From Gekko japonicus (lineage: Eukaryota): DNA of 64,000 nt. Numbering within the stretch: position 1 is the first letter of the stretch; each line of letters opens with the position of its first letter. Under the pieces are notes generated by a model that was not told the origin of the DNA, did no database searches, and saw only the letters and a program-made list of their open reading frames with translations. This document shows positions 1 to 64,000 of this stretch, one piece after another. Both the position numbers and the translations under genes were made by a program. Where the stretch lies: positions 836,224 through 900,223 of the forward strand of contig NW_015161949.1 of NCBI RefSeq assembly GCF_001447785.1, given 5' to 3'.

Positions 1-740
1 GGGGTGGATTCTGTAGAGGGCCGCATTGGGGGGGGCGGAAGGACTCAGCAGGTATAATGTCATAGGGTCTACCCTCCATAGCATCCATTTTCTTCAGGGG
101 AACTGATCTCTGTCATCTGGAGATCAATTGTAGCAGTGGGAGATCTCCAGGTCCCACCTGGAGATTGGCAACCCTAGGGGAAAGTCTGCTGCACAGCAGG
201 GGGTTGAAGAGAATGGTGTGATGGGTGCTGGGCCAAGATTGGCAACAATAGTTCCCCAGGAGCAAATAGCTGGGTTGGAGGGTGGAGTCTATGGCACTGT
301 AACCTGTCTGAGGTCCCCCTCTCCGGCCTCCACTCCTCAAATCTCCAGGAATTTCCATACCTAAAGCTGGCAACTTTATTTCCTCCCCTCTCAGTAGCCT
401 CTTATTTTGCCTTAAATTGGTTTTGATGTCAGCAGAGTGAGAAAATGCCAGAGGCTCTGGGTGGGTGCCCCATCGTAAATGCACCAAACAATTCCTAAAG
501 ATTTGCCAAAACACTACTCTGTCAATAAATTGCAGAACTTCGAATTAGCACCAGAGCTTTAAGAGCTCTCCAGCTGTCACCTGGAGACTGGCAACAGCTT
601 GTTTGGAGGGTGGGGAGTATGGTATTGTATCTGTCTGAGGTCCCCCTCTTCCTCCTCCTCCTCCTCAGACCCCACCCTCAGCAGGCTTCATCCCTAAAAT
701 ATCCTGGAATTTTCCAACCTGGAGTTGGCAACCCTATGCC
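1..740 (-). repeat. Cluster of fragments of an abundant dispersed repeat ending in tagggttgcca (probably hAT-derived, non-autonomous)
   Basis: Recurrent tggcaacccta / ggagatctcc / tttcctcagggg-type motifs at ~100-180, 290-375 and 580-740. The same motifs recur at ~5000-5185, 45830-45985, 62935-63030 and 63187-63450. Confidence 0.55.
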
Positions 741-909
741 CCCCCAGCCTCTGCCTAGAGAAAGGCCAGTCTTTCCCTGCAGTGGGAACCAAAGCAGCTG
801 TCATCATTCTCCTCTCCCCCTATGAGGTATGTTAAGGTTGAAAGTGTGTGAATGGTCCATAATCCCCCAGGCAGCTTTTAAAACATGATCCTGGGACCTA
901 CACACCACC

Positions 910-1068
910 AGACATTCCAACTGCCTTGCGGGGGGGGGAGTATGAGGTGTGGAATGGAGTGAAGTCCAATCAGCTTCCATATGCAACTGACATTCCAACT
1001 GCCTTGCAGGGAGGGGGGTGAGTTTGAGGTGTGGAATGCAGTGAAGGCCAATCCGCTTCCATATGCAA
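910..1068. repeat. Two-copy tandem repeat (~78 bp unit)
   Basis: gacattccaactgccttgc...gaggtgtggaatg.agtgaag.ccaatc.gcttccatatgcaa occurs twice head to tail. Confidence 0.8.
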
Positions 1069-1238
1069 AAGACCTTGAAACGCTGGGCGGGACTGCACAA
1101 AGCAGCCAGTCAACCCAGCCAGCGTCTTCTGACTGACAGTTCAAGCGTCCATACACTAAAGGAGTGCATTTTAGAACTTTGGCACCCACTATTCAATTAT
1201 ATATAAGGAGAGATGATTCCAAGGCAATTACAAGTCAC

Positions 1239-1986
1239 TAGGGATGGGCATGAACCAGTAAAATATGGTTTGGTTCATGGTTTGTGGCAGAACCATGAAC
1301 TGAATCCCAAACTGAACTGAACCAGCAGGCGTATTTACAAACCAAACCCATTCATGCAGTCTGTGTCCCTGCAAACCCCATTGAAAAGGACCACAGTCCT
1401 TTTAAATGGGGTTTGCAGAAAGGCCAAAAAAAACCCCAGCTGAGCTGTGGGAAACATCTTGCTCCCTGCTGCTCAGCTGTTTTGGGCTGGCCACAGCCAG
1501 CAGAAAGGTGGAGGTGAAGTGCCCCAGGGAAGGCACTTTACCCCTTCCATTTAAACCCTTCTTTCTACTCCCCACTGCTTTTTAAAATGGCACTGCTTTC
1601 TACTCCCTGTGGATTTTTGCAGGTAGCAGAAAGCAGAGCCATTTAAACCCTTGTTTTCTGCTCCTAGCAAAAAGCCTCAGGAAGCAGAAAGCAATGGTGG
1701 TTTAAATGCTTCCAAGCCATTTAAACCCTGCTTTCTCCTCCTGAGAAAAGCTGTGGGGAGCTAAAAGCAGGGTTTAAATGGCTCAGAGCCATTTGAACAA
1801 AACAGCTGAGTGGTGGGGAGCTCCCCACCACTCAGCTGTTTCTTGCGAAGAACTGTCTTCATGAACCATCACAAGCCACCACAAATTACACCAAAATTTT
1901 TGGTAGTTCATCCAGGTTCTTCAGTTCATGAACTTCAGTTTGCAACCCCTGAACAGCCCTCATCAGCCAGTTCATGCCCATCCCTA
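1239..1986. mobile_element. Non-autonomous hAT-type DNA transposon
   Basis: 17-bp terminal inverted repeats (TIRs) tagggatgggcatgaac/gttcatgcccatcccta. Degenerate 8-bp TSD caagtcac/caaggaac. Internal tttaaa-rich repeats. Confidence 0.8.
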
Positions 1987-2267
1987 CAAGGAACAATAAA
2001 GGGATGCCAGAATAATCCTGAGTTGCAAAATTTTTAAACTGCTATGAAGAAGTTTTCTGTCATGCAATGTAAGTTGCTCACAAGAGGTCTGTTTCTTATT
2101 GAAGCCTATGGTAACTACCATCATTTGCCTTCAAATTTTTTGGGAGGGGAACAATATTAAATCAAAATGCAATCACTAGTTAAACATCCACTGCTGTTCG
2201 TGTGCTTTGAAATAACGTCAGTATTGGGGGGGTTTGCTATTTTTTGTATTTTATATGTGCATGTGTG

Positions 2268-2465
2268 TGTGCACCTGGAAGTCATAGCGACCTCTAACCC
2301 CTACTGGGGGTCCGAAGGATAGTCAGAGAAGTGGATGAATAAAGCCTGCCCCTGCCTCCCACCTTTGGTATTCCAAGGAGGTTTCCCATCCAAGTACTTG
2401 CCAGTGTCAACTCAGCTTCGAGATCTGACAAGATTGGGCTTGCCTGAGTTATCCAGGTCTGGGCA
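2268..2465 (-). mobile_element. 5S rRNA-derived SINE
   Basis: Minus strand gcccaatcttgtcagatctcgaagctgag...agtacttggatgggaaacc matches the 5S rRNA internal control region. Ends in a (CA)-rich tail. Confidence 0.65.
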
Positions 2466-2505
2466 AAATAACATCAGTATTCTTAACAACAAGAACAATA
2501 ATAAC

Positions 2506-4792
2506 GACCTGTCACAGGACTTCCGGCGGTGCAGTGCGGCGACAGGCGGAGCGCGCGAGCGCTCCAGACGCCCGATTCCCTCCTGTTTTCTTTTGGAGCT
2601 TTCTTGGTTTCCAGGAAAGTCTCACCAGCTCTCCCGGAGAGAGAACCAGTGCAGGGGGCTTTGTGGTGGCCCCTCCCGTAACTGGCAATGCGGGGGTGTC
2701 CAACTTTTCCCCCGAAGCAGGAGCGGGTGAGTGGAGGGGAACATGGCCGCCATGTTCCCCATAGCTGCTGCCTTCCGCTTATGTTTTTACCTATAAATAA
2801 CTTTATTTTGGATTACAAGCAATGAAGCAAGGAAGCAAGAAAAGCCTCAGAATTGTAAGTGCACACCTCTTGAAGAAAAACGCGAAGATGCCCTGAAAAT
2901 GCCCTGAAAATGATTAGCATAAAAGAGAAAAACAGAGCGGCCAGAAAGGGAGAGAAGAAGCTAAGCATTGTGTATATATTTCTTTTTTCTTATTCGGAGC
3001 AATACATGTCGTTCTCTTGGGAAAGGACTTATAATTGCAAGCTGAATATTATTAAGTTTGTAAGCTGAAGGACTTTGGAATGGCAACAGTAAGGGAAAAT
3101 GAGATGGAGGAGATATTGGATGAAAATATGCTTGTGACAGAAATGTCAGTGGAACAATTTTTAGCAGTCCTAAAAGAAGGAATACAAGAGGCCCTAAAAG
3201 AAGGAATACAAAAGGGGATAGAACAGGCATTTGGAAATCTATATGAAACCCCTACTGTAACAGAGAGAACTGAAAATTTGGAGCCACATATACAGGACCT
3301 GGAAGAGAGTACTGAGTGTCAGCAAGGAAAGGAGGACATAGAGTTGTTATGCTTTCAAATTCCAACACAAAGGGGGAAAAAAAAGTTAAAAGGAGACAAC
3401 GGAAGAGGAAGAAGATAAGAGGAGGGGGAAAGGAGGATAGAGTTTTGCCTGTAAAGAAGAAAAAAGGGAGAAGGGAAAGACAAGGACGATGCAAGTGAAG
3501 GATAAAAAGGGACAAAATGGATTGGAGGCATGTTTTGTCAAAAAATATTGATGAGAGATTGGAAATGAACTACCATCTGTGTAAAGAGAAACAGCACATA
3601 GACATGTTACTATGGGGGGGGGAAAGTTACAGAGCTACAGAAGGCAAATTAAAGTATATGAAATTGTTATATGTTTTGATTCTATTTGCATTTGTTGGTA
3701 GGCGTAAAATTATTTATAATTGGATAGATTGGAAGTTTACTTACTAGAATATAAAAATGATTTATAATTGGATAGATTGGAAGCTTACTTATTAGAATAT
3801 AATGTTAAATGTTAGGGGAGATGAATTTAAGGGTGGTGGGATGAAAATAATGGAGCAGGGTAAAAGTGATTACTAAAACTGTTTTGGTTTGTTTGGCATT
3901 GTCCTTAGGGTGTTTTTTGGTCTTTGTCAGTTTTATTTGTGTTTTTGAAAGAAGTATATTGGAAAGAAGTGAGTGTTGTGCTCATAGAGTATAGGAAATA
4001 ATGAATTTAAGAGTACTGGAATGATGTGATTTTATTTGAAGGTAGAATCATGATGTATAATGGAATGAATAGATGGGAATAATGGGATGCGTATTTACTA
4101 GAATATAAATGTTGAGCGTGAGAGGATATGAATTGAGAGGTGGTGGAATGAAATGATTTGAATCACTTTGGATTTTTATTGTCCTTAATGTGTTTTAGGT
4201 TTTTGACAATTCCATTTGGGGTTTTGAAAGATGTACATTGGAGAGAAATAGGTGTTGTGCTCTTAGAGTATAGGAAATAAGGAGTTCAATGGTTATAAAT
4301 TTAAGTGAAATGATTTGATATAAGCATGGCAAAGTGTTTATCTAGTGATAAAACATTAAAGGAAGGGGAAATAGCCAAGAAGTAATGGGAAAGTATACTG
4401 ATTGCATTATATGTTTAGTAGTATGGTAGATGTTTAGGGTAGACAATCTCAAATTGTAAGGAGGTAAACAGTAAAAAATGAAGAGTTTTGATGTTGGTAT
4501 TAATGGGAATTGATCTATTATCCTATTCCAAGGGAACAAATGTGATATGAAAAAGATTAACTTAAGGTTTGTAGAAAGGAGAAAGAAGGATTATTAAAAG
4601 TTAATATTATTGGAGGTGTGTAAATGAAAGTTCTCATTTTTGGTGATTGTGTAGAAGGAAAATTTATGAAGCTGGGTAGCGATGTTGCTTCGGTGGTAAT
4701 GATTGGAAGTATAAGGAATCTATTGTATCTGTATTAATAATTGTTGGTGAATATGCATTATTGTGAAAACCCAATAAAAAGTATTTTTAAAA
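2506..4792 (+). mobile_element. ORF2-less L1-dependent retroelement with short coiled-coil ORF
   Basis: 15-bp TSD aagaacaataataac (2491-2505 and 4793-4807). CpG-rich 5' end starting ggacttccgg. AATAAA plus A-rich tail at ~4773-4792. No endonuclease or RT motifs. Confidence 0.8.
3080..3418 (+). CDS. Retroelement-encoded acidic coiled-coil ORF (112 aa; possibly a diverged ORF1p N-terminus)
   Basis: ATG-initiated ORF just after the 5' UTR of the element. Homologous by eye to the ORF at 18351-18746 (MA.(V/I)RE...EM...QF...E.IQE.(L/I)KEG). Confidence 0.55.
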   Translation: MATVRENEMEEILDENMLVTEMSVEQFLAVLKEGIQEALKEGIQKGIEQAFGNLYETPTVTERTENLEPHIQDLEESTECQQGKEDIELLCFQIPTQRGKKKLKGDNGRGRR

Positions 4793-5577
4793 AAGAACAA
4801 TAATAACAATAGGAATTTGTAGAGATCCTAGATTTCATGAATATTTTGCAAAATCAAGGCTTGTTCCCCTCCTCTCAGCTCTGTATTTTTCCTGCTTCTG
4901 TAAGATTTCCTTAGCAGAGGAATGCTTCTGTCCCAAGAATGTAATTGATTGAATTTGGTGGCTCTCATCATGGTATTCCATTTTTGGGGTTTGCTGGAAT
5001 TAGGGTTGCTCCAGGTGGTGGCTGGAGATCTCTTGGAATTACAACTGATCTCCAGCCGACAGCGATTATTTCCCCTGGAGACAATGGCTGCTTTGGAAGT
5101 TGATATCTATGGCATTATCCCCTGCTGAAGTCCCGTCCCTCCCCAAACCTCACTCTCTCCAAATTCCACTCCTAAAGTCTCCAGAGGTAGATGACAGGCA
5201 TCTGGACCACTCAAATGTTGTACTGGGGAAGTTGCCCTAACCTGGGATATTTACCTGACTTTTTAAAAAGGAAACAGGAACTGAAGAAACAGGTTCAGGG
5301 GCAGAAGATTCCCTCCTCTTGTATACTATGTGAAGGGGAAAAAATTAACCTCTTACTAGAGCCCCTGTATACCTTATGATATGACTGGCTGAATATACAG
5401 AGGGTGAGGGAAGAATGAACAAGATCCCACTTCCAGGGGAAAGTAGATGAGTTTCTGGTCCTTCCCAACCCTGTGATTTAGTTTTCAAAGTATAGTTCAG
5501 CTCTGCTATATGATACATCCTTTCCCAGATGGTACCACTTAGCAGCAACTAGTGAAAAAGTACAACAAGTAGACTTA

Positions 5578-6021
5578 GGCCCCGGTCACACTAACAGGAA
5601 AAGCCGCAGCAGAAGTGTGGCTTTTTAGAGCCGGAACAAACAGAAGCACAGCAGTGGGATCAGACAGGTCCCCCGAGGCTCTGCGCTTCTGCCAGCAGCC
5701 GCGATCACATGCTGCAGGGGGAGCAACTCTAAGAAGGGCGAGGAGGGCCAGCCGCAGTAGTTGTGTACATGCACAGTTCGCCATTACCACGCATAACATG
5801 GGATAACCATGCGTCGGCGATACCACGGCTGCCATTGCTGCACGTCATCTGGTAGGTAATGCCCTTTCACTAGTCTCTTTTAGATCTGCATCTTTGGCCG
5901 GAAGAGATGGGTTGGGGGCGGGTGTGCAACGCTTGCCAGATGTTGACATCTGATCGCAATGGTTTAATCTGCCTTCAACCCATCTGTTTCGCGGGGCAAA
6001 TCCTCCTGTGTGACCGGGGCC
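5578..6021. mobile_element. PIF/Harbinger-like MITE
   Basis: Perfect 14-bp TIR ggccccggtcacac/gtgtgaccggggcc, preceded by TTA. Related copies at 36951-37367 and 44676-45799. Confidence 0.75.
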
Positions 6022-6804
6022 CCTGAGTGCAATTTTATGCAAAGTTACACACTTCTAAGTCCACTGAAGTCAATAGACTTAGAAGGAAGTAGACTTAGAA
6101 GGAAGTATCTCTGCTTAGGATTGCACTGTTAGAAAGCAACTCTAAGCAATTTCACTTCAAAGTAAAGCCTATTTTTAATGAGACTTACTCTCAGGAAAAT
6201 GTTCTTAGGATTTCAGCCTTAGTATGGCTGTGTTACATGAAATCATCACTCTGCAGACCTGTGATTGCTTACTACCCAGGAGCACCCTGCATAGGCTTCT
6301 GACATCATCAGCCTGTGATCATGTTGCATCTCCTCACTACTGCTGGTGCTAATACTTATGGAAACAGTGGGGTGCTCACATGAGATTCTCTGCTGGTGAA
6401 AAGTCAGTGAGTAAACAAGAGAGGTTCTCACTAGGGTGGTCTCAGACTCCAGGCTCTGCTGCTCCCATGGCTGGAGCAGTGGGTGCAAAACTGTGTGTTG
6501 AGTGTGTGTGTGTATGGGGGGGTAAATCAGTATCATGCCACTGCCATGATTTCATTTCTGGTGTGAATTCAAAAGTAACATCACTGCATCTGTATGATGC
6601 TCTAAAATCCACTTGATGCTCTATGGTAGAAACCATAGAGTTCAATGTGAATCTTAGAACACCACCCTGACATGGTGATGTCACTTTAGGATCTGTGGCA
6701 GAAGTGAATTGGCATTGACTCAAGACTGATGCTCAGGATCCCACTCCACCTTTCAGCAAATAGAACACTTTCTGCCTACCTCACATGACTTTCTCACCTC
6801 TCAC

Positions 6805-7010
6805 CTCCTGCTGCAGCTCCTGAAGTGTTACTCTTGGCCTGATTATGGCCCGGAGGTCTTGCCAGAAACACAGCATCAGAACCCTGCACTCTGCAAGGTA
6901 AAAGTTGCTGTAGGCAACTTCGGCTCCTTGAGATATTTTGTCCCACACCCCTTGCCATCTGGATGTATACCACTTGTGAACAAGTGGTAGCAATGCTGTG
7001 GAACCATATT
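6805..7010 (-). CDS. Candidate coding exon of unidentified gene (EYGSTALLPLVHKWYTSRWQGVWDKISQG...RVTLQELQQE)
   Basis: catcag| acceptor and GAG|gtgaga donor. 206 nt open in phase 1->0, and phase-compatible with the 10197-10355 candidate exon. Confidence 0.45.
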
Positions 7011-8335
7011 CTGATGTTGACAGAAATAACTAATGAATCCCAAAACAGTAATGCACAAATAAAGCCTATTTGATTAGGCAATTATGATTTCCCCCTTAAT
7101 CCATATTCTTCTGTTCCTTTGTGGTTTGTTTCATCCTAAGTAGTCCACAGAATGCTCAGAAGAAAACCTAAAGCCCCCCCCAACCTATCAAAGGCAAGCT
7201 CCTGATTAACTAAGAATATTCGCCTTGTAGTCAGTCTTGTTAAAAAGAACAATAGGCTGTGATTGTGAGTGTGATTATCTGTGAGTGTTGCTGGTTAGCA
7301 GCCACAGCTGTGGAAGCTCTGTTATGTCTGTCAGAAACAGACAAATAGCAGCACTGAGGACTGTTGCACAACTGTGAAAATCCAAATGCCCTAATGTTGA
7401 TGAATATATCATTGAATGATATGGAAAAGTAAAATGTGACAATATAGCTAAAGTAGAAAAGGAACCAAAAACATTGTTTGTGTACATAACCAAACAATGA
7501 AAACCATCCCAGAATTAGCATTTAGCAGCTTCTAAAAGGAAAGGGAAAAATCCTTGGGGATACCAGCACTGTCCATAAAAGGACAGAAGGGTCTTGTGGC
7601 ATCATAAAATTTAACAAATTGATTTTAGAATCTGGTTTCGTAAGCCACAGCCTACTTTGTCAGATGTATGAGATATTGCAGTTGTTGGGCAAAAATATGT
7701 GTGCGCAAGAATACAAACATAAGAAAGGTGTGTATGAGAAATTATTACAAAGATGGGTCTGAAGGTGCCACATTCCAAGACACAGACTGCTTCTATATGG
7801 TTACAGTTCACCATGTAGCTTCCATTGCCCCTGTGTCTACACGTCAGCTCTCCATAGCTGCCATTTCTCCCTGTGTCACTGGAGAGTTTTGCTGCTGTTG
7901 AGAAAAACTAGAGATGGGGTTTTTTTCTTTAAAAAAATGAAAGCTGGGGATTCAGAGGAACTATTACAACATTACAGGAGTTTGCTATATTATAATGCTG
8001 ATTTTAAAAAAACAAAAAATCTCTCTGGTGATATAGAGGTAATTGTGACTGCGAGCAGCTAAGACAAGGAAGATGATGCCGATGTGTGCAGAGCCTTCAT
8101 AAAATGTGCACCTTCCCATACACATGGTGTATACAAATGTGGTCGTCATCTTTACAAAGCAATCATATTAAACCAGGTTGCAACAAAGCAGGTGAAACCC
8201 CAGAAAGTGGACAATTAGGAGTGGTTTTGTATAGATGCTCCAAAAAAGGGATTCTACTTGGATCTCAAACAGAGGCAAAATTTTCACGTGGAAGCAATTA
8301 TAAATATATTACATTGCATTGATACTACAGAAAAG

Positions 8336-9685
8336 AACAAGGTCTGAGGTAGTGGTTAAGTGCACAGACTCTAATCTGGGAGAGCCGGGTTTGATTCCCC
8401 ACGCCCCCACTTGCAGCTGCTGGATGACCTTGGGCAAGCCATAGTTTTGTCAGAGCTGTTCTTGAAAGAGCGGTGGGTGCAGTCAGACAGCCACATCTGT
8501 CAGGCATTCCCCAGCCATACTTACCCCATCATAGGATGACTTGGAGCTGGGTTAAAAAGGCACCACATTACAAGTGGTGATTTCAGTTCCCCGCGCAGTC
8601 ATCGCACATGGCCAAATGTCTGAACCCGGGGGAGCGCGCACAGAATGGATTTGGCAGTCTGAACCTGCAGATCCTTTCTGCCGTTGTGGAGGTTTTTTTA
8701 ATTGCCTATATGTGCATGTGCACGTGTACGCATGAGCGCATATGTGTATGTGCACTTATGGCACATGAATTGTGAGATTTTTGGCAGCGTGCTCCATGGC
8801 TTAGGTGCTGCAATAATGTCGTTGCTTAACACAGGATGTCTCTGTGGGTAACCTGCATCAGGGTGTGCTGTGTGGCTGATATGCCCTGCAACATTTTCAA
8901 CCAGTTCAATTAGAGGCGGAACTATATTGCACCAAGCTGCCAGTGTGGAAATGGCCACTGATTTCCCATTCCCCTATCTGCAGCTGTTGGATTACCTTGG
9001 GCAAACCATAGTTTTGTCAGAGCTGTTCTTGAAAGAACAGTTCTTGAAAGAGCTCTCTCAGCCCCACCTACCTCACAGGGTGTTGTCAGGTCCTGGAGTA
9101 ACCACTCTGTACATAATAGTCCTTGATCAGGTTTATTGGTAAGATATGGCTTCTGGTCAGGTGAACACCTTTGCCAGAACTAACGATCAATAGCCCAAGG
9201 GAATGAGTTCTGCCCAACAGACATATGTCACATTCATTCAGGCTACTACAGGTCATGAGACAATATACGACCCAACAAGTTTCATCTTAAGACTCCTGTC
9301 TCCCAAGGCCACAGCTGGACCTGTGAACCATGTGGGGGTAACTTCAGAAAAGTTACAAGCAGCGCCTCTACTCAACACCATACAATCGTTCTCACACTCA
9401 CCCCCCCCTTAGGAATGTCAGGGAGGACAGATAAAGTAATAAGTAAAGCCAGCAGATGTGCAAAGTGGGCGGGGGTTACAAAAGCAGAAGTGGGCATTAG
9501 CAATGCAGGGTTATTGATCATGGTACAGAGACAATCAATTCCCAGGTCAAGGGTCCAATCCTGGCAGGTGTCTGTTGTGGGGAGGGGAAGGGAAAGGAGT
9601 TTGTAAGCTGCTCTGAGACTCCGAGTGAAGGGCGGGGTATAAATCCAATCTCCTCCTCCTCCTCCCCCCCTCCCCTTCTTCTTCT
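8336..9685 (+). mobile_element. tRNA-derived SINE (Squam3-like) split by two insertions
   Basis: A-box/B-box head (gtagtggttaag...ggtttgattccc) at ~8350-8400, body resuming at ~8979-9083, tail tgtaagctgctctgagac...gggtataaatccaatctcctcct at 9567-9685. Confidence 0.7.
9084..9566 (-). mobile_element. Solo LTR
   Basis: TG...CA termini with short inverted repeat tgtcagg/cctggca. 5-bp TSD ggtgt (9079-9083 and 9567-9571). AATAAA on the minus strand near 9135. Confidence 0.8.
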
Positions 9686-10196
9686 AGGTGTTGGCATAGA
9701 CTACTCTTAACTGTTGATGACTGGGCAAAATAGGATGGATAGTGAACATAAACCTGTAAAGAGAGGCAATTTATTTATATAGTTAATTATTAACTCCCAG
9801 TCCATACTGAGCTCCCATATGGCAGAGTCAAATCTGCATATGAATCCCAATACCGACGTTTCTTTTCCTGGAATCTTCTTTTGAAACTCATTTTCTGTTT
9901 ATTGTAATTACTTTGCATCAGTTACTGAAGTCCACCAAAGTGGGTTCTTGCTCAGGAAAGTTCCTGCCACAACACATTTGTTTGTCTTTAAGCCACCACA
10001 TGACCCTTTGTTGTGTTGTGTTGGCTGCAACACACCAACATAGCTGCTGCTGCTGCTGCTACTACTGTGTAGCATTAACAAGTGATACATTTTTAGGATC
10101 CCTCCCGCTATTTCTGACTTCCCAGCAGAACATGATATTGCCACACCTTTACTGCAAATGTACTCCATTTTCCCAGTGAAATCAATGTGACCTTAC

Positions 10197-10355
10197 CTTG
10201 TTTAAATTGGGCTGTAATATGTGCATTTATATTCAGGGGATGATTCAACATCTGAGGAACTTCAAATATCTTCAGCCACTTGTCACTGTTTTCAGATGTC
10301 ACCAAGCCATTGATGGGGCTGAAGGCTTTTGACTGAGGACTGCTGATAACAGATT
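10197..10355 (-). CDS. Candidate coding exon of unidentified gene (SVISSPQSKAFSPING...HITAQFKQ)
   Basis: ctctag| acceptor (weak) and strong AAG|gtaagg donor. 159 nt open in phase 1->1. Confidence 0.4.
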
Positions 10356-11419
10356 CTAGAGGCTACCATCCAAAAACTTTTCTTGAATCTTAAATGTTGT
10401 GCCAAACCCAAATGAAGTGAACAAGCACTAATAATCCTATAGCCACCTTATCATTGGTTTTCACAACAGAATGTCTGTAGAAAGATGAAAGTTAATGGCT
10501 GTATAATTCTAATGTGAGTCAGAGAACTGGTGATTGTAAACAGAACCCAAAGAAATCCATTCAAAATGTAATGTGATAACATACCTTAATTCTTATTAGA
10601 AATTATATCCTCTCCTCATTTTTAGAAGGGATGGTTATAACTGCATCAAATGGATATGAAGTTTTATGGCATAAGTTCAGTATTATTATATATGACATGC
10701 TATCAATTTAAAACATACTTTACAGAAAAACATATGAATAACAGCAAAATGGTCAATTGGATCCTTGCCCTCAGGAGATTACAAGATAAGTTTTGAGGGT
10801 GTAAAGAAACAACAGGGTGAGGAGACGTTAGTGAGACAAGATAAATAAGAAATAAATGTGAGAAATTGCGATATGAATTCATCGCAGCACATGACAGAGA
10901 CTGGATAGTTAAGAAGATTCTCTGTAGCATTCGCAGTTCTTTTTTGAATACAAGCAGCACAATCTGAGTAGCATTATTTCCAAAGGAAAGGGAGATCAAG
11001 TTGTCTGAGAGCCTATTTGATTGCTGGTTTTGCCATTTCCCCTCCAAAAAAAATCAGTTATGCAAGGCAGAACATGCCATAAATGCTGTTATGTCGGAGA
11101 CAATTGTATCGAAAGGTAAACCCAAATGAACTTGCTGAGTCATGCGCTAGCTCAATTTGGGTGAGGAAGAAACCTGACTTTGAAGGCTTCTGAATCAATC
11201 CCCAGTTCAAATTAAATTTGTAAGATCCTGTGAAGCTTCAGTATGTAGCTCCATTTACAACCTGCACTTAAAGTCCAGGCAAATGTTTCATTTAGAAGAA
11301 ATTGAACAAGGATTACAAACCACAGAACATTTTCAGTGCTAGCTTTTTTGTCATTAAAGTCAAATCACAGTCCTTCTGTCTTAATTCTGTGTGGCTGAAG
11401 CCTGGGTCTGGCAAGGCAG

Positions 11420-11980
11420 GTAAGAATGGGGCCGTGTAGGAATTTTTCACTTCCACCCGGAATTGGCAGATTGGGTGGGGGTGTTTTTGCCTACCCTGCA
11501 CTGGGATCAGTGGATTTAAGTGTTGGATGTGGTGGTCAGCAGTTAAGTAGGTTGGTCACTTGGCAGGTTGGTGCGGGCAAGAAACCGGAACCGGTGAGCA
11601 CCTGAGGGCAATTTCCCCATTAGGGAACAGGGGGTCATCAGGAACTGCCCTCGGATTTTTCAGGTCCAGGGTAGGGAATGGTGATCACCTCCTCTGGGAA
11701 CCTCGTAGGGTATGCTCCGCTCTGCAAGTTGTCAGGCTTCAGGAGTAGGCGCTCCTATGTGGCGACCAGTTTGCTGGGCTGCTGGTCGCGAGCCAAATCG
11801 ATGGGTGACCCGCCCGAGAAAAGGGCAAGGAGGTTGGTCAAGTGAATGACACCTGCCTTGCCTGTTCTGTGCTCGCTTAGATGGTCCCTTGACGCAATGT
11901 TATGTTAAATAGTTAATAAAGTGGCCCTTGTTTACTTCCAAACTGTTGTCTGTCTCGTTATTCCGACTGGGGGGGGCAAT
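11420..11980 (+). mobile_element. Terminal-repeat remnant of an Ngaro/DIRS-type element
   Basis: Colinear similarity to the reverse complement of 42045-42620: shared ggggccg.gtaggaatttttc...gcctacc motif, agttaataaagtggccc, and terminal gggggcaat. Confidence 0.7.
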
Positions 11981-12269
11981 GGAGTGTTGTCACCACACAT
12001 TTCTGAGGTGTTTTTTTTTTAGAAAAATTCCTCCAAGCAGCTTTGCCCAGGTGGCTGCTACTCCCAAATGACTAGGACTGCCCATTAAGGACACTGACAG
12101 GTTGGATCCATGAGGTAGTGAATGGCTCTGCTGTAAAAGAAGAGGCTCCAGATATTGGAAGGAAGTAGTTGGAAAAGTAGACCTTAAAAGGTCTATGTTA
12201 ATTTAGTGAAGTATTGGTATGTAGCTGACATCCCCTCCAGTGCATGGTGGCAGTCCAATTCCAGATGAT

Positions 12270-12450
12270 GCTAGTTATTTGGCTTCATTTCAGCTTGTGG
12301 TTTGGTTAGTAAATATATTAGTTGCATTGATGCACAACCATGAGATAGATGGGAGAATATGACCCTGTTCAGTCCTCTGGTTCTCTTAGCAGCTTTTGAT
12401 GCTATCAACTATGCTATTCCTCCTAGATCACTAAAATGAGCTGGGAAATG
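12270..12450 (+). pseudogene. Highly decayed L2/CR1 reverse transcriptase fragment
   Basis: ctcttagcagcttttgatgctatcaactat resembles the LSAAFDTIDH RT motif. Confidence 0.4.
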
Positions 12451-13172
12451 AAAGAAAGAAGGAGGCACCCCACTTGGCCTGTGCAGAACACCCATTCACA
12501 TGTTGACAGCTCCCATTGGGAGGGAAAGTAGGTTCTATGTGGACAATTGCCCAGTTGTGCAAACATGTGGAAGATGTCTCTGCACATAAGCTCCCTGCCA
12601 GTGATCAGTGGTATTGCTTTCCAAATGTAGCTGATCACAGGGAATATTTACAGACACTTCCTCCTCATGTTTGCACCAAGCTGATGACTTGTCAATTGTC
12701 CAGAGGCAGGGGGCAGGGCAGGCCTGTAGCTAGGATTTTTTGGCTTGTGGGGCAAAAACTTTTTTGGTGGGGCTGCCATTATATGACATTATTTTTTGAA
12801 ATCCTAGAGGATTTTGCAGCACCCTAAGATTCCCTCCCCCATGCCTCAGTCTAGTCCACCTTTTTATTTCTCTTTTTATCTCTGTTGGCTCCTTAGGTTT
12901 AGGGCAGAGAAAACAAAGCCTATATAATCCAAGACTGATACTGCAGCCTCCTTCCCCCATCTAATTACTGCTCTCTTCTCAGCCACCCTTCTGACACCGT
13001 GGGCAATATAGTTTTTCTTCAACCCAGAGATTGTGACCCTAAAGAAAATAGGGCCTGGAATTCCCAGCAAGCCTCTTTCACTACACAACACCTGCCAGTT
13101 CCAGGAAAAACAAAGGGATAAGATAAAAATGAGAACAGCGCCACCATCCCTATTTTGCGCCTTCCTCCTTAC

Positions 13173-13274
13173 CTGACAGCACATCTCAGCGGTCCCCCTG
13201 TCCAGCTGGAAGATCCTTTTGGCTCCATGCTCATCTCCTTCACTTTCATCAAACCCAATTCCACTTGTGCTAGT
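13173..13274 (-). other. Candidate 102-nt exon
   Basis: Pyrimidine-rich acceptor ttttctttgcgtgcatgtttag| and consensus CAG|gtaagg donor. Open in phase 0 (TSTSGIGFDESEG...) and phase 2 (LAQVELGLMKVKEM...), so the coding frame is undetermined. Confidence 0.45.
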
Positions 13275-13859
13275 CTAAACATGCACGCAAAGAAAATGGG
13301 ATTTCTTTCTCTCTTTTAATGCATTTTTCCAGGAAACAGAGCCCACATTCATTTTCAGTTTCTTGGGGGGGGGGTTCATTTTAAGGCTTGTTTCTTTTTC
13401 CACTTCTCATAATGTGACAGAGCAGTGGGAAAACCAACCCTTTGCATTGCTGGAGCAGAGTGGGGGGGATGCAGGAACTGGTCCTTGGGAAATAGCAAGA
13501 AAAGGGTTTTGCTTGTACTGGGAGGGGGGGCAAGAAAGGTTTTTTCAGGGGTCGTTTCGTAGAAAAAGACCTAGGGGACTCATTAGCATAACTCATTAGC
13601 ATATGCCACACCCCCTGACATTACCGGAAGTGTGTCATAAGGCCACCCCCACCCCTCAGTTAGTCTAGTCTTAAAGGTTAGACTTAAAGGTGCTATTTGC
13701 TAGTCTTAAAGGTGCTATTCGAACTCTTGGACTATTTTGCAGCAACAGACTAACACAACGGTCCCGGCTGCCGCCGCCGGCCTTGCGGCTCCACTGCCAA
13801 GCCCCATGAGGGGCCCAGGCAGATTAACAACACAACAGGATAGGCGTGTACATATAGCC

Positions 13860-14180
13860 TATTATTAACAGCCTTGCTCAGGTCTTGCAAACTGAGGGCC
13901 GTGGCTTCCTTGATGGAGCCAATCCATCTCATGTTGGGTCTTCCTCTTTTGTTACTGCCTTTAACTTTTCCTAGCATTATTGTAGCTGAAGAAGTGCATT
14001 TGCACATAAAAGCTTCTACCTTGAATAAAATTTTGTTGGTCTTAAAGGTGCCACTGGACTCAAACTTTGTTCTGCTGCTTCAGATCAACACAGCTATCCA
14101 CCTGAATCTGTCTTTCCCAGTAACTCTTGTCTCTCTCATAATTTGACCAAAGTATGATAGCATTTTAGCTTCTAGGGAGA
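13860..14180 (-). mobile_element. RTE/BovB LINE 3' fragment interrupted by a Penelope-like terminal fragment (~13983-14110)
   Basis: Translation IMLGKVKGSNKRGRPNMRWIGSIKEA is typical of the RTE ORF C-terminus. The insert carries ctgaagaagtg...gaataaaattttgttggtcttaaaggtgccac. Confidence 0.7.
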
Positions 14181-14349
14181 GCTAGCCCCATTAAATACAG
14201 TGGGACCTGCTTCTCAGTAAATATGACCATGCTGAAAAAATACAAACACTATATGCCAGAAGTCTGAAGGGAATTGGGGGAAGATTAATCTGAGCTTGTT
14301 ATGATCTGACCCTGATATTTTTCATATCAAGTTGTCTACATTAAGAGCC

Positions 14350-14535
14350 ATTTGGGCAAAAATAAACGAGCACCTTAGAACCAAACAGAATTTTATTCCT
14401 TCATAAATTTCCGTGGGATTAGAGCACACTTCTTCAGATGCAATGAGCGTGTTTGACAAAGTGGGCGCTAGTGCCTGAAACCGTATGCTGGAATGAAGCT
14501 TTGCCACAGCAGACCGAGACGGCTACTGCTCTGGG
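14350..14535 (-). mobile_element. Penelope-like terminal-repeat fragments
   Basis: Minus strand ctgaagaagtg...cacggaaa...gaataaaattctgtttggttctaaggtgct, the same layout as the 13983-14110 and 36250-36380 fragments. Confidence 0.5.
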
Positions 14536-14940
14536 ATTATCATCATTTGGGCAGAGGTTCTCAAGATCTTATTTTAAAAATGAATAAAGAGGGTAGAGGA
14601 AAGCCACACTTTAGAGCTTCTGGAAGCCATGAAATCTAATCTCATGATTTTCGCTGCTGCCGTTACCAAACCGGGGGGTCCGACGGAACAGTATAGAGTT
14701 GAACAACTCTTCAGTTGAAGGGGAGTCCTCGAATTAAAAACCTGGTTTACATTTGGCAGAATCTCCCGGCTCAGGAATCAGAGCCCCTCGATGCCCCCCA
14801 CCCTGGATTCCAGGCACAGAGAAGCACATCCTCCTCAGAGTATCCCCCCCCCGCACACATACCCATACACACACGTTCCCATCAGGGCTTGGAGGTGGAA
14901 CCTTCCGCGTGCCCCCCCCCCAACCTGGCCCTCATCCCAC

Positions 14941-15610
14941 CTCTTCTAAAGTTTCTCGAGAACTTTTGTTTTGGACCAGCCTCCGAGCCAGAGTGAAGTG
15001 TTGTGGGGCGTCGAAAGGAGGCTGGCCGGGTGAGGCAGCACCCAGGGGTTGCTGGTGTGGTGGGCAGAGGGAGTGAGGGGAGTGGGGCGGTGGTGAAGGA
15101 GGCGGCAGGGATGAGAGGAAGAGAGGCAAACAACTTTTCGCCGCTAGTTGCGAGCACCGGCCCACCGTCCATGAGCTGTAACCCGACACCGAAGCGAGAT
15201 GCTGGAGGGAACAAGAAAGCGGCGGCAGCGGCAGCGAAGGAGGAGGAGGAGAAAGGAAGGAAGGAAACCAACCCTGCCACGGAGCCGCCAAGGGGGATGG
15301 TGACCACCCCCCCATGCGCCTAGTGGCGGCCAGGACCCAGGGGAAGCTGTCGATGGGCAGAAGTGAAGCTGTCTGAGCCCCCAGTGAACTTTTCCCCTCT
15401 TGAACGCCGGGCAGGAACAGGCAGATGGAGGATGCTTTCTCCCCGGCGGGCTGTGTGAGCAAGAGGCGTCGGCGGAGGAAGCAAAGCTGCTGCCACCGGA
15501 CCCTGGGTCAATGAGGGCTGGAAGCAGGGCGGAAGCAGAGGGCGGGGCTTCATCATGTGCCGCCCGCACCTCACCCGGGGGAATGGCGATCCCCCGCGAT
15601 CCCCCCAATC
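14941..15610 (-). promoter_or_regulatory. CpG island / probable promoter and first exon of a minus-strand gene
   Basis: GC- and CpG-rich island not recognisable as a TE, with GCG/GGA microrepeats, a GC box at ~15540, and a minus-strand donor GAG|gtggga at 14941/14940. Candidate exons follow downstream on the same strand. Confidence 0.6.
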
Positions 15611-16321
15611 AACCTCTGGGTTTTTTTCCTCCTCCTCATTATGCTCAGCTTAGGACATGGATCTGCAATAGGGTTCAATACTAATGCAGATGGAATTCCA
15701 TGTGCAGAGTGCTTCCCCCCTCACTGTTATGGAACCACAGACAGTCCACTCCCCACACTTAAATGTAACAGATCAGAAAGAAGGGCTAAGGCTTTAGCCC
15801 CTGCACCTCTCTGGGTCACTCTGGATAACTGAACTGCTTTGGAGGAGAAGCGTGGGGCCACACATGTCTGCAATCCAAGTCGAGAATTCATAGCTTGGAG
15901 TGCACCTGCATGAAGGGCCCCCCCCCCCGCTTCTTCTTGAGAAGAAGCAGGGGTGGAACATGCCCCTTTCCCTCCCATAAGATTTAAAGGTCCCACCAGC
16001 TGATTGGTGGGCCATGTGCTCTTCAACAATCAACTGAAGGGCCTTTTAAATATTATAGGAGGGAAGGAAGAGGGGGTGCACCCCCTGCTTCTTCTAAAAA
16101 GGATCCCTTTAAATGCTTTTAGGAAGAAGGGGCTTTAAGAAGCAGGGGGCCTTCAAGGAAGGGGGCAGGGCCCCCAATAGCCCCACCATAACTACGGGGC
16201 AGGGGCAACATGCTTGTACCCACTCTCTCTCCCCACCCAGGCAGTCAATATGTGGATGGTTCATCTGCAGAAAGATCCCAGGAACTGGGACAGGGAGATT
16301 GCTTTTTTCATTTATGTGGCC

Positions 16322-16400
16322 TCTGCCTGAGACCCTGGAGAGCCGCTGCCACTCTGAGTAGACAATACTGACTTTGATGGTCTGATTCAGTATAAGGCAA
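16322..16400 (+). mobile_element. 3' end of a CR1-tailed SINE/LINE
   Basis: tctgcctgagaccctggagagccgctgcc...gtagacaatactgactttgatgg...tcagtataaggca, a recurrent squamate retroposon tail. Confidence 0.55.
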
Positions 16401-17738
16401 TTTGTGTTGTGATTTTATTAAGTATAATTAATAATTTTGCTATGTAATTAGTAAATTACTTCATTACTATACAAAAGTGGCCAGTATGAAGAGGGCTTTA
16501 ATGCATATTTTAATAACAAAATAAGTCAATAATATTAATTAGTTGAAGAATTTTAAGCCACATAGTTGTTCAAAAGATGTGTATACTAGAAAGCCTATAC
16601 ATAATTTAATTTAACATCTCTGTCTTTAGAAATTACTTCCTACCAGCATTACAAAAGTTGACAAATGGTAAATTAATACATTTAAAGTATTTAATTTTTA
16701 TTTAAAAATATTTCTATATAGAGTTTAATTTCTGTTGTTATTGTTTTTCCTTCTTAATAAAGTTCATTGATATCAAAATAGTCACTTTTATTTCCTGTAT
16801 TTTCCCTTCCAAGCCTGTACACTCAAGAGCATTAAAGCTCTCTTCATACAGGACACTTTTGTATAGTAATGAAGTAATTTACTAATAACATAGCAAAATT
16901 ATTATTTAATTATATTTATATTTATTTATTACATTTGATTTGCTAGGCTGCCCCTCCCCAGAAGCAAGGCTCAGGGTGGCTTACAACAGAGTGATTTTTT
17001 TGTTTTGTTTAAAAGCAACATTAAAACCAGCTAAACACGATCAATAGATAGAAACAAAATACATATACCAGATGGCGGAAAGAAAATCAGCTGCCTGGAC
17101 CTCCTTGGGGGGGAGGAGTTGCGAGGGATGGGGAAGTGTATGAGAGTGTGAGATGTCATACTATACGCCTGTTGCTGTCCTCAACCAAATGCCTGGCAGA
17201 ACCTCTCTGCCTTGCATGCCCTGCGGAAAGGTAATAACTCCTGCAGGGTATGGATGTCTTCTGGCAGAGGATTCCACCAGGTGGAGGCCAGGGCTGAAAA
17301 GGCCCTGGCCTTGGTTGAAGACAGTCGTATCTCTCTCGGGCCGGGGACCACCAGGAAGTTCTTATTTCCTGAGCACAATGCTCTTCCTGAGGCATACTGT
17401 GATAAAATCACAACACAAATTATTGCATGTGAATATGACATGTTTTAATCCTAAAATAACAATATAAATGATAGGTAATATCTGTTCATTCTCATAAATG
17501 GAGATGAATAGTTATCCACAATTATAAATATCTATGGCACTTTACATGGTATTTTTCCATGTGTGTTTCTTTCTGTGTGGGGTATTTTCTGTGTGGGCTT
17601 TTTTATGCATGGCTTTCTTCTGTGTAGGCTTTTTTCCACGTGGGCTTATTTCCATGTGGGCAGTTTTCCTGTGAGCATTTATGACTGTGGGTTTTTTTTC
17701 CTGTGGGCTTTTTTCTTGTGGGCTTTATTCATAGAACC
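16399..17738. mobile_element. Foldback/Mutator-like DNA element with long inverted repeats, interrupted by an L2 fragment
   Basis: 16399-16504 is the reverse complement of 16829-16905 plus 17402-17421. Subterminal gtgggc(t)n tandem array at ~17545-17730, ending in catagaacc. Confidence 0.55.
16915..17395 (-). mobile_element. 5'-truncated L2 LINE 3' end
   Basis: Translation LVVPGPREIRLSSTKARAFSALASTWWNPLP (L2 ORF2 C-terminus), followed by tgtaagccaccctgagcc and an (aaat)n tail. Confidence 0.8.
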
Positions 17739-17798
17739 ATATGTAGCTCTCTATTGACTAACTGAAGCTACCTCAAATGGAAAGGATGACTTAGTATT

Positions 17799-19256
17799 TA
17801 TTTTTTTTGTAAATATTTTTATTGGGTTTTTTTAAACAAACAAATACCCACCACCTACAACACCACACCATTACCACTTATACATAATTGCTTCCAAACA
17901 GCAACATAAACATTTTCTTACTTATCCAAGATTACCAGCATCCAATATTTATATTAATTATAGTTATCTTTCTTGCTCCTTTTGGGGTAGACCTCTAACT
18001 TCCTATAAAGATGGGAGCCATTTTCTGTCCTGTTTATACCATTTAACTCAGTTCATTTGACACCAAAATATAAATGCCTCTAGAATGAGGAAAAAAATAA
18101 AATAAATAAATTTCTGTATATTGTCTTCATATATCTTCCTAACCACATTTCGTACTTTCAACTTTAAATCTCCCATTTAACGCCTATTCCAAGACATCTT
18201 TTTAATCTACATAGTTGTTATAAACGCCCATTATAATTAATATATTTTAATTCATTTCCTTTTGAACACAACCAAATAATAAATAATACTGATATTATCA
18301 AACATTTCATATCCTCATCTTAAACTTACATTTATTCATTTCTTTTTGCTCTAATCTACATAGTTGTTATACACACCTGTTATAATTAATATTTTTAATT
18401 CATTTCCTTTTGAACACAACCATCTTTCTCTTTTTAACTTTTCTCTCTTCCAAACATTTCCCTTATTTATTTCCTTACTTTGTTTCCGTTCCAAAGTATT
18501 TGTTAACTCCATATCCTCCGTTTTCAGTTCAACTTCTATTGTCTGTTCCTTGTTCTCCTGTTTCTGACTACATACTTCCACCGTCTCAGTATTCTCCGGA
18601 AACTTAAAGGGTCCTTGAAAGTTTTCAGATGCGGCTCTAAATCCTTCTTTAATGCCCTCCTGAATTTTTTCTACCATTGCCTTGAAGAACTGTTACATCA
18701 TTTCTCTAGACAATTCAATCAATCCCTCTTCCCTTATTCCAGCCATCTTTTTATATTTTGTAAGACCAGTCTCAACAGTCGTATCCCCAGAGCTCAATAT
18801 CTTTTCCCCACAATACCAAAAGTAAAAGTTTATAGATACTTAGCCAAGTCTCTTTTCTGGCCGCTTTCCAATTCATGTCAAACCAGTTCGGGGATTCTTT
18901 TCTTTCCTCTTGAAGGTAGGTATGCTTTCTATTTATTTTTCTTCGTCACTGCTTTTTATAATCCAAGTTTAAAAGGTAAGAAAGATAAAAAACGCAGATG
19001 GTCGTTTCTCCGGAACATGGCAGCCATGTTCCCTGCTGCCCGCTTCAGCCTTGGGGCTGTTTCAGACACCTCCCCCACCCTGCCAATTGCGGGAAAGGGC
19101 CAAAAAGATGCCCCCTGCTCCATCCCCCACCTCCGGGGGGATGGTCGAGCACCCCCGAGCCTCGGGGGGCTCAAATAAAGCGGGAACAATTCGGGCGGGG
19201 ACAGAGCTCATCTCGCTCCCCCCATCCGTCGAAATGCCGTACCAGAAGTCCTTCCT
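17799..19256 (-). mobile_element. ORF2-less L1-dependent retroelement, relative of 2506-4792
   Basis: 24-bp TSD aaatggaaaggatgacttagtatt (17775-17798 and 19257-19280). 5' end ggacttctgg, CpG-rich UTR, and 3' end aacccaataaaaa plus A-tail. Confidence 0.85.
18351..18746 (-). pseudogene. Coiled-coil ORF of the retroelement, with one in-frame stop (MAGIREEGLIELSREMM*QFFKAMVEKIQEGIKEGF...)
   Basis: The upstream ATG at 18746 is in frame with the track ORF 18351-18677. Its TAA aligns with an E codon in the 3080-3418 homologue. Confidence 0.6.
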
Positions 19257-19347
19257 AAATGGAAAGGATGACTTAGTATTGACAGCCAAGCAAGATGACT
19301 CCTCAGTACTATATAAATAACTGTGCAGTTGCACAATAAGAATCAGG

Positions 19348-19911
19348 GAGGAATTTCAGACAGACAATATAATCTGGAAGAGGAACAGTTCCCAAACGGT
19401 TTCTGGTCTGTCATTTCAGACAGAACCATTTTAGAACCAGTTCCCTAACGGAATATATTTGAAATTTCACACAAAAACGCTTCTGTCCCATTTAGGAAAC
19501 GAGGCTGAGGCATTTTACCTGTCAACCACTTCCATGTAGTCTTCAGTTTCCTCTCCCAGTTCCGATGCGCTTTTCCCTGCTTTTTTTTTTAACGTTCGCT
19601 TTATAGCACTATAACGCTATAACGCAACAGCATTATATCAACCCCATTGGAATGCCTGGAGTGTTGTGTTATAGCACTATAGCGCTATAGCGCTATAAAG
19701 CAAACGTTTTTAAAAAACCCCGGAAATCGCACGTGCGGGCGAAAAACGGCGGGGGGGAAGCGGTGCAGTCTGAAATGGCAAACCGTTTCAGATCCAGCTC
19801 TTTACCGGAAGGGGAAAGCCATGTGTGAAATGGCAGCCCTATACCGGTTTACTCTGCAACGGATCAAAAATGGCTTCAAAACGGGTTAAAAAGGATAATG
19901 TGAAATTCCTC
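19348..19911. mobile_element. MITE with palindromic core (Harbinger-like)
   Basis: 11-bp TIR gaggaatttca/tgaaattcctc, 3-bp flanking repeat agg, and a central inverted array of (gc.ctata.) units at ~19590-19710. Confidence 0.75.
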
Positions 19912-20290
19912 AGGGTTTCCTTCTTAAAGAGAAATGTGGGATGGAATGTTGGGCTGAGGGGGCTCTTCTCACCTTCACATACTTCAAATCAACAGCAACG
20001 AATGTGTACCTTTACTTTACCTAGTGTGTATATATGATTGTATAAAAGACAGGAAATCAGAACATTATACTGAATTTAGCTCTTTGTCCCTTCCCCTCTT
20101 CCAACCTTTCCACCCGCCTCTCTAATGCACACGCACATTTTAAAAAATCTTTATGCTTGGTTGGGCTTGTATCATCATCTCATTAAAACTTTGCCATGCA
20201 AATGTATCATAAGTGTTGCCTGAAGATTTCTGTCTCATGCAAAATTTAGCTTAAATTCTTCTGGCATCAAATACTTTCTTATGCACAAAC

Positions 20291-20470
20291 CTTCTGTTTG
20301 CTTTGCTGACGCTCCGTCTTAGTTGGCTCTCATGGTGATTCATTATCTCATGATATAGATTTCCAAGTATCATCTTTGCATTGATTTTTATATCTTTAAT
20401 AACCTCTCCACTGAAGATGGCTCCACTTGGTGTCATTGATCGCATCAAAAATTCAAGGCTTACAGAAATA
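20291..20470 (-). CDS. Candidate 180-nt exon (ISVSLEFLMRSMTPSGAIFSG...SVSKANR)
   Basis: ccctctag| acceptor and AAG|gtttgt donor. Open phase 2->2 frame in non-repetitive sequence. Confidence 0.3.
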
Positions 20471-21709
20471 CTAGAGGGCTAATTGGTAGCAGAACATTTC
20501 AGACTTAATTTTAATGCAGTCTTAATCTTAAGCACTAAACCTACCTGAAGGTTTACTCTTTGAGGCTAAAGGGAAAGTTTGAGTATGTGATAGAAAATTA
20601 CTTGGTGTGAAACAGGCTAGGCACACAGAAAATCCAGATAACTAGATGAGTATTATTAAAATCAAGTTGCATCAACCTTAAAACCCTGGATTATTAATGT
20701 TTCTCAGCCCTAAGTCCATTTGAGTCCCTAGAACCATAAAAGTATAACACCAGCTATCAGGCAGAAAACTTTTAGCTAAATGTCCATTCAGAGGGTTAAA
20801 TGTGCTCAGATGGATTGATTCACCATTGTGCTTCTGGTTTCAGCAGCAGCATAAGAACCATTCTTTTGGGGCTAAACATATTCTGATAGAAGCCTTTGAA
20901 AGCCTGTAGATGTCTGTAGCTAGTTTTGCAAAACATTAACTCTAATTGTAGATGTCTCTGTGCTTACAGGGGGTCTGTGTTTAAAGCCTTTCGTCTAATG
21001 TTCAGGTGTTATTAACATCAGGTTAGACTCAGTAGATTCTGTAGTCATTTGCTGGTGCAGAAGGACTACTGGTGCAAATACCCATCTACAAGGGTATCCA
21101 TCAGCTCTTCAGTAGAGGGGGAAGCTCTTTAATTGTACTAGAGACAATATAAATGTTCTAGTAAAATTTCCAAGGGTTTGTTATCCTATGAAATTCTTTG
21201 GACTGGCTTTTAAATCCTCCTCAACAGATCTAAGCCCACCAGATTTCACATTGTCTCCAGGTGTGAATGCTGGCACGAGTCAGCTGCAAAAGGAGTTCTT
21301 GAAGGACTTCCATACAAGTCTAATTAGCTGTCATAGTCTACTGATATATTACTTAATTAGGAGCTGGGTTTTCATCCCACCACTCATTTTCCATATTTTG
21401 AGTATGTCAGCAAAAATATTGTGGTTTGGCAGTGGTTTCAACAACCCAGAGCAAAGAAAGAATAATTAAATCAAAATAAGATTTATTCGAGGAAAATAGT
21501 TGTGTCAGACATATCAAAACAAACATAAAATAGCATTCTCAATATACATCCAATTCCATCTCTGTCTTAAATGTTATGGAATCATATTTTCTATATCATT
21601 ATTAGATAACACAAGCAAGTCTTCCCCCCATCCTGGCAGAAGTAATTCAGGCTGGATCTATTTTATGGGAACAGTGCATTCAAATTTAAGCACATATATT
21701 GTCTCTAGA

Positions 21710-21810
21710 TATAGCTCAAGATGGGTAGCCATGTTAGTCCGTAGCAGTAGAAAAGAGCAAGAGTCCAGTAGCATCTTAAAGACTAACAAGATTTGTGCCA
21801 GGGTATGAGG
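21710..21810 (-). mobile_element. Penelope-like terminal fragment
   Basis: gggtagccatgttagtc...gtagcatcttaaagactaacaa is similar to 36250-36340. Confidence 0.55.
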
Positions 21811-22089
21811 TTACGTGTGTGTGAATGGATCTTCTGTCTGTAGATGGCTCATGGCCCAATAAACAATTCAAATCCTGATGACTCAGAAATGTACACACAC
21901 ACATGTACACACACACATACATGCACACGTATAGGAAATCTCATTAGTATAATTAGCTGATGTGGGAGCCATATAAATTAAATGCAGGATGTCCCAGCAT
22001 AAGCAGGACAGGAATACATTGTCATGGACACACACATAGGCATTTCTTTTCATCAGATAATATGGGTTGCACTGATCTTCCGTATATCT

Positions 22090-22292
22090 GTGTGTTGTGT
22101 AAAATGCCGTCAAGTTATAGCTGACTTATGGTGACCCCAGTATAGGGCTTTCAAGGCAAGTGAGAAGCAGAGGAAGTTTTCCATTGACTTCCTCTGCAGT
22201 GTCTTCCTTAGTGTTCTCCATTCCAAGTACTGACCCTGCTTAGCTTCCAAGATCTGACAAGATTGGGCTATACCATGCTGCCTTCCTCCCTT
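22090..22292 (-). mobile_element. 5S rRNA-derived SINE with BovB-like tail
   Basis: gcccaatcttgtcagatcttggaagctaagcagggtcagtacttgga (5S-like), then ggggtcaccataagtcag...acttgacggca. Confidence 0.7.
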
Positions 22293-22388
22293 CATATATA
22301 TATATCCATACATTTTTAAAATAATGGGGGGGGGTGTAAATTTGAGAGTCCCATTGACTTTAAAGGCCTGATTCTTCTATATACTTGA

Positions 22389-22834
22389 CTAGTAAGAAGG
22401 CCCGTTGCAGAAAGAAATGCAACAAACTATAGACAGAGGGTTTGAGAGAGCGCTCCTACCTGCAGCAGTGGCCCGCATCCTCCCCACAAACAGCTGTATG
22501 AAAGGCAGGTGGGGGGAGATGGGTGGCATGGCACCAAAGGAGAAGGCCCATGCCAGCCGCCCCTCTTGGAGGCCTCCCGGGGCTTCAGAAGCCAGCTGGG
22601 TGGGGGCGCAAAGACGGGCTGGCGGCCGGGGCTCCCCACTTCTGACTGACTCTCTGAGCAGGTGCTGAAGCGGTGGTGAGCGAGGCACAATGAGGGCAAG
22701 ATGCTGGGTGCTGGTTCTGGGGGCCACAGTAAGCCCATCAGCCACGCAGCCAGTGGAGAGTGACACATCAGAGAGCAAATGGATTCGGGAGTGTGTCAAG
22801 AGTCCATGACCAAAACAGAATTATATATAATGAG
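22389..22834 (-). mobile_element. Non-autonomous Helitron-like element
   Basis: Minus strand starts TC(tc)attatatata and ends with a subterminal hairpin (gttgca/tgcaac) and CTAG-T. Its 5' part is similar to 62761-62890. Confidence 0.5.
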
Positions 22835-23419
22835 AGGCTTTCACCCAATCTGAGGCCTGGGCCAACAGTCTGACATTCTGTGTCATGTAAAGGCTATGGA
22901 TGCCACTTTGACCAAAATATCTGTACTTGACAATTTTGTAAGAAGCTGTCAACAAAAATGGAAGTGTTAAATAACAAAATTATACACAACAACTTGTATA
23001 TAATCACAGGGTATATAATCTAGCCACTTGTGAACACACTTTTGTTTCTGCTTTGGCGCTGTTGGGAATGTTGTGTCTTGGCTATCTGTCCTCTGACACA
23101 CAAGGATGGGGCTTATTGTTTTTAAATTCCTATGTCTTTAAATAAATTGATTTTTGCTACAGAACACAGTCTTGCTTTTTAAACTCAGTGTATAAACTGT
23201 TTAACACTGTAGTCTAAATCATCCACCTTTGGTAAGCAAGTAAAAGAGGAACAACACTAACAGTGCCTTATAACACAATGTCAAACCTGTTTATTTTGTC
23301 CCTTAATGCATCTTATGCCCAAAGGCTCAGAATTAAGTATCAGTATTTAACATTCTAATGTGTCACAGCTTTCCAGCTCATGGGCTGTTAGTTGCTTTCA
23401 GTACTAATCAGGTTGCTGG

Positions 23420-24555
23420 CTCTCATTATGATTTACGCTGATGACACCCAGCTCTATCTGATGTTGTGTGGCCAATCGGACTCCAGACTGGAAGATCTGG
23501 ACCAGGTGTTGCAAGCCGTGGCTGGTTGGCTCAAACTGAGCCAGCTGAAGCTGAACCCAGTGCCTGGGCCGGGGCAGTTTGGGGGTAGGGATCCCACTCC
23601 CGACCTTTGGTGGGGCACCATTGGTGCCAGTGCCAGAGGTTAGGAGTTTGGGAGTGCTCCTGGATGCCCAGGTAGCAGCCACTGCTAAGTTGGCCTTTTA
23701 CCATCTTCGACTCATTCGGCAGCTGGTTCCCTTCCTCGGCCATGATGACCTGGTTACAGTGATCCATGTGATGGTCACCTCAAGTCTAGACTACTGTAAC
23801 GCTCTTTACATGGGGCTGCCCTTGTCGCAAATCCGGAAGCTGCAGCTAGTGCAGAATGCCACAGCCAGGCTTCTGATGGACCTTCCTAAATGGGAGCACA
23901 TCCAGCCTACGCTGAAGGCACTGCACTGGCTGCCAATAGCTACCAAATCTGCTTCAAGGTGCTGGTACTTACCTTTAAAGCCCTATATGGCCAGGGTCTG
24001 AAATACCTGAGGGACCGCCTGTCGCCCCATATACCCCAGAGAGCACTACGGTCAGGGTCACAACACCGACTGACCATTTCAGGCCCTAAGGCTCACTGTC
24101 ACCAGGGCCAGGGCCTTTTCAGTGGTGGCTCCACACTGGTGGAATGAGCTCCCAGAAGAGATCAGGGCCCTCCGGGATCTTTTACAGTTCCACAGGCTCT
24201 GCAAGGCAGAGCTCTTCCACCAGGCTTTCAGTTAGGAGCTGCCAAACCACTACCACCAAGATCTGTGGTTATGGGTTGGCCTGGCCTGGAGATTGTGCCA
24301 CACCATCACGCAATGCCGAAAGATCACTGACTTGGAAACAATTGCTTGTATATTACCTGGTATGCCGTCTTAATTTTCGAACAACTATTACTATCACTAG
24401 CACTTTGATTATTTGATTCTTTAAATTTTTAAAATGTTTTAACTTTTGCATATGATTTTATGGCACTGTGTACCAATAAATGTAAGCTGCCCTGAGCCTG
24501 TTCGTGGGAAGGGTGGGGTATAAATAGAATTAATAAATAAATAATAAATAAATAT
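23420..24555 (+). mobile_element. 5'-truncated L2 LINE (RT C-terminal half, frameshifted)
   Basis: YADDTQLY, LKLNP, SLDYCNALY.GLP, LQLVQNATARLL and LHWLP motifs, with a tgtaagctgccctgag...(aata)n tail. Confidence 0.9.
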
Positions 24556-26118
24556 TTTATTTGTTATATTCTTAGCACTTGCTTTCACATTGTGCAGTGA
24601 GAGTTGCACAATGTGAATCAGGTTTTATTCAGGGATGGACAGGAAAAGTGATGGTCTGGACCTACTTATTCCCTTTCTGCTAAGATCAGTCTTGGTTTGA
24701 ATCAGAACGAAGTTTTTTTTAAAGTTACCAAGTGAAAATGGACATGCAGCCTATCATTTGCATAACATCCAAGCAGGTTGAAATGTCCATTGTGCTTTTC
24801 GCTGTTATCCATTTTGGTCATTTTTTTTGGGAAAAAAATCTAAGTGCTGTATTATAGAGATTCTGAACTTGTTCCTAAATGAAATGGAAATCTGAATGGG
24901 ATCACAAGTCTAAAGAAGTGCTGTAGGAATTCTTCTACGCTGGGTTACATTTGAAGGGTAAAGCTGGAATGCTGAGACATTCCATAATATGTGTGGGTCA
25001 GGTGAGCATGATATGTTCAGCTCATAAAAACAAAAGCAGGAGATTTATACAGATGTGTGGCAGCATCTGGATAGGATTTAACTGCCTTCACATCTGCACC
25101 TGGACATCAAATGTAAGCAGAGAAAAAGGCCCTCCTGTTTGCCCAGAGCAGCAAGCTAAGAGAGGGCTCTGAATGGTGCTGCCAGATCAAACATTATCCA
25201 GATGTCTCTTGCATTGTCTCCTTTTCCACACATTGTTTTAGTATTTTCATTTTTCTTTGGTTTGTTAATGTTATATGCATGGAGCTTGAGTGGTGGTAGT
25301 GTGGAAGTCAATGAAAATGAAGCAGAACTTGTAAACAAGTAAGTCCTAACCCAAGAGGTCAATTCCAAAGAGAACAGTTCGTGTTAACAGAAAGTATGTT
25401 GTTGAATTTCCATCCCCCCCCCTCAATAGTGAAGATTTTATCTTTTAGCTAAACAAAACTGAAATGAAAGAAATGATTGAGGATTATTTACAGTTTACAG
25501 CTTTCAAAAAGGGTGTCAGGTGAGATTTACGGACAATCTACATATTCCACCAAAAAGCCAGTTGGAAAAAATTAATATTTTAACATATTTTGGGAAGGAG
25601 AAGGCTATTGATAACAATGACAAGTATTTCTTCTCTAGTTCATTGGTTTTTCTTGCACAGACAGAGGGGGGGACATCACTGAAGACATGAGGGAGAAGTA
25701 GTGGGCAAGTGATGAAAAAAAGTTAGATCACCAACACCTCCTTCATCTTAGGTATGGTAAGAACACTATGCCCATTCACACCTGAAAGGATAATGCTGCA
25801 ATTGCATTGGGAGCTAAATAAATCATCATAGAGTTTGAAAGACTATAGAAAATTCTGAATAGCAATACTTTGGAGGAACTTTATTTGGATTCTAAAGAAT
25901 CAACAAGTAAACAAATACTGTCAGTAATGGATAAAACAACGCTTGTTGGCACGCAAACTACCACAAAATGTCACCCATTTGTGCATTTAGTCTTCACTGC
26001 ACACTGAACTGTCATCTTATGGTCAAAAGTCAAGTAAAATTCACATTGGTTTTTGTTAAATCTTGGGTTTCTTTTTCCTTATAGTGCTGATTTGACTCCA
26101 TTAACATATAGTGTACTG

Positions 26119-26580
26119 TCAGGGCCACAGTGTGGTGTCTATGGGTACTATGGCACCCGCCAACATCTTTCCTAGTGCCTGCCAAGTGTTTTTTAAAAGT
26201 GGGTGGAGCCATTGGGGTTTTGCCCAGCAGGGCTTTTGGTTGGCCATTGGAGATCAGATTGGCTGTGCAGGTTTAAAAAAAAAAAATGCTTCAGCAACAG
26301 CTGCCAGAACAGCACAAAGTTCTTCACTGTGTGACTGAAGGTAAGCTGTGTATATGGAAGAAATTATTTTTAAAAAACATGTTAATTTTAAAAGGCATCC
26401 TGTTAATAAGAGCTTCTTCCTGAAATGTTGAACAGTTACTATTAGATTTTTGCATAACCTCACTCCCTGACATTTTGAGGTTGGCTCTGCCTCCAGGGGC
26501 AGCCATTTTGACGTTGTTCCCACCACCCTGTGTCAGAATTCCAAAGGTTCCTGCAGGCTTAGAAAGATTGGAGACCCCTG
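26119..26580. mobile_element. hAT-like non-autonomous DNA transposon
   Basis: cagg...ggagacccctg termini of the caggggtctcc type. Confidence 0.5.
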
Positions 26581-27148
26581 ATTAAAAGGCCCAAATCTTC
26601 ACTTGTTTGCTTTTTGTACGTTGCTGCAACAAACAGGGGGGGGGGGGTTGTCAAATGAATAGTTTGTTTTTTGAAGCTCAGAGCCACCTCTACTTTTTAC
26701 TTCATTTGTGGTCTTTGGTAACTCGTGTGTTTATCATATGGCAAACTTACAAGCATGAGAATTATCCTGCTGATGACATTCAAAAATATAATACCTCTGA
26801 GCATGGAAGTTCCATTTGCTTTTCATGATGAATAGAAGGAGAAAGCAATGGGAAGAACTAGGATGAAGGAGGAGAAGGAACTCTGGGGAAGTGGAGTCTT
26901 GTCAGGTGTGGAGGGAGTGGCTTGACAATATAAGTAGAAAATGTAGTGCTATGCTTGCCAGAGATATTAGCTGTCACTTCATGTCTCCCTGTGTGTATAA
27001 AGTGTTGTCAGGTCACAGCTGATTTATGGTTACCCCATAGGATTTTCACGGCAAATGATTAAGCAGAGGTTGTTTGCCATTGCCTTCCTTCGAGAACTCT
27101 TCTTTAGTGGTTTCCCATCCAAGTATCAACCCTGCTTAGCTTCCAGGC

Positions 27149-27508
27149 CAGGGCTATTTTTTGGGCAGGAATGCACAGGAACAGACTTCCAGCTGGCTTC
27201 AGAGTTGGCCACGCCCACCACAGCCAAAACGTCTGCATGCGTGGCTACAGAGGGAAGGCCTGGAGAGCACCCCCCTGGTGACTCTGAGGCAGGGGGGCCA
27301 GGGGGGCCCTGGAAGGATTGGGGAGGCCTGTCCAAGGGCCACGATGTGCCCGGGCAAGCCAAGGGAAGGTATGGGAATGTGGCCTAATATGCTAATGAGC
27401 TGTGCTGTCAGGGGTGTGGCCTAATATGCCAATGAGTTTCTGCTGTTGGGTGTGACCTATTATACTAATGAGTTCCTGCTGGGCTTTTTCTACCAAAAAA
27501 AAGCCCTG
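27149..27508. mobile_element. hAT MITE inserted in a 5S-derived SINE (~26990-27148)
   Basis: TIR cagggct.ttttt/aaaaaaagccctg and a perfect 8-bp TSD ttccaggc (27141-27148 and 27509-27516). A partial related copy lies at ~13547-13640. Confidence 0.85.
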
Positions 27509-28373
27509 TTCCAGGCTATACTATACCATTCCACATCCCCCATGTCTCTGTAGTTCAGTGTAAAATGGGGAAAGCAGACTCTAATACAGGGCATGAACAC
27601 ATTTCTCAGCTGTTTAAAATTAAAATGGTATTGATTCCACACTGATATGCAGATGAGAAGTGATCATGCAAAATCCAGGTTATCACACAGGAATGCTTGA
27701 GATCATACTGAAAGTACTTTACAGAACTACTTTACATACCATTTGCTAGAGATCTCTAGATTCAAACTCAAGCAGATGTTGGCTAATTTATAGGACCTCA
27801 TCATTTCATGTTGCATTACGGTTTTCACACACAGGAAAGTTATATTGTATATATGTAAAAGCATATTGTGAGAAAGCATCTGGCCTGTAACTGTCTGAAG
27901 AACTCGTTTTCTGCAACTGACGAGTCCCCATCCCCACATCTGTGGATGTGCTAGGTGAGTATATGATGGAACATTCGGTTTCCTGACTCAGATATTCTGA
28001 TCTCTGCCCTCACCGAGGAAGGCAATAGCATTTTGTACCTGATGAGAGATGTTCAGTTAGTCTGGAAGTGTGGATCAAAACAATCCCATGGAAACCATGG
28101 AAATCTGAATACCTGGAACTCAGCACTGCTCTGGAGCCCAATATTGCACACTTGAAATCAAAAATGTAAATATTGTTTCAAAGAAAATGTCTAGGAATAG
28201 ATGTTCTAAGTCCTTCTCCAATACAGTGCTCATAAGATGAGCAATTACTGACTGACAAATAAATGCAAAGTTGGGCTATCTCCCACTGAAACTCTTCCCA
28301 TGACTCCAGTTCAAATAGAAACCTGCACACAATGCAGAGTTCTTTAACAAGGGTGAAAAAAACCTGCTTCCTT

Positions 28374-28383
28374 CTCTCACACA

Positions 28384-28428
<45 letters not shown>
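28374..28428. repeat. (TC)n(CA)n microsatellite
   Basis: Directly visible. Confidence 0.95.
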
Positions 28429-28429
<1 letters not shown>

Positions 28430-28553
28430 AGCACACTTACCTCCCCGTACTCCCCTCTCCTTTGTAGTGCTGAACACAGAAACGAATCTAAGAAATCTGG
28501 GCAGTCTATCAGTTTGCCATGGTTCATTTTAGCTAATCCAGACATCTAGCACA

Positions 28554-28693
28554 NNNNNNNNNNNNNNNNNNNNNNNNNNNNNNNNNNNNNNNNNNNNNNN
28601 NNNNNNNNNNNNNNNNNNNNNNNNNNNNNNNNNNNNNNNNNNNNNNNNNNNNNNNNNNNNNNNNNNNNNNNNNNNNNNNNNNNNNNNNNNNNN
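28554..28693. other. Assembly gap
   Basis: Run of N. Confidence 1.
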
Positions 28694-29607
28694 TTGTCTG
28701 GGACAAGAACTCATCATAATGGACTCAATAATAAAACACTGGCAGACATGCTGTGTGCAGCGCCCATCTACGCTAGAGCTTTTAGCGTCCTTAATTGATA
28801 CAGTTCCTGCAGGAGAAGTCTAGAAGGCATTTTTGTGTGGCTTGACATTTTACAAGTCGCTTTCTTTCCTTTTAGCCAGGGCCAGCCTTTCTGTGCGTGT
28901 TCCTCATTGCTATATACCTTTACATGAGAGGTGCCTTGTAATTGCAAGCTGGTAAATAGCTCCTTTTTGCATTCCTTGAGCAGCTGAACAAAAGGAGAGT
29001 TCAAGAAGGTTCACAAGAAGACAAGTGTTCAACTGCTGAATAAAGGACAGACCCCAAAAGAATTTTTGCATTAAAAAGCCTGTTCAGAAAAACAATAAAT
29101 GCCAAATGCTGAGGGCCAATTCATGTATTCATTGGCATATGGGAGCTATCTGTTCTTGGCTAGCTGGTCATTTGCACTTTCTATTTGCAATCTTTTGCAA
29201 CCCTGCAAAAATAACTTTTGCTGAAGTGTGATCCTGTAAATAGCAGTGACAGTAAACTCCCAGCAAGCCTGGAATAGACAAAATGGAATTTCAGACAGCT
29301 ACTATGTTCTCAGTGGCTCTTAACTGGCTTTTGTCTCAGTGATGTGCCAAATATAATTATTACCTCCCTAATTTTCTGATTTTCTTTGATCTCCTAGTCA
29401 TATCCCCTCAAGTTGCAGTTAATTGTTTTGAATATTCCATGGGAACATACCTCTGTTACGTAATCAATCCTTTGTGGACTTTGGTTGTGTTGTGCAGGGG
29501 CATCACTATGCTCTCCCATGGATTTGAACAAATCTGTGTGCCCAAAACCCACAAAAGTGAATGAAAACATTTGCAGATCTGTTCAGTGTGCACTTTGGGG
29601 TCCACGC

Positions 29608-29955
29608 TAGGGATGGGCATGAACCAGGAAAATGTGGTTCATTTTGGTTCATGGCATGCCTGGTTTGTGAGGCATGAAGTGGACACCCTGCAAGCTACAC
29701 ACACCAAATGCACAGGCTGGAAAATTCTGCTCCCCCCCACCAGTGCTCCAAAGTTTGGTTAACATTCTGATTGACTGGGGACAGTCTGACTGTAAATGTG
29801 TCCACTCATTAACCACCATGAACCATCATGAACCACTTGACAGTTCATAGAAAGTTCGTGCCAGTTGACCTGCCATGAACTTCAGTTCACAAACCACAAA
29901 CTGGCCAAAATATGTCATGAACGTTCGTTGATGAGCCAGTTTGTACCCATCCATA
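29608..29955. mobile_element. hAT non-autonomous element, same family as 1239-1986
   Basis: tagggatgggcatgaac...gtttgtacccatccata termini with 8-bp TSD gtccacgc/gtccacac. Confidence 0.8.
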
Positions 29956-30411
29956 GTCCACACAGACTTCAGAATTAGAGCAATAATCTAGGCCTGTGGG
30001 GATCAAGCATAATTTAAGGGGATAAACCTCCAAAGAAAGTTTAGAAAACTGGTAAAGGGCCAAAAGTTAAAAACATCAATAGGTATAGACAAAAGTATAT
30101 GTGTTTATTTCAAAATAAAGTCCAAATAAAGCCTCATAAAGTAATCAAAGTGACAAATACACAAAGAAACATATATGACCTGACACATTTCAGCCCACAA
30201 GAACCTTCTTCAGAGGTCAAATAGTACAGAATACAACTTTCAACAAAGCCCCTGTTACACTTGTAAGGCAGTAAACAATTGATATAGGACCAAAAATGGA
30301 ATGTTCCAATCTGGAACTGAATGACACACAACAAATTTTGTGTGACCACAAATGTATTTGGCCCTGTGTCAGAAGCAATTACATATATTGGAGGAAGTAA
30401 CATTGCCAATA

Positions 30412-33400
30412 TTTTTACTTATTTATTTTTTGTATTTGTATCTCGCCCATCCCGCGAGCGGGCTCAGGGTGGGTCACATAATCTTTCAACAATACAATAA
30501 GGTTTAAAAGCAACATAAACATTTAAAATCAGTAGTTATAGCTACTGGTGAAAGTTCCAACCCATTAATACAGATGGATATGGCCGGTTGCCGATAGATG
30601 GATGGTCAGCAGGTAGGAGACAGCAACCTCGGGGAGGCCACATGTGGGAGCCCGCTGCCTCAGCCAAAAGTCTGGTGGAACAGTTCCATCTTGCAGGCCC
30701 AGTGTAACTGAATAAGATCCCGCAGGGCCCTGATCTCGATGGGGAGCATGTTCCACCAGGTGGGAGCCAGGGCAGAGAAGGTCCTGGCCCTGGTCGAGGC
30801 TAGACGGACATCTTTTGGGCCAGGGACCGCTAGGAGATGTTGATTATTAGAGCATAAAGTTCTTCGAGGTGTATACGGGAAGAGGTGGTACCTTAAATAT
30901 GTTGGTCCCAGGCCATATAAGGCTTTGAAGATTATTACCAACACCTTGAAGTGGATCTGGTACTCAACTGGTAACCAGTGCAGCTGGCAAAGCACATACT
31001 GAACATGAGCCCGCACAGGCATCGACATCAGCAGGCACACCACCACATTTTAAACCAGCTGTAATTTCCAGATCAGCCTAAGGGTAAGCCTGCGTAGAGC
31101 AAATTGCAGTAATCAAGCCTGGAAGTGACCATTGCATGGATCACTGTAGCTAGGTTTTTTTGGGGGGGAGATAGGGCTTCAGTAGCCTGATCTGCCTAAG
31201 ATGGAAGAATGCAGATCTGGCAACTGCGGCAACCTGGGCCTCCATGAACAGAGAGGCATCCAGTGTTACTCCCAGGCTCCTCACTATCTGGGCTGGCACC
31301 AAAGGTACTCCTTCCAGTGTGGGGATCCTGGTGCCCACATCCATGCTCCCTCGACCCAGGTAGAGGACCGCCATCTCTGATGGATTAAACTTCAACCGAC
31401 TCTGCTGCAACCATTCAGCCATAGCTTCCAATGCCTCACCCAGCTTTCTGGGAAAAGAAAATGGATGGCCATCCATGAACAGATAGAGCTGGGCGTCATC
31501 AGCATATTGGTGACAGCCCAGCCCATAACTCCAGACTAACTGGGTGAGGGGGTGCATATATATGTTAAACAACATTGGTGAGAGGATTGCCCCCTGTGGC
31601 ACTCCACATTCTAGCAAGATCCTCTCATCAAGTGCCACCCTCTGTCCCTGACCATGGAGAAAGGAGGAAAACCATTTCAAGGCAGTCCCCTGAACTCCTA
31701 CGTCAGCGAGGCAGTGGGTCATAAGATTGTAGCCGACCGTGTAAAACGCTGCCATTAGGTCTAATAACAACAGCAGCACTGACCCGCCTTGGTCCAGATG
31801 TCTACAGAGGTCATCTGTGAGAGCAACCAGAGCCGTCTCCATCCAGGGCAGAAGCCAGACTGGAAGGAGTCAAGGATGGAAGCGTCATCCAGGAAAGCCT
31901 GGAGTGGTTCGGCCACTGCTCTCTCAACTACCTTACCCAGGAACTGTAAGTTCAATACTGGGTGGTAGTTGGTCAGGACCATTGGGTCCAGTGATGGATT
32001 TTTCAAGAGCAGATGAACCACCGCCTCCTTCAAATCCTCTAGGAAAGTCCCACTAGAGAAGGACAAGTTGATAATTTCTCCCATAGGAGCCCAAATGCTC
32101 TCCCCACAAGATTTAACTAGCCAGGAAGGGCATGGGCCAAGGAGGCAGGTAGGAGGTCTCACCACTGCCAGGATCCTGTCAACTTCCTCCTGGGACAGTC
32201 GATCGAAGTGATCCAATGCCAGACCAGAAGACAGACAAGGGGCTTCCAGTCTCTTTACTGTCTCAATTGTGGCCAGGAGGTCTTGGCAGAGTGTCACAAT
32301 CTTATCTGTGAAATAGTTCACAGCTGCCTCACAGCCAATAGCCAATTCCCTACTATTTGGTCTGCCCTGTGGCAGAGTTGTAATAGACCGAATAATTCTA
32401 AACAATTGGGCTGGGTGCGATCTCGCAGATGCAATGGAGGCCGTGTAGAAATCTTTCTTTGCAGCCTTCACTGCCAACTCATAGGCCTTCATAAACATCC
32501 TATAAGATGTTTGTGACACCTTGTCACAAGCACACCGCCACCTTTGCTCTAGCCGTCTTAGCTCCCACTTCATCTTCTGTAGCTCTGTGGAATACCACGG
32601 TGCTGCTTTGGTGTGAGGGCATAGAGGGCACCAGGGGCGGTCTCATCAATGACTTCAGAGAGCCGCTTATCTCAGTCCTCCACCAGTTCATCCAATGAGG
32701 CACTAGGGGGCATTAGATCCCGCAGAGCTTCCTGAAGCTGACTAGGGCCCATTTGACTTTGCAGGCGAGCATAAGTACACTCGTCACCTAAACAGGGTGG
32801 ATATGGTATGCTCAGCCGGATCTTCAGGGCAAAGTGGTCAGACCATGGGACTACATCCATAGTCATCAGATCCACATGTATCCCCATCCCAAAAATCAGA
32901 TCCAGCATGTGGCCCGCTTGGTGCGTGGGAGTCGATATAAACTGGGAGAATCCTAGTGCCTTCATGGACGACAATAGATCCCTGGCCTGGACAGACACTG
33001 CATCATTGACATGAACATTGAAGTCACCCAGGATCAGAAGCCTGGGATATTCCAGTGCCCAGCCAGATACAGCATCTAACAGGTCGGACAGGGTATCTGC
33101 CAGTGCGTTAGGTGGTCAGTGCACCAGCAAGATAGCCAAATTCTCCTCGATGTCACATGCCAGTCCAACACATTCAATGCTGGAGATTGTTGGGGTGGGA
33201 AGCAAAGCCACACACACCCCCGCCCATACATCTATGACTGATGAAAGACTGAGAACCCAGGTGGGGTAAGTTGGTTCAAGGTGACAGTTTCAACATCCCT
33301 CACCCAGGTCTCAGTCACACAAGCCAGGTTTACCTGTGACTCCATAAGATAATCACAGAGCACATCAGTCTTATTATTAATAGACCTGGCACTGAATAAC

Positions 33401-33900
33401 ACCATTGTCAGAGAAGGGTAAATTTTCCTAGCCCCACAACCAATGCTCCCTCTAAGCTGTGGAGTCTTGTGAGCAAAAATTCTCCTTTGCGAGGTACTGG
33501 CATTAAGCTGTGAGCAAGAAATTTGGCTGCTGCATAAATTACTTTGCTCTGGAGTCATCCTTCCTGAGCTGAGACAAAAATGTGTGAGCTGGAGGCTAAA
33601 ACACTGTGAGCTAGCTCACACTAACTCAGCTTAGAGGGAACACTGCCAACAACCAACATCTCTTGGGATGGGACCTAGGTAGGAAGAAATCCGAGCATTT
33701 CCATATCTCTGACTCCTTCCATTCCCGTTAATGGAAGAGCACCTACGCCCACCACTATATCTCCCCCGTGCCATAATCGCTGGTATCCCTGATCCTTGCA
33801 TGCTCCTCCTTCATCGGTGTTGTCAATCATAATGCTCTCCAACAACCAGCAGAGGCTGTAACTATCCAAATTATAAAACCTACACAGCTCTTCGCAGACC
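30412..33900 (-). mobile_element. Long decayed L2 LINE with APE endonuclease and RT (multiple frameshifts)
   Basis: ARSINNK, CVTETW, GDFNVH, PTHQAGHMLDL and SDHF (endonuclease); FQSGF, GVPQGAILSPMLFNIYM, HQYADD and LHWLPV (RT); (aaat)n tail at ~30412-30440. The 5' boundary is approximate. Confidence 0.92.
33441..33645. mobile_element. hAT MITE inserted in the L2
   Basis: TIR caatgctccctctaagctg/cagcttagagggaacactg and 8-bp TSD cccacaac/ccaacaac. A second, truncated copy lies at ~52495-52678. Confidence 0.8.
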
Positions 33901-35729
33901 CTTGTCTAGACTAGATACCCTGTTGTCTCCTCTCACTATCTAATAAACAGTACAATCAATATGATCAATTCCAATATATATAATTCTATTAGAAAATCAA
34001 TGGCTCAATTAATCAGTGGGAAAATTAAAATTAGGTTCGGGGAAAATTTATATAGGTCATTCAAAGTTACCCTACCTCTAACCTCCCCACCCCCACCACA
34101 TTAATATGTTCCTTCTAGTTTAGGTCCTAAGAGTACAAGTAAAATTGCCTTATCTGGGCCAATGTAACATCAATATGTATACATATGTTTTATTCTTTGA
34201 AGGTTTTTGCTTGGTTGACTTAGTGTCTCTTCCCTCACTTTGTGGGGGGGTAATTTAAGGGGATGCAATTTCTCTCACATTACTATCTTTTAAGGATTCC
34301 TAAACATTTTGACTTGGTTTTTGCTCTAGTACAGAAATTTTACAAACCTGCCATTTCTACAAATATACTTTTAGTCAATTGAATTATTACATTCAGGGTT
34401 TTTCCCTCTAACCATGCTAACAGGCAGTCTGTTATACTGTAACAACAGGCATTGGTCATCTTTCCTAAATGAACGTATGTTCGTTTTTTAGCATGTCAGA
34501 AAGGGAAGGTGTTAGATGGATTGTTGCCACTGATTTAGAATGTCAGGATCTTCCACTGAGAAAGAAAGTTATCTAATCTAGTTTTTATACAGAAGATCAC
34601 ATGCTTGCCACAAGACTGTGTCGGGGAAGCCTACTTTTTGTTTCTTAACTACTAAGTTGTTGGGTACTGTGAATCATTAAAAAGGTAACACATTACATGA
34701 TTGTGAGCATGGCTCTAAAGATAGGCAGGGAAGGGGTACTTATGGGAGCCTTGGAAGTGGTATGTACAATGCAGGTACAAGAAAACACATGCCTTTTATT
34801 CTTCTTCCAGTCTATGAAAAAGTACTAGTTTCAAGCATCTGGACACAGGCCCAGATTGGTGCTGGGAAGCTGGCCATTGCTAACAACAAACTTTTTGATT
34901 ATATGCTGTTGATTTGGAGGAAGTTCTTTGTTGTTATTTTCTTTACTTGGATCATTTTATCCTTTGTTTTCCTTTTGCTCTTTTTTGTCAGAGGCTGTCT
35001 CCATAAGTAACATTTAAACTTGCTTTTGCATCCTCCCATGTTTACAGTGTGAATGTCAACCCTGCACATACATTCCATTTAAAATGGATTGTTTCCACTT
35101 TTTTATTCTGCTTTAACCTACTTTCCATGTGATGCATTCTAGAAGGAAAATGATTGCTTAGGTCACTTGTTCAAACCTCTTATTTTCTCAGCTGAGAATA
35201 TGTGATCTATGATTGTGCACATGAAAGACTAAAACCTAATTCACACATTCCAGTATTTCCCACTAGCTGCAGCTACTTGGTGGAAGTAACATATGAGCTG
35301 ACTACAAATTTTTGTAACAATTCACACTCACTAGAAGGGGACTCTTGCACATATGAACTAGCCAAATTGTTCTGAAAATGTTGGCCATCTTAACTCTCAG
35401 GTTTTTATACTCTGCTGATCATCATCAGGAGACTATGTAATTAGGTGCTAGACAAAGGATGCAATGTTACAGCCACTAACTTAGCAGTAAGCTGTTTTGG
35501 ATACAGTGGGACTTATTTCTGAATCAATATGTATGAAATCAGCTGCATAGAAAGGCAGGGTAGCTTGGAAGCTATGAGTCAGGAAGTCTCTCAAATGTTG
35601 TCTTTGCTATCAACTTAGTAATTGGCTTTTGCCAGGGTAGTTGGATGTGGAATGGCATAGTATAACTGGAAGACTCTGCAGAGGAAGACAAAGACAAACC
35701 ACCTCTACTTAATCGCTTGACTTGAAAAC

Positions 35730-36183
35730 TGTTAGGTGATAGTGAGATATTGAAAAAAGGGTATTTAGCAGAGATAATATAGTCTAGCAGAGCCAGAGTA
35801 AAATAATTCAGACTGAGAGTCCATGTGTGATTAAAATATAAAGTTTTTACTAAATTCTAGCATGGGGTAACTGGGATGAAAATAACAAAAGTGCATAATC
35901 GGCTACATCCTTACACTACAAAGATAAAACTAGAAGAGAGAGATTATGGCTGCTCTTCTTCTTCTTCTTCAGAACACACAAAGACAGGGAAGAGAAGCCA
36001 TAAAATGGTAATACACCTTGACACTTTAGTCCCAATCAAATCCCTAGATCAGGGAGAAAATTCCCGGGCATCCTACAGCTAAAGAACATTGGTTACATGA
36101 GAAACATGTGACTTCCTGTGAGCAACATAAACAAACATTTAACCCCAGAGATACTGAGTGTTTTCAACTTGTAATACCCAACA
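35730..36183. mobile_element. Solo LTR inserted in a BovB-tailed SINE
   Basis: tgttagg...cccaaca termini and 4-bp TSD aaac (35726-35729 and 36184-36187). The flanks rejoin into cttgaaaaccctataag...gccataagtcag. Confidence 0.75.
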
Positions 36184-36249
36184 AAACCCTATAAGTTTGC
36201 CATAAGTCAGCTGCAGCTTGACGGTCTTCACACAAACACACACACGCGG

Positions 36250-36380
36250 TGGATTCAGGTGGGTAGCCATGTTGGTCTGAAGCAGCAGAACAAAGTTTGA
36301 GCCCAGTGGCACCTATAAGACCAACAAAGTTTTATTCAAGGTATAAGCTTTTGTGTGCTAGCAGACTTCTTCAGATCCAA
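36250..36380 (-). mobile_element. Penelope-like terminal repeat
   Basis: Near-identical in reverse complement to 13983-14110 and contains ctgaagaagt. Confidence 0.7.
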
Positions 36381-36524
36381 TGAAGTGGAAATTACCACTC
36401 CATCTGCCCATCAATCTCCAGTTTTGACATATTTGTTTCCTTCACTCCCCATCTCCATCAGGAAACTAATAATAAATGAGCTACTTTACCACATAAGTGT
36501 AAGGATTTTGGCACAGTAATAAAT

Positions 36525-36823
36525 GCCTTTAGTTCAGCACTTTGAGACCCTTGTGCCATGTGATGGAGTGAGCTCCCATCTCTGGCTGCAGCTCCTTCCA
36601 ACTTAGCAGTTCGAAAGCAAGAAATTGTAAGTAGATAAATAGGTACTGCTTTGGTGGGAAGGTAACAGCATCCTATGCTCCTCAGCATTTAGTCATGCCG
36701 GCCACATGACCACGGAGAAGTCTTTGGACAGTGCTGGCTCTTTGGCTTGGAAATGGAGATAAGCGCCACCCCCTAGAGTCAGATTCAACAGGCTTTCGCG
36801 TAAGGGAAACTTTTACCTTTACT
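36525..36823 (+). mobile_element. Sauria SINE (Squam1)
   Basis: gtgagctccc...ccaacttagcagttcgaaagc...gtagataaataggtac...gggaaggtaac...ctagagtcag, ending in an (accttt) tail. Confidence 0.85.
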
Positions 36824-36950
36824 ACTACTAGTAGTTGTTGTAGTTGTTAATGTTTTGGTGATGAAAACTGGTCCTACTAAGGCAGCTACTTCCACTTTTC
36901 AATAGAATGTCTCCCAGTCTGCTAGTCAAGGAATCAGGAAATTGCACTTA

Positions 36951-37367
36951 GGCCCCTGCCACACGGCAGGGAAAACACGAGGCGAAGTGCGGCTATTAAA
37001 AGCCACGTCAAAAAAGAAAAGCTGCGGCGGGATCCCACGGATCCTGTTAGCCACGCGCCATTGCTCCCCGGCACGATCAGATGCCGGGGAGGAAGAGGCG
37101 AGTGGGAGGGGGAGGCTGCCAAACTGCGCATGCTCGAGGATGTGCCGGCACAAGGACGCGCCAGCCGATCCCACGGTCGGCTTGAGGCACTTCAATCGGA
37201 AGAACCACCCAGGTAGGTGGTTCTTTTTGGTGTGGGTTTTCGGCCGGGAGAGACAGATCGGAGACGGGCAGGCAATGATTCCCAGATGTTGCCGTGGGAT
37301 CGTGCCGGTTTGATCCACCCCCGTTCTGTCTCGCTCCCGGACCAAAACCCCTCGTATGAACGGGGCC
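36951..37367. mobile_element. PIF/Harbinger-like MITE
   Basis: ggcccc...ggggcc termini with TTA TSD on both sides. Related to 5578-6021. Confidence 0.75.
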
Positions 37368-38959
37368 TTAGTCTCTTAAAACTGAGTTAATTGGCCAAAT
37401 TCACATGTCACTTAAAGTGCTTTTATTTATTTATTTAAAACACATATTGCCTACCTTTCTACTTTGCAGAACTCGGCAGCTTACAGTGCAACTTTTAGCT
37501 TTCTCCCACTGTTGGTTTTCACCTGTGGGGAAAAAAAGAGTTCAAAATGTACCTATATCAGGTTTCTGGTCTGAAGAACAGGAAAGCAGTTTTAAATGTA
37601 TTTAATTGGCATGTAAGAAAACTGATTTACAATCACATTTCATTCTTCTTGTACTTTACAGTATATGTGTGATTTTGGTCTTATCCTTTTGATTTTGTAT
37701 TTTCTACAAATGCACATACAAAATCAGTCTCTTGGTATCCCGGGTAGTGTTAAGGTCTTTATTATCATCTCTAGAATTCCAGGGTGGCATTAAGGTCTCC
37801 TTATCTGCAGTTCACCACTTTTTATTGACACTAGATCATTGAAGACCATTTGTTGTAGATAAATTGGGTGAGCTAAGATTACAGACTTCACACATTGACA
37901 GAAAGTGGTTAATCTCCATTTCCACCTCCACATTTTCTGCAGGGCACACTTCACACGTGTTCAAGACTGTCACCATTTTTTAAAGCAGATGTATTTTTTT
38001 TAAAAGGATGTGGTGGTGATGATGGAAAGGTAAATACTGTAAAGTAGAGAAAGGAATGAAGTAGAACAATGAAAGTAATAAAAGTGAAGTTGCGTAATGA
38101 GAGTAAGATCATTAAAGACACCAAATATGTATTGTTGTGCTTGAACAGAATGTGAATTGTCAAAGAAGAAAATAGCTGGAGAAAGAGATCAGAGAACAAA
38201 TAAATATACCACTGCCATGCTGATCACAAGGAGCTGATCCATGTTACTGGCTCCATAATGCTAGAATCTGTGTGGTCAGTCCCCTCTGACAGTTCCTTTA
38301 CACAATCGTAAGAACATTGTCTCAGCTGTACATGTAGAGAGGTGGCCATCTGGATCCTCTGTTGGAATTCAGCTGTTTACTCTATTGTAATTTTAGTGAA
38401 TGGTTCCCAAAATATCATTTCTTTGATATGCAGCTACTGAAGCAGGCGATACAACCTTACCAAAGCAAGCTATTGTAGTGACCGTGGATATGTTTAATCA
38501 AATTACTTTCCAAACCCAGTGGTTATGTTAAAATTCCACATTCAAACACTGGCAAAATGTTTCACACCTACAAGTCCAGGACATAAGAAGCAGCTCTCTT
38601 TTATATTGTCCTGTTAGACATAATTGAAGGGCTTCTATTTTAATGGCTGCTTTAATTTGGCTATTATTTTGCTTTATTTACTTTATTTTAACAGTAATAG
38701 GACCCTACAGAGATTTCAAGAATCCTTTTTTCACTTAACTACCATTAAATGTAAAACGACAATAATAGTAATAATAATAATAATAATAAAATCCCCTAAC
38801 CAATCCAGTTACAAGATGAGCGTATGGATCTTCCGGTTTATGGCGACACGCAGGCAGACACATCTCCTGGATGTCCCAGGGATGTAAACTGCACACCAGC
38901 ATGTGGGAGAGGGTTCGATGGGTTGCGACCCCCCCCCCCCGGAGCCTTGGTAAAAGGCT

Positions 38960-39350
38960 NNNNNNNNNNNNNNNNNNNNNNNNNNNNNNNNNNNNNNNNN
39001 NNNNNNNNNNNNNNNNNNNNNNNNNNNNNNNNNNNNNNNNNNNNNNNNNNNNNNNNNNNNNNNNNNNNNNNNNNNNNNNNNNNNNNNNNNNNNNNNNNNN
39101 NNNNNNNNNNNNNNNNNNNNNNNNNNNNNNNNNNNNNNNNNNNNNNNNNNNNNNNNNNNNNNNNNNNNNNNNNNNNNNNNNNNNNNNNNNNNNNNNNNNN
39201 NNNNNNNNNNNNNNNNNNNNNNNNNNNNNNNNNNNNNNNNNNNNNNNNNNNNNNNNNNNNNNNNNNNNNNNNNNNNNNNNNNNNNNNNNNNNNNNNNNNN
39301 NNNNNNNNNNNNNNNNNNNNNNNNNNNNNNNNNNNNNNNNNNNNNNNNNN
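38960..39350. other. Assembly gap
   Basis: Run of N. Confidence 1.
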
Positions 39351-40055
39351 CTAAAAAAGTTAAGAAAAAGGTGCAAAAGCTGGAGATGAAGCAAGCTACA
39401 GAAGAGTCAAAGCTTTTACAGCTACAAATGGATAAAGCAAATTTGGTCCTACAGTTTCAAGGGGTCCCGGAAATTAAAGAAGAGAATCTGAAGCAATGGC
39501 TGAGTGAAGCAATAGCCCCAATGACAGATTTAACAGTGGAATACCTTTTGCAGCAAGATGGATGTGGTCTACAGGTCCTATTCATCGTACATCAAGAAAA
39601 ATAATCTGCCTGGTGAAATAGTGGTCAGATTTTCGAAGAGACATGTGAGAGATGCTATTTTGAAAGCAAATTCAGGAACACCCTTGAAAATTGGGGGCAA
39701 TAAAATCAGGATTTTAAAAGATATTCTATTTGATATAAGACAGAAGAGAAAGAACTATAAAGAATGAATCCTTTTCTTGCAAACAAATGGCATCAGTTAC
39801 AGGTGGTTAACCCCAGAAGGCATCATTTTCAAGATTAACGATAAAAAAGAAAAGATTGACTCTGTTTTTAAAGCACGTGAATTTCTGCGGACACAGCTTG
39901 GGGAACCAGAAGAGGGCAAAGAGGAGGAAAAAGAAAGCAAATCTGATGGCGAGTTGGGCTCGGGGTCTTCGGACAAGGACTCCCCTTCAGAAAAGGGGGG
40001 GGCTGCCCCCAAAAGCCCTTATAAACTGAGGATTAGAAAAGATAAGAATAAATAA
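39351..40055 (+). pseudogene. L1 ORF1p (coiled coil, RRM, CTD), disrupted by a frameshift and a stop
   Basis: LQFQGVPE..EENL, PGEIVVRF...VRDAILK, IRILKD...IRQKRK and ISYRWLTPEG motifs spread across three ORF pieces. Confidence 0.85.
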
Positions 40056-41654
40056 GGGCTGAAGGACTCTGATTTGTGCCTGAAAAAATGTTGAAATAAC
40101 TTGGGGATACTCTGGGAATTTCTTTAAACAGTTAAAGGGATGGTTAAACAATAATTAATCTAGCATAACCGACTAATTTCATTGTATTATTAGTAGCTTT
40201 TTGAAAATAGCATGGTGTTAAGGTGATGTATGATCTCCTACTCTTGGGTTTTTAGTTAGTTGTGGGTCTTTTTTCTTTATTCCCTAGATGTAGTTCCCTT
40301 TCCTATATTTTCTGTTGTAGTTTTGTAGTCTGAAAACCCCCCAATAAAAACCTCCCCCCAGGGGGATGGGGAAAAAAAAAGATGAGCGTATGCAGGGAAG
40401 TAGGGAGAGAACAATGATTTTCTGGAAAGAAGAGTGTTCTGTTGCATAAGACCAGGTGTTTATAGAATGCTTCATTGAAATGCAGTATGCTTCATTATGA
40501 TTTAATGGAGCTAATATCCAGTTTATAATATTATGAAATTACAGCCGCTGAAAAGTGATAGTAAAGGTTTGCCGGTTTCCTTTGGGTCAGTAGTTGTGAG
40601 CAAAACCACCCAGGCAAGCCATTTCTTTCCCCTTGTGGCCAGCAACTCTGTAGGCTTTTTAAAAAGTCATTTTTTCAAGTTCAGGAAAAGATCTTTAATT
40701 TTTTTGTGTGAAACTTTGTTGTCAAGGTTAAAATAAATCTATGCAGGTGGCTAGATGGCACTGTGGATTAATATACTTGAGGATTAATAGGCCTGAAGGA
40801 CTCATATCACATAAGTGAAGCAAATTCACATGGAAACTATCCCCCTTTCTCCAACCACCAAAATATATACATACACACACGGACTGTGCAATTAGTTGTG
40901 CCTACTTGCAGGATTTGAATGGCAAGAGATTTTTAGGTCATATACAAAGATGCTGTGACTTTGATGCTTGTGCAATAGACCTTTACCTTGTGTCTCACAA
41001 TGCCTAGTTAGCCTTGTGTCTCAAAGGCAAATCTGGATTGATTCTGCAAAGTATTGAACACCGTTTGAAAAGAAAGATACTCTCAGGGTCACTGGCTGCA
41101 AGCTCAAAGTCACTCTTGCAGATAAACAGGAAATGTTTGGAAACCTACAAACATTTGTACATGCATATTCAGGCGATAATTTGTTCTTTGCTCACTAAAG
41201 CTATTTTAATTTCTTGGACCTGCCCACAGTGACAGAGTTCAGCTGTACAGCATTTGGAGTAAGGAATGCCCCTGAATAAGTGCAGATTGCCTATTCCTCA
41301 GTATAAGAGCTAACATAAACCACCTGGGGCTTTAGAAGAAGAGTTTTCAGGTCAGAGTTTGGGCCTTCTAAATGGGTATGAGTTCTGTAACAGCATTGTT
41401 CTTATAAAGAAATTAACTATGATTCACTCTTTTAATCCACCGAATTGATTATTGCTGGAGTTTGCAGCTTCATCCTTCAGTCATGAAAGAGTTAGTGTGT
41501 TTATGCATGCACGCTAATGTTAGCTATTTAGCTTAGGGCCAATTAGATCTTTCACACATATTTCACACTAGAGAGAAGGTGACAATATTCCTAATGAAGG
41601 GAGCTGTAGAATATCTATTGGCTGATCAGTTTTTTATGGGGTGCTATTTGTAGT

Positions 41655-41700
41655 CAGTCGCGAAGAGTCGGACTCGACTGTGCGACTGAACAACAACAAC
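41655..41700 (+). mobile_element. Extremely 5'-truncated BovB/RTE insertion
   Basis: gtcgcgaagagtcggactcgactg.gcgactgaacaacaac with 9-bp TSD atttgtagt (41646-41654 and 41701-41709). Confidence 0.85.
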
Positions 41701-42548
41701 ATTTGTAGTTTGGCATGTATGCAGAAAGTGGGGAACTTTTTGGAAACTATTTCCTTTGTTCTCTCTCATACATGGTTTAGAAAACAAAGACCATGGAGCT
41801 TAGAACTAGTTAGACAGGATGTTTGTTATTGTAAATCCAGTGTAACCCTTTTCTCCTTTTATTTAGTAAAGTCTTTTTCTTAAACTGTATACACACATAT
41901 GGCTGCCTTCCTTACTCTGCTAAATATCCCAACAACTATAGCCCATTGTGGCCTTCTAGGCCTCTGACAGCCCATCCCTTTTTGTAGTACCAGAAGGACA
42001 GCAAAGCTCAGAGCTTCACTGAGCACATCGTGAACTGCTTGGTGATTGCCCCCCAATCCGGAAGAAAGACAGACACATTTCTTGGGTACTGAATGGGCCA
42101 CTTTATTAACTTCATTAACAACAATATCGACAACAATGAACAGCAAGGGCACTACAGATTGTGGCATGACCAGGCCAGGGGTCCTCGACCCCTCCCCAGC
42201 CATTTGTACTAGGGCGATCCACCCAGCCCCAGCTGGTAGCCAAATGTATGGCTCACAACCAGTCAGCATGGCAAGTGGATGATGGCCAGGGATAAGCCAG
42301 AACCCCCGAGCCTCGAGGCTCAAAGGGATGGCAATCCCGTGCCATCATCTAGGCGGTCAGCTTTCCCCGCCCCGGGCCTCAGGGCCCAAAGACTGTACTG
42401 GCAAGACCCCTATGCCCCAATCGGGGTTATATGCCGGTGGTCACCATGCCACAATCTGATAAACTAACATCCTGCCGCTAAAGTGACCGTCCTATTTAAA
42501 CTCAGCCACACCCCAGCCAATTTTTCCCTATCCTCCGTTGCAGTATGA

Positions 42549-42606
42549 GGTAGGCGAAAACACCCCCTCCCTTGGCCAATCTGGGAAAGGGCGAAAAATT
42601 CCTACC
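42549..42606 (-). other. Conserved hairpin with U-rich internal loop (ENE-like RNA element)
   Basis: GGUAGG-AAUUUUU-11 bp stem-loop-UUUUCG-CCUACC. The same fold is present at 11436-11494 (+) with compensatory changes. Confidence 0.6.
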
Positions 42607-42745
42607 CGGCCCCCATAAAGAGCAACCAGCCAATGCCCATACTGTCAACAGGGTGGGTGGGTCGAGCGATCAGGCGCGCACTGAAGGGGGGAGGCAGGGG
42701 CCGGCCTCACTGCTCCGGCCCCGCCCCCCGTTCAGTCCCGGATGC

Positions 42746-43152
42746 NNNNNNNNNNNNNNNNNNNNNNNNNNNNNNNNNNNNNNNNNNNNNNNNNNNNNNN
42801 NNNNNNNNNNNNNNNNNNNNNNNNNNNNNNNNNNNNNNNNNNNNNNNNNNNNNNNNNNNNNNNNNNNNNNNNNNNNNNNNNNNNNNNNNNNNNNNNNNNN
42901 NNNNNNNNNNNNNNNNNNNNNNNNNNNNNNNNNNNNNNNNNNNNNNNNNNNNNNNNNNNNNNNNNNNNNNNNNNNNNNNNNNNNNNNNNNNNNNNNNNNN
43001 NNNNNNNNNNNNNNNNNNNNNNNNNNNNNNNNNNNNNNNNNNNNNNNNNNNNNNNNNNNNNNNNNNNNNNNNNNNNNNNNNNNNNNNNNNNNNNNNNNNN
43101 NNNNNNNNNNNNNNNNNNNNNNNNNNNNNNNNNNNNNNNNNNNNNNNNNNNN
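42746..43152. other. Assembly gap
   Basis: Run of N. Confidence 1.
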
Positions 43153-43314
43153 CCGTGCCATCATCTAGGCGGTCAGCTTTCCCCGCCCCGGGCCTCAGGG
43201 CCCAAAGACTGTACTGGCAAGACCCCTATGCCCCAATCGGGGTTATATGCCGGTGGTCACCATGCCACAATCTGATAAACTAACATCCTGCCACTGCAAA
43301 GGCCAAGCCTCTGC

Positions 43315-43913
43315 TTAGGCCGTGCTCCCATTACTTCCTAAAGCTGCTCGAAGCCCTTGCTGAATCTCGTCCAAGAAAATGTCTAAACCTGCCTCCGACA
43401 GATGCACACCGTCACTCCGGTATAGATCTGTCGAAGCCACATGTATGCCAGGATGAGGCAAGTATATCCCTAGGCCCCCTTCAAGTGCTTTGCGAATTTC
43501 ACTGTTAGCCTTGCGCCGAGCTTTATCCATAGCCAAGGGCTTACAAGATGCCCTCCAAACTAAGCGTGGCACCATGGCGGACCATATAATTACCGTCCCC
43601 GGCCAACGCTCCTTAATAACTCGGAAATCTTCCTTCACCTGCAAAATCAAGGCCTTCCCCTTGATCAGGCCGAGATCATTTCCCCCTAAATGAATCAACA
43701 GGATATGTGGAGGGGGCCCAACACGCCCCTCAAACAACAAATACAATAAACTGGGCCATTGTAAGCCACGGTGCCCGAACCATTCCAGTGTGGCCACCTG
43801 ACTTAGCCCCAGCTGTGATCCCATGGGCCCACGCTTGGCTCGTCGTGCCGCCCAAAAGATAAAACTGTGGCCGCAAATCAAGATCCGCTTCCGCTCTGCC
43901 CGGCCACTCGTGC
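43315..43913 (-). CDS. SGNH/GDSL-type hydrolase (esterase) domain of the retrotransposon
   Basis: Block I ILICGHS, block III IHLGGNDL and block V DGVHLS..G in an uninterrupted frame. No ATG upstream of block I; preceded by a polypyrimidine tract and CAG. Confidence 0.85.
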
Positions 43914-43970
43914 CTGTAATGACAAAACAATCAACACAACAAAAGAACAAATTCACAGCACGCACAGCCC

Positions 43971-44375
43971 CTACTGACCGACCAGAGGCCGAACATACGC
44001 CCTATAGGCGGAGGACCGCCATCTACCCAGCCGCTGTATGTCCCTTTCAGGATATCCCATAGCAGCCGCTGTAGACGCTGCCCCAATCCTAAAAGAATGT
44101 GTCCCGAATCGTACCCCAGCAAGGCCAATCCGCCTCAGGGCAGCGGAGGTAACGGCCCAGAATTGGTGTCTGGTTAATGGACTGCCATCCTGGTGCTGAA
44201 AAAGCACACCTGCGCCCAACCCCCGCACAGCAAGGTAAGCTGCTACCGCAGAAACTGGGCATAACTCCTTTTCCTCACAGAGCCCAATCGATACAGTTGC
44301 CCCTCGACGTCGTTGATCGGTTTTAGAATGTCGCAAAGTTAGGATGACCCTGTCCCCCATCAAACGTTCAGTCCC
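43971..44375 (-). CDS. Tyrosine recombinase, C-terminal catalytic part
   Basis: SKTDQ, LCPV, HSFRIGAAS and LGRWRS.AY..YVR motifs of DIRS/Ngaro YRs. The N-terminal half with the first catalytic Arg is missing. Confidence 0.92.
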   Translation of the reverse strand, partial: GTERLMGDRVILTLRHSKTDQRRRGATVSIGLCEEKELCPVSAVAAYLAVRGLGAGVLFQHQDGSPLTRHQFWAVTSAALRRIGLAGVRFGTHSFRIGAASTAAAMGYPERDIQRLGRWRSSAYRAYVRPLVGQ

Positions 44376-44675
44376 AGATGCGGCGGTTGCCGCGCCCTGC
44401 TCTTCCTCCTGCAGGGCGGCAAAGGCGGCCCCCGGACTGCACGGGCGAGCCGGCAGCCCGGGAACCAAATTCTCAAGTTATACAGGCTTGGCCTATGAAC
44501 TCAAGCCTGGGTTTCATGTTCTCAGGGTGGTATAGTAGCTGCCACTTCTATACAGGTTTATTAGACCTCCACTGGGGGCAGGGGATCTCCTGTGCTTGGC
44601 TCCTGTCTCCTATTGCTGCTCGAAGCTGCAGCAGGAGAAAAAAAAAATTAAAGTCCGTCAGAATAAAAACACTAA

Positions 44676-45799
44676 GGCCCGGGTAACACGAGCGGGAAAA
44701 TCCGCACTGGAAGGGAGGCATTTTAGAGGCGGAGCTAAAAGAAGTGCAGGAGCACGATCTTACAGTCCTCCGCGGCTCTGTCCTCAGGCCGTCGGCAGCC
44801 GATCACACTAGGGAGGCAACAGCGTAGTCCCAGCAAGGTAACACAGCAGTACTGCATCACTGTGCATGCATGGGTCCCGGACGGCTGCTGGATGCCATGG
44901 GCTACTGGAGTGTTTCCGATCAGACGCCCACCTGTGCCACGCATTTACCCTAAGCTACTACCTTTTCTCCAGTGCCTTTTAAATCCACTTCTTCGGGCCG
45001 ACGTTACGGGTTGGAGATGGGTGTGCTACGCTTCTCAGATGTTGTGGTATGATCGTTGGGGAGCGGTGGCGCAGGGAGCTTAAGCACCTGCTAGTAACAA
45101 CAATAGCGAACAGCCATAATGGCTGTTCGAATCCCCACCGCGGCCGGAGTGAGCTTCCGGCCCTCAGTCCCAGCTCCCGCCAACCCAGCGGCTCGAAATA
45201 AACATCAAGTAGAGAAATGGGTACCTGTCTTAGAGGCAGGGGGCACCCTCCTCCTGGTTCCGTGCCAGGAGGTTAACGGCGGCGGCGGCGATGAGAGAAG
45301 CAAGAGAGAAGCGGCAATGAGAAGGCGGCGAGGAAGAACAATGGCGGTCCGGCAACCGTGGAGGCAACATCGGGCGGAGGCGGGGCCAAACGACGCAGCT
45401 GCGAGGCGACGCGACGCGGCTGGAGCCTGAGGGACGAATAGCCGAGCCGCAGTACGACAAGCAGCGTGCGGAAGGAAGCCCGCCGAGGATTGCCAGCTAC
45501 CCGGGAGTGCCGAGACTATGCCTGGAACTGCCTTGAGCCGCCGGAAAGTGTGGAAAAAGAAGAAAGGAAACCCGCCATCTGGGTGCCGTTAGGTAACCCC
45601 CCCCCGCACAAAATTGTGGCCTTAGTTAGGATCGACTACAAATGTAGTCAAAATTGTAAACCGCTCTGAGACCCATTAGGGGTTATGAGCGGTATAGAAA
45701 TCACATGTAAATAAATAAAATAAATAAATAAATCGTGCCCATTTGATGTGCCCTCTATCCATCCCTTTCGCGGGGCAAATCCTCCGTGTGACCAGGACC
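44676..45799. mobile_element. Harbinger-like MITE split by a SINE
   Basis: Left end ggcccgggtaacac and right end tttcgcggggcaaatcctccgtgtgaccaggacc match the 5578-6021 element. Confidence 0.7.
45057..45731 (+). mobile_element. Long (~675 bp) CpG-rich tRNA-derived SINE with L2-type tail
   Basis: A box tggcgcagggag, B box gttcgaatcc, Sauria-like core, tail tgtaaaccgctctgag...gagcggtatagaaat(aaat)n, and 5-bp TSD atcgt (45052-45056 and 45732-45736). Confidence 0.75.
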
Positions 45800-46319
45800 A
45801 ATGTCTGTCAGTTATTTCTGAAAATCACCAGAAACTCTATGTTAAAACTCTAAGGAGGCATGACATCACTTCCGGATTCTCCCAGAAGTAATGTCACACC
45901 ATCGCTGATGGCTGCCCCCTGTGTCCCCACCCCCCATCTCCCACTGATTGCCAGACTATCATGGAATTACAACTGATCTCCCGACTTTTTCTATGTTTCC
46001 CTTACTCTTTCTCACACTTTTCTCCTCCTTCAATTTGCTCTCTCCCATTCATGTCATTCGTCTCTCTCCTAATTCTCTCTCCCTTATGTTCCAATCTCAA
46101 CTGCTTCTCATTCATCCTGACTGGCAACTCAGGGTATATTTAATTGCATAATATAGCTATACATCTTTGTTAATATTACAAACAGAAAGAGGAATTAATA
46201 TTTCCCTATAACCTATCAAAGTAGTAAAAGAATGCTTCCTGCCCTCCACCCTTTACATACATGATAATAAATATTAATGTGCCTTAGTGGTAATAAATGA
46301 GGAACAGAAGTTAAAATTT

Positions 46320-46530
46320 ATTAATTTACTTTATTTATATCCTGCCTTTATCTGCAAGGGGAACCATTCTCTTCTCCTTTGTTTTATCCTCACAACAACC
46401 TTGTGAGGTAGGTTAGGCTGAGAGTGTGTGATGGGCCTAAGGTCACCCAGCCAGCTTTCATAGCAGAGTGGGGTCTCGAACCTGGGGTTCCCATATCCTA
46501 ATCTGAAACTTTAAGCACTGTGCAATCTTA
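46320..46530 (-). mobile_element. tRNA-derived SINE (Squam3/CORE-like)
   Basis: tcctcacaacaaccttgtgaggtagg...cctaaggtcacccag...tcgaacctggg. Confidence 0.7.
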
Positions 46531-49500
46531 GCTTCCACTGTAAATGGCATGGGGATGTCTGAAGATAACCTGGGCCAAGATATTCTGATTCCTTTTAATT
46601 TTGGCCCCGAACTCCCACAGTCATCCTGAAGCTGGTTGCCAATTTTTAAGAGTCAAAGTTTTATTTTCTGATGAGTTATGCCTGCCACAAATGGTCAGAT
46701 AGATGGATATGTAGATCTTTTTACTAATATAGATGTGTGGTAACAGCCAGTCAAGTGAGATACTTGGTTTGGATCAGGGTAATATAAAAAGGCCCTGATG
46801 GAATCTTTGTCCAGAGGCCCATGGTGGCTCTCATCAACCCTGTTTGGAGCTCTGAGGTGCTGATTCTGGTAAGTCCTCATTCTGCAGCAATTCATACTTA
46901 CTAGTCAACTGTAGTTTTTGCAACAGAGATTTATTAAAACATGTTTCTAAAGTCCCACAAAATGTTTAATTGACAGACTCTGATTCTGTAGTTGCTGGTA
47001 TAGTTTCTGTCTTCCATTCAGGTACAAATATCACTCACACTGAGTTGTAGATAAACTGCTTTATTATCTAACCAAAATTCTCAAATTGAATTATGAAATT
47101 TCGGGCAATTAAAATGCATTGCCCATAAACGGGAAATAAATGCACATGGCCAATGGAAAACATTTGGTACTCATTCTCCATTCCCTCTAATCAACTCTAG
47201 AGGTGGTAATCATTATCATGAAATCTAAAAGGTAATTACTGTATATTCCTTAATTATATCATTTTAAGATCAAACATTTAAGGAATGCAATAAGAAATTT
47301 AGAGTTATGCTTTAGGTGCAACCGTGCAGCCAGCCATAAAGCTATTAAGAGAGTACATTAAAGATATAGAAGGTTGGATGTCAAGGCTACTGAATTAGCT
47401 ACCTTGCTTTTTATAATATCTCCCCCCCCCCCATCACTTTTTTCTGTGACCTGAGGTGACAGTGCTTTATGGAGCATGCTATGTACTCCTTGGTTTTCCT
47501 TCTCTGTTGCAAACATAATGGGGTTGTCGCAAACGGGGCACTGCTGTGATGTGGAGTATTAACTGTGAAATGTCCTTTAATGTATACAATTAGTCAGATT
47601 TTGAAAGAACCAACTATGGAAATGCCTGCAAAAGAGCATTCGAGCCAATTAAGGATTTTGAAGTGCTAACATCTGACTGGATGTACTTTTTTAAAGAACA
47701 GAAGAAAATGAAATGAAAATAAGGACAGTTGCCACCGGCGCTGCTGAAAGCCAAAAGCACTTGTCACAGCCAAAAGATTTCACAGCAGTTCAGACAGAGC
47801 CCAGTTAATGAATATAAGTTACCTTGGTGGGGTTTAGCTGACTTTGAAATTAAAGCCTTGGCCCTTTGGATGCAAGTGGAGCTGGTCTCAAGTAAAACGG
47901 ACATAATAAATTCTATTGTGCAGCTAGATCCCTAGCAAGATTTCCTTTCCATCCATGACCAATTGGTATTATTTTTTCCACTGACTAGTACTTTTGTTTG
48001 AGAGACTGGGATTTTCTGGGAGTGCTTAGCACTTTTCATCCATGATTGACAGGTTCTACCAGCAATGAGACAATGGGAAGAATCATTAGGAATTCAAATG
48101 CACGTTTGCATTTCCACCACAAATACGTAATCTGTGTTTATTGAAAATGCTCAGCTGTCATATATATATTTTGAATCCTCACTTTTTTGAAAAAGATAAA
48201 ACAAAAATAGTGGAAGGTGAGAATGTGAAAGCAACTCAGGTGTGAGACACAGTTAAATTAATTATTGTTCTTTCTAACATTTAGGGAATTCAATAGATTT
48301 GTTCTTACTAACATCAGTCTGAAATGTCACTTTTTTCCAAATTAGGAGATGAAATAAGTATTATGCTGGAATGCTGTTATAAAATACTTTAATCAAGTAG
48401 TCTGGATATACTTTCCCCCTCAGTGTCTCTTTTGTACATTTATGTATTCCTGGCATGGGCCACAAAGCCGGAGCATCATTTGTTCTTTTATTTATTCATT
48501 TGCTTATTTGTTCATTCAAGGAGTCTGGAATAGCATTTATTACTGCAATTTATTATAACCAGTGTTGGAGAGGAGTGTTTGGTTCAAGGCCGTCAGTGTG
48601 TGATGTCCACATGGGTGACTGTTAACAATCCAGGATAAACCTTGTGAATGTCCAAAAACTCAGGGGAAAAACCAAAGAATTCTTTAGTCCAGTTTTTATG
48701 TATAACTCATGTGCTTTTCAGTGATTCACATGTATGTCTAAAAATTGTGAAAATATATATTAGGAAATTCACAGAATACATGGGGAGTCATCATTATTTG
48801 CATGTGAATGTGAATATTCTCCAGACTTTGGAGATTCCCTGTAACATATATAATTCAGTAAAGAAAGCTTTATTCTACCTGTCAGATATATCTTAACTTT
48901 GCATAGAGCTACTACCAGTCTTCAGCTATTCATCAGACTTTGTGCCATGTAGTAGATCTGGCTAGCTACTTCCTTGTCTGTCTATCTATTATAAAACAGT
49001 GAAAAGAATAGTGTAAGGGCATGAAGGGTCTATCTTCATGGCATGCAGAGTAATAGGGAAACTTTTTAAAAGGCTGATCCCAATGCTGAATAATAATTGA
49101 TAATTATGAATATAGTCTGAACTAATGTTTTCCATGGTATACATTATGCTAAAATAGTAACAAAATCCAAAAATCCTGATTCTAAGTAGCTGCTTGTTTA
49201 TAATAAATGTATGGGGGGTTGTTTTAAATTGAAATTATGAATGTTTTGTGCCATACTTGACAATTAAAATTGTTTGGCATCAGAGCTACCAAGATAATGC
49301 AAAATTAGTCACATGTAATCAGAGGAAGAAAAAAATCAGACAAGCATCATTATATTGGAGGGCTAGCTTAGCATTTTCAAAAGAAATGTGATTTTTCATT
49401 TCCAGGGATACCAATTTATCTGTACCAATGTAGCAGAGGCAGATAGAAAACCATATGGAAAAATATGTTACTTTGAATAAAATTACAAATGTGCTGGAAA

Positions 49501-52234
49501 GCACATTTCATATTTTATTATGTTGTATTATTTAAAGTATGAGAACATAAATCCAATACTCTTTAGATGAAACAATGACTACATCTGATTTTTATGCAGA
49601 TGTTGTGCGCTCTTCAGAGATAAGGCTCAATTTCTGAATGTTTTGTGACTAATTTATGCCACGTTTTCATCACGCTAGCATTTTTTTCTTTTCAATTGGC
49701 ACATAAAGGTCTGTAATTCATACACTGAAGATTTTAATATACTTTGATTACAACAAGAAAGGCATGGCATAACATATTCTATCAAAGGACCCTAGTAGAC
49801 TCCTACCTAGAGAATGGCTGGAGCTATTTGACAAGCCAGCCTTAAATTTATTACAGTGTTTTCGAAAGCAAGAAATGTTTTCACATGCATACGTACAGTT
49901 TAGTTGTTTGACTTTGGAATGAAGAAGAGTAAATGGCTTGTCTGAGAGGGCCTTCCCTATCAAAATGCCCATTCCTCTTGGAATCTAGAAAATCAGAGAA
50001 ACCTAACATGGAGGTCCTGTCAAATGATTTGGAGGTAAAATAGTATTATTATGGCATACAAAATGTCCAGCTAATACTATGTTCCAATAAATGGGAGACA
50101 GGCTTTGGTCATATTGACAAGAGGGAGTGGACTAGACAATTCATAGAATTCAGTGTTTTTTCAGAAACAATTTATGTCATGCCTGACAATTTAAAAACAA
50201 ATTCACCCAGTGATGTTATATGGTTTACCCACATGGTAGGAAAAGTAATGTGCAGATCATCTACCATTGCTACTTGATTGTTCACCTTCCACACATTGGT
50301 ATGTCCTTGAGGAGGCTGGCACACATATGTATCAGAGTGATCCCACTAAAGGTAATAAGACAAAAGGCGAAGTAAAAATAATATGAGAGCCATTTCACAC
50401 ATTACTTTCTCTGCTTCAGATACTAATCACTAAGTGACAAAAAGCACATACATTTTTGTGTGTGAATTCATGAAGATACCATGTTTCAGCAGCAAGTGCA
50501 GGCCAGCCAACTGCAGGACAAATTATTACCACATACAACAGCCAGAGAAACTGTAATGTACAAGGATACAGTTTTCATATGATACGTATGGTGGTTATGA
50601 TTTTGTATCCTATTAAACAAATTCCCTTTCAGTCACATTTTGAAGCATTTGCTGTAGAGGAACAGATATATAAACAGAAAGATTTTATAATGATTTGAGG
50701 TGAGAGGGGACCGAAAACCCCTGTACAAAGTAACATATGAAGATCCATGGATTTATTCTAATTTTCTTCTGTCTCTGTAGTGAGAGATAAGAGCTGGTTC
50801 ATAAGCCTGTGATTCAGAACAGAGGCTATTTGGACATGTTTCCACTCCAAGATTCTGCTCATCAGCCTCTAATTAGCACCTCATCACTTTTAACTTTGTG
50901 TCACCCAGCTGGTGAGAGGAGGTTGACACCTCCAGCTTGAACTGGGCTTTTTTCCATTTTCCTGGAGCTCATCAAGGCATGCGGTGCTTTCTTAAAGTGC
51001 AGCTGGTGCTGGCACTTCCATTGTCAATGTAAATCATTATGTTTGGGGAAAGGTGATAAGAATAGTTTATTTCATGTCCCTGGTGTTCAGCCTTGGGCAA
51101 TCCCAAATAAAATAGATTAAAGTCTCCTTCTGGTGTTTTTTAAAAAAAAATTTTTAATTTTTTTTAAAAAATCCAGACTGCTATTCTAAATACAAAACTG
51201 GAGGTAAGTAACGCACCTAAGAATCTTCTGTGTTGGATATCAATTTGTTCTTCATTAGCTCAAGTTGAGGTTTCTTTTAAAAAAAAACCAACAATGAAGC
51301 ATTCACCAGATAAATATTACCCCCCTCCGAGTTTATTTTAATGCTCACTAAATCAAAACTTTTATGACAGAAAATTATTATTCATTTTGGAGTATTTCTG
51401 TTATTCTCCACATTTCACATTTATTTTATCATGGCTATTTTCTGCAACTATATTAGAAGAAGGGTGTAAACAAATCATTACCACTTTGCATTTAACTATG
51501 CTTATTATTGAAATTAAAATAATAATTAGTGTGTAAGTTTCATAATTGTAAATCTTTTTCACTCCAAAATTCAGATTTTTAGTCAGATATTGATGTATAC
51601 AGACACAACTATGTTTAGTTTCCATTACTCCAACCAGAGAATTTGCCACATCTTTTACAAGTTTTCCTTAAAGGGCAGCGAATCTACTGAGGAAAAGTGG
51701 CTTACTAGTGACATGCAAACTCCTACTTCATTATTCTTAATGGATCCTGAGAGAATTCTATAGATTTGGGAGAAATGTTTCTGACAGATTCAGTTAAATT
51801 TTTCTGACTGATGAGAATTTTGCTGCAAGAAAAGAAAAAAAAACACGGAGAGAGGTAAGTTAAAGATCCATTTTGTAACACCCCCAAGGGCATACACTTT
51901 CCAATTTCCCGGGGGGGGGGGCTGAGGCTGGGCCAGAGGCATTGCTATGCTAGGTCCTTAAAAGAACCGAGGCCCAGTGACATCATAGGGAGGAACCAGT
52001 GACACCACAGGCCATTGTCACTATCTATAGAGGTGGAGCGATGTGGGATTTAGGAAGGGGCTCCCCAGAAATTTAGGGGGGCCTGGGAACCGTGCCCCTG
52101 GGCTGGGCTAAACCCCAGAAAAGGTGATAGTTGGCCAGTGGTTAAGGTGGTATCTCAGCGGTCTCCTGCTGTGTCCTTTATTTAAATTCACTTTAAAAAT
52201 AGTCACTTTAAGATCTGCAAATATACATACCATG

Positions 52235-52340
52235 TGCATAAGACAAACAAATGGTCACAAATTTGAAAGTAAAGAGGGCAACACAGAAAAGCCTGTGGGG
52301 GAACATTTTAAAAGTTTTCCTAAACATTCATTTACAGGAG
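52235..52340 (+). pseudogene. Penelope-like GIY-YIG endonuclease fragment
   Basis: Translation RQTNGHKFESKEGNTEKPVGEHF resembles the R.NGHK.DI.....KPVGEHF C-terminus of vertebrate Penelope-like elements. Confidence 0.6.
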
Positions 52341-54262
52341 TCTTGTTTCTGCCTTATTCATCTTGGTGACTTTGTACTGAAATTTACCAAATTATGGCAT
52401 CACAGATGCCTTCATTTGGTAAATGCATGGCTGAAGTCTCTGAGTCAGAATACCAAACAGTTGCTGTGCACTCATTTTCTGAGCAATGTACAGAGTTCAG
52501 AGTAGCTAGCTCAGTTTTTTAGCCTCTGGCTCACACATTTTTGTCTTAGCTCGGGAAGGATGGCTCCAGAGCAAACTAATTTATGCAGTAGCCAAATCGC
52601 TCGCTCACAACTTTAATGCCAGTAGCTCACAAAGTAGATTTTTTTCTCACAAGACTCCACAGCTTAGAGGGAGCATTGACTGCCATATATCACCCAATTC
52701 CCACCCCCACCTTTTCCCCATTTAAACTAGCCAAAAATTGCAGTAATCATTTCCACCCATGCATCAAACATAACCACATTATATACAGTAACAAAAATGA
52801 TGTTATAACGACTGAAAACAAAAGGTGTAATAGGCTTTTTGATTTTCAAAAATTAGCAGAAAAAAATCTGATGCATTTCAGTCAGCAAACTGCTATATCC
52901 ATTACATATTTTCATGCTCTCTGGGCTGTGGTAGAAACCCATACTGTTGTCACATGGTAAAAAGATCTAAGAAAGCAGCTCCTATGCTGTTCAGATATGA
53001 TATAAGCATATAGAACCATTAATGGGTTGGGCCACCTCTAACTTTGAGAGTGAACTTTTCATGGGTTTAGTTCAGATCCAAAACCAGGGTTAGCTTATGA
53101 AAACATGATTTGGCTTACACATGATCACACAATGGTGGTTTCTTCTTTGCTCTGGCTGGGCATCTCTATATTCAGGAATGAGTAAAAGTTGTGCTAAGAA
53201 ACCAGCCAGGGTTAAGTCAACATGGCTTCATTCATATATTGCACAAAACCATAGTTAAGACTAATTTTGGTTATTCAACTTCAAACTATGGTTTCAGATA
53301 CTGGTTTGAGGGTCCCTAATTAATCAGTAGAGTTGGCACATTAATCAAATTTTAATTAAATCATTGCCTTGTGTTATGTTTGAACTGAGCCACAGTAATT
53401 TTGAAGGACATTGCAAAATACTCCTGAATGCTCCAATGCCTACCAGAAAACATCTCCTGCATGAGCCCAGTAGGAATGAAGCAGAGGTACAGAGGAATTT
53501 TGGGGCATCTCTGGTCCCTTCTGAAGTGATCTACTCAGCATAATATCCTAGTGGACTGAACCAAGTTTGTACCACAAAAGTATGCTAGCACACTTGGTGT
53601 CTGTCCTACAACTTTGGAATTCACTTCCTCTACAGTATCACCAAGGTTCAAGCCTTAACATTTTCCAGAAGTGTTTTAAATCCTTGCTTGGAATGGCTTT
53701 TAATGGCTGACTTCTATACAGTATTGTAATATTCTAAATGCCTATTTTATTTTTTAGATTGATAGAATTATTTTAAACCAGCACAAAGCCCTCTGGAGGG
53801 GATTCATTAAAGACTGAATTTTTAAAACTTTAATAAAAATGTCAAAATACTACAGAAATAGAATTATCGTAGTTTACATAAAGAGTCAAGATTCATCTTG
53901 GTGCAGGGCTTGGTGAAAAATATATGTTCTGGGTCAGAAAAAGAAATAAAGAGCTATTATTTATTTATACATATTTTAAAAGGATTTATATCTTTCAACC
54001 TGAAGGTTTCTCAATGAGGAACCCTCAACCAGTCTACTCAGAAGTGTCCCATTTTTTTTCAGTCTCCAGGAAAGTGGTTTTAGGATTGCAGGCTGAGATG
54101 GTTAGTATTGTTGCCTTCATTGCTAATGGGAAAATGCAGCACCAATATAGCATAATGGAGGAATCAGTAACTAGCCCAAAGTTCAGTTGTCTGATCTTGA
54201 CCCAAGTACCTCCCCTTTATTTAGAAGAAATACTTCAATATTTCAGATGTAAGCCACTGACT

Positions 54263-54440
54263 GACTTCCGGGTTACGGAGCAGCAGCGCGGACGATCTCT
54301 CAGGGAACTCCCGAGAATCGCCAACTCTTCATGTTTTTTAGGGGACCTTCGGGAGGGAAGATTGCAGGGGACTCATCCCTGCACCCTGTGAGTGGCAGCA
54401 AATGGCTGGCAGTCAGGAATGTCCTGAAGCCAAACCTCAA
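54263..54440 (+). mobile_element. Possible isolated L1-type 5' UTR fragment
   Basis: Starts gacttccgg with a CpG-rich run, like the 5' ends at 2517, 19250 and 38829. No ORF or TSD found. Confidence 0.35.
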
Positions 54441-54629
54441 AGGTATGCAGTCATGGAGCCATGACTGCAGAAGCTGGTTTACACCCATGTAAGAGAGTCC
54501 AGAACCTCATCTTAACATTGATGAAGGCATCATTTTCACTGTGAGTAAATGAACTTGTAACAACCAGACTCAATGATCTCCAGCTTTTAAACCCCCCTTA
54601 AATCTCTCAAACAAGGAAGTACTGAGGAG

Positions 54630-54808
54630 TGGCAGGCTCCTTCCTCAGGCAGGCTCTTTCTCCTTCACACTCAGACGTGCACACAGGCATTTTCTCTCTC
54701 CTTCACACAGATATACACGCAGGCACTCACACACACAAGTTCTTTTTCTTTCCACCCCTCCCCTTCTCAGGCAGGCTGTTTCTCCTTCACACTCAGACAT
54801 AAATGGAG

Positions 54809-54868
<60 letters not shown>
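54630..54868. repeat. Short degenerate tandem repeats followed by a (TC)n(CA)n microsatellite
   Basis: caggcaggct.tttctccttcacactcagac repeated, with the microsatellite at ~54808-54868. Confidence 0.8.
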
Positions 54869-54871
<3 letters not shown>

Positions 54872-57800
54872 CAGGCTTAAAAAAAATATCCCTCAGTTTC
54901 TACCAGAAACTTTACCTGCATCCTAGGCAAGCCCCCTTCTCAGAAATGTGAAAGTTGAAAAGCACATGGTATCTTACATTTCTAAATAAAGAGTGGGGGA
55001 GAAAGACTGCAAGAAAGTGGCAGCCAAATCTTCAGTCATGGAAAAGGAAGGGGGGGAATTCGCTAATATAAACAGCCACAGGGAACTGAGAAGGCTTAGC
55101 TTTCCTGGACAAGCACACTTTACCTTTCTCTGTGTGTGCGCCCCGTGCGGGAAAGCAGCGAAACCAGTCTTCATGTGCAGCCCTCCAGCTCCTTCAGGCT
55201 GAACTGAGGGCTGCTGGGAGCTGCGGGGGGGGCTTAGCTTCCATGAGGAAGCAAGTCCCAACCATGACTTCCCTCCCTCCCAGTCCCACACCAGTTGAAC
55301 TTAGTCTCAGAAAGTGGAGGGAAAAAATCCTCTGCTTTCAAAATGGGGTGGTGGCGGCAAGGCTCTGTCGGGCACTGGTTGCCCCCAGGGGAGGCTCAGC
55401 ACCTCCTGGAAAAGTTTGGGAGGGCTCCAGCTCCCCAGCCCCCATGAAGTTGATGCCTATGAACACCGCCCCCCAAAAAAGGTGAAGAGCCAGTGTTAAA
55501 AGTCTGAGGCTGGAGCAGAGAAGCAGCTTTAATGCACACACTGGCTCATACATAAGTCTGCAAAGGTGTAGCATCTGCAAAGCCCAGATGAATTCTGAAA
55601 ATGTCTGCAGCAACCTTCATAAGGAAAAGGAATACAGCAGTCCAAAACTGGATTACAACTTAAGTGGCCTATACCTTTCTTAATTCACACAAAGTGTTTA
55701 CTTTGAGAATAAAAATGACTTGCCTTCCATTTGTTTAAGTGTTCAAAATTAACATGATGTCTCTATAGCTTGAGTTCTGCTATAGATTCTGAACTGTGAA
55801 GGTGGGCATCACTGAAAATTGCATTAGCCATTTTGCTGCCAGTTATTCAACTGCCTGAGACACTGAGGCTTACAAAGTTACTTTTTTAAAAAAGGAAGCT
55901 TAATTCCCTCACAATTGGTGAGGGAAGGAAGAGTACATATGCCTATGGGCTGGAACCTGCCCACTTTTGGTATAGCACTTACTTCCACATATCATGGTGA
56001 TCCAAAAGCTATTTTAGATAGTTTTCCTCTTATGTCAGCATCCCATCTCATCAAGTCTTTTCATTTAGAAATCAGTTTTAAAAAGCAGCACAAAGAAAAA
56101 TCCAGCTCTTCTGGCCCCATACTGCTTCAGTTTAACCCCTGGTTTCCACATACATTTTCCTGCCTTTAACTTTCATGTCGGTTTTTGTTTGTTTGTTTGT
56201 TTGTTTTTGTTCTCCAGGAGGGGGGGGCTGTCCGGCTCTTTTGAGACCACTTTTGCCCCAATGTTTTTTCTGGAAGGTGATTTTGATTTGGCTTTTTCAT
56301 AGTGGGTAATGTTTCTGTTGGTTTTATTTGCCCCACTGACCTCCAGCTCACTTTTCCATTACTGGATTGTCATAATCATTAAACCACTCCCTCTTTCCTT
56401 GCTCCCTCTCCCACCCCCCTAAAATATTGATATATTGCTGTACTGTTGTAGTAATAGTTTAAGCAGGATCTCTGAATTCCCAGCTTTTTTTTTTTAAGTC
56501 TCTAGCCATTTCCCTGCAGAGATATAAGGGAAAAGGCATATCTCCACAATGAAAGATGATAGAGACTTGCTTTTTTAAAAAAATGAAAGTTGGGAATTCA
56601 GAGAACCTGCTTAAACTATCATTACAACACTACAATGTTATATTGATATGTTTATTTTTAAAAAAAATATGGGGGGGTACTCTGATGCCACCAATAATGA
56701 CACTGACGATGACAGCATCCTCCCTTGAAAATCCTTATTATTTAAGTCATGTATGGAAGAAAATAAACTGACTCCACAACTGTAAAACTGTAAAGGGAGG
56801 GCAGACGTGCAGAAGAACCCTGCCCAAACTGATTCCAATGTTTGTGAATCAACTCCCAACTTAAGCATGTGGAAAAGGTCTCACTGGAAAGTCATATGTA
56901 TACACCAGAGTTCATCATTGGAAAGATAATTGTTCTTCCTTAAACACATACAAGATCATGCTGTATTGTTGTGTTTTCCTATTTGAAATAGTATCAGGAG
57001 TTTGCAAAGTTTCTCATGATTAGTAAACTGGAATATTTTTTTGTAATTTAAGTGTTGTTTTTGGTGGTTTTGCCTCTTTCACACAAAATGACGACCATGC
57101 ATATCAGTAAGATTGTACGTAGGATGCCCTCCTATTACACACAGTTGGAGCGCAAAAATCAAATGCCTGAAAACAGCTGTGGCCTCTCAAGACTCTTTTT
57201 TCCATGCATGTATCTAAACAATAATAATTGTCTTTTGTAGTTCCAGTGAAGAAGAAAGAGAAATAGATAATCTAAGTCTAACTTTGAAAATTAAATCCAA
57301 TCCACTAACTTAGATCTAATTTTACACTGTGCCTAATAGGTTTTTTGGTTGAAGTCTCCTATTTCTATTACTAGGGAAATTAACACCCTGAATTTATACA
57401 TGCCATGTACTCAGGCATATGTAAAAGCGTAATTCCACATTTATGATGAATCTATAAATATAGATGCTTAGTGATTATCAGTGAAGCTGCTCATTAAAAT
57501 TCAGGACAGCATGCAAAACTGTATCTTTTTTGTGGAAAATATGAAACAGAAAACTAAAAATAGCTACACTTTAGCTTTTTGACTACAAGACTTGTAAGGC
57601 CTTTTCTAGCATGTTTCAGCATTTGTTATAGAGTAGGATACATTTCACAGAGGAAAAATAAATTGTTGGAGAATAGTGGGTAAAAAACCATAGTAGTTCC
57701 AAAGGCTAATGTTCAAATCTGGTCCAAGGAAAAATGAACAGATATTTTCCCCTGAGACTGGATGCTATTACGGTCTCAGAGAGCAATTCAGGGCTAAACA

Positions 57801-58094
57801 GCCAGAATTACTCCACTACAGCATAACATATCAACCATCATTTAGTTTAGTTTTAGTCTTTCATCTTTTTAGCCATTCTCAAAAAATCCTTGCTACTATG
57901 TTTTATCCAACATTTTTAACATTCAACTTTATATCCCGCTCGTTGGCTAACTAGATCTTCTCTAAACCCAAGGAAGCCTGTTTAAGAGCCAGTTTATTAT
58001 CCTGAGAAGAAAACTTCCGAGAACCTCTGGCTATCTCAATAGGGATGCTATGGAAAACCACAATTCTTTTAAACAAATTCTACACAGAAAGGGC

Positions 58095-58156
58095 GAGGGA
58101 AGGCAGCATGGTATAGCCCAATCTCATCAGATCTCAGAAGCTAAGCAGAGTCAGTA
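58095..58156 (+). mobile_element. 5S-derived SINE head
   Basis: ggaaggcagcatggtatagcccaatctcatcagatctcagaagctaagcag, the same family as 22090-22292. Confidence 0.65.
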
Positions 58157-59282
58157 AATGATACTAGTGATTGTTGAATGGCTGCTGCTGAACATTGGCA
58201 GAAGTCCAAGATACCTCAGTGTAAGGGCCACTTACAATGGTGCAGGACCTCAGCACGGCTCCGTTGCTTTTGGGCTCCGGTGGCAGGCTGTGGTGGCTGC
58301 CCGTCGGTGTGGTCAAGACATAGGAACCTGTACTGGCATGGTTGTGGGTGGCTGGTTTTGGGGGTGTAGTCAGAGTGAGTTGGCTCCCTCAACCCTTTCA
58401 GCCTGAAATGCCCCTGCCAGAGGCAGAAAGTTATGCCAGCAAAAAACATGGAGTAACCCATAGGTGCCAACTGAACATGAAAATCAAATCTTTCCCCTGC
58501 CACGGCAGCCTCGCCAATTAGGCTTGGAGGAGCTCAGGATGCTGACTACAGGCTCAGCCAATCCCCTCCCTCCCCACGACAGCCAAGCCCCCCCCCAGCA
58601 CTCAATCCCCACCCCATCCTACAAAAACTTCTCCCAGGACATCTCAGAAATCAGTAGTTAGGGAGTGTGGCACAGGACTGTCTTGAAGCTCCCTGCCATG
58701 CGGACTTTGAGCAAGCGGTGAGACACTTTGGTAGTGGGAAAAGCACAGAGAGGAAACTTAACACTACAAGGTGAGCAGTTAGCACTGACACCCAAGGAGG
58801 AAAGCAATACTCTGTGGCTGACCACTCACATTTCAGAACCCTAACAGGGACCCCACCTTTGGAGGTTTGACCCACAGGGATAACCATGCACTGTCAGGTA
58901 AGCAAACTCCCCATACTTGTGGCTGGGTGCCCTGACAGTGTCTCCTGCACTCAAGCCCAGCACTGAGTTTGTGCATAGGACAGCACAAGCCATGGCCACA
59001 CAGTACCATATGCCATGGGAAAAGACCCTGGGGAAGTTTCCCGGGGATCAGGGGGGTGCTCTGTCATTTGCCTGGTTCCCACCCTCCCCAGAACACAAGG
59101 CATGTCTGTGATTGTTGGGGGAGGGACCTGGCAGCTGCTCCAGTGTACATGGTGAAGCAGCTTGCAATGTGTCCCTTTAACTCATTCCCTTGCAGAATCA
59201 GAGCCTTGATTGATGCAGTTGTGGATGGATTGCGAGCAATCAGGGAGCACTTCCACACAGGATAGGTGGATATAAGCTGGAT

Positions 59283-59572
59283 GGAAGAAGAGGAGGAGGA
59301 GGAGATTGGATTTATACCCCACTCTTCACTACCTGAAGGAGTCTCAGAGTGGCTTACAACCCCTTTCCTTTCCCCTCCTCACAACAGACAATCTGTGAGG
59401 TAGGTGGGGCTGAGAGAACTCTCTTGAGAAATGCTATTGGAAGATCAGCTCTGAAAGAACTTATGACTGACCCAAGGTCAAACCAGCAGCTGCATGTGGA
59501 GGAATGGGAAATCAAACCCAGTTCACCCACATTAGAGTTTGTGCTTTTACCCACTACACCAAACTGGCTCTC
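59283..59572 (-). mobile_element. Full-length Squam3-like SINE
   Basis: gagagccagtttggtgtagtgg...gggtttgatttccc...ctcagccccacctacctcacag...tgtaagccactctgagac...(ctc/ctt)n tail. Confidence 0.8.
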
Positions 59573-60879
59573 TGGTACCATCATGTGCCTCAAGGGGAGT
59601 CCATGGTGATTCCCCCCCCCCCGGGCTGCATTTGCAGACCCTATCAGGACAACACATCCATGGCTGAGCCTGGCATGGCGCTCTTGGCCAGTTGCCATGG
59701 CTCTGTTGTGCTTGCTTGCAAGTGAAGAGGCAACAGTTAGACTCGTGGATGTGGCAAGTCCTACCTCTCCACACAAACACTCTGCTCAGTCCACTGTTCC
59801 AGCCCTCCTCCTGAAGTGAAGCATTGGATCCAGCCAGCTCTTCCAAGTTACACCTGTGTTGGTGGTCAGTCAGGAGAGAAGGATTCCTCAGGAGGAGAGG
59901 GCTCCTCAGGAGGAGAGGAGTCCTGTGTAGCCAGCTGTGAAGCAGCAAAAGCCCGCAAGCAAGAAGATGAACCGTGGCTTGTCAGAGTTCACAGCTGACA
60001 GCTGATGCAGAGACACCATCACCTTCCAGCCCTATTCCAACAGATTACACCCAGGTGGCTCCAGTTACCAGCCCTCCAGTTTCACCCACACCCTTTGGGC
60101 ACTGGAGATGAAGACTTAGAATGGAGTTCCAGGAGAGAAGACAAAGTACATGTCCCCTGGCCCGATGCCAGCTGCTTGCTGATGATGAGTAGCTGCAGGG
60201 TTACTCCCAAGCAGTTGACCACAAAGTAAGACCTTTCAGCAGATGCCTATAGAAGCCAGTGGAAGTAACAAGTCACCACCTGGTGGACTTTGCAACCACA
60301 GCTCCTGATTCTGATCCTGACTGCTCCACTCCAGTGACCTTTGGACATTGGACCTGCTTGCTCTTGTATAAAACCTTGGACTGCTAGACCTCGCTTTCTG
60401 AACCACACTCTGAACTGGACTCTGCTGTCTGGTAACTGGCCTTCTGGACTGAATCTCGACTCTGACTTTGGACTCTGACTTGGCTTGCACCTAGACTCTG
60501 ATAACCTGGAATGCCATCCCACTTTGACACATGTCATGTCAGGGATCCACAGTCCCCAGGGAGGCATTGCAATAAAGCCTGCATTGTGTCACAACTGTGT
60601 CTCTGCTGTTTGGTTCTGACTGCATGACAGGAGCTCCACACCCCTCCCTACCCCACTCCTTCCTCAGCCAATCTGTCACTTCCTCTGAGGGCTGTCCAAG
60701 GACATGTCTAAGAGGTAGGGTTCTTGTGTACCCTGGGTGACTGTGGAGAATTGTGCAGGTCCCACTGGTCATAGTCATCTGCTAAACATAGCAGGTGCCC
60801 AGTGGCACAGACTGGTTTCCTCCTTAGCTCATAGGCTTCTGTGTGAAGGGAGGAGGGGCCAGAGGGTGGTCTGGGTGAA

Positions 60880-61085
60880 TGAGCCAGCTTATTGCAGTGG
60901 TTCAAGCATGGGACTAGATCTGGGAGACCCAGATTCCATTCCCCACTTGTACCATGAAAGCTAGGTGGGTGGCCTTGGGGCAGATGCACACCCTCACCCT
61001 AACCAACCACACTGGGTTGTTGTGAGCATCAAATGCAGGAGAGAGGAATGATGTAAGCCACTTGGGGGCAGAAGGTCAGTAATAA
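60880..61085 (+). mobile_element. Old tRNA-derived SINE
   Basis: gagccagc...gcagtggttc...gatctgggagacccagattc...gggttgttgtgag...tgtaagcca. Confidence 0.6.
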
Positions 61086-62760
61086 AATGAGTGAATGGAT
61101 TAAGTTCATAACTGTGTGTCTGCTCCAGGAGGGGGTCTTCTGCCATCCATGGGGGAAGGCATCTGTGCCGGAAACACTGTGGGGGCAGGGGGTCACAGGG
61201 GTTCCCTGAGTCAATGCTAAGCAGGAGCCACTGCTGTGGGCAGACCTGCTATTTTTGGAGGGGGTGGGGTTTGGGGTATCATGTTGCCATTGGAAGGGAT
61301 GCAATGGAAGGGCAAGGGCACATTGAGAGACTCCTGGGGGACCTTGTGGAGTCTCTCAGGGCTGGCCCCTCCTGTGCTGCCTCCAACAAAGCCCACATGC
61401 AGGTGGTCTGCAGACAGGGGCAGCACTGTGGGAGGGTGATAGGCCAGTATGGATGGTGCTGATCACCAGGCACCTGAATGCCCACTCCCCTGTGCACTGT
61501 CACCCTTCAGAGCTTTCCCGCTTCCATCCACAGGACACCATGGTCCACTGCCACTCTGGCTCATAGCTCTCACACCCTGGGTGGAGTGGCCTATCGTGAG
61601 CTCTCACAGGGAAGGTGGGGATGGGTTGCCAGATCCCTGTCAAGGGACTCCTGGGGATGTGAGGGGGTGGGAGATGCACTCAGTCCTCCTTGGGATGCAT
61701 GGGAAGGGAGTTCCCCATCCCAGCATCCTTCCTCCTGAGGGGCACTGAGTTCCTCATTCCAAAGGGGGCCTGTGATTCTCAGGAAGCCCCACGTCCAGCC
61801 TGGAGGATGGTGACCCGAGAGGTCCCCCTGCCAATAGCTGGTGCCCATGAGCCTGTCATCGCTGCAAGTCTCTTTAAGAGGGGCAGGGCGGGAGAGGAGA
61901 ATGCAGCTCTCCCAAACCACCCTTCTCTGCCCCCTAGCTGTGACATGCCACAGTATCTCCCCTGGGAATGGCCTCCCCCATCGATCCAAAGTGCCCTCCC
62001 CTCACACCACCCTGCCTCAACACTATGCTGCAGCAGAATCTCCATGGATGCAGCCTTGCAAGCAGCCAATTACACTGCTGGAACTCTTTGTCCTCTGCTT
62101 GTCCACCATGTAACTTGCCCCTTAGGGAGTTGACTAGCGCCACCACCCCTGTGCTGTGGCTGTCCCCTGCAGTGCAGGTACACCTCAGGATTGCTCTGCC
62201 AGGTATCTTTATACACTGCGTTCCCAAATAAAACATTTCCTAATTATATAAATGTATAAAATGGAAAGCATAGTGGTAGGCTTGGGGTGGGTATGGGGAG
62301 CTGAAGTTTCTAGCTAACACACTACAATTTTGCAGGAAGAGATATAGTAATAATGAATATATAAGCCCCTTGCTCAATTATACTGAAGACAGTAGCCTGT
62401 CACATAGATGTGGGTTTTCACTCATGCTATCACTCATGCGGGGGGGGGGGGTCTGCATAACTGGAGTTCATGAACAATGCTTTACATGGTGAGAAGCTTC
62501 CAAGTGACTAGAGGTTTCAACAGCTGCTACAGCTACCTGTGGAGAACCTCCTTCCAACCATATCTCAGAATTGCCCATCTGCTTACTTGTTCATCTTCCT
62601 TCTCCCCAGTTGTACCTGCCTTATTCTTGGACTCAGAACAGTAGAAAAGTCATAGCATTTCAGAATTTTATCTCCATTGCAATCACATTCAACTTGCCTG
62701 AATCCCAGTCCCCCACTGTAACACATGAGTGCTTCTACTGCCTCTTTGCTATATGCACAA

Positions 62761-62890
62761 TCTCCCTTATATATAAAAGCCGAATGGTGGTGGCACTTCT
62801 CTAGAACATTCCACACGCTCTGGAATTGGTTGGCGCCCTGGTGTGTCACTCAGAATCTGTCCCTATCCACTGGCTGCATTGCTTGAGTCT
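62761..62890 (+). mobile_element. Helitron-like 5' end fragment
   Basis: A|TCtcccttatatataaaa start. Shares tgtgtcactc...tccactggctgc with the 22389-22834 element. Confidence 0.45.
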
Positions 62891-64000
62891 CGCCTCCAAC
62901 ATTCTAAACAGTTTGCTGTTCTGAGGTAAAATGTGTCCAATCTCCAGGTGAGGGCTGGAGATCACTCAGGATTACAACTGCTTTCCAGATGGCAGAGATC
63001 AGTTCCCCTGGAGAAAATGGTGGGCTCTGTATCCTTATATGCTGCTGAGGTGGCCCCCGTATGACAGCCAATGTGACATAGCAGTCAGGGCTTCAGAGCA
63101 CGGGAGAGGCTGCAGGTGTGTGGGGGGTGGAAAGCTGAAGAGTGAGGGGGCAATAAAGGTAGGTTGATGGTTGGCTGGGAAGGAGATAGGGTTGCCAACT
63201 CCAGGTGGGAAATTCCTGGAGATGTGAGGGATGGAGCCTGGAGAGGGTGAGGTTTCAGAAGGCGTGGGACCTCGGACAGGTACAAAGCCAAAGACTCCAC
63301 TCTCCAAACCAACCATTCCCTTCTGGGGAACCATCGTTGCCAATCTCCAGGTGAGGGCTGGAGATCACTCAAAATTACAACTGTTCTTTACGTAGCAGAG
63401 ATCAGTTCCTCTGGAGAAAATGGTGGACTCAATGTCATTATACCCTGTTGAGGTCGCCACAGCAAATTGACACTGAGTGACCAAGGCCGGGGCACCCACC
63501 CAGAGCCTCTTTCTAGAGCTCATTGTATTTATTTCCACAACAAGCCTTTTTCGTAGTCAACAATAAATAAGAACATGCTGCAACCTCTTCTTCTCTCTGC
63601 TGGTTATATTGTGACATTTTTGAAAAAGGAACATTTCTTATTAAAGATAAAAAATAATTGTTGCTTGAAAGTCAATGGAGGTTTAGGTCCTGTATTTGCA
63701 AGCAGTTGTTAAACTCAAAGAAACATGTTATTTAGCTAGGCTTCTGAAAATTAATTCCCCTAGATTCAGAATTTATCTCCTGTTTGTGTTTCAAGGGTGG
63801 GTTGTTGTTTTTTTGGCATAATGATAAGTGTTGTTCATATATCTTAACATGATCACTTTGCAAGCCCAGAAGGAAATAGAAATTGCATAACCATGCCAGC
63901 AGTGTAATGTCACTTGGGGTACATGTTTGAAAATAAATGTTAACAGAGACCTTGTAGACATCTGAACTCTATAAATCCACAGGTGTTTAAGTAGTCCTAA

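Follow-up and report, generated by a model that had tools for sequence, protein, structure and literature searches.

An ENE-like hairpin in the terminal repeat of a gecko Ngaro retrotransposon, a candidate poly(A)-binding RNA element

The Locus and Its Host Element

The window, i.e., the whole stretch of 64,000 nucleotides of Gekko japonicus DNA that was analysed, harbours on its minus strand the 3' part of a mobile element which is classed here as a Ngaro retrotransposon and which hosts the hairpin considered in the present work (Table 1). A tyrosine recombinase fragment, an ORF encoding an SGNH hydrolase and a direct repeat were found around the hairpin, in agreement with the terminal-repeat context proposed by an earlier reading of the letters alone (hereafter the sequence-only reading). 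The hydrolase ORF has homologues in lizards (E 1e-75), its closest proteins being annotated as “uncharacterized” in geckos and other lizards (59-65% identity) with weaker matches in a frog, and roughly 50 annotated homologues are present in lizards and frogs. The lizard homologues are Gag-esterase fusion proteins, of which the esterase part alone matches the window while the Gag part is unmatched; as such, the Ngaro copy in the window is, as far as its sequence goes, 5'-truncated and devoid of the segment A1 and of the 5' half.

In vertebrate Ngaro elements, an SGNH hydrolase ORF follows that of the tyrosine recombinase. Ngaro elements are defined by split direct repeats arranged as A1...B1-A2-B2 (PMC9210276). 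The hairpin is positioned in A2, between the two B copies, together with a GC-rich hairpin, the motif ATTGGC at 42634, 42580, and 42521, and a TATA-like TTTAAATA (42500-42493) located 21 nt upstream of the A/B boundary. The outer edge of B2 is marked in reads by a fall of DNA depth from 22669 to 81 at 42045. An assembly gap of 407 N (42746-43152) is found inside the B1/A2 part, where it covers the B1/A2 junction, and is probably due to the B1-A2-B2 repeat being hard to assemble. A very GC-rich and near-perfect hairpin borders A2 on its upstream side (42685-42735, minus strand); the miRNA-like Rfam matches obtained at 42673-42744 correspond to this GC-rich hairpin and were rejected as weak and at chance level. 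Within B2, the stretch 42364-42421 exhibits the highest DNA word depth of the terminal repeat (82,000-106,000 vs. 63.5 for single-copy DNA), contains a short hairpin (GGGCC/GGCCC) along with a GC box, GGGGCGGGG, and may be common to other repeat families.

The polyadenylation signal constitutes, besides the hairpin, a second island conserved with a diverged copy of the terminal repeat found elsewhere in the window (copy 2, or 11k copy, with AAUAAA at 11915-11920, as opposed to copy 1, or 42k copy), and a read-depth island extends over this signal and the terminus (42045-42131). The distance from the hairpin to AAUAAA, which had been given as about 440 nt, was measured as 442 nt in the 42k copy and is 421 nt in the 11k copy. 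The same signal is presumably also present in B1, upstream of the hairpin, and transcripts could end there.

Table 1. Coordinates of the features discussed, on the numbering of the window.
Feature	Positions	Strand	Basis and remarks
Tyrosine recombinase fragment	43971..44468	-	Pfam Phage_integrase 32.4 bits (cut-off 27.1)
Ngaro ORF, SGNH/GDSL hydrolase	43315..43965	-	GDSL-like 26.1 bits, below the Pfam cut-off of 32.9
Segment B1, first 143 nt, rest in assembly gap	43153..43295	-	99.3% identity to 42337-42479
Segment A2, upstream end lost in N gap	42480..42745	-	Split-repeat comparison
ENE-like hairpin copy 1 (whole)	42548..42607	-	Fold, descriptor scan, pair counts, read variation
Apical loop, 11 nt, core AUUGGC (inverted CCAAT box on DNA)	42572..42582	-	Read variants
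Segment B2, ending at the 3' terminus of the element (...GGGGGGCAAT, 42045)	42045..42479	-	Repeat comparison
Polyadenylation signal: AAUAAA (42107-42102) and GU/U-rich downstream element (42076-42061)	42061..42107	-	
ENE-like hairpin copy 2	11436..11494	+	Same architecture; 96.9 bits (model R1)
Third, more diverged hairpin	19057..19113	-	Model R1 16 bits, E 0.05 (weak)

Fold and Strand of the Hairpin

Read on the minus strand from 42606 to 42549, copy 1 consists of GGUAGG, AAUUUUU, the upper-stem hairpin, UUUUCG, and CCUACC. The lower stem pairs 42601-42606 with 42549-42554 (6 bp, or 7 bp with one additional G-U pair, 42607/42548), the strands of the internal loop are AAUUUUU on the 5' side (42594-42600) and UUUUCG on the 3' side (42555-42560), and the upper stem of 11 bp joins a pyrimidine-rich 5' arm of 11 nt (42583-42593) to a G-rich 3' arm of 11 nt (42561-42571), the positions of partners summing to 85154. 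This fold, which the sequence-only reading had put at 42549-42606, was recovered as the minimum-energy structure (ViennaRNA), with -27.8 kcal/mol, a z-score of -3.6 and 75% of the ensemble, and only one of 200 shuffles was as stable. The plus (antisense) strand folds worse (-18.5 kcal/mol, z -1.2), which bears out the view of a sense-strand structure rather than one confined to the antisense strand, and the wobble pairs are all G-U on the sense strand, where the antisense strand would have A.C. Both the 42k and the 11k hairpins persist when folded in a context of 240-276 nt. Folded as DNA, the sense strand is weak in the two copies (-8.5 and -8.8 kcal/mol, z -1.2 and -2.4, the former values being those of copy 1), and the antisense strand of copy 1 remains at the level of shuffles (-6.2 kcal/mol, z 0.05).

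A descriptor that required 5 bp or more in both the lower and the upper stem and no fewer than four U per side matched three times in the 64-kb window vs. 0.09 times per shuffled window, and matches with at least 16 pairs in total occurred in none of 100 shuffled windows; with a relaxed descriptor, 10 matches were obtained in the window vs. 1.5 expected. A hairpin with facing U4/U5 tracts, an upper stem of 9 bp and a weak lower stem of 5 bp is also present at 7461-7510 (minus strand), in AT-rich surrounding DNA without recognisable element, and scores 8.8 bits with the covariance model R1, which was built from copies 1 and 2 and used to scan the window without filters.

Related Hairpins in the Window

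Copy 2 belongs to a diverged A-B fragment of about 560 bp (around 11420-11980), which is colinear with the 42k terminal repeat but in which two islands alone are clearly similar to it, namely (i) the hairpin (78% over 68 nt) and (ii) the polyadenylation signal with the terminus. Its fold reaches -24.8 kcal/mol (z -4.2), with none of 200 shuffles as good, and its 3' loop strand, UUUUUG, faces the other U tract in the minimum-energy structure; in both copies, taken alone or in context, AAUUUUU thus stands opposite to UUUUCG (copy 1) or UUUUUG (copy 2). Between the two copies, all 11 pairs of the upper stem are kept despite seven substitutions, five pairs being invariant, five changed on one side (always via G-U), and one changed on both (U-A to A-U). 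The pair counts and the fold therefore agree with the earlier statement that the copy at 11436-11494 retains the 11 inner pairs and both U tracts. Pairing over the two copies amounts to 100% vs. 54-62% when partners are slid; covariation from these two copies alone is not significant (shuffle control, 236/500), and the reads described below furnish the stronger evidence.

The core of the third hairpin (19057-19113) is shared by BLAST with both other copies. It exhibits a wholly different lower stem of 5 bp (GGGGC/GCCCC), a 5' U5 tract, an upper stem of 13 bp with one bulge and the loop AAUUGGCAGG, and the GAAA of its 3' strand is base-paired to the U5 tract, leaving no facing U tract. The ATTGGC core of the loop is the same as in the 42k and 11k copies. 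GC-rich hairpins similar to those in the A segment of the 42k copy are found upstream, which gives the locus the look of an A segment from a distant subfamily; TATAAAA is found about 110 nt downstream. With a new lower stem at the same place, this copy supports the conservation of the hairpin as such, and it argues that facing U tracts are not universal, at least one lineage keeping the hairpin without them.

Conservation and Variation in Public Reads

Four public runs from the same organism, comprising two raw RNA-seq runs, a DNA contig set and what is probably a set of RNA contigs, were aligned to 41900-42745 at a likeness of at least 80%. Over 42538-42624, the DNA word depth is 19,000-35,000, when neighbouring bins are at 2,300-4,000 and the single-copy flank at 63.5. 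Word depth is not copy number and gives an order of magnitude only, which here corresponds to hundreds of copies of the module. Reads and contigs leave the copy in the window at 42541/42549 on one side and at 42614/42615 on the other, and those departing enter mutually consistent flanks resembling the 42k and 11k flanks. It follows that a hairpin of about 75 nt is common to diverged Ngaro subfamilies, in which the surrounding segment A has drifted beyond the 80% limit.

The results on variants rest on the best 40 of 113 variant rows. Two positions of the 3' arm vary together with their partners at closely matched frequencies in RNA reads, namely 42565 (C>A in 21/53 reads, 40%) with 42589 (G>T in 26/66, 39%), which turns C-G into A-U, and 42568 (T>A in 21/53, 40%) with 42586 (A>T in 28/64, 44%), which turns U-A into A-U. 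The loose-end consensus at 42581 (six reads, agreement 0.92) shows the 3' arm to be changed also at 42564, the partner of which, 42590, is G>A in 19/66 reads. Phased from the matched frequencies and the “cleanest” column, the combined read variant would keep 11 pairs, three of them changed on both sides. These compensatory pairs, together with the depth island, substantiate the conservation and covariation across diverged copies that had been claimed.

One-sided variants at 42588, 42590, 42592, and 42607 exchange G-U and Watson-Crick pairs on the sense strand. All nine one-sided transitions, i.e., four in reads and five in the 11k copy, are compatible with wobble pairing, where neutrality would give about half (p ~0.002). 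Among the best 40 of the 113 rows, a single variant would break a pair, 42571 C>A, which falls on the base pair that closes the apical loop, and variants affect none of the 13 positions of the internal loop vs. 12 of the 33 positions of the upper stem and apical loop (p 0.009). Within that same selection of 40 rows, the U tracts of the RNA, which are A tracts on the DNA (42557-60 and 42594-98), were free of variants; the U tracts, which had been reported as conserved, are so in the main subfamilies, but not in the copy at 19057-19113 with its GAAA. In the loose-end sequences, the 3' loop strand is UUUU followed by CG, UG, or CA. As for the apical loop, it varies in length as well as at 42572-74 and 42582, with no variant at 42575-81 among the best 40 of 113 rows. 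The lower stem adjoins the clipping boundaries of the reads.

The doubly compensated variant accounts for about 2-3% of the DNA depth vs. about 40% of the RNA reads over the hairpin (run X21), which suggests that the RNA signal mostly comes from preferential transcription of a few loci or of a single small subfamily. Since RNA reads, like RNA contigs, run across the hairpin into the flanks on both sides, the hairpin lies inside transcripts. The two mate directions are similarly represented in the RNA libraries, which look unstranded, and no pile-up of RNA reads at a 3' end was seen over 41900-42745 in these libraries.

Searches for Relatives

In Rfam, no match reached the gathering score in the 64-kb window and no ENE-type match was found in 42300-42745 with E up to 10; the lack of an Rfam match for the hairpin counts against the ENE reading. 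The exact pattern of lower stem and U tracts gave no match in IMG/VR and none in JGI metagenomes. In 596 Gb of bacterial DNA, 18 matches to the lower stem and U tracts were dismissed as chance, all being without the upper stem and folding at -5 to -17 kcal/mol, and they serve as a negative control for the ENE reading. A protein-guided search of metagenomes yielded 15 distant SGNH loci (28-36% identity), downstream of which neither the descriptor nor the model R1 detected a sense-strand homologue of the hairpin, which likewise counts against the ENE reading, and the same kind of search returned no SGNH locus from the viral collection. On two metagenome contigs encoding a 36%-identical SGNH hydrolase (L001 and L002), a weak hairpin with a U/U internal loop lies just downstream of the ORF, in antisense to it (L001 738-790 and L002 1471-1524, minus strand of the loci).

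A similar motif in the 3' UTRs of reptile/amphibian LINEs had been mentioned by the sequence-only reading; no such motif adjoining a LINE was found in the 64-kb window. The same reading knew of no description of such an element, and a full-text literature search linking tyrosine-recombinase retrotransposons with triple helices returned nothing; as far as this search goes, the statement holds for this class of retrotransposons but not for transposable elements (TEs) at large, where ENEs have already been predicted (PMC7583470).

Candidate Functions

With its fold, its strand asymmetry, its conservation island, its compensatory changes and its presence in RNA, the hairpin is very probably a selected sense-strand RNA structure. 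That it would instead be a chance palindrome or a neutral relic devoid of function appears extremely improbable: while the two close copies in the window give no significant shuffle statistic on their own and genomes are richer in inverted repeats than shuffles are (the 10 relaxed matches vs. 1.5 expected), such a view is at odds with a sharp conservation island among diverged subfamilies, with compensatory changes at matched frequencies, with the wobble compatibility of 9/9 one-sided transitions, and with the contrast between 0/13 internal-loop positions and 12/33 other positions carrying variants (best 40 of 113 rows). The criteria of an ENE were taken from PMC7583470, PMC13541005, and PMC12501189. 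An ENE is defined as a stem-loop whose internal loop is rich in U and borders on G-C pairs, with a basal dinucleotide (PMC7583470, PMC13541005), and the G-C pairs adjoining the U-rich loop are needed for A-minor contacts (PMC7583470; PMC12501189). The architecture first assigned to the hairpin from its letters agrees with this published definition, inasmuch as it comprises a U-rich internal loop next to G-C pairs as well as a basal dinucleotide. On the upper side, an invariant C-G pair directly adjoins both U tracts, while on the lower side two G-C pairs are separated from them by AA on one strand and by CG, UG, or CA on the other.

The hairpin is accordingly put forward, tentatively and with some doubt, as a predicted single-domain ENE, and this function is the single most likely mechanism, ahead of another role of the RNA and of a promoter role of the DNA. 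We infer that the RNA is sense, ends at B2 and binds poly(A). Under the proposed mechanism, the A2 copy would be included in any transcript reading through B1 and terminating at the AAUAAA/GU-rich signal that lies close to where B2 ends, the hairpin then being about 465 nt from the poly(A) tail. The tail would fold back and engage in Watson-Crick pairing with one U tract and in Hoogsteen pairing with the other. Four to five U.A-U triples would result, which the upper stem would close through its invariant C-G pair, and the base of the hairpin would form a dinucleotide pocket as in KSHV PAN; deadenylation of the genomic RNA would be slowed. The downstream polyadenylation signal with its GU-rich element, conserved also in the 11k copy, speaks in favour of such an ENE. 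Several elements speak against it: (i) only four U are invariant on the 3' strand, (ii) on both strands, a spacer of 2 nt lies between the U tract and the lower G-C pairs, (iii) the hairpin is 442 nt away from AAUAAA, and B1 presumably has a poly(A) signal upstream of it, (iv) the loop has a CCAAT box as its core and belongs to a segment resembling a promoter, so that part of the conservation may be at the DNA level, and (v) the diverged hairpin at 19057-19113 has its 5' U tract paired to GAAA.

This last copy, which turns the U/U region into a U-A helix and yet keeps the hairpin, fits the idea that a long hairpin is what matters, and as such favours a cis-acting RNA structure with another role, e.g., in CTE-like export of the unspliced genomic RNA, in recognition by Gag or the reverse transcriptase, or in priming or strand transfer when cDNA is made, where the U tracts would be a protein-binding loop or tandem U.U pairs. 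The same evidence for a selected sense-strand hairpin applies to it; furthermore, no primer is known for tyrosine-recombinase (YR) retrotransposons, and in the case of DIRS-1 a hairpin at the 3' end has been suggested (PMC7192593). [quoted passage not shown]

At the DNA level, the segment A may be U3-like, acting as promoter DNA in A1 and forming 3' untranslated RNA in A2. The conserved feature would then be an inverted CCAAT (Y-box-like) site for NF-Y flanked by T tracts, and the RNA fold would be secondary. In line with this, the ATTGG core of the loop is present in all four versions seen whereas neighbouring positions of the loop vary, A2 has three sense-strand ATTGGC boxes, 54-59 nt apart and the middle one being the loop of the hairpin, out of 38 in the whole window on both strands, and the TATA-like TTTAAATA (42500-42493) precedes the A/B boundary by 21 nt. 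As the main explanation, a promoter module is clearly unlikely, since it leaves unexplained the maintenance of 11 pairs through compensatory or G-U-only changes and the strand asymmetry, and since RNA reads cover the hairpin and both flanks. Promoter and RNA roles could coexist, A1 acting as DNA and A2 as RNA. Some tyrosine recombinases use folded single-stranded sites, and the structure could likewise form in single-stranded cDNA, as a folded recombinase site (cf. the integron attC) or as a primer for the second strand. Its arms are conserved in structure and variable in sequence, as would befit such a site, and YR retrotransposons do make single-stranded cDNA intermediates (PMC7192593). The first-strand cDNA being antisense, its wobble pairs would become A.C mismatches; in addition, the antisense DNA of copy 1 folds at the level of its shuffles (-6.2, z 0.05), the DNA of the sense strand does not fold strongly either (-8.5, z -1.2), and the hairpin is away from the termini of the element and from the circle junction. 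Such a role is very unlikely, and a DNA cruciform or single-stranded DNA as the main explanation was rejected on account of the weak DNA folds and of the G-U bias of one strand.

Taking the ENE and promoter functions together, a joint reading can be formulated, which as a whole is rather unlikely: the hairpin would be an ENE that clamps poly(A), and as such the first among the tyrosine-recombinase retrotransposons of animals; in A1 its loop would serve on DNA as the NF-Y CCAAT box of the promoter; and in A2 the RNA would clamp the tails of B1-readthrough transcripts only, thereby selectively stabilising the replication-competent genomic RNA over B1-terminated messages. If the ENE function is true, host evasion by means of ENEs would extend to vertebrate tyrosine-recombinase retrotransposons, and this in an abundant and transcribed lizard Ngaro, at a time when the RNA biology of these elements (promoter, primer, and RNA ends) is almost unknown. 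The natural series of covarying stems, along with the natural “closed-loop” variant of the 19k type, would then inform on the minimal needs of an ENE. Even if it is not an ENE, the hairpin is the best-conserved non-coding piece of these Ngaro elements and offers a handle on their replication.

Comparison with Known Systems

With the NF-Y-bound CCAAT/Y-box promoter elements known from the terminal repeats of retroelements, the hairpin shares an inverted CCAAT pentamer, invariant in its loop and located upstream of a TATA-like box; arms of 11 bp with compensatory changes and a G-U bias of one strand are in contrast not a property of such sites.

The triple helix of the MALAT1 type associated with mascRNA occurs at dozens of loci in the anole lizard (Zhang et al., 2017, as cited in PMC10869381). 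Like the hairpin, it is a stability element with a U-rich internal-loop stem present in vertebrates, lizards included. It differs in that the hairpin has no conserved encoded A-rich tract downstream, no tRNA-like structure and no Rfam match, and that its U tracts are uninterrupted by C or G. About 25 nt downstream of the hairpin, GAAAAAUU (42519-42526, minus strand) could pair along its whole length with AAUUUUUC of the 5' loop strand. A MALAT1-like reading based on GAAAAAUU (42526-42519) was discarded, the motif being absent from the 11k copy and the stretch poorly conserved.

Over 200 ENEs have been predicted, including in plant, fungal, and slime-mould TEs and in “stickleback fish retroviruses” (PMC7583470). 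In plants and fungi, the terminal repeats of TEs can contain ENEs (PMC13541005); in the plant retrotransposon Evade a functional ENE raises the stability of the RNA and its mobility (PMC12501189). [quoted passage not shown] It is on the other hand single-domain rather than double, belongs to an animal host and to a Ngaro with split direct repeats rather than to an LTR or hAT element, and has no recognisable conserved adenosine triad or 3'-end pocket.

The hairpin can also be compared with the single-domain ENE of KSHV PAN. The two differ in several respects, since the hairpin has two extra A on the 5' strand and hence a 2x2 spacer where the bulge of PAN is one-sided, has only four invariant U on the 3' strand, and displays neither sequence similarity to PAN nor similarity in Rfam, its binding to poly(A) being predicted. 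The ENE of PAN lies about 120 nt from the tail, as against about 465 nt for the hairpin. At its base, PAN exhibits an AU dinucleotide bulge, and such bulges are common (PMC13541005); the hairpin has its counterpart at the same place on the 3' strand, i.e., CG, UG, or CA. Both are moreover stem-loops with two facing U tracts, an upper C-G pair directly adjoining both tracts and a G-C-rich lower stem, and both are located upstream of a canonical polyadenylation signal.

Follow-up and report, generated by a model that had tools for sequence, protein, structure and literature searches.

Splice sites shared among gecko Ngaro-type retrotransposons suggest that their SGNH hydrolase is joined to the amino-terminal part of Gag

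Introduction

The window, by which we mean the whole stretch of 64,000 nucleotides of Gekko japonicus DNA analysed here, carries on its minus strand a reading frame for an SGNH hydrolase behind the end of a tyrosine recombinase (YR). As a sequence-only reading of the locus had pointed out, this frame has no ATG before its catalytic GHS block; in the window copy, the first methionine comes after it. How, then, would such a protein be made? The same reading proposed that a 65-nt intron, beginning in the last YR codons, takes out the YR stop, giving an in-frame recombinase-esterase fusion. An abstract by Goodwin and Poulter (2004) is said to mention spliceosomal introns in some YR elements. Hydrolase-bearing Ngaro elements are already known (PMC9210276 and PMC7192593); among them are the Ngaro-like DIRS-53_XT and DIRS-54_XT of Xenopus, whose hydrolase is given there as being without proven function (PMC9210276).

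Results

The element in the window

From the order of its open reading frames, its domains and its split repeats, the element in the window is assigned as a Ngaro-type YR retrotransposon with a hydrolase. In the order of the element, its features are the following:

44366-44471, minus strand: 5' part of repeat A1, the first ~105 nt (element 5' end); 95% match to A1 of the closest relative, L081
43971-44366, minus strand: YR C-terminal remnant, codons ~203-333; keeps H-x-x-R, W and Y, without the first catalytic Arg
43973-43979, minus strand: donor proposed earlier, G/GTCAGT (slash at the junction), made of Gly-Gln-stop codons; unconserved, at most a cryptic site of the subfamily
43914-43945, minus strand: predicted 3' splice site, T-rich tract and TTACAG, phase 1; conserved, 41 nt before the GHS Gly codon
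43315-43913, minus strand: predicted SGNH hydrolase exon; the split codon is followed by 198 codons, and GHS has no ATG ahead of it
43153-43295, minus strand: start of repeat B1, 143 nt with 99% identity to 42337-42479; the repeat continues into the N stretch 42746-43152
42480-42745, minus strand: repeat A2, its visible 3' part, with the sequence leading up to B2; 42661-42745 matches A1 of the relatives (95% to L081)
42045-42479, minus strand: repeat B2, element 3' end, placed by repeat search and comparison with relatives

The split direct repeats, A1 ... B1 A2 B2, are thus present, B1 and B2 being 99% identical over 143 nt; the A1 start and the A2 end of the window copy match consecutive parts of the A1 of L081, while part of B1 and A2 is N. 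The repeats, together with 20 longer stretches from this genome, give the element order A1, gag, RT/RNase H, YR, SGNH, B1, A2, B2. The relatives, 70-93% identical over YR-SGNH, carry a full 333-aa YR frame, preceded by gag and RT/RNase H frames (named from their order and from the RT/RNase H motifs in their translations). Pol stops at RNase H, where YR starts, and the SGNH frame follows YR. Homologs come from geckos and other lizards.

The YR remnant in the window matches the phage integrase family of Pfam (PF00589, E 1e-7). A1 (44471-44366) runs directly into YR codon ~203 of 333, with a 2-nt microhomology at the junction, and an apparent internal deletion has taken out gag and the donor within it, pol, and YR up to codon ~202. 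Because gag, pol and the first catalytic YR Arg are missing, this copy would make neither YR nor any fusion. The expectation that its unspliced RNA yields YR alone is consequently false for the window copy, in which YR begins at ~44366, after the first catalytic Arg.

Several other features lie in the window. A young repeat of ~670 nt at 45059-45733 has numerous copies that match at 93-99%, besides another group at ~86%. Its tRNA-like end and A-rich tail suggest that it is likely a SINE; its middle is GC-rich, and RNA reads cover it well. Another dispersed repeat, ~390 nt long, occupies 44670-45055 (copies 87-90% identical), and an acceptor-like T-tract with CAG is found at ~44625, outside the Ngaro element. 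The short frame that follows an N stretch at 39351-39604 on the plus strand, judged by eye from its motif, resembles a LINE ORF1 fragment.

The hydrolase domain

The hydrolase frame matches the GDSL lipase family PF13472 with an E-value of 1.6e-5, under the curated cut-off of Pfam. The S, G-N and D-x-x-H residues described earlier are all found, as S16, G49, N78, D167 and H170, together with the transposon-type residues H74 and S111, which are invariant in 37 aligned proteins; the counts for S, D and H are circular, their motifs having been used to select the copies, and those for G, N, H74 and S111 are not. Structure prediction, which had been proposed as a check, gave an SGNH fold with a pLDDT of 94.5. 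A structural search with this model returned 159 PDB matches at E<=0.001, with SGNH enzymes first, of the PAF-acetylhydrolase-like kind, and the best PDB match by sequence is 4C1B, the ZfL2-1 ORF1p esterase (E 0.003).

Median dN/dS values of 0.10-0.26 among 25 intact copies indicate, at the sequence level, that the SGNH domain is kept under purifying selection across subfamilies, which makes its translation likely. An in-frame ATG upstream of GHS is absent from 26 of 44 copies; the other 18 have one at scattered distances, from 15 to 150 nt.

A conserved acceptor before the hydrolase

The proposal that a phase-1 acceptor opens the hydrolase frame is well supported: in 43 of 44 distinct copies (37 picked by script and 6 read by eye), an AG occupies the same position, 41 nt ahead of the GHS Gly codon, and the same phase. 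Sixty loci were examined, of which 16 were dropped: 11 without the anchor motif, one with N and four duplicates. The AG is preceded by a T-rich tract and, in many copies, also by a branch-like CTAAC or TTAAC motif. The copies are kin, and these conservation counts, like the others given here, are not counts of independent events. The predicted splice acceptor before SGNH is conserved beyond chance. A Heteronotia keratin gene model (P0073) has an SGNH exon at its end, likely an exon captured through this strong acceptor.

A conserved donor within gag

Which donor would serve this acceptor? The gag alignment contains an invariant GT at nucleotide 422, within a divergent linker. It is the best donor in a 170-nt part of the gag linker, reading GTAAG in 42 of 46 loci, GTGAG in two and GTACG in one, and being deleted in the last; 46 of 60 loci could be scored (14 unscored). 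The donor is in phase 1 in 45 of the 46, phase having been no criterion of selection, and the exception has a 1-nt deletion upstream. The codon that it splits varies (Gly, Ser, Cys or Arg) while the GT persists. No conserved donor was seen in the 5' untranslated region.

In full-length copies, the gag donor lies ~140 codons into gag and ~3.5 kb upstream of the SGNH acceptor. In-silico joining was tried for 21 copies, selected for a stop-free exon 1, and both sites were found in 17. In 15 of these, the joined frame is open through D-G-x-H and encodes 324-342 aa; in the 14 of them that have no large N gap or insertion, the intron would measure 3415-3542 nt. Exon 1 starts with a basic stretch containing 9 K/R in 30 residues, followed by an acidic part, two short repeated helical motifs and the linker. 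These alignments suggest that the usual partner of the acceptor is likely the phase-1 gag donor and not the adjacent recombinase.

DNA copies carrying the joined sequence

Five loci on five contigs read ...AAGGAT G/GTGCTGTCAGC, in which the end of the gag exon runs straight into the start of the SGNH exon. At the same points, intact relatives have G/GTAAG after the gag part and TTACAG/GT before the SGNH part, ~3.4-3.5 kb apart. When the genome was searched with a Gag-SGNH gene model, 144 matches came up, of which three crossed the join, and two more loci were added; between 40 and 150 candidates were scored in each genome search and 266 loci were inspected overall. Reverse transcription of a spliced RNA would leave DNA of this kind. 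The five loci belong to a sister subfamily and, since at least four of them share one 5' break, probably have a single origin. Because a 3-nt microhomology (GGT) spans the join, deletion at the DNA level could produce the same sequence. Among the 266 loci, neither a joined copy of the window's own subfamily nor a gag-to-YR joined copy was found.

L131, L132, L133, L162/L193 and L167 represent a chimeric non-autonomous element, amplified to at least four loci (83-91% alike). Shared upstream sequence is followed by the acceptor and part of the SGNH from one family, after which a template switch leads to the spliced gag-SGNH join that belongs to another.

Gene models and a second acceptor

The gene models of lizards and a frog considered here are computational predictions. 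By blastp, 13 of 97 SGNH homologs have an N-terminus that matches Gag of this genome, and 21 do so when searched with a profile made of 17 of them; the Gag-SGNH models are typically 325-368 aa long and come from Eublepharis, Heteronotia, Anolis and Pogona. Some YR similarity is seen in 11 of the 97, and a whole YR C-terminus before SGNH occurs only in the frog model P0077. Among the best 120 of 506 YR homologs (183-583 aa), 14 combine the Gag amino-terminus with YR, and none of these best 120 has SGNH behind YR. Profile matches at residues 1-154 of YR proteins were rejected as SGNH: they are Gag, the profile alignment having contained Gag columns. In Anolis (P0029/P0115) and Pogona (P0039/P0112), isoform models share a common exon-1 end that continues into either SGNH or YR.

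In this genome, a phase-1 AG precedes YR in 37 of 39 copies; because it overlaps the ADALSRKQ motif of RNase H, its conservation is confounded by coding. An isoform from Elgaria (P0028) runs from the Gag amino-terminus through the first ~50 YR residues into SGNH, which suggests a third splice pattern, by the YR acceptor and a donor internal to YR.

A decayed Ngaro copy (L210/L211, G000:C7384:277381-283608), with pol and YR frameshifted, has its gag donor (G/GTAAGC) and SGNH acceptor joined in P0072, a DUSP12 isoform of Gekko japonicus; Heteronotia P0074 is the matching DUSP12-SGNH model. The frames for the Gag amino-terminus and SGNH are open, and the catalytic His is replaced by Leu in both. 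This DUSP12-adjacent copy is possibly a domesticated pseudo-esterase. A loose end of 36 letters in RNA run X1 agrees with the start of its SGNH exon and would start one base before its acceptor junction, which is suggestive only.

RNA reads

Public runs X12, X13, X14 and X1 were mapped on the window, and X12, X14, X1 and X2 on the relative L031; 3-12% of the raw runs were read across both mappings. No gag-SGNH joint was seen on L031, where depth at the gag donor is below 1, and no joint between the YR end and SGNH was seen on the window or L031, at a depth of 0-6 at the boundary. A 151-nt contig from X1 retains the YR-SGNH spacer, and one from X2 crosses it with ~72 letters between, as calculated from the record length. 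On L031, the alignment of an X1 contig extends 2 nt beyond the gag donor, where 27 more letters follow, and an X2 contig would end at the gag donor if colinear; both are suggestive only.

Alternative routes to the hydrolase

Much of the description of the 65-nt intron is accurate: 43978-43914 on the minus strand is 65 nt long, starts with GTCAGT and ends with TTACAG, letter for letter, both junctions are in phase 1, and the in-silico join is open, reading ...YVRPLVGTSGRAERKRILICGHS.... The sequence-only reading expected GT, AG and phase to be conserved among copies if the intron were genuine, and on the donor side they are not. Of 24 informative aligned copies, 13 have GT, 10 GC and one GG, and the GT is, from this alignment, the wobble of a glycine codon. 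Of the 43 copies with a readable YR end, 20 have a phase-1 GT somewhere from the catalytic Tyr to the stop, and none of the 43 has a phase-1 GTRAG there. GTCAG, as G/GTCAGT or A/GTCAGT, is kept in nine copies, all of the window subfamily, with would-be introns of 57-66 nt; in six of these nine, a GTRAG that matches better lies 4 nt downstream, in phase 2 and out of frame, and the close relatives L004 and L011 have lost the donor. The frog model P0077 does join a complete YR C-terminus to SGNH, but the other models with YR and SGNH (P0021, P0080 and P0087) leave the YR before reaching its catalytic W and Y. No copy without the spacer between YR end and SGNH exists among the 266 loci, the RNA contigs retain that spacer, and the window copy has no intact YR available for fusion, while the conserved phase-1 donor lies instead in gag. 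A conserved recombinase-esterase fusion made by this intron is thus improbable, and a minor cryptic 65-nt splice confined to the window subfamily may occur. A donor inside the LGRW motif was rejected; it is unconserved, and its use would remove the catalytic W and Y.

The hydrolase might otherwise be translated from unspliced RNA, by stopping and restarting at a nearby ATG or by readthrough or frameshifting from YR. In the L029/L047 subfamily an in-frame ATG directly after the YR stop (TAAATG) does lead into SGNH, and the 18 copies with some upstream ATG would also suit restarting, but the distances of these ATGs vary from 15 to 150 nt and most copies have none. Readthrough and frameshifting are disfavoured because SGNH falls in any of the three frames with respect to YR (19, 12 and 12 of 43 copies). 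The fixed T-tract with AG and the gag donor would be left unexplained, and we consider this route most improbable. The same low probability applies to the idea that the sites are real but that microhomology deletion produced the joined DNA, the spliced RNA being either rare or unproductive and serving, for instance, to limit full-length RNA. The 3-nt microhomology at the join, the frequency of such deletions in the family (L025, L165 and the window copy) and the lack of junction reads, at low depth, are all in line with it. However, purifying selection on an SGNH domain without a conserved ATG implies that a productive route must exist, the phase of the gag donor is kept in 45 of 46 loci, and none of those other deletions coincides with GT-AG.

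Discussion

In the reading that we favour, at a probability of about 85%, the gag donor of the genomic RNA is spliced to the SGNH acceptor and likely to the YR acceptor as well, with unspliced transcripts kept for Gag and for packaging. Removal of a ~3.5 kb intron, comprising the remainder of gag, pol and YR, would leave a subgenomic RNA, as retroviruses make for env, and full-length elements would yield from it a predicted product of ~335 aa, made up of the Gag amino-terminus and the esterase. Unspliced RNA would encode Gag and also serve as the genome. The second acceptor, at the RNase H end, would likely be joined to the same donor, giving a Gag-recombinase protein of ~470 aa.

A splice of this kind, acting at the level of the family, would explain how the Ngaro hydrolase gene is read in spite of having no start codon, and likely how YR, which also lacks a good one, is translated; it would define the actual proteins: a Gag-esterase and, likely, a Gag-recombinase. 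The strength of the acceptor would also explain why host gene models pick up the SGNH exon. By analogy, the basic and helical front of Gag that they share may allow both the esterase and the recombinase to assemble into the Gag particle, where the esterase would bind or deacylate membrane lipid; we regard the chances of this as roughly even. Somewhat better are those of the wider proposal, in which one gag donor and two acceptors would give Gag, Gag-recombinase and Gag-esterase, and geckos have kept a spliced Gag-SGNH beside DUSP12 as a catalytically dead host gene.

Retroviruses reach their 3' env frame by a subgenomic mRNA from which gag-pol has been removed. The gecko arrangement would differ in that the donor lies ~140 codons into gag, making the product a Gag fusion, in that a second acceptor likely serves the recombinase, and in that the product is an esterase and not an envelope protein. 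If true, a retrovirus-like splicing programme for three proteins would be undescribed for YR retrotransposons. The gag-SGNH splice was not found in the literature searched, which includes the available parts of PMC9210276, PMC6681497, PMC7192593 and PMC9341512; the founding Ngaro papers or Repbase may already describe it.

DIRS-53_XT and DIRS-54_XT, as described in PMC9210276, resemble the gecko family in having gag, RT/RH, YR and an SGNH frame and the repeat order A1...B1-A2-B2; the window copy differs from them by its apparent internal deletion. The SGNH frame is a separate, overlapping ORF in that account, whereas in the gecko family it would be a second exon, likely fused to the Gag amino-terminus; neither "intron" nor "splic" occurs in PMC9210276.

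The closest parallel for the predicted product is ORF1p of ZfL2-1, which consists of a coiled coil, a basic motif, a linker and an esterase that is active and binds lipid in vitro (PMC3905857; 4C1B). The two share the catalytic S, G, N, D and H, and H191 and S228 of ZfL2-1 correspond to H74 and S111 of the gecko protein. They also share a layout, with a self-associating or basic amino-terminus, a poorly conserved linker and an esterase. Activity and lipid binding are demonstrated for ZfL2-1 ORF1p, whereas the gecko esterase is predicted from its sequence and model. ZfL2-1, a non-LTR element, encodes this layout in one unspliced ORF, whereas the gecko YR element would build it by splicing. A YR element would thus reach, by another route, the front-end-plus-esterase layout of a LINE ORF1p, which makes the lipid and membrane idea testable in a second class of retroelements.
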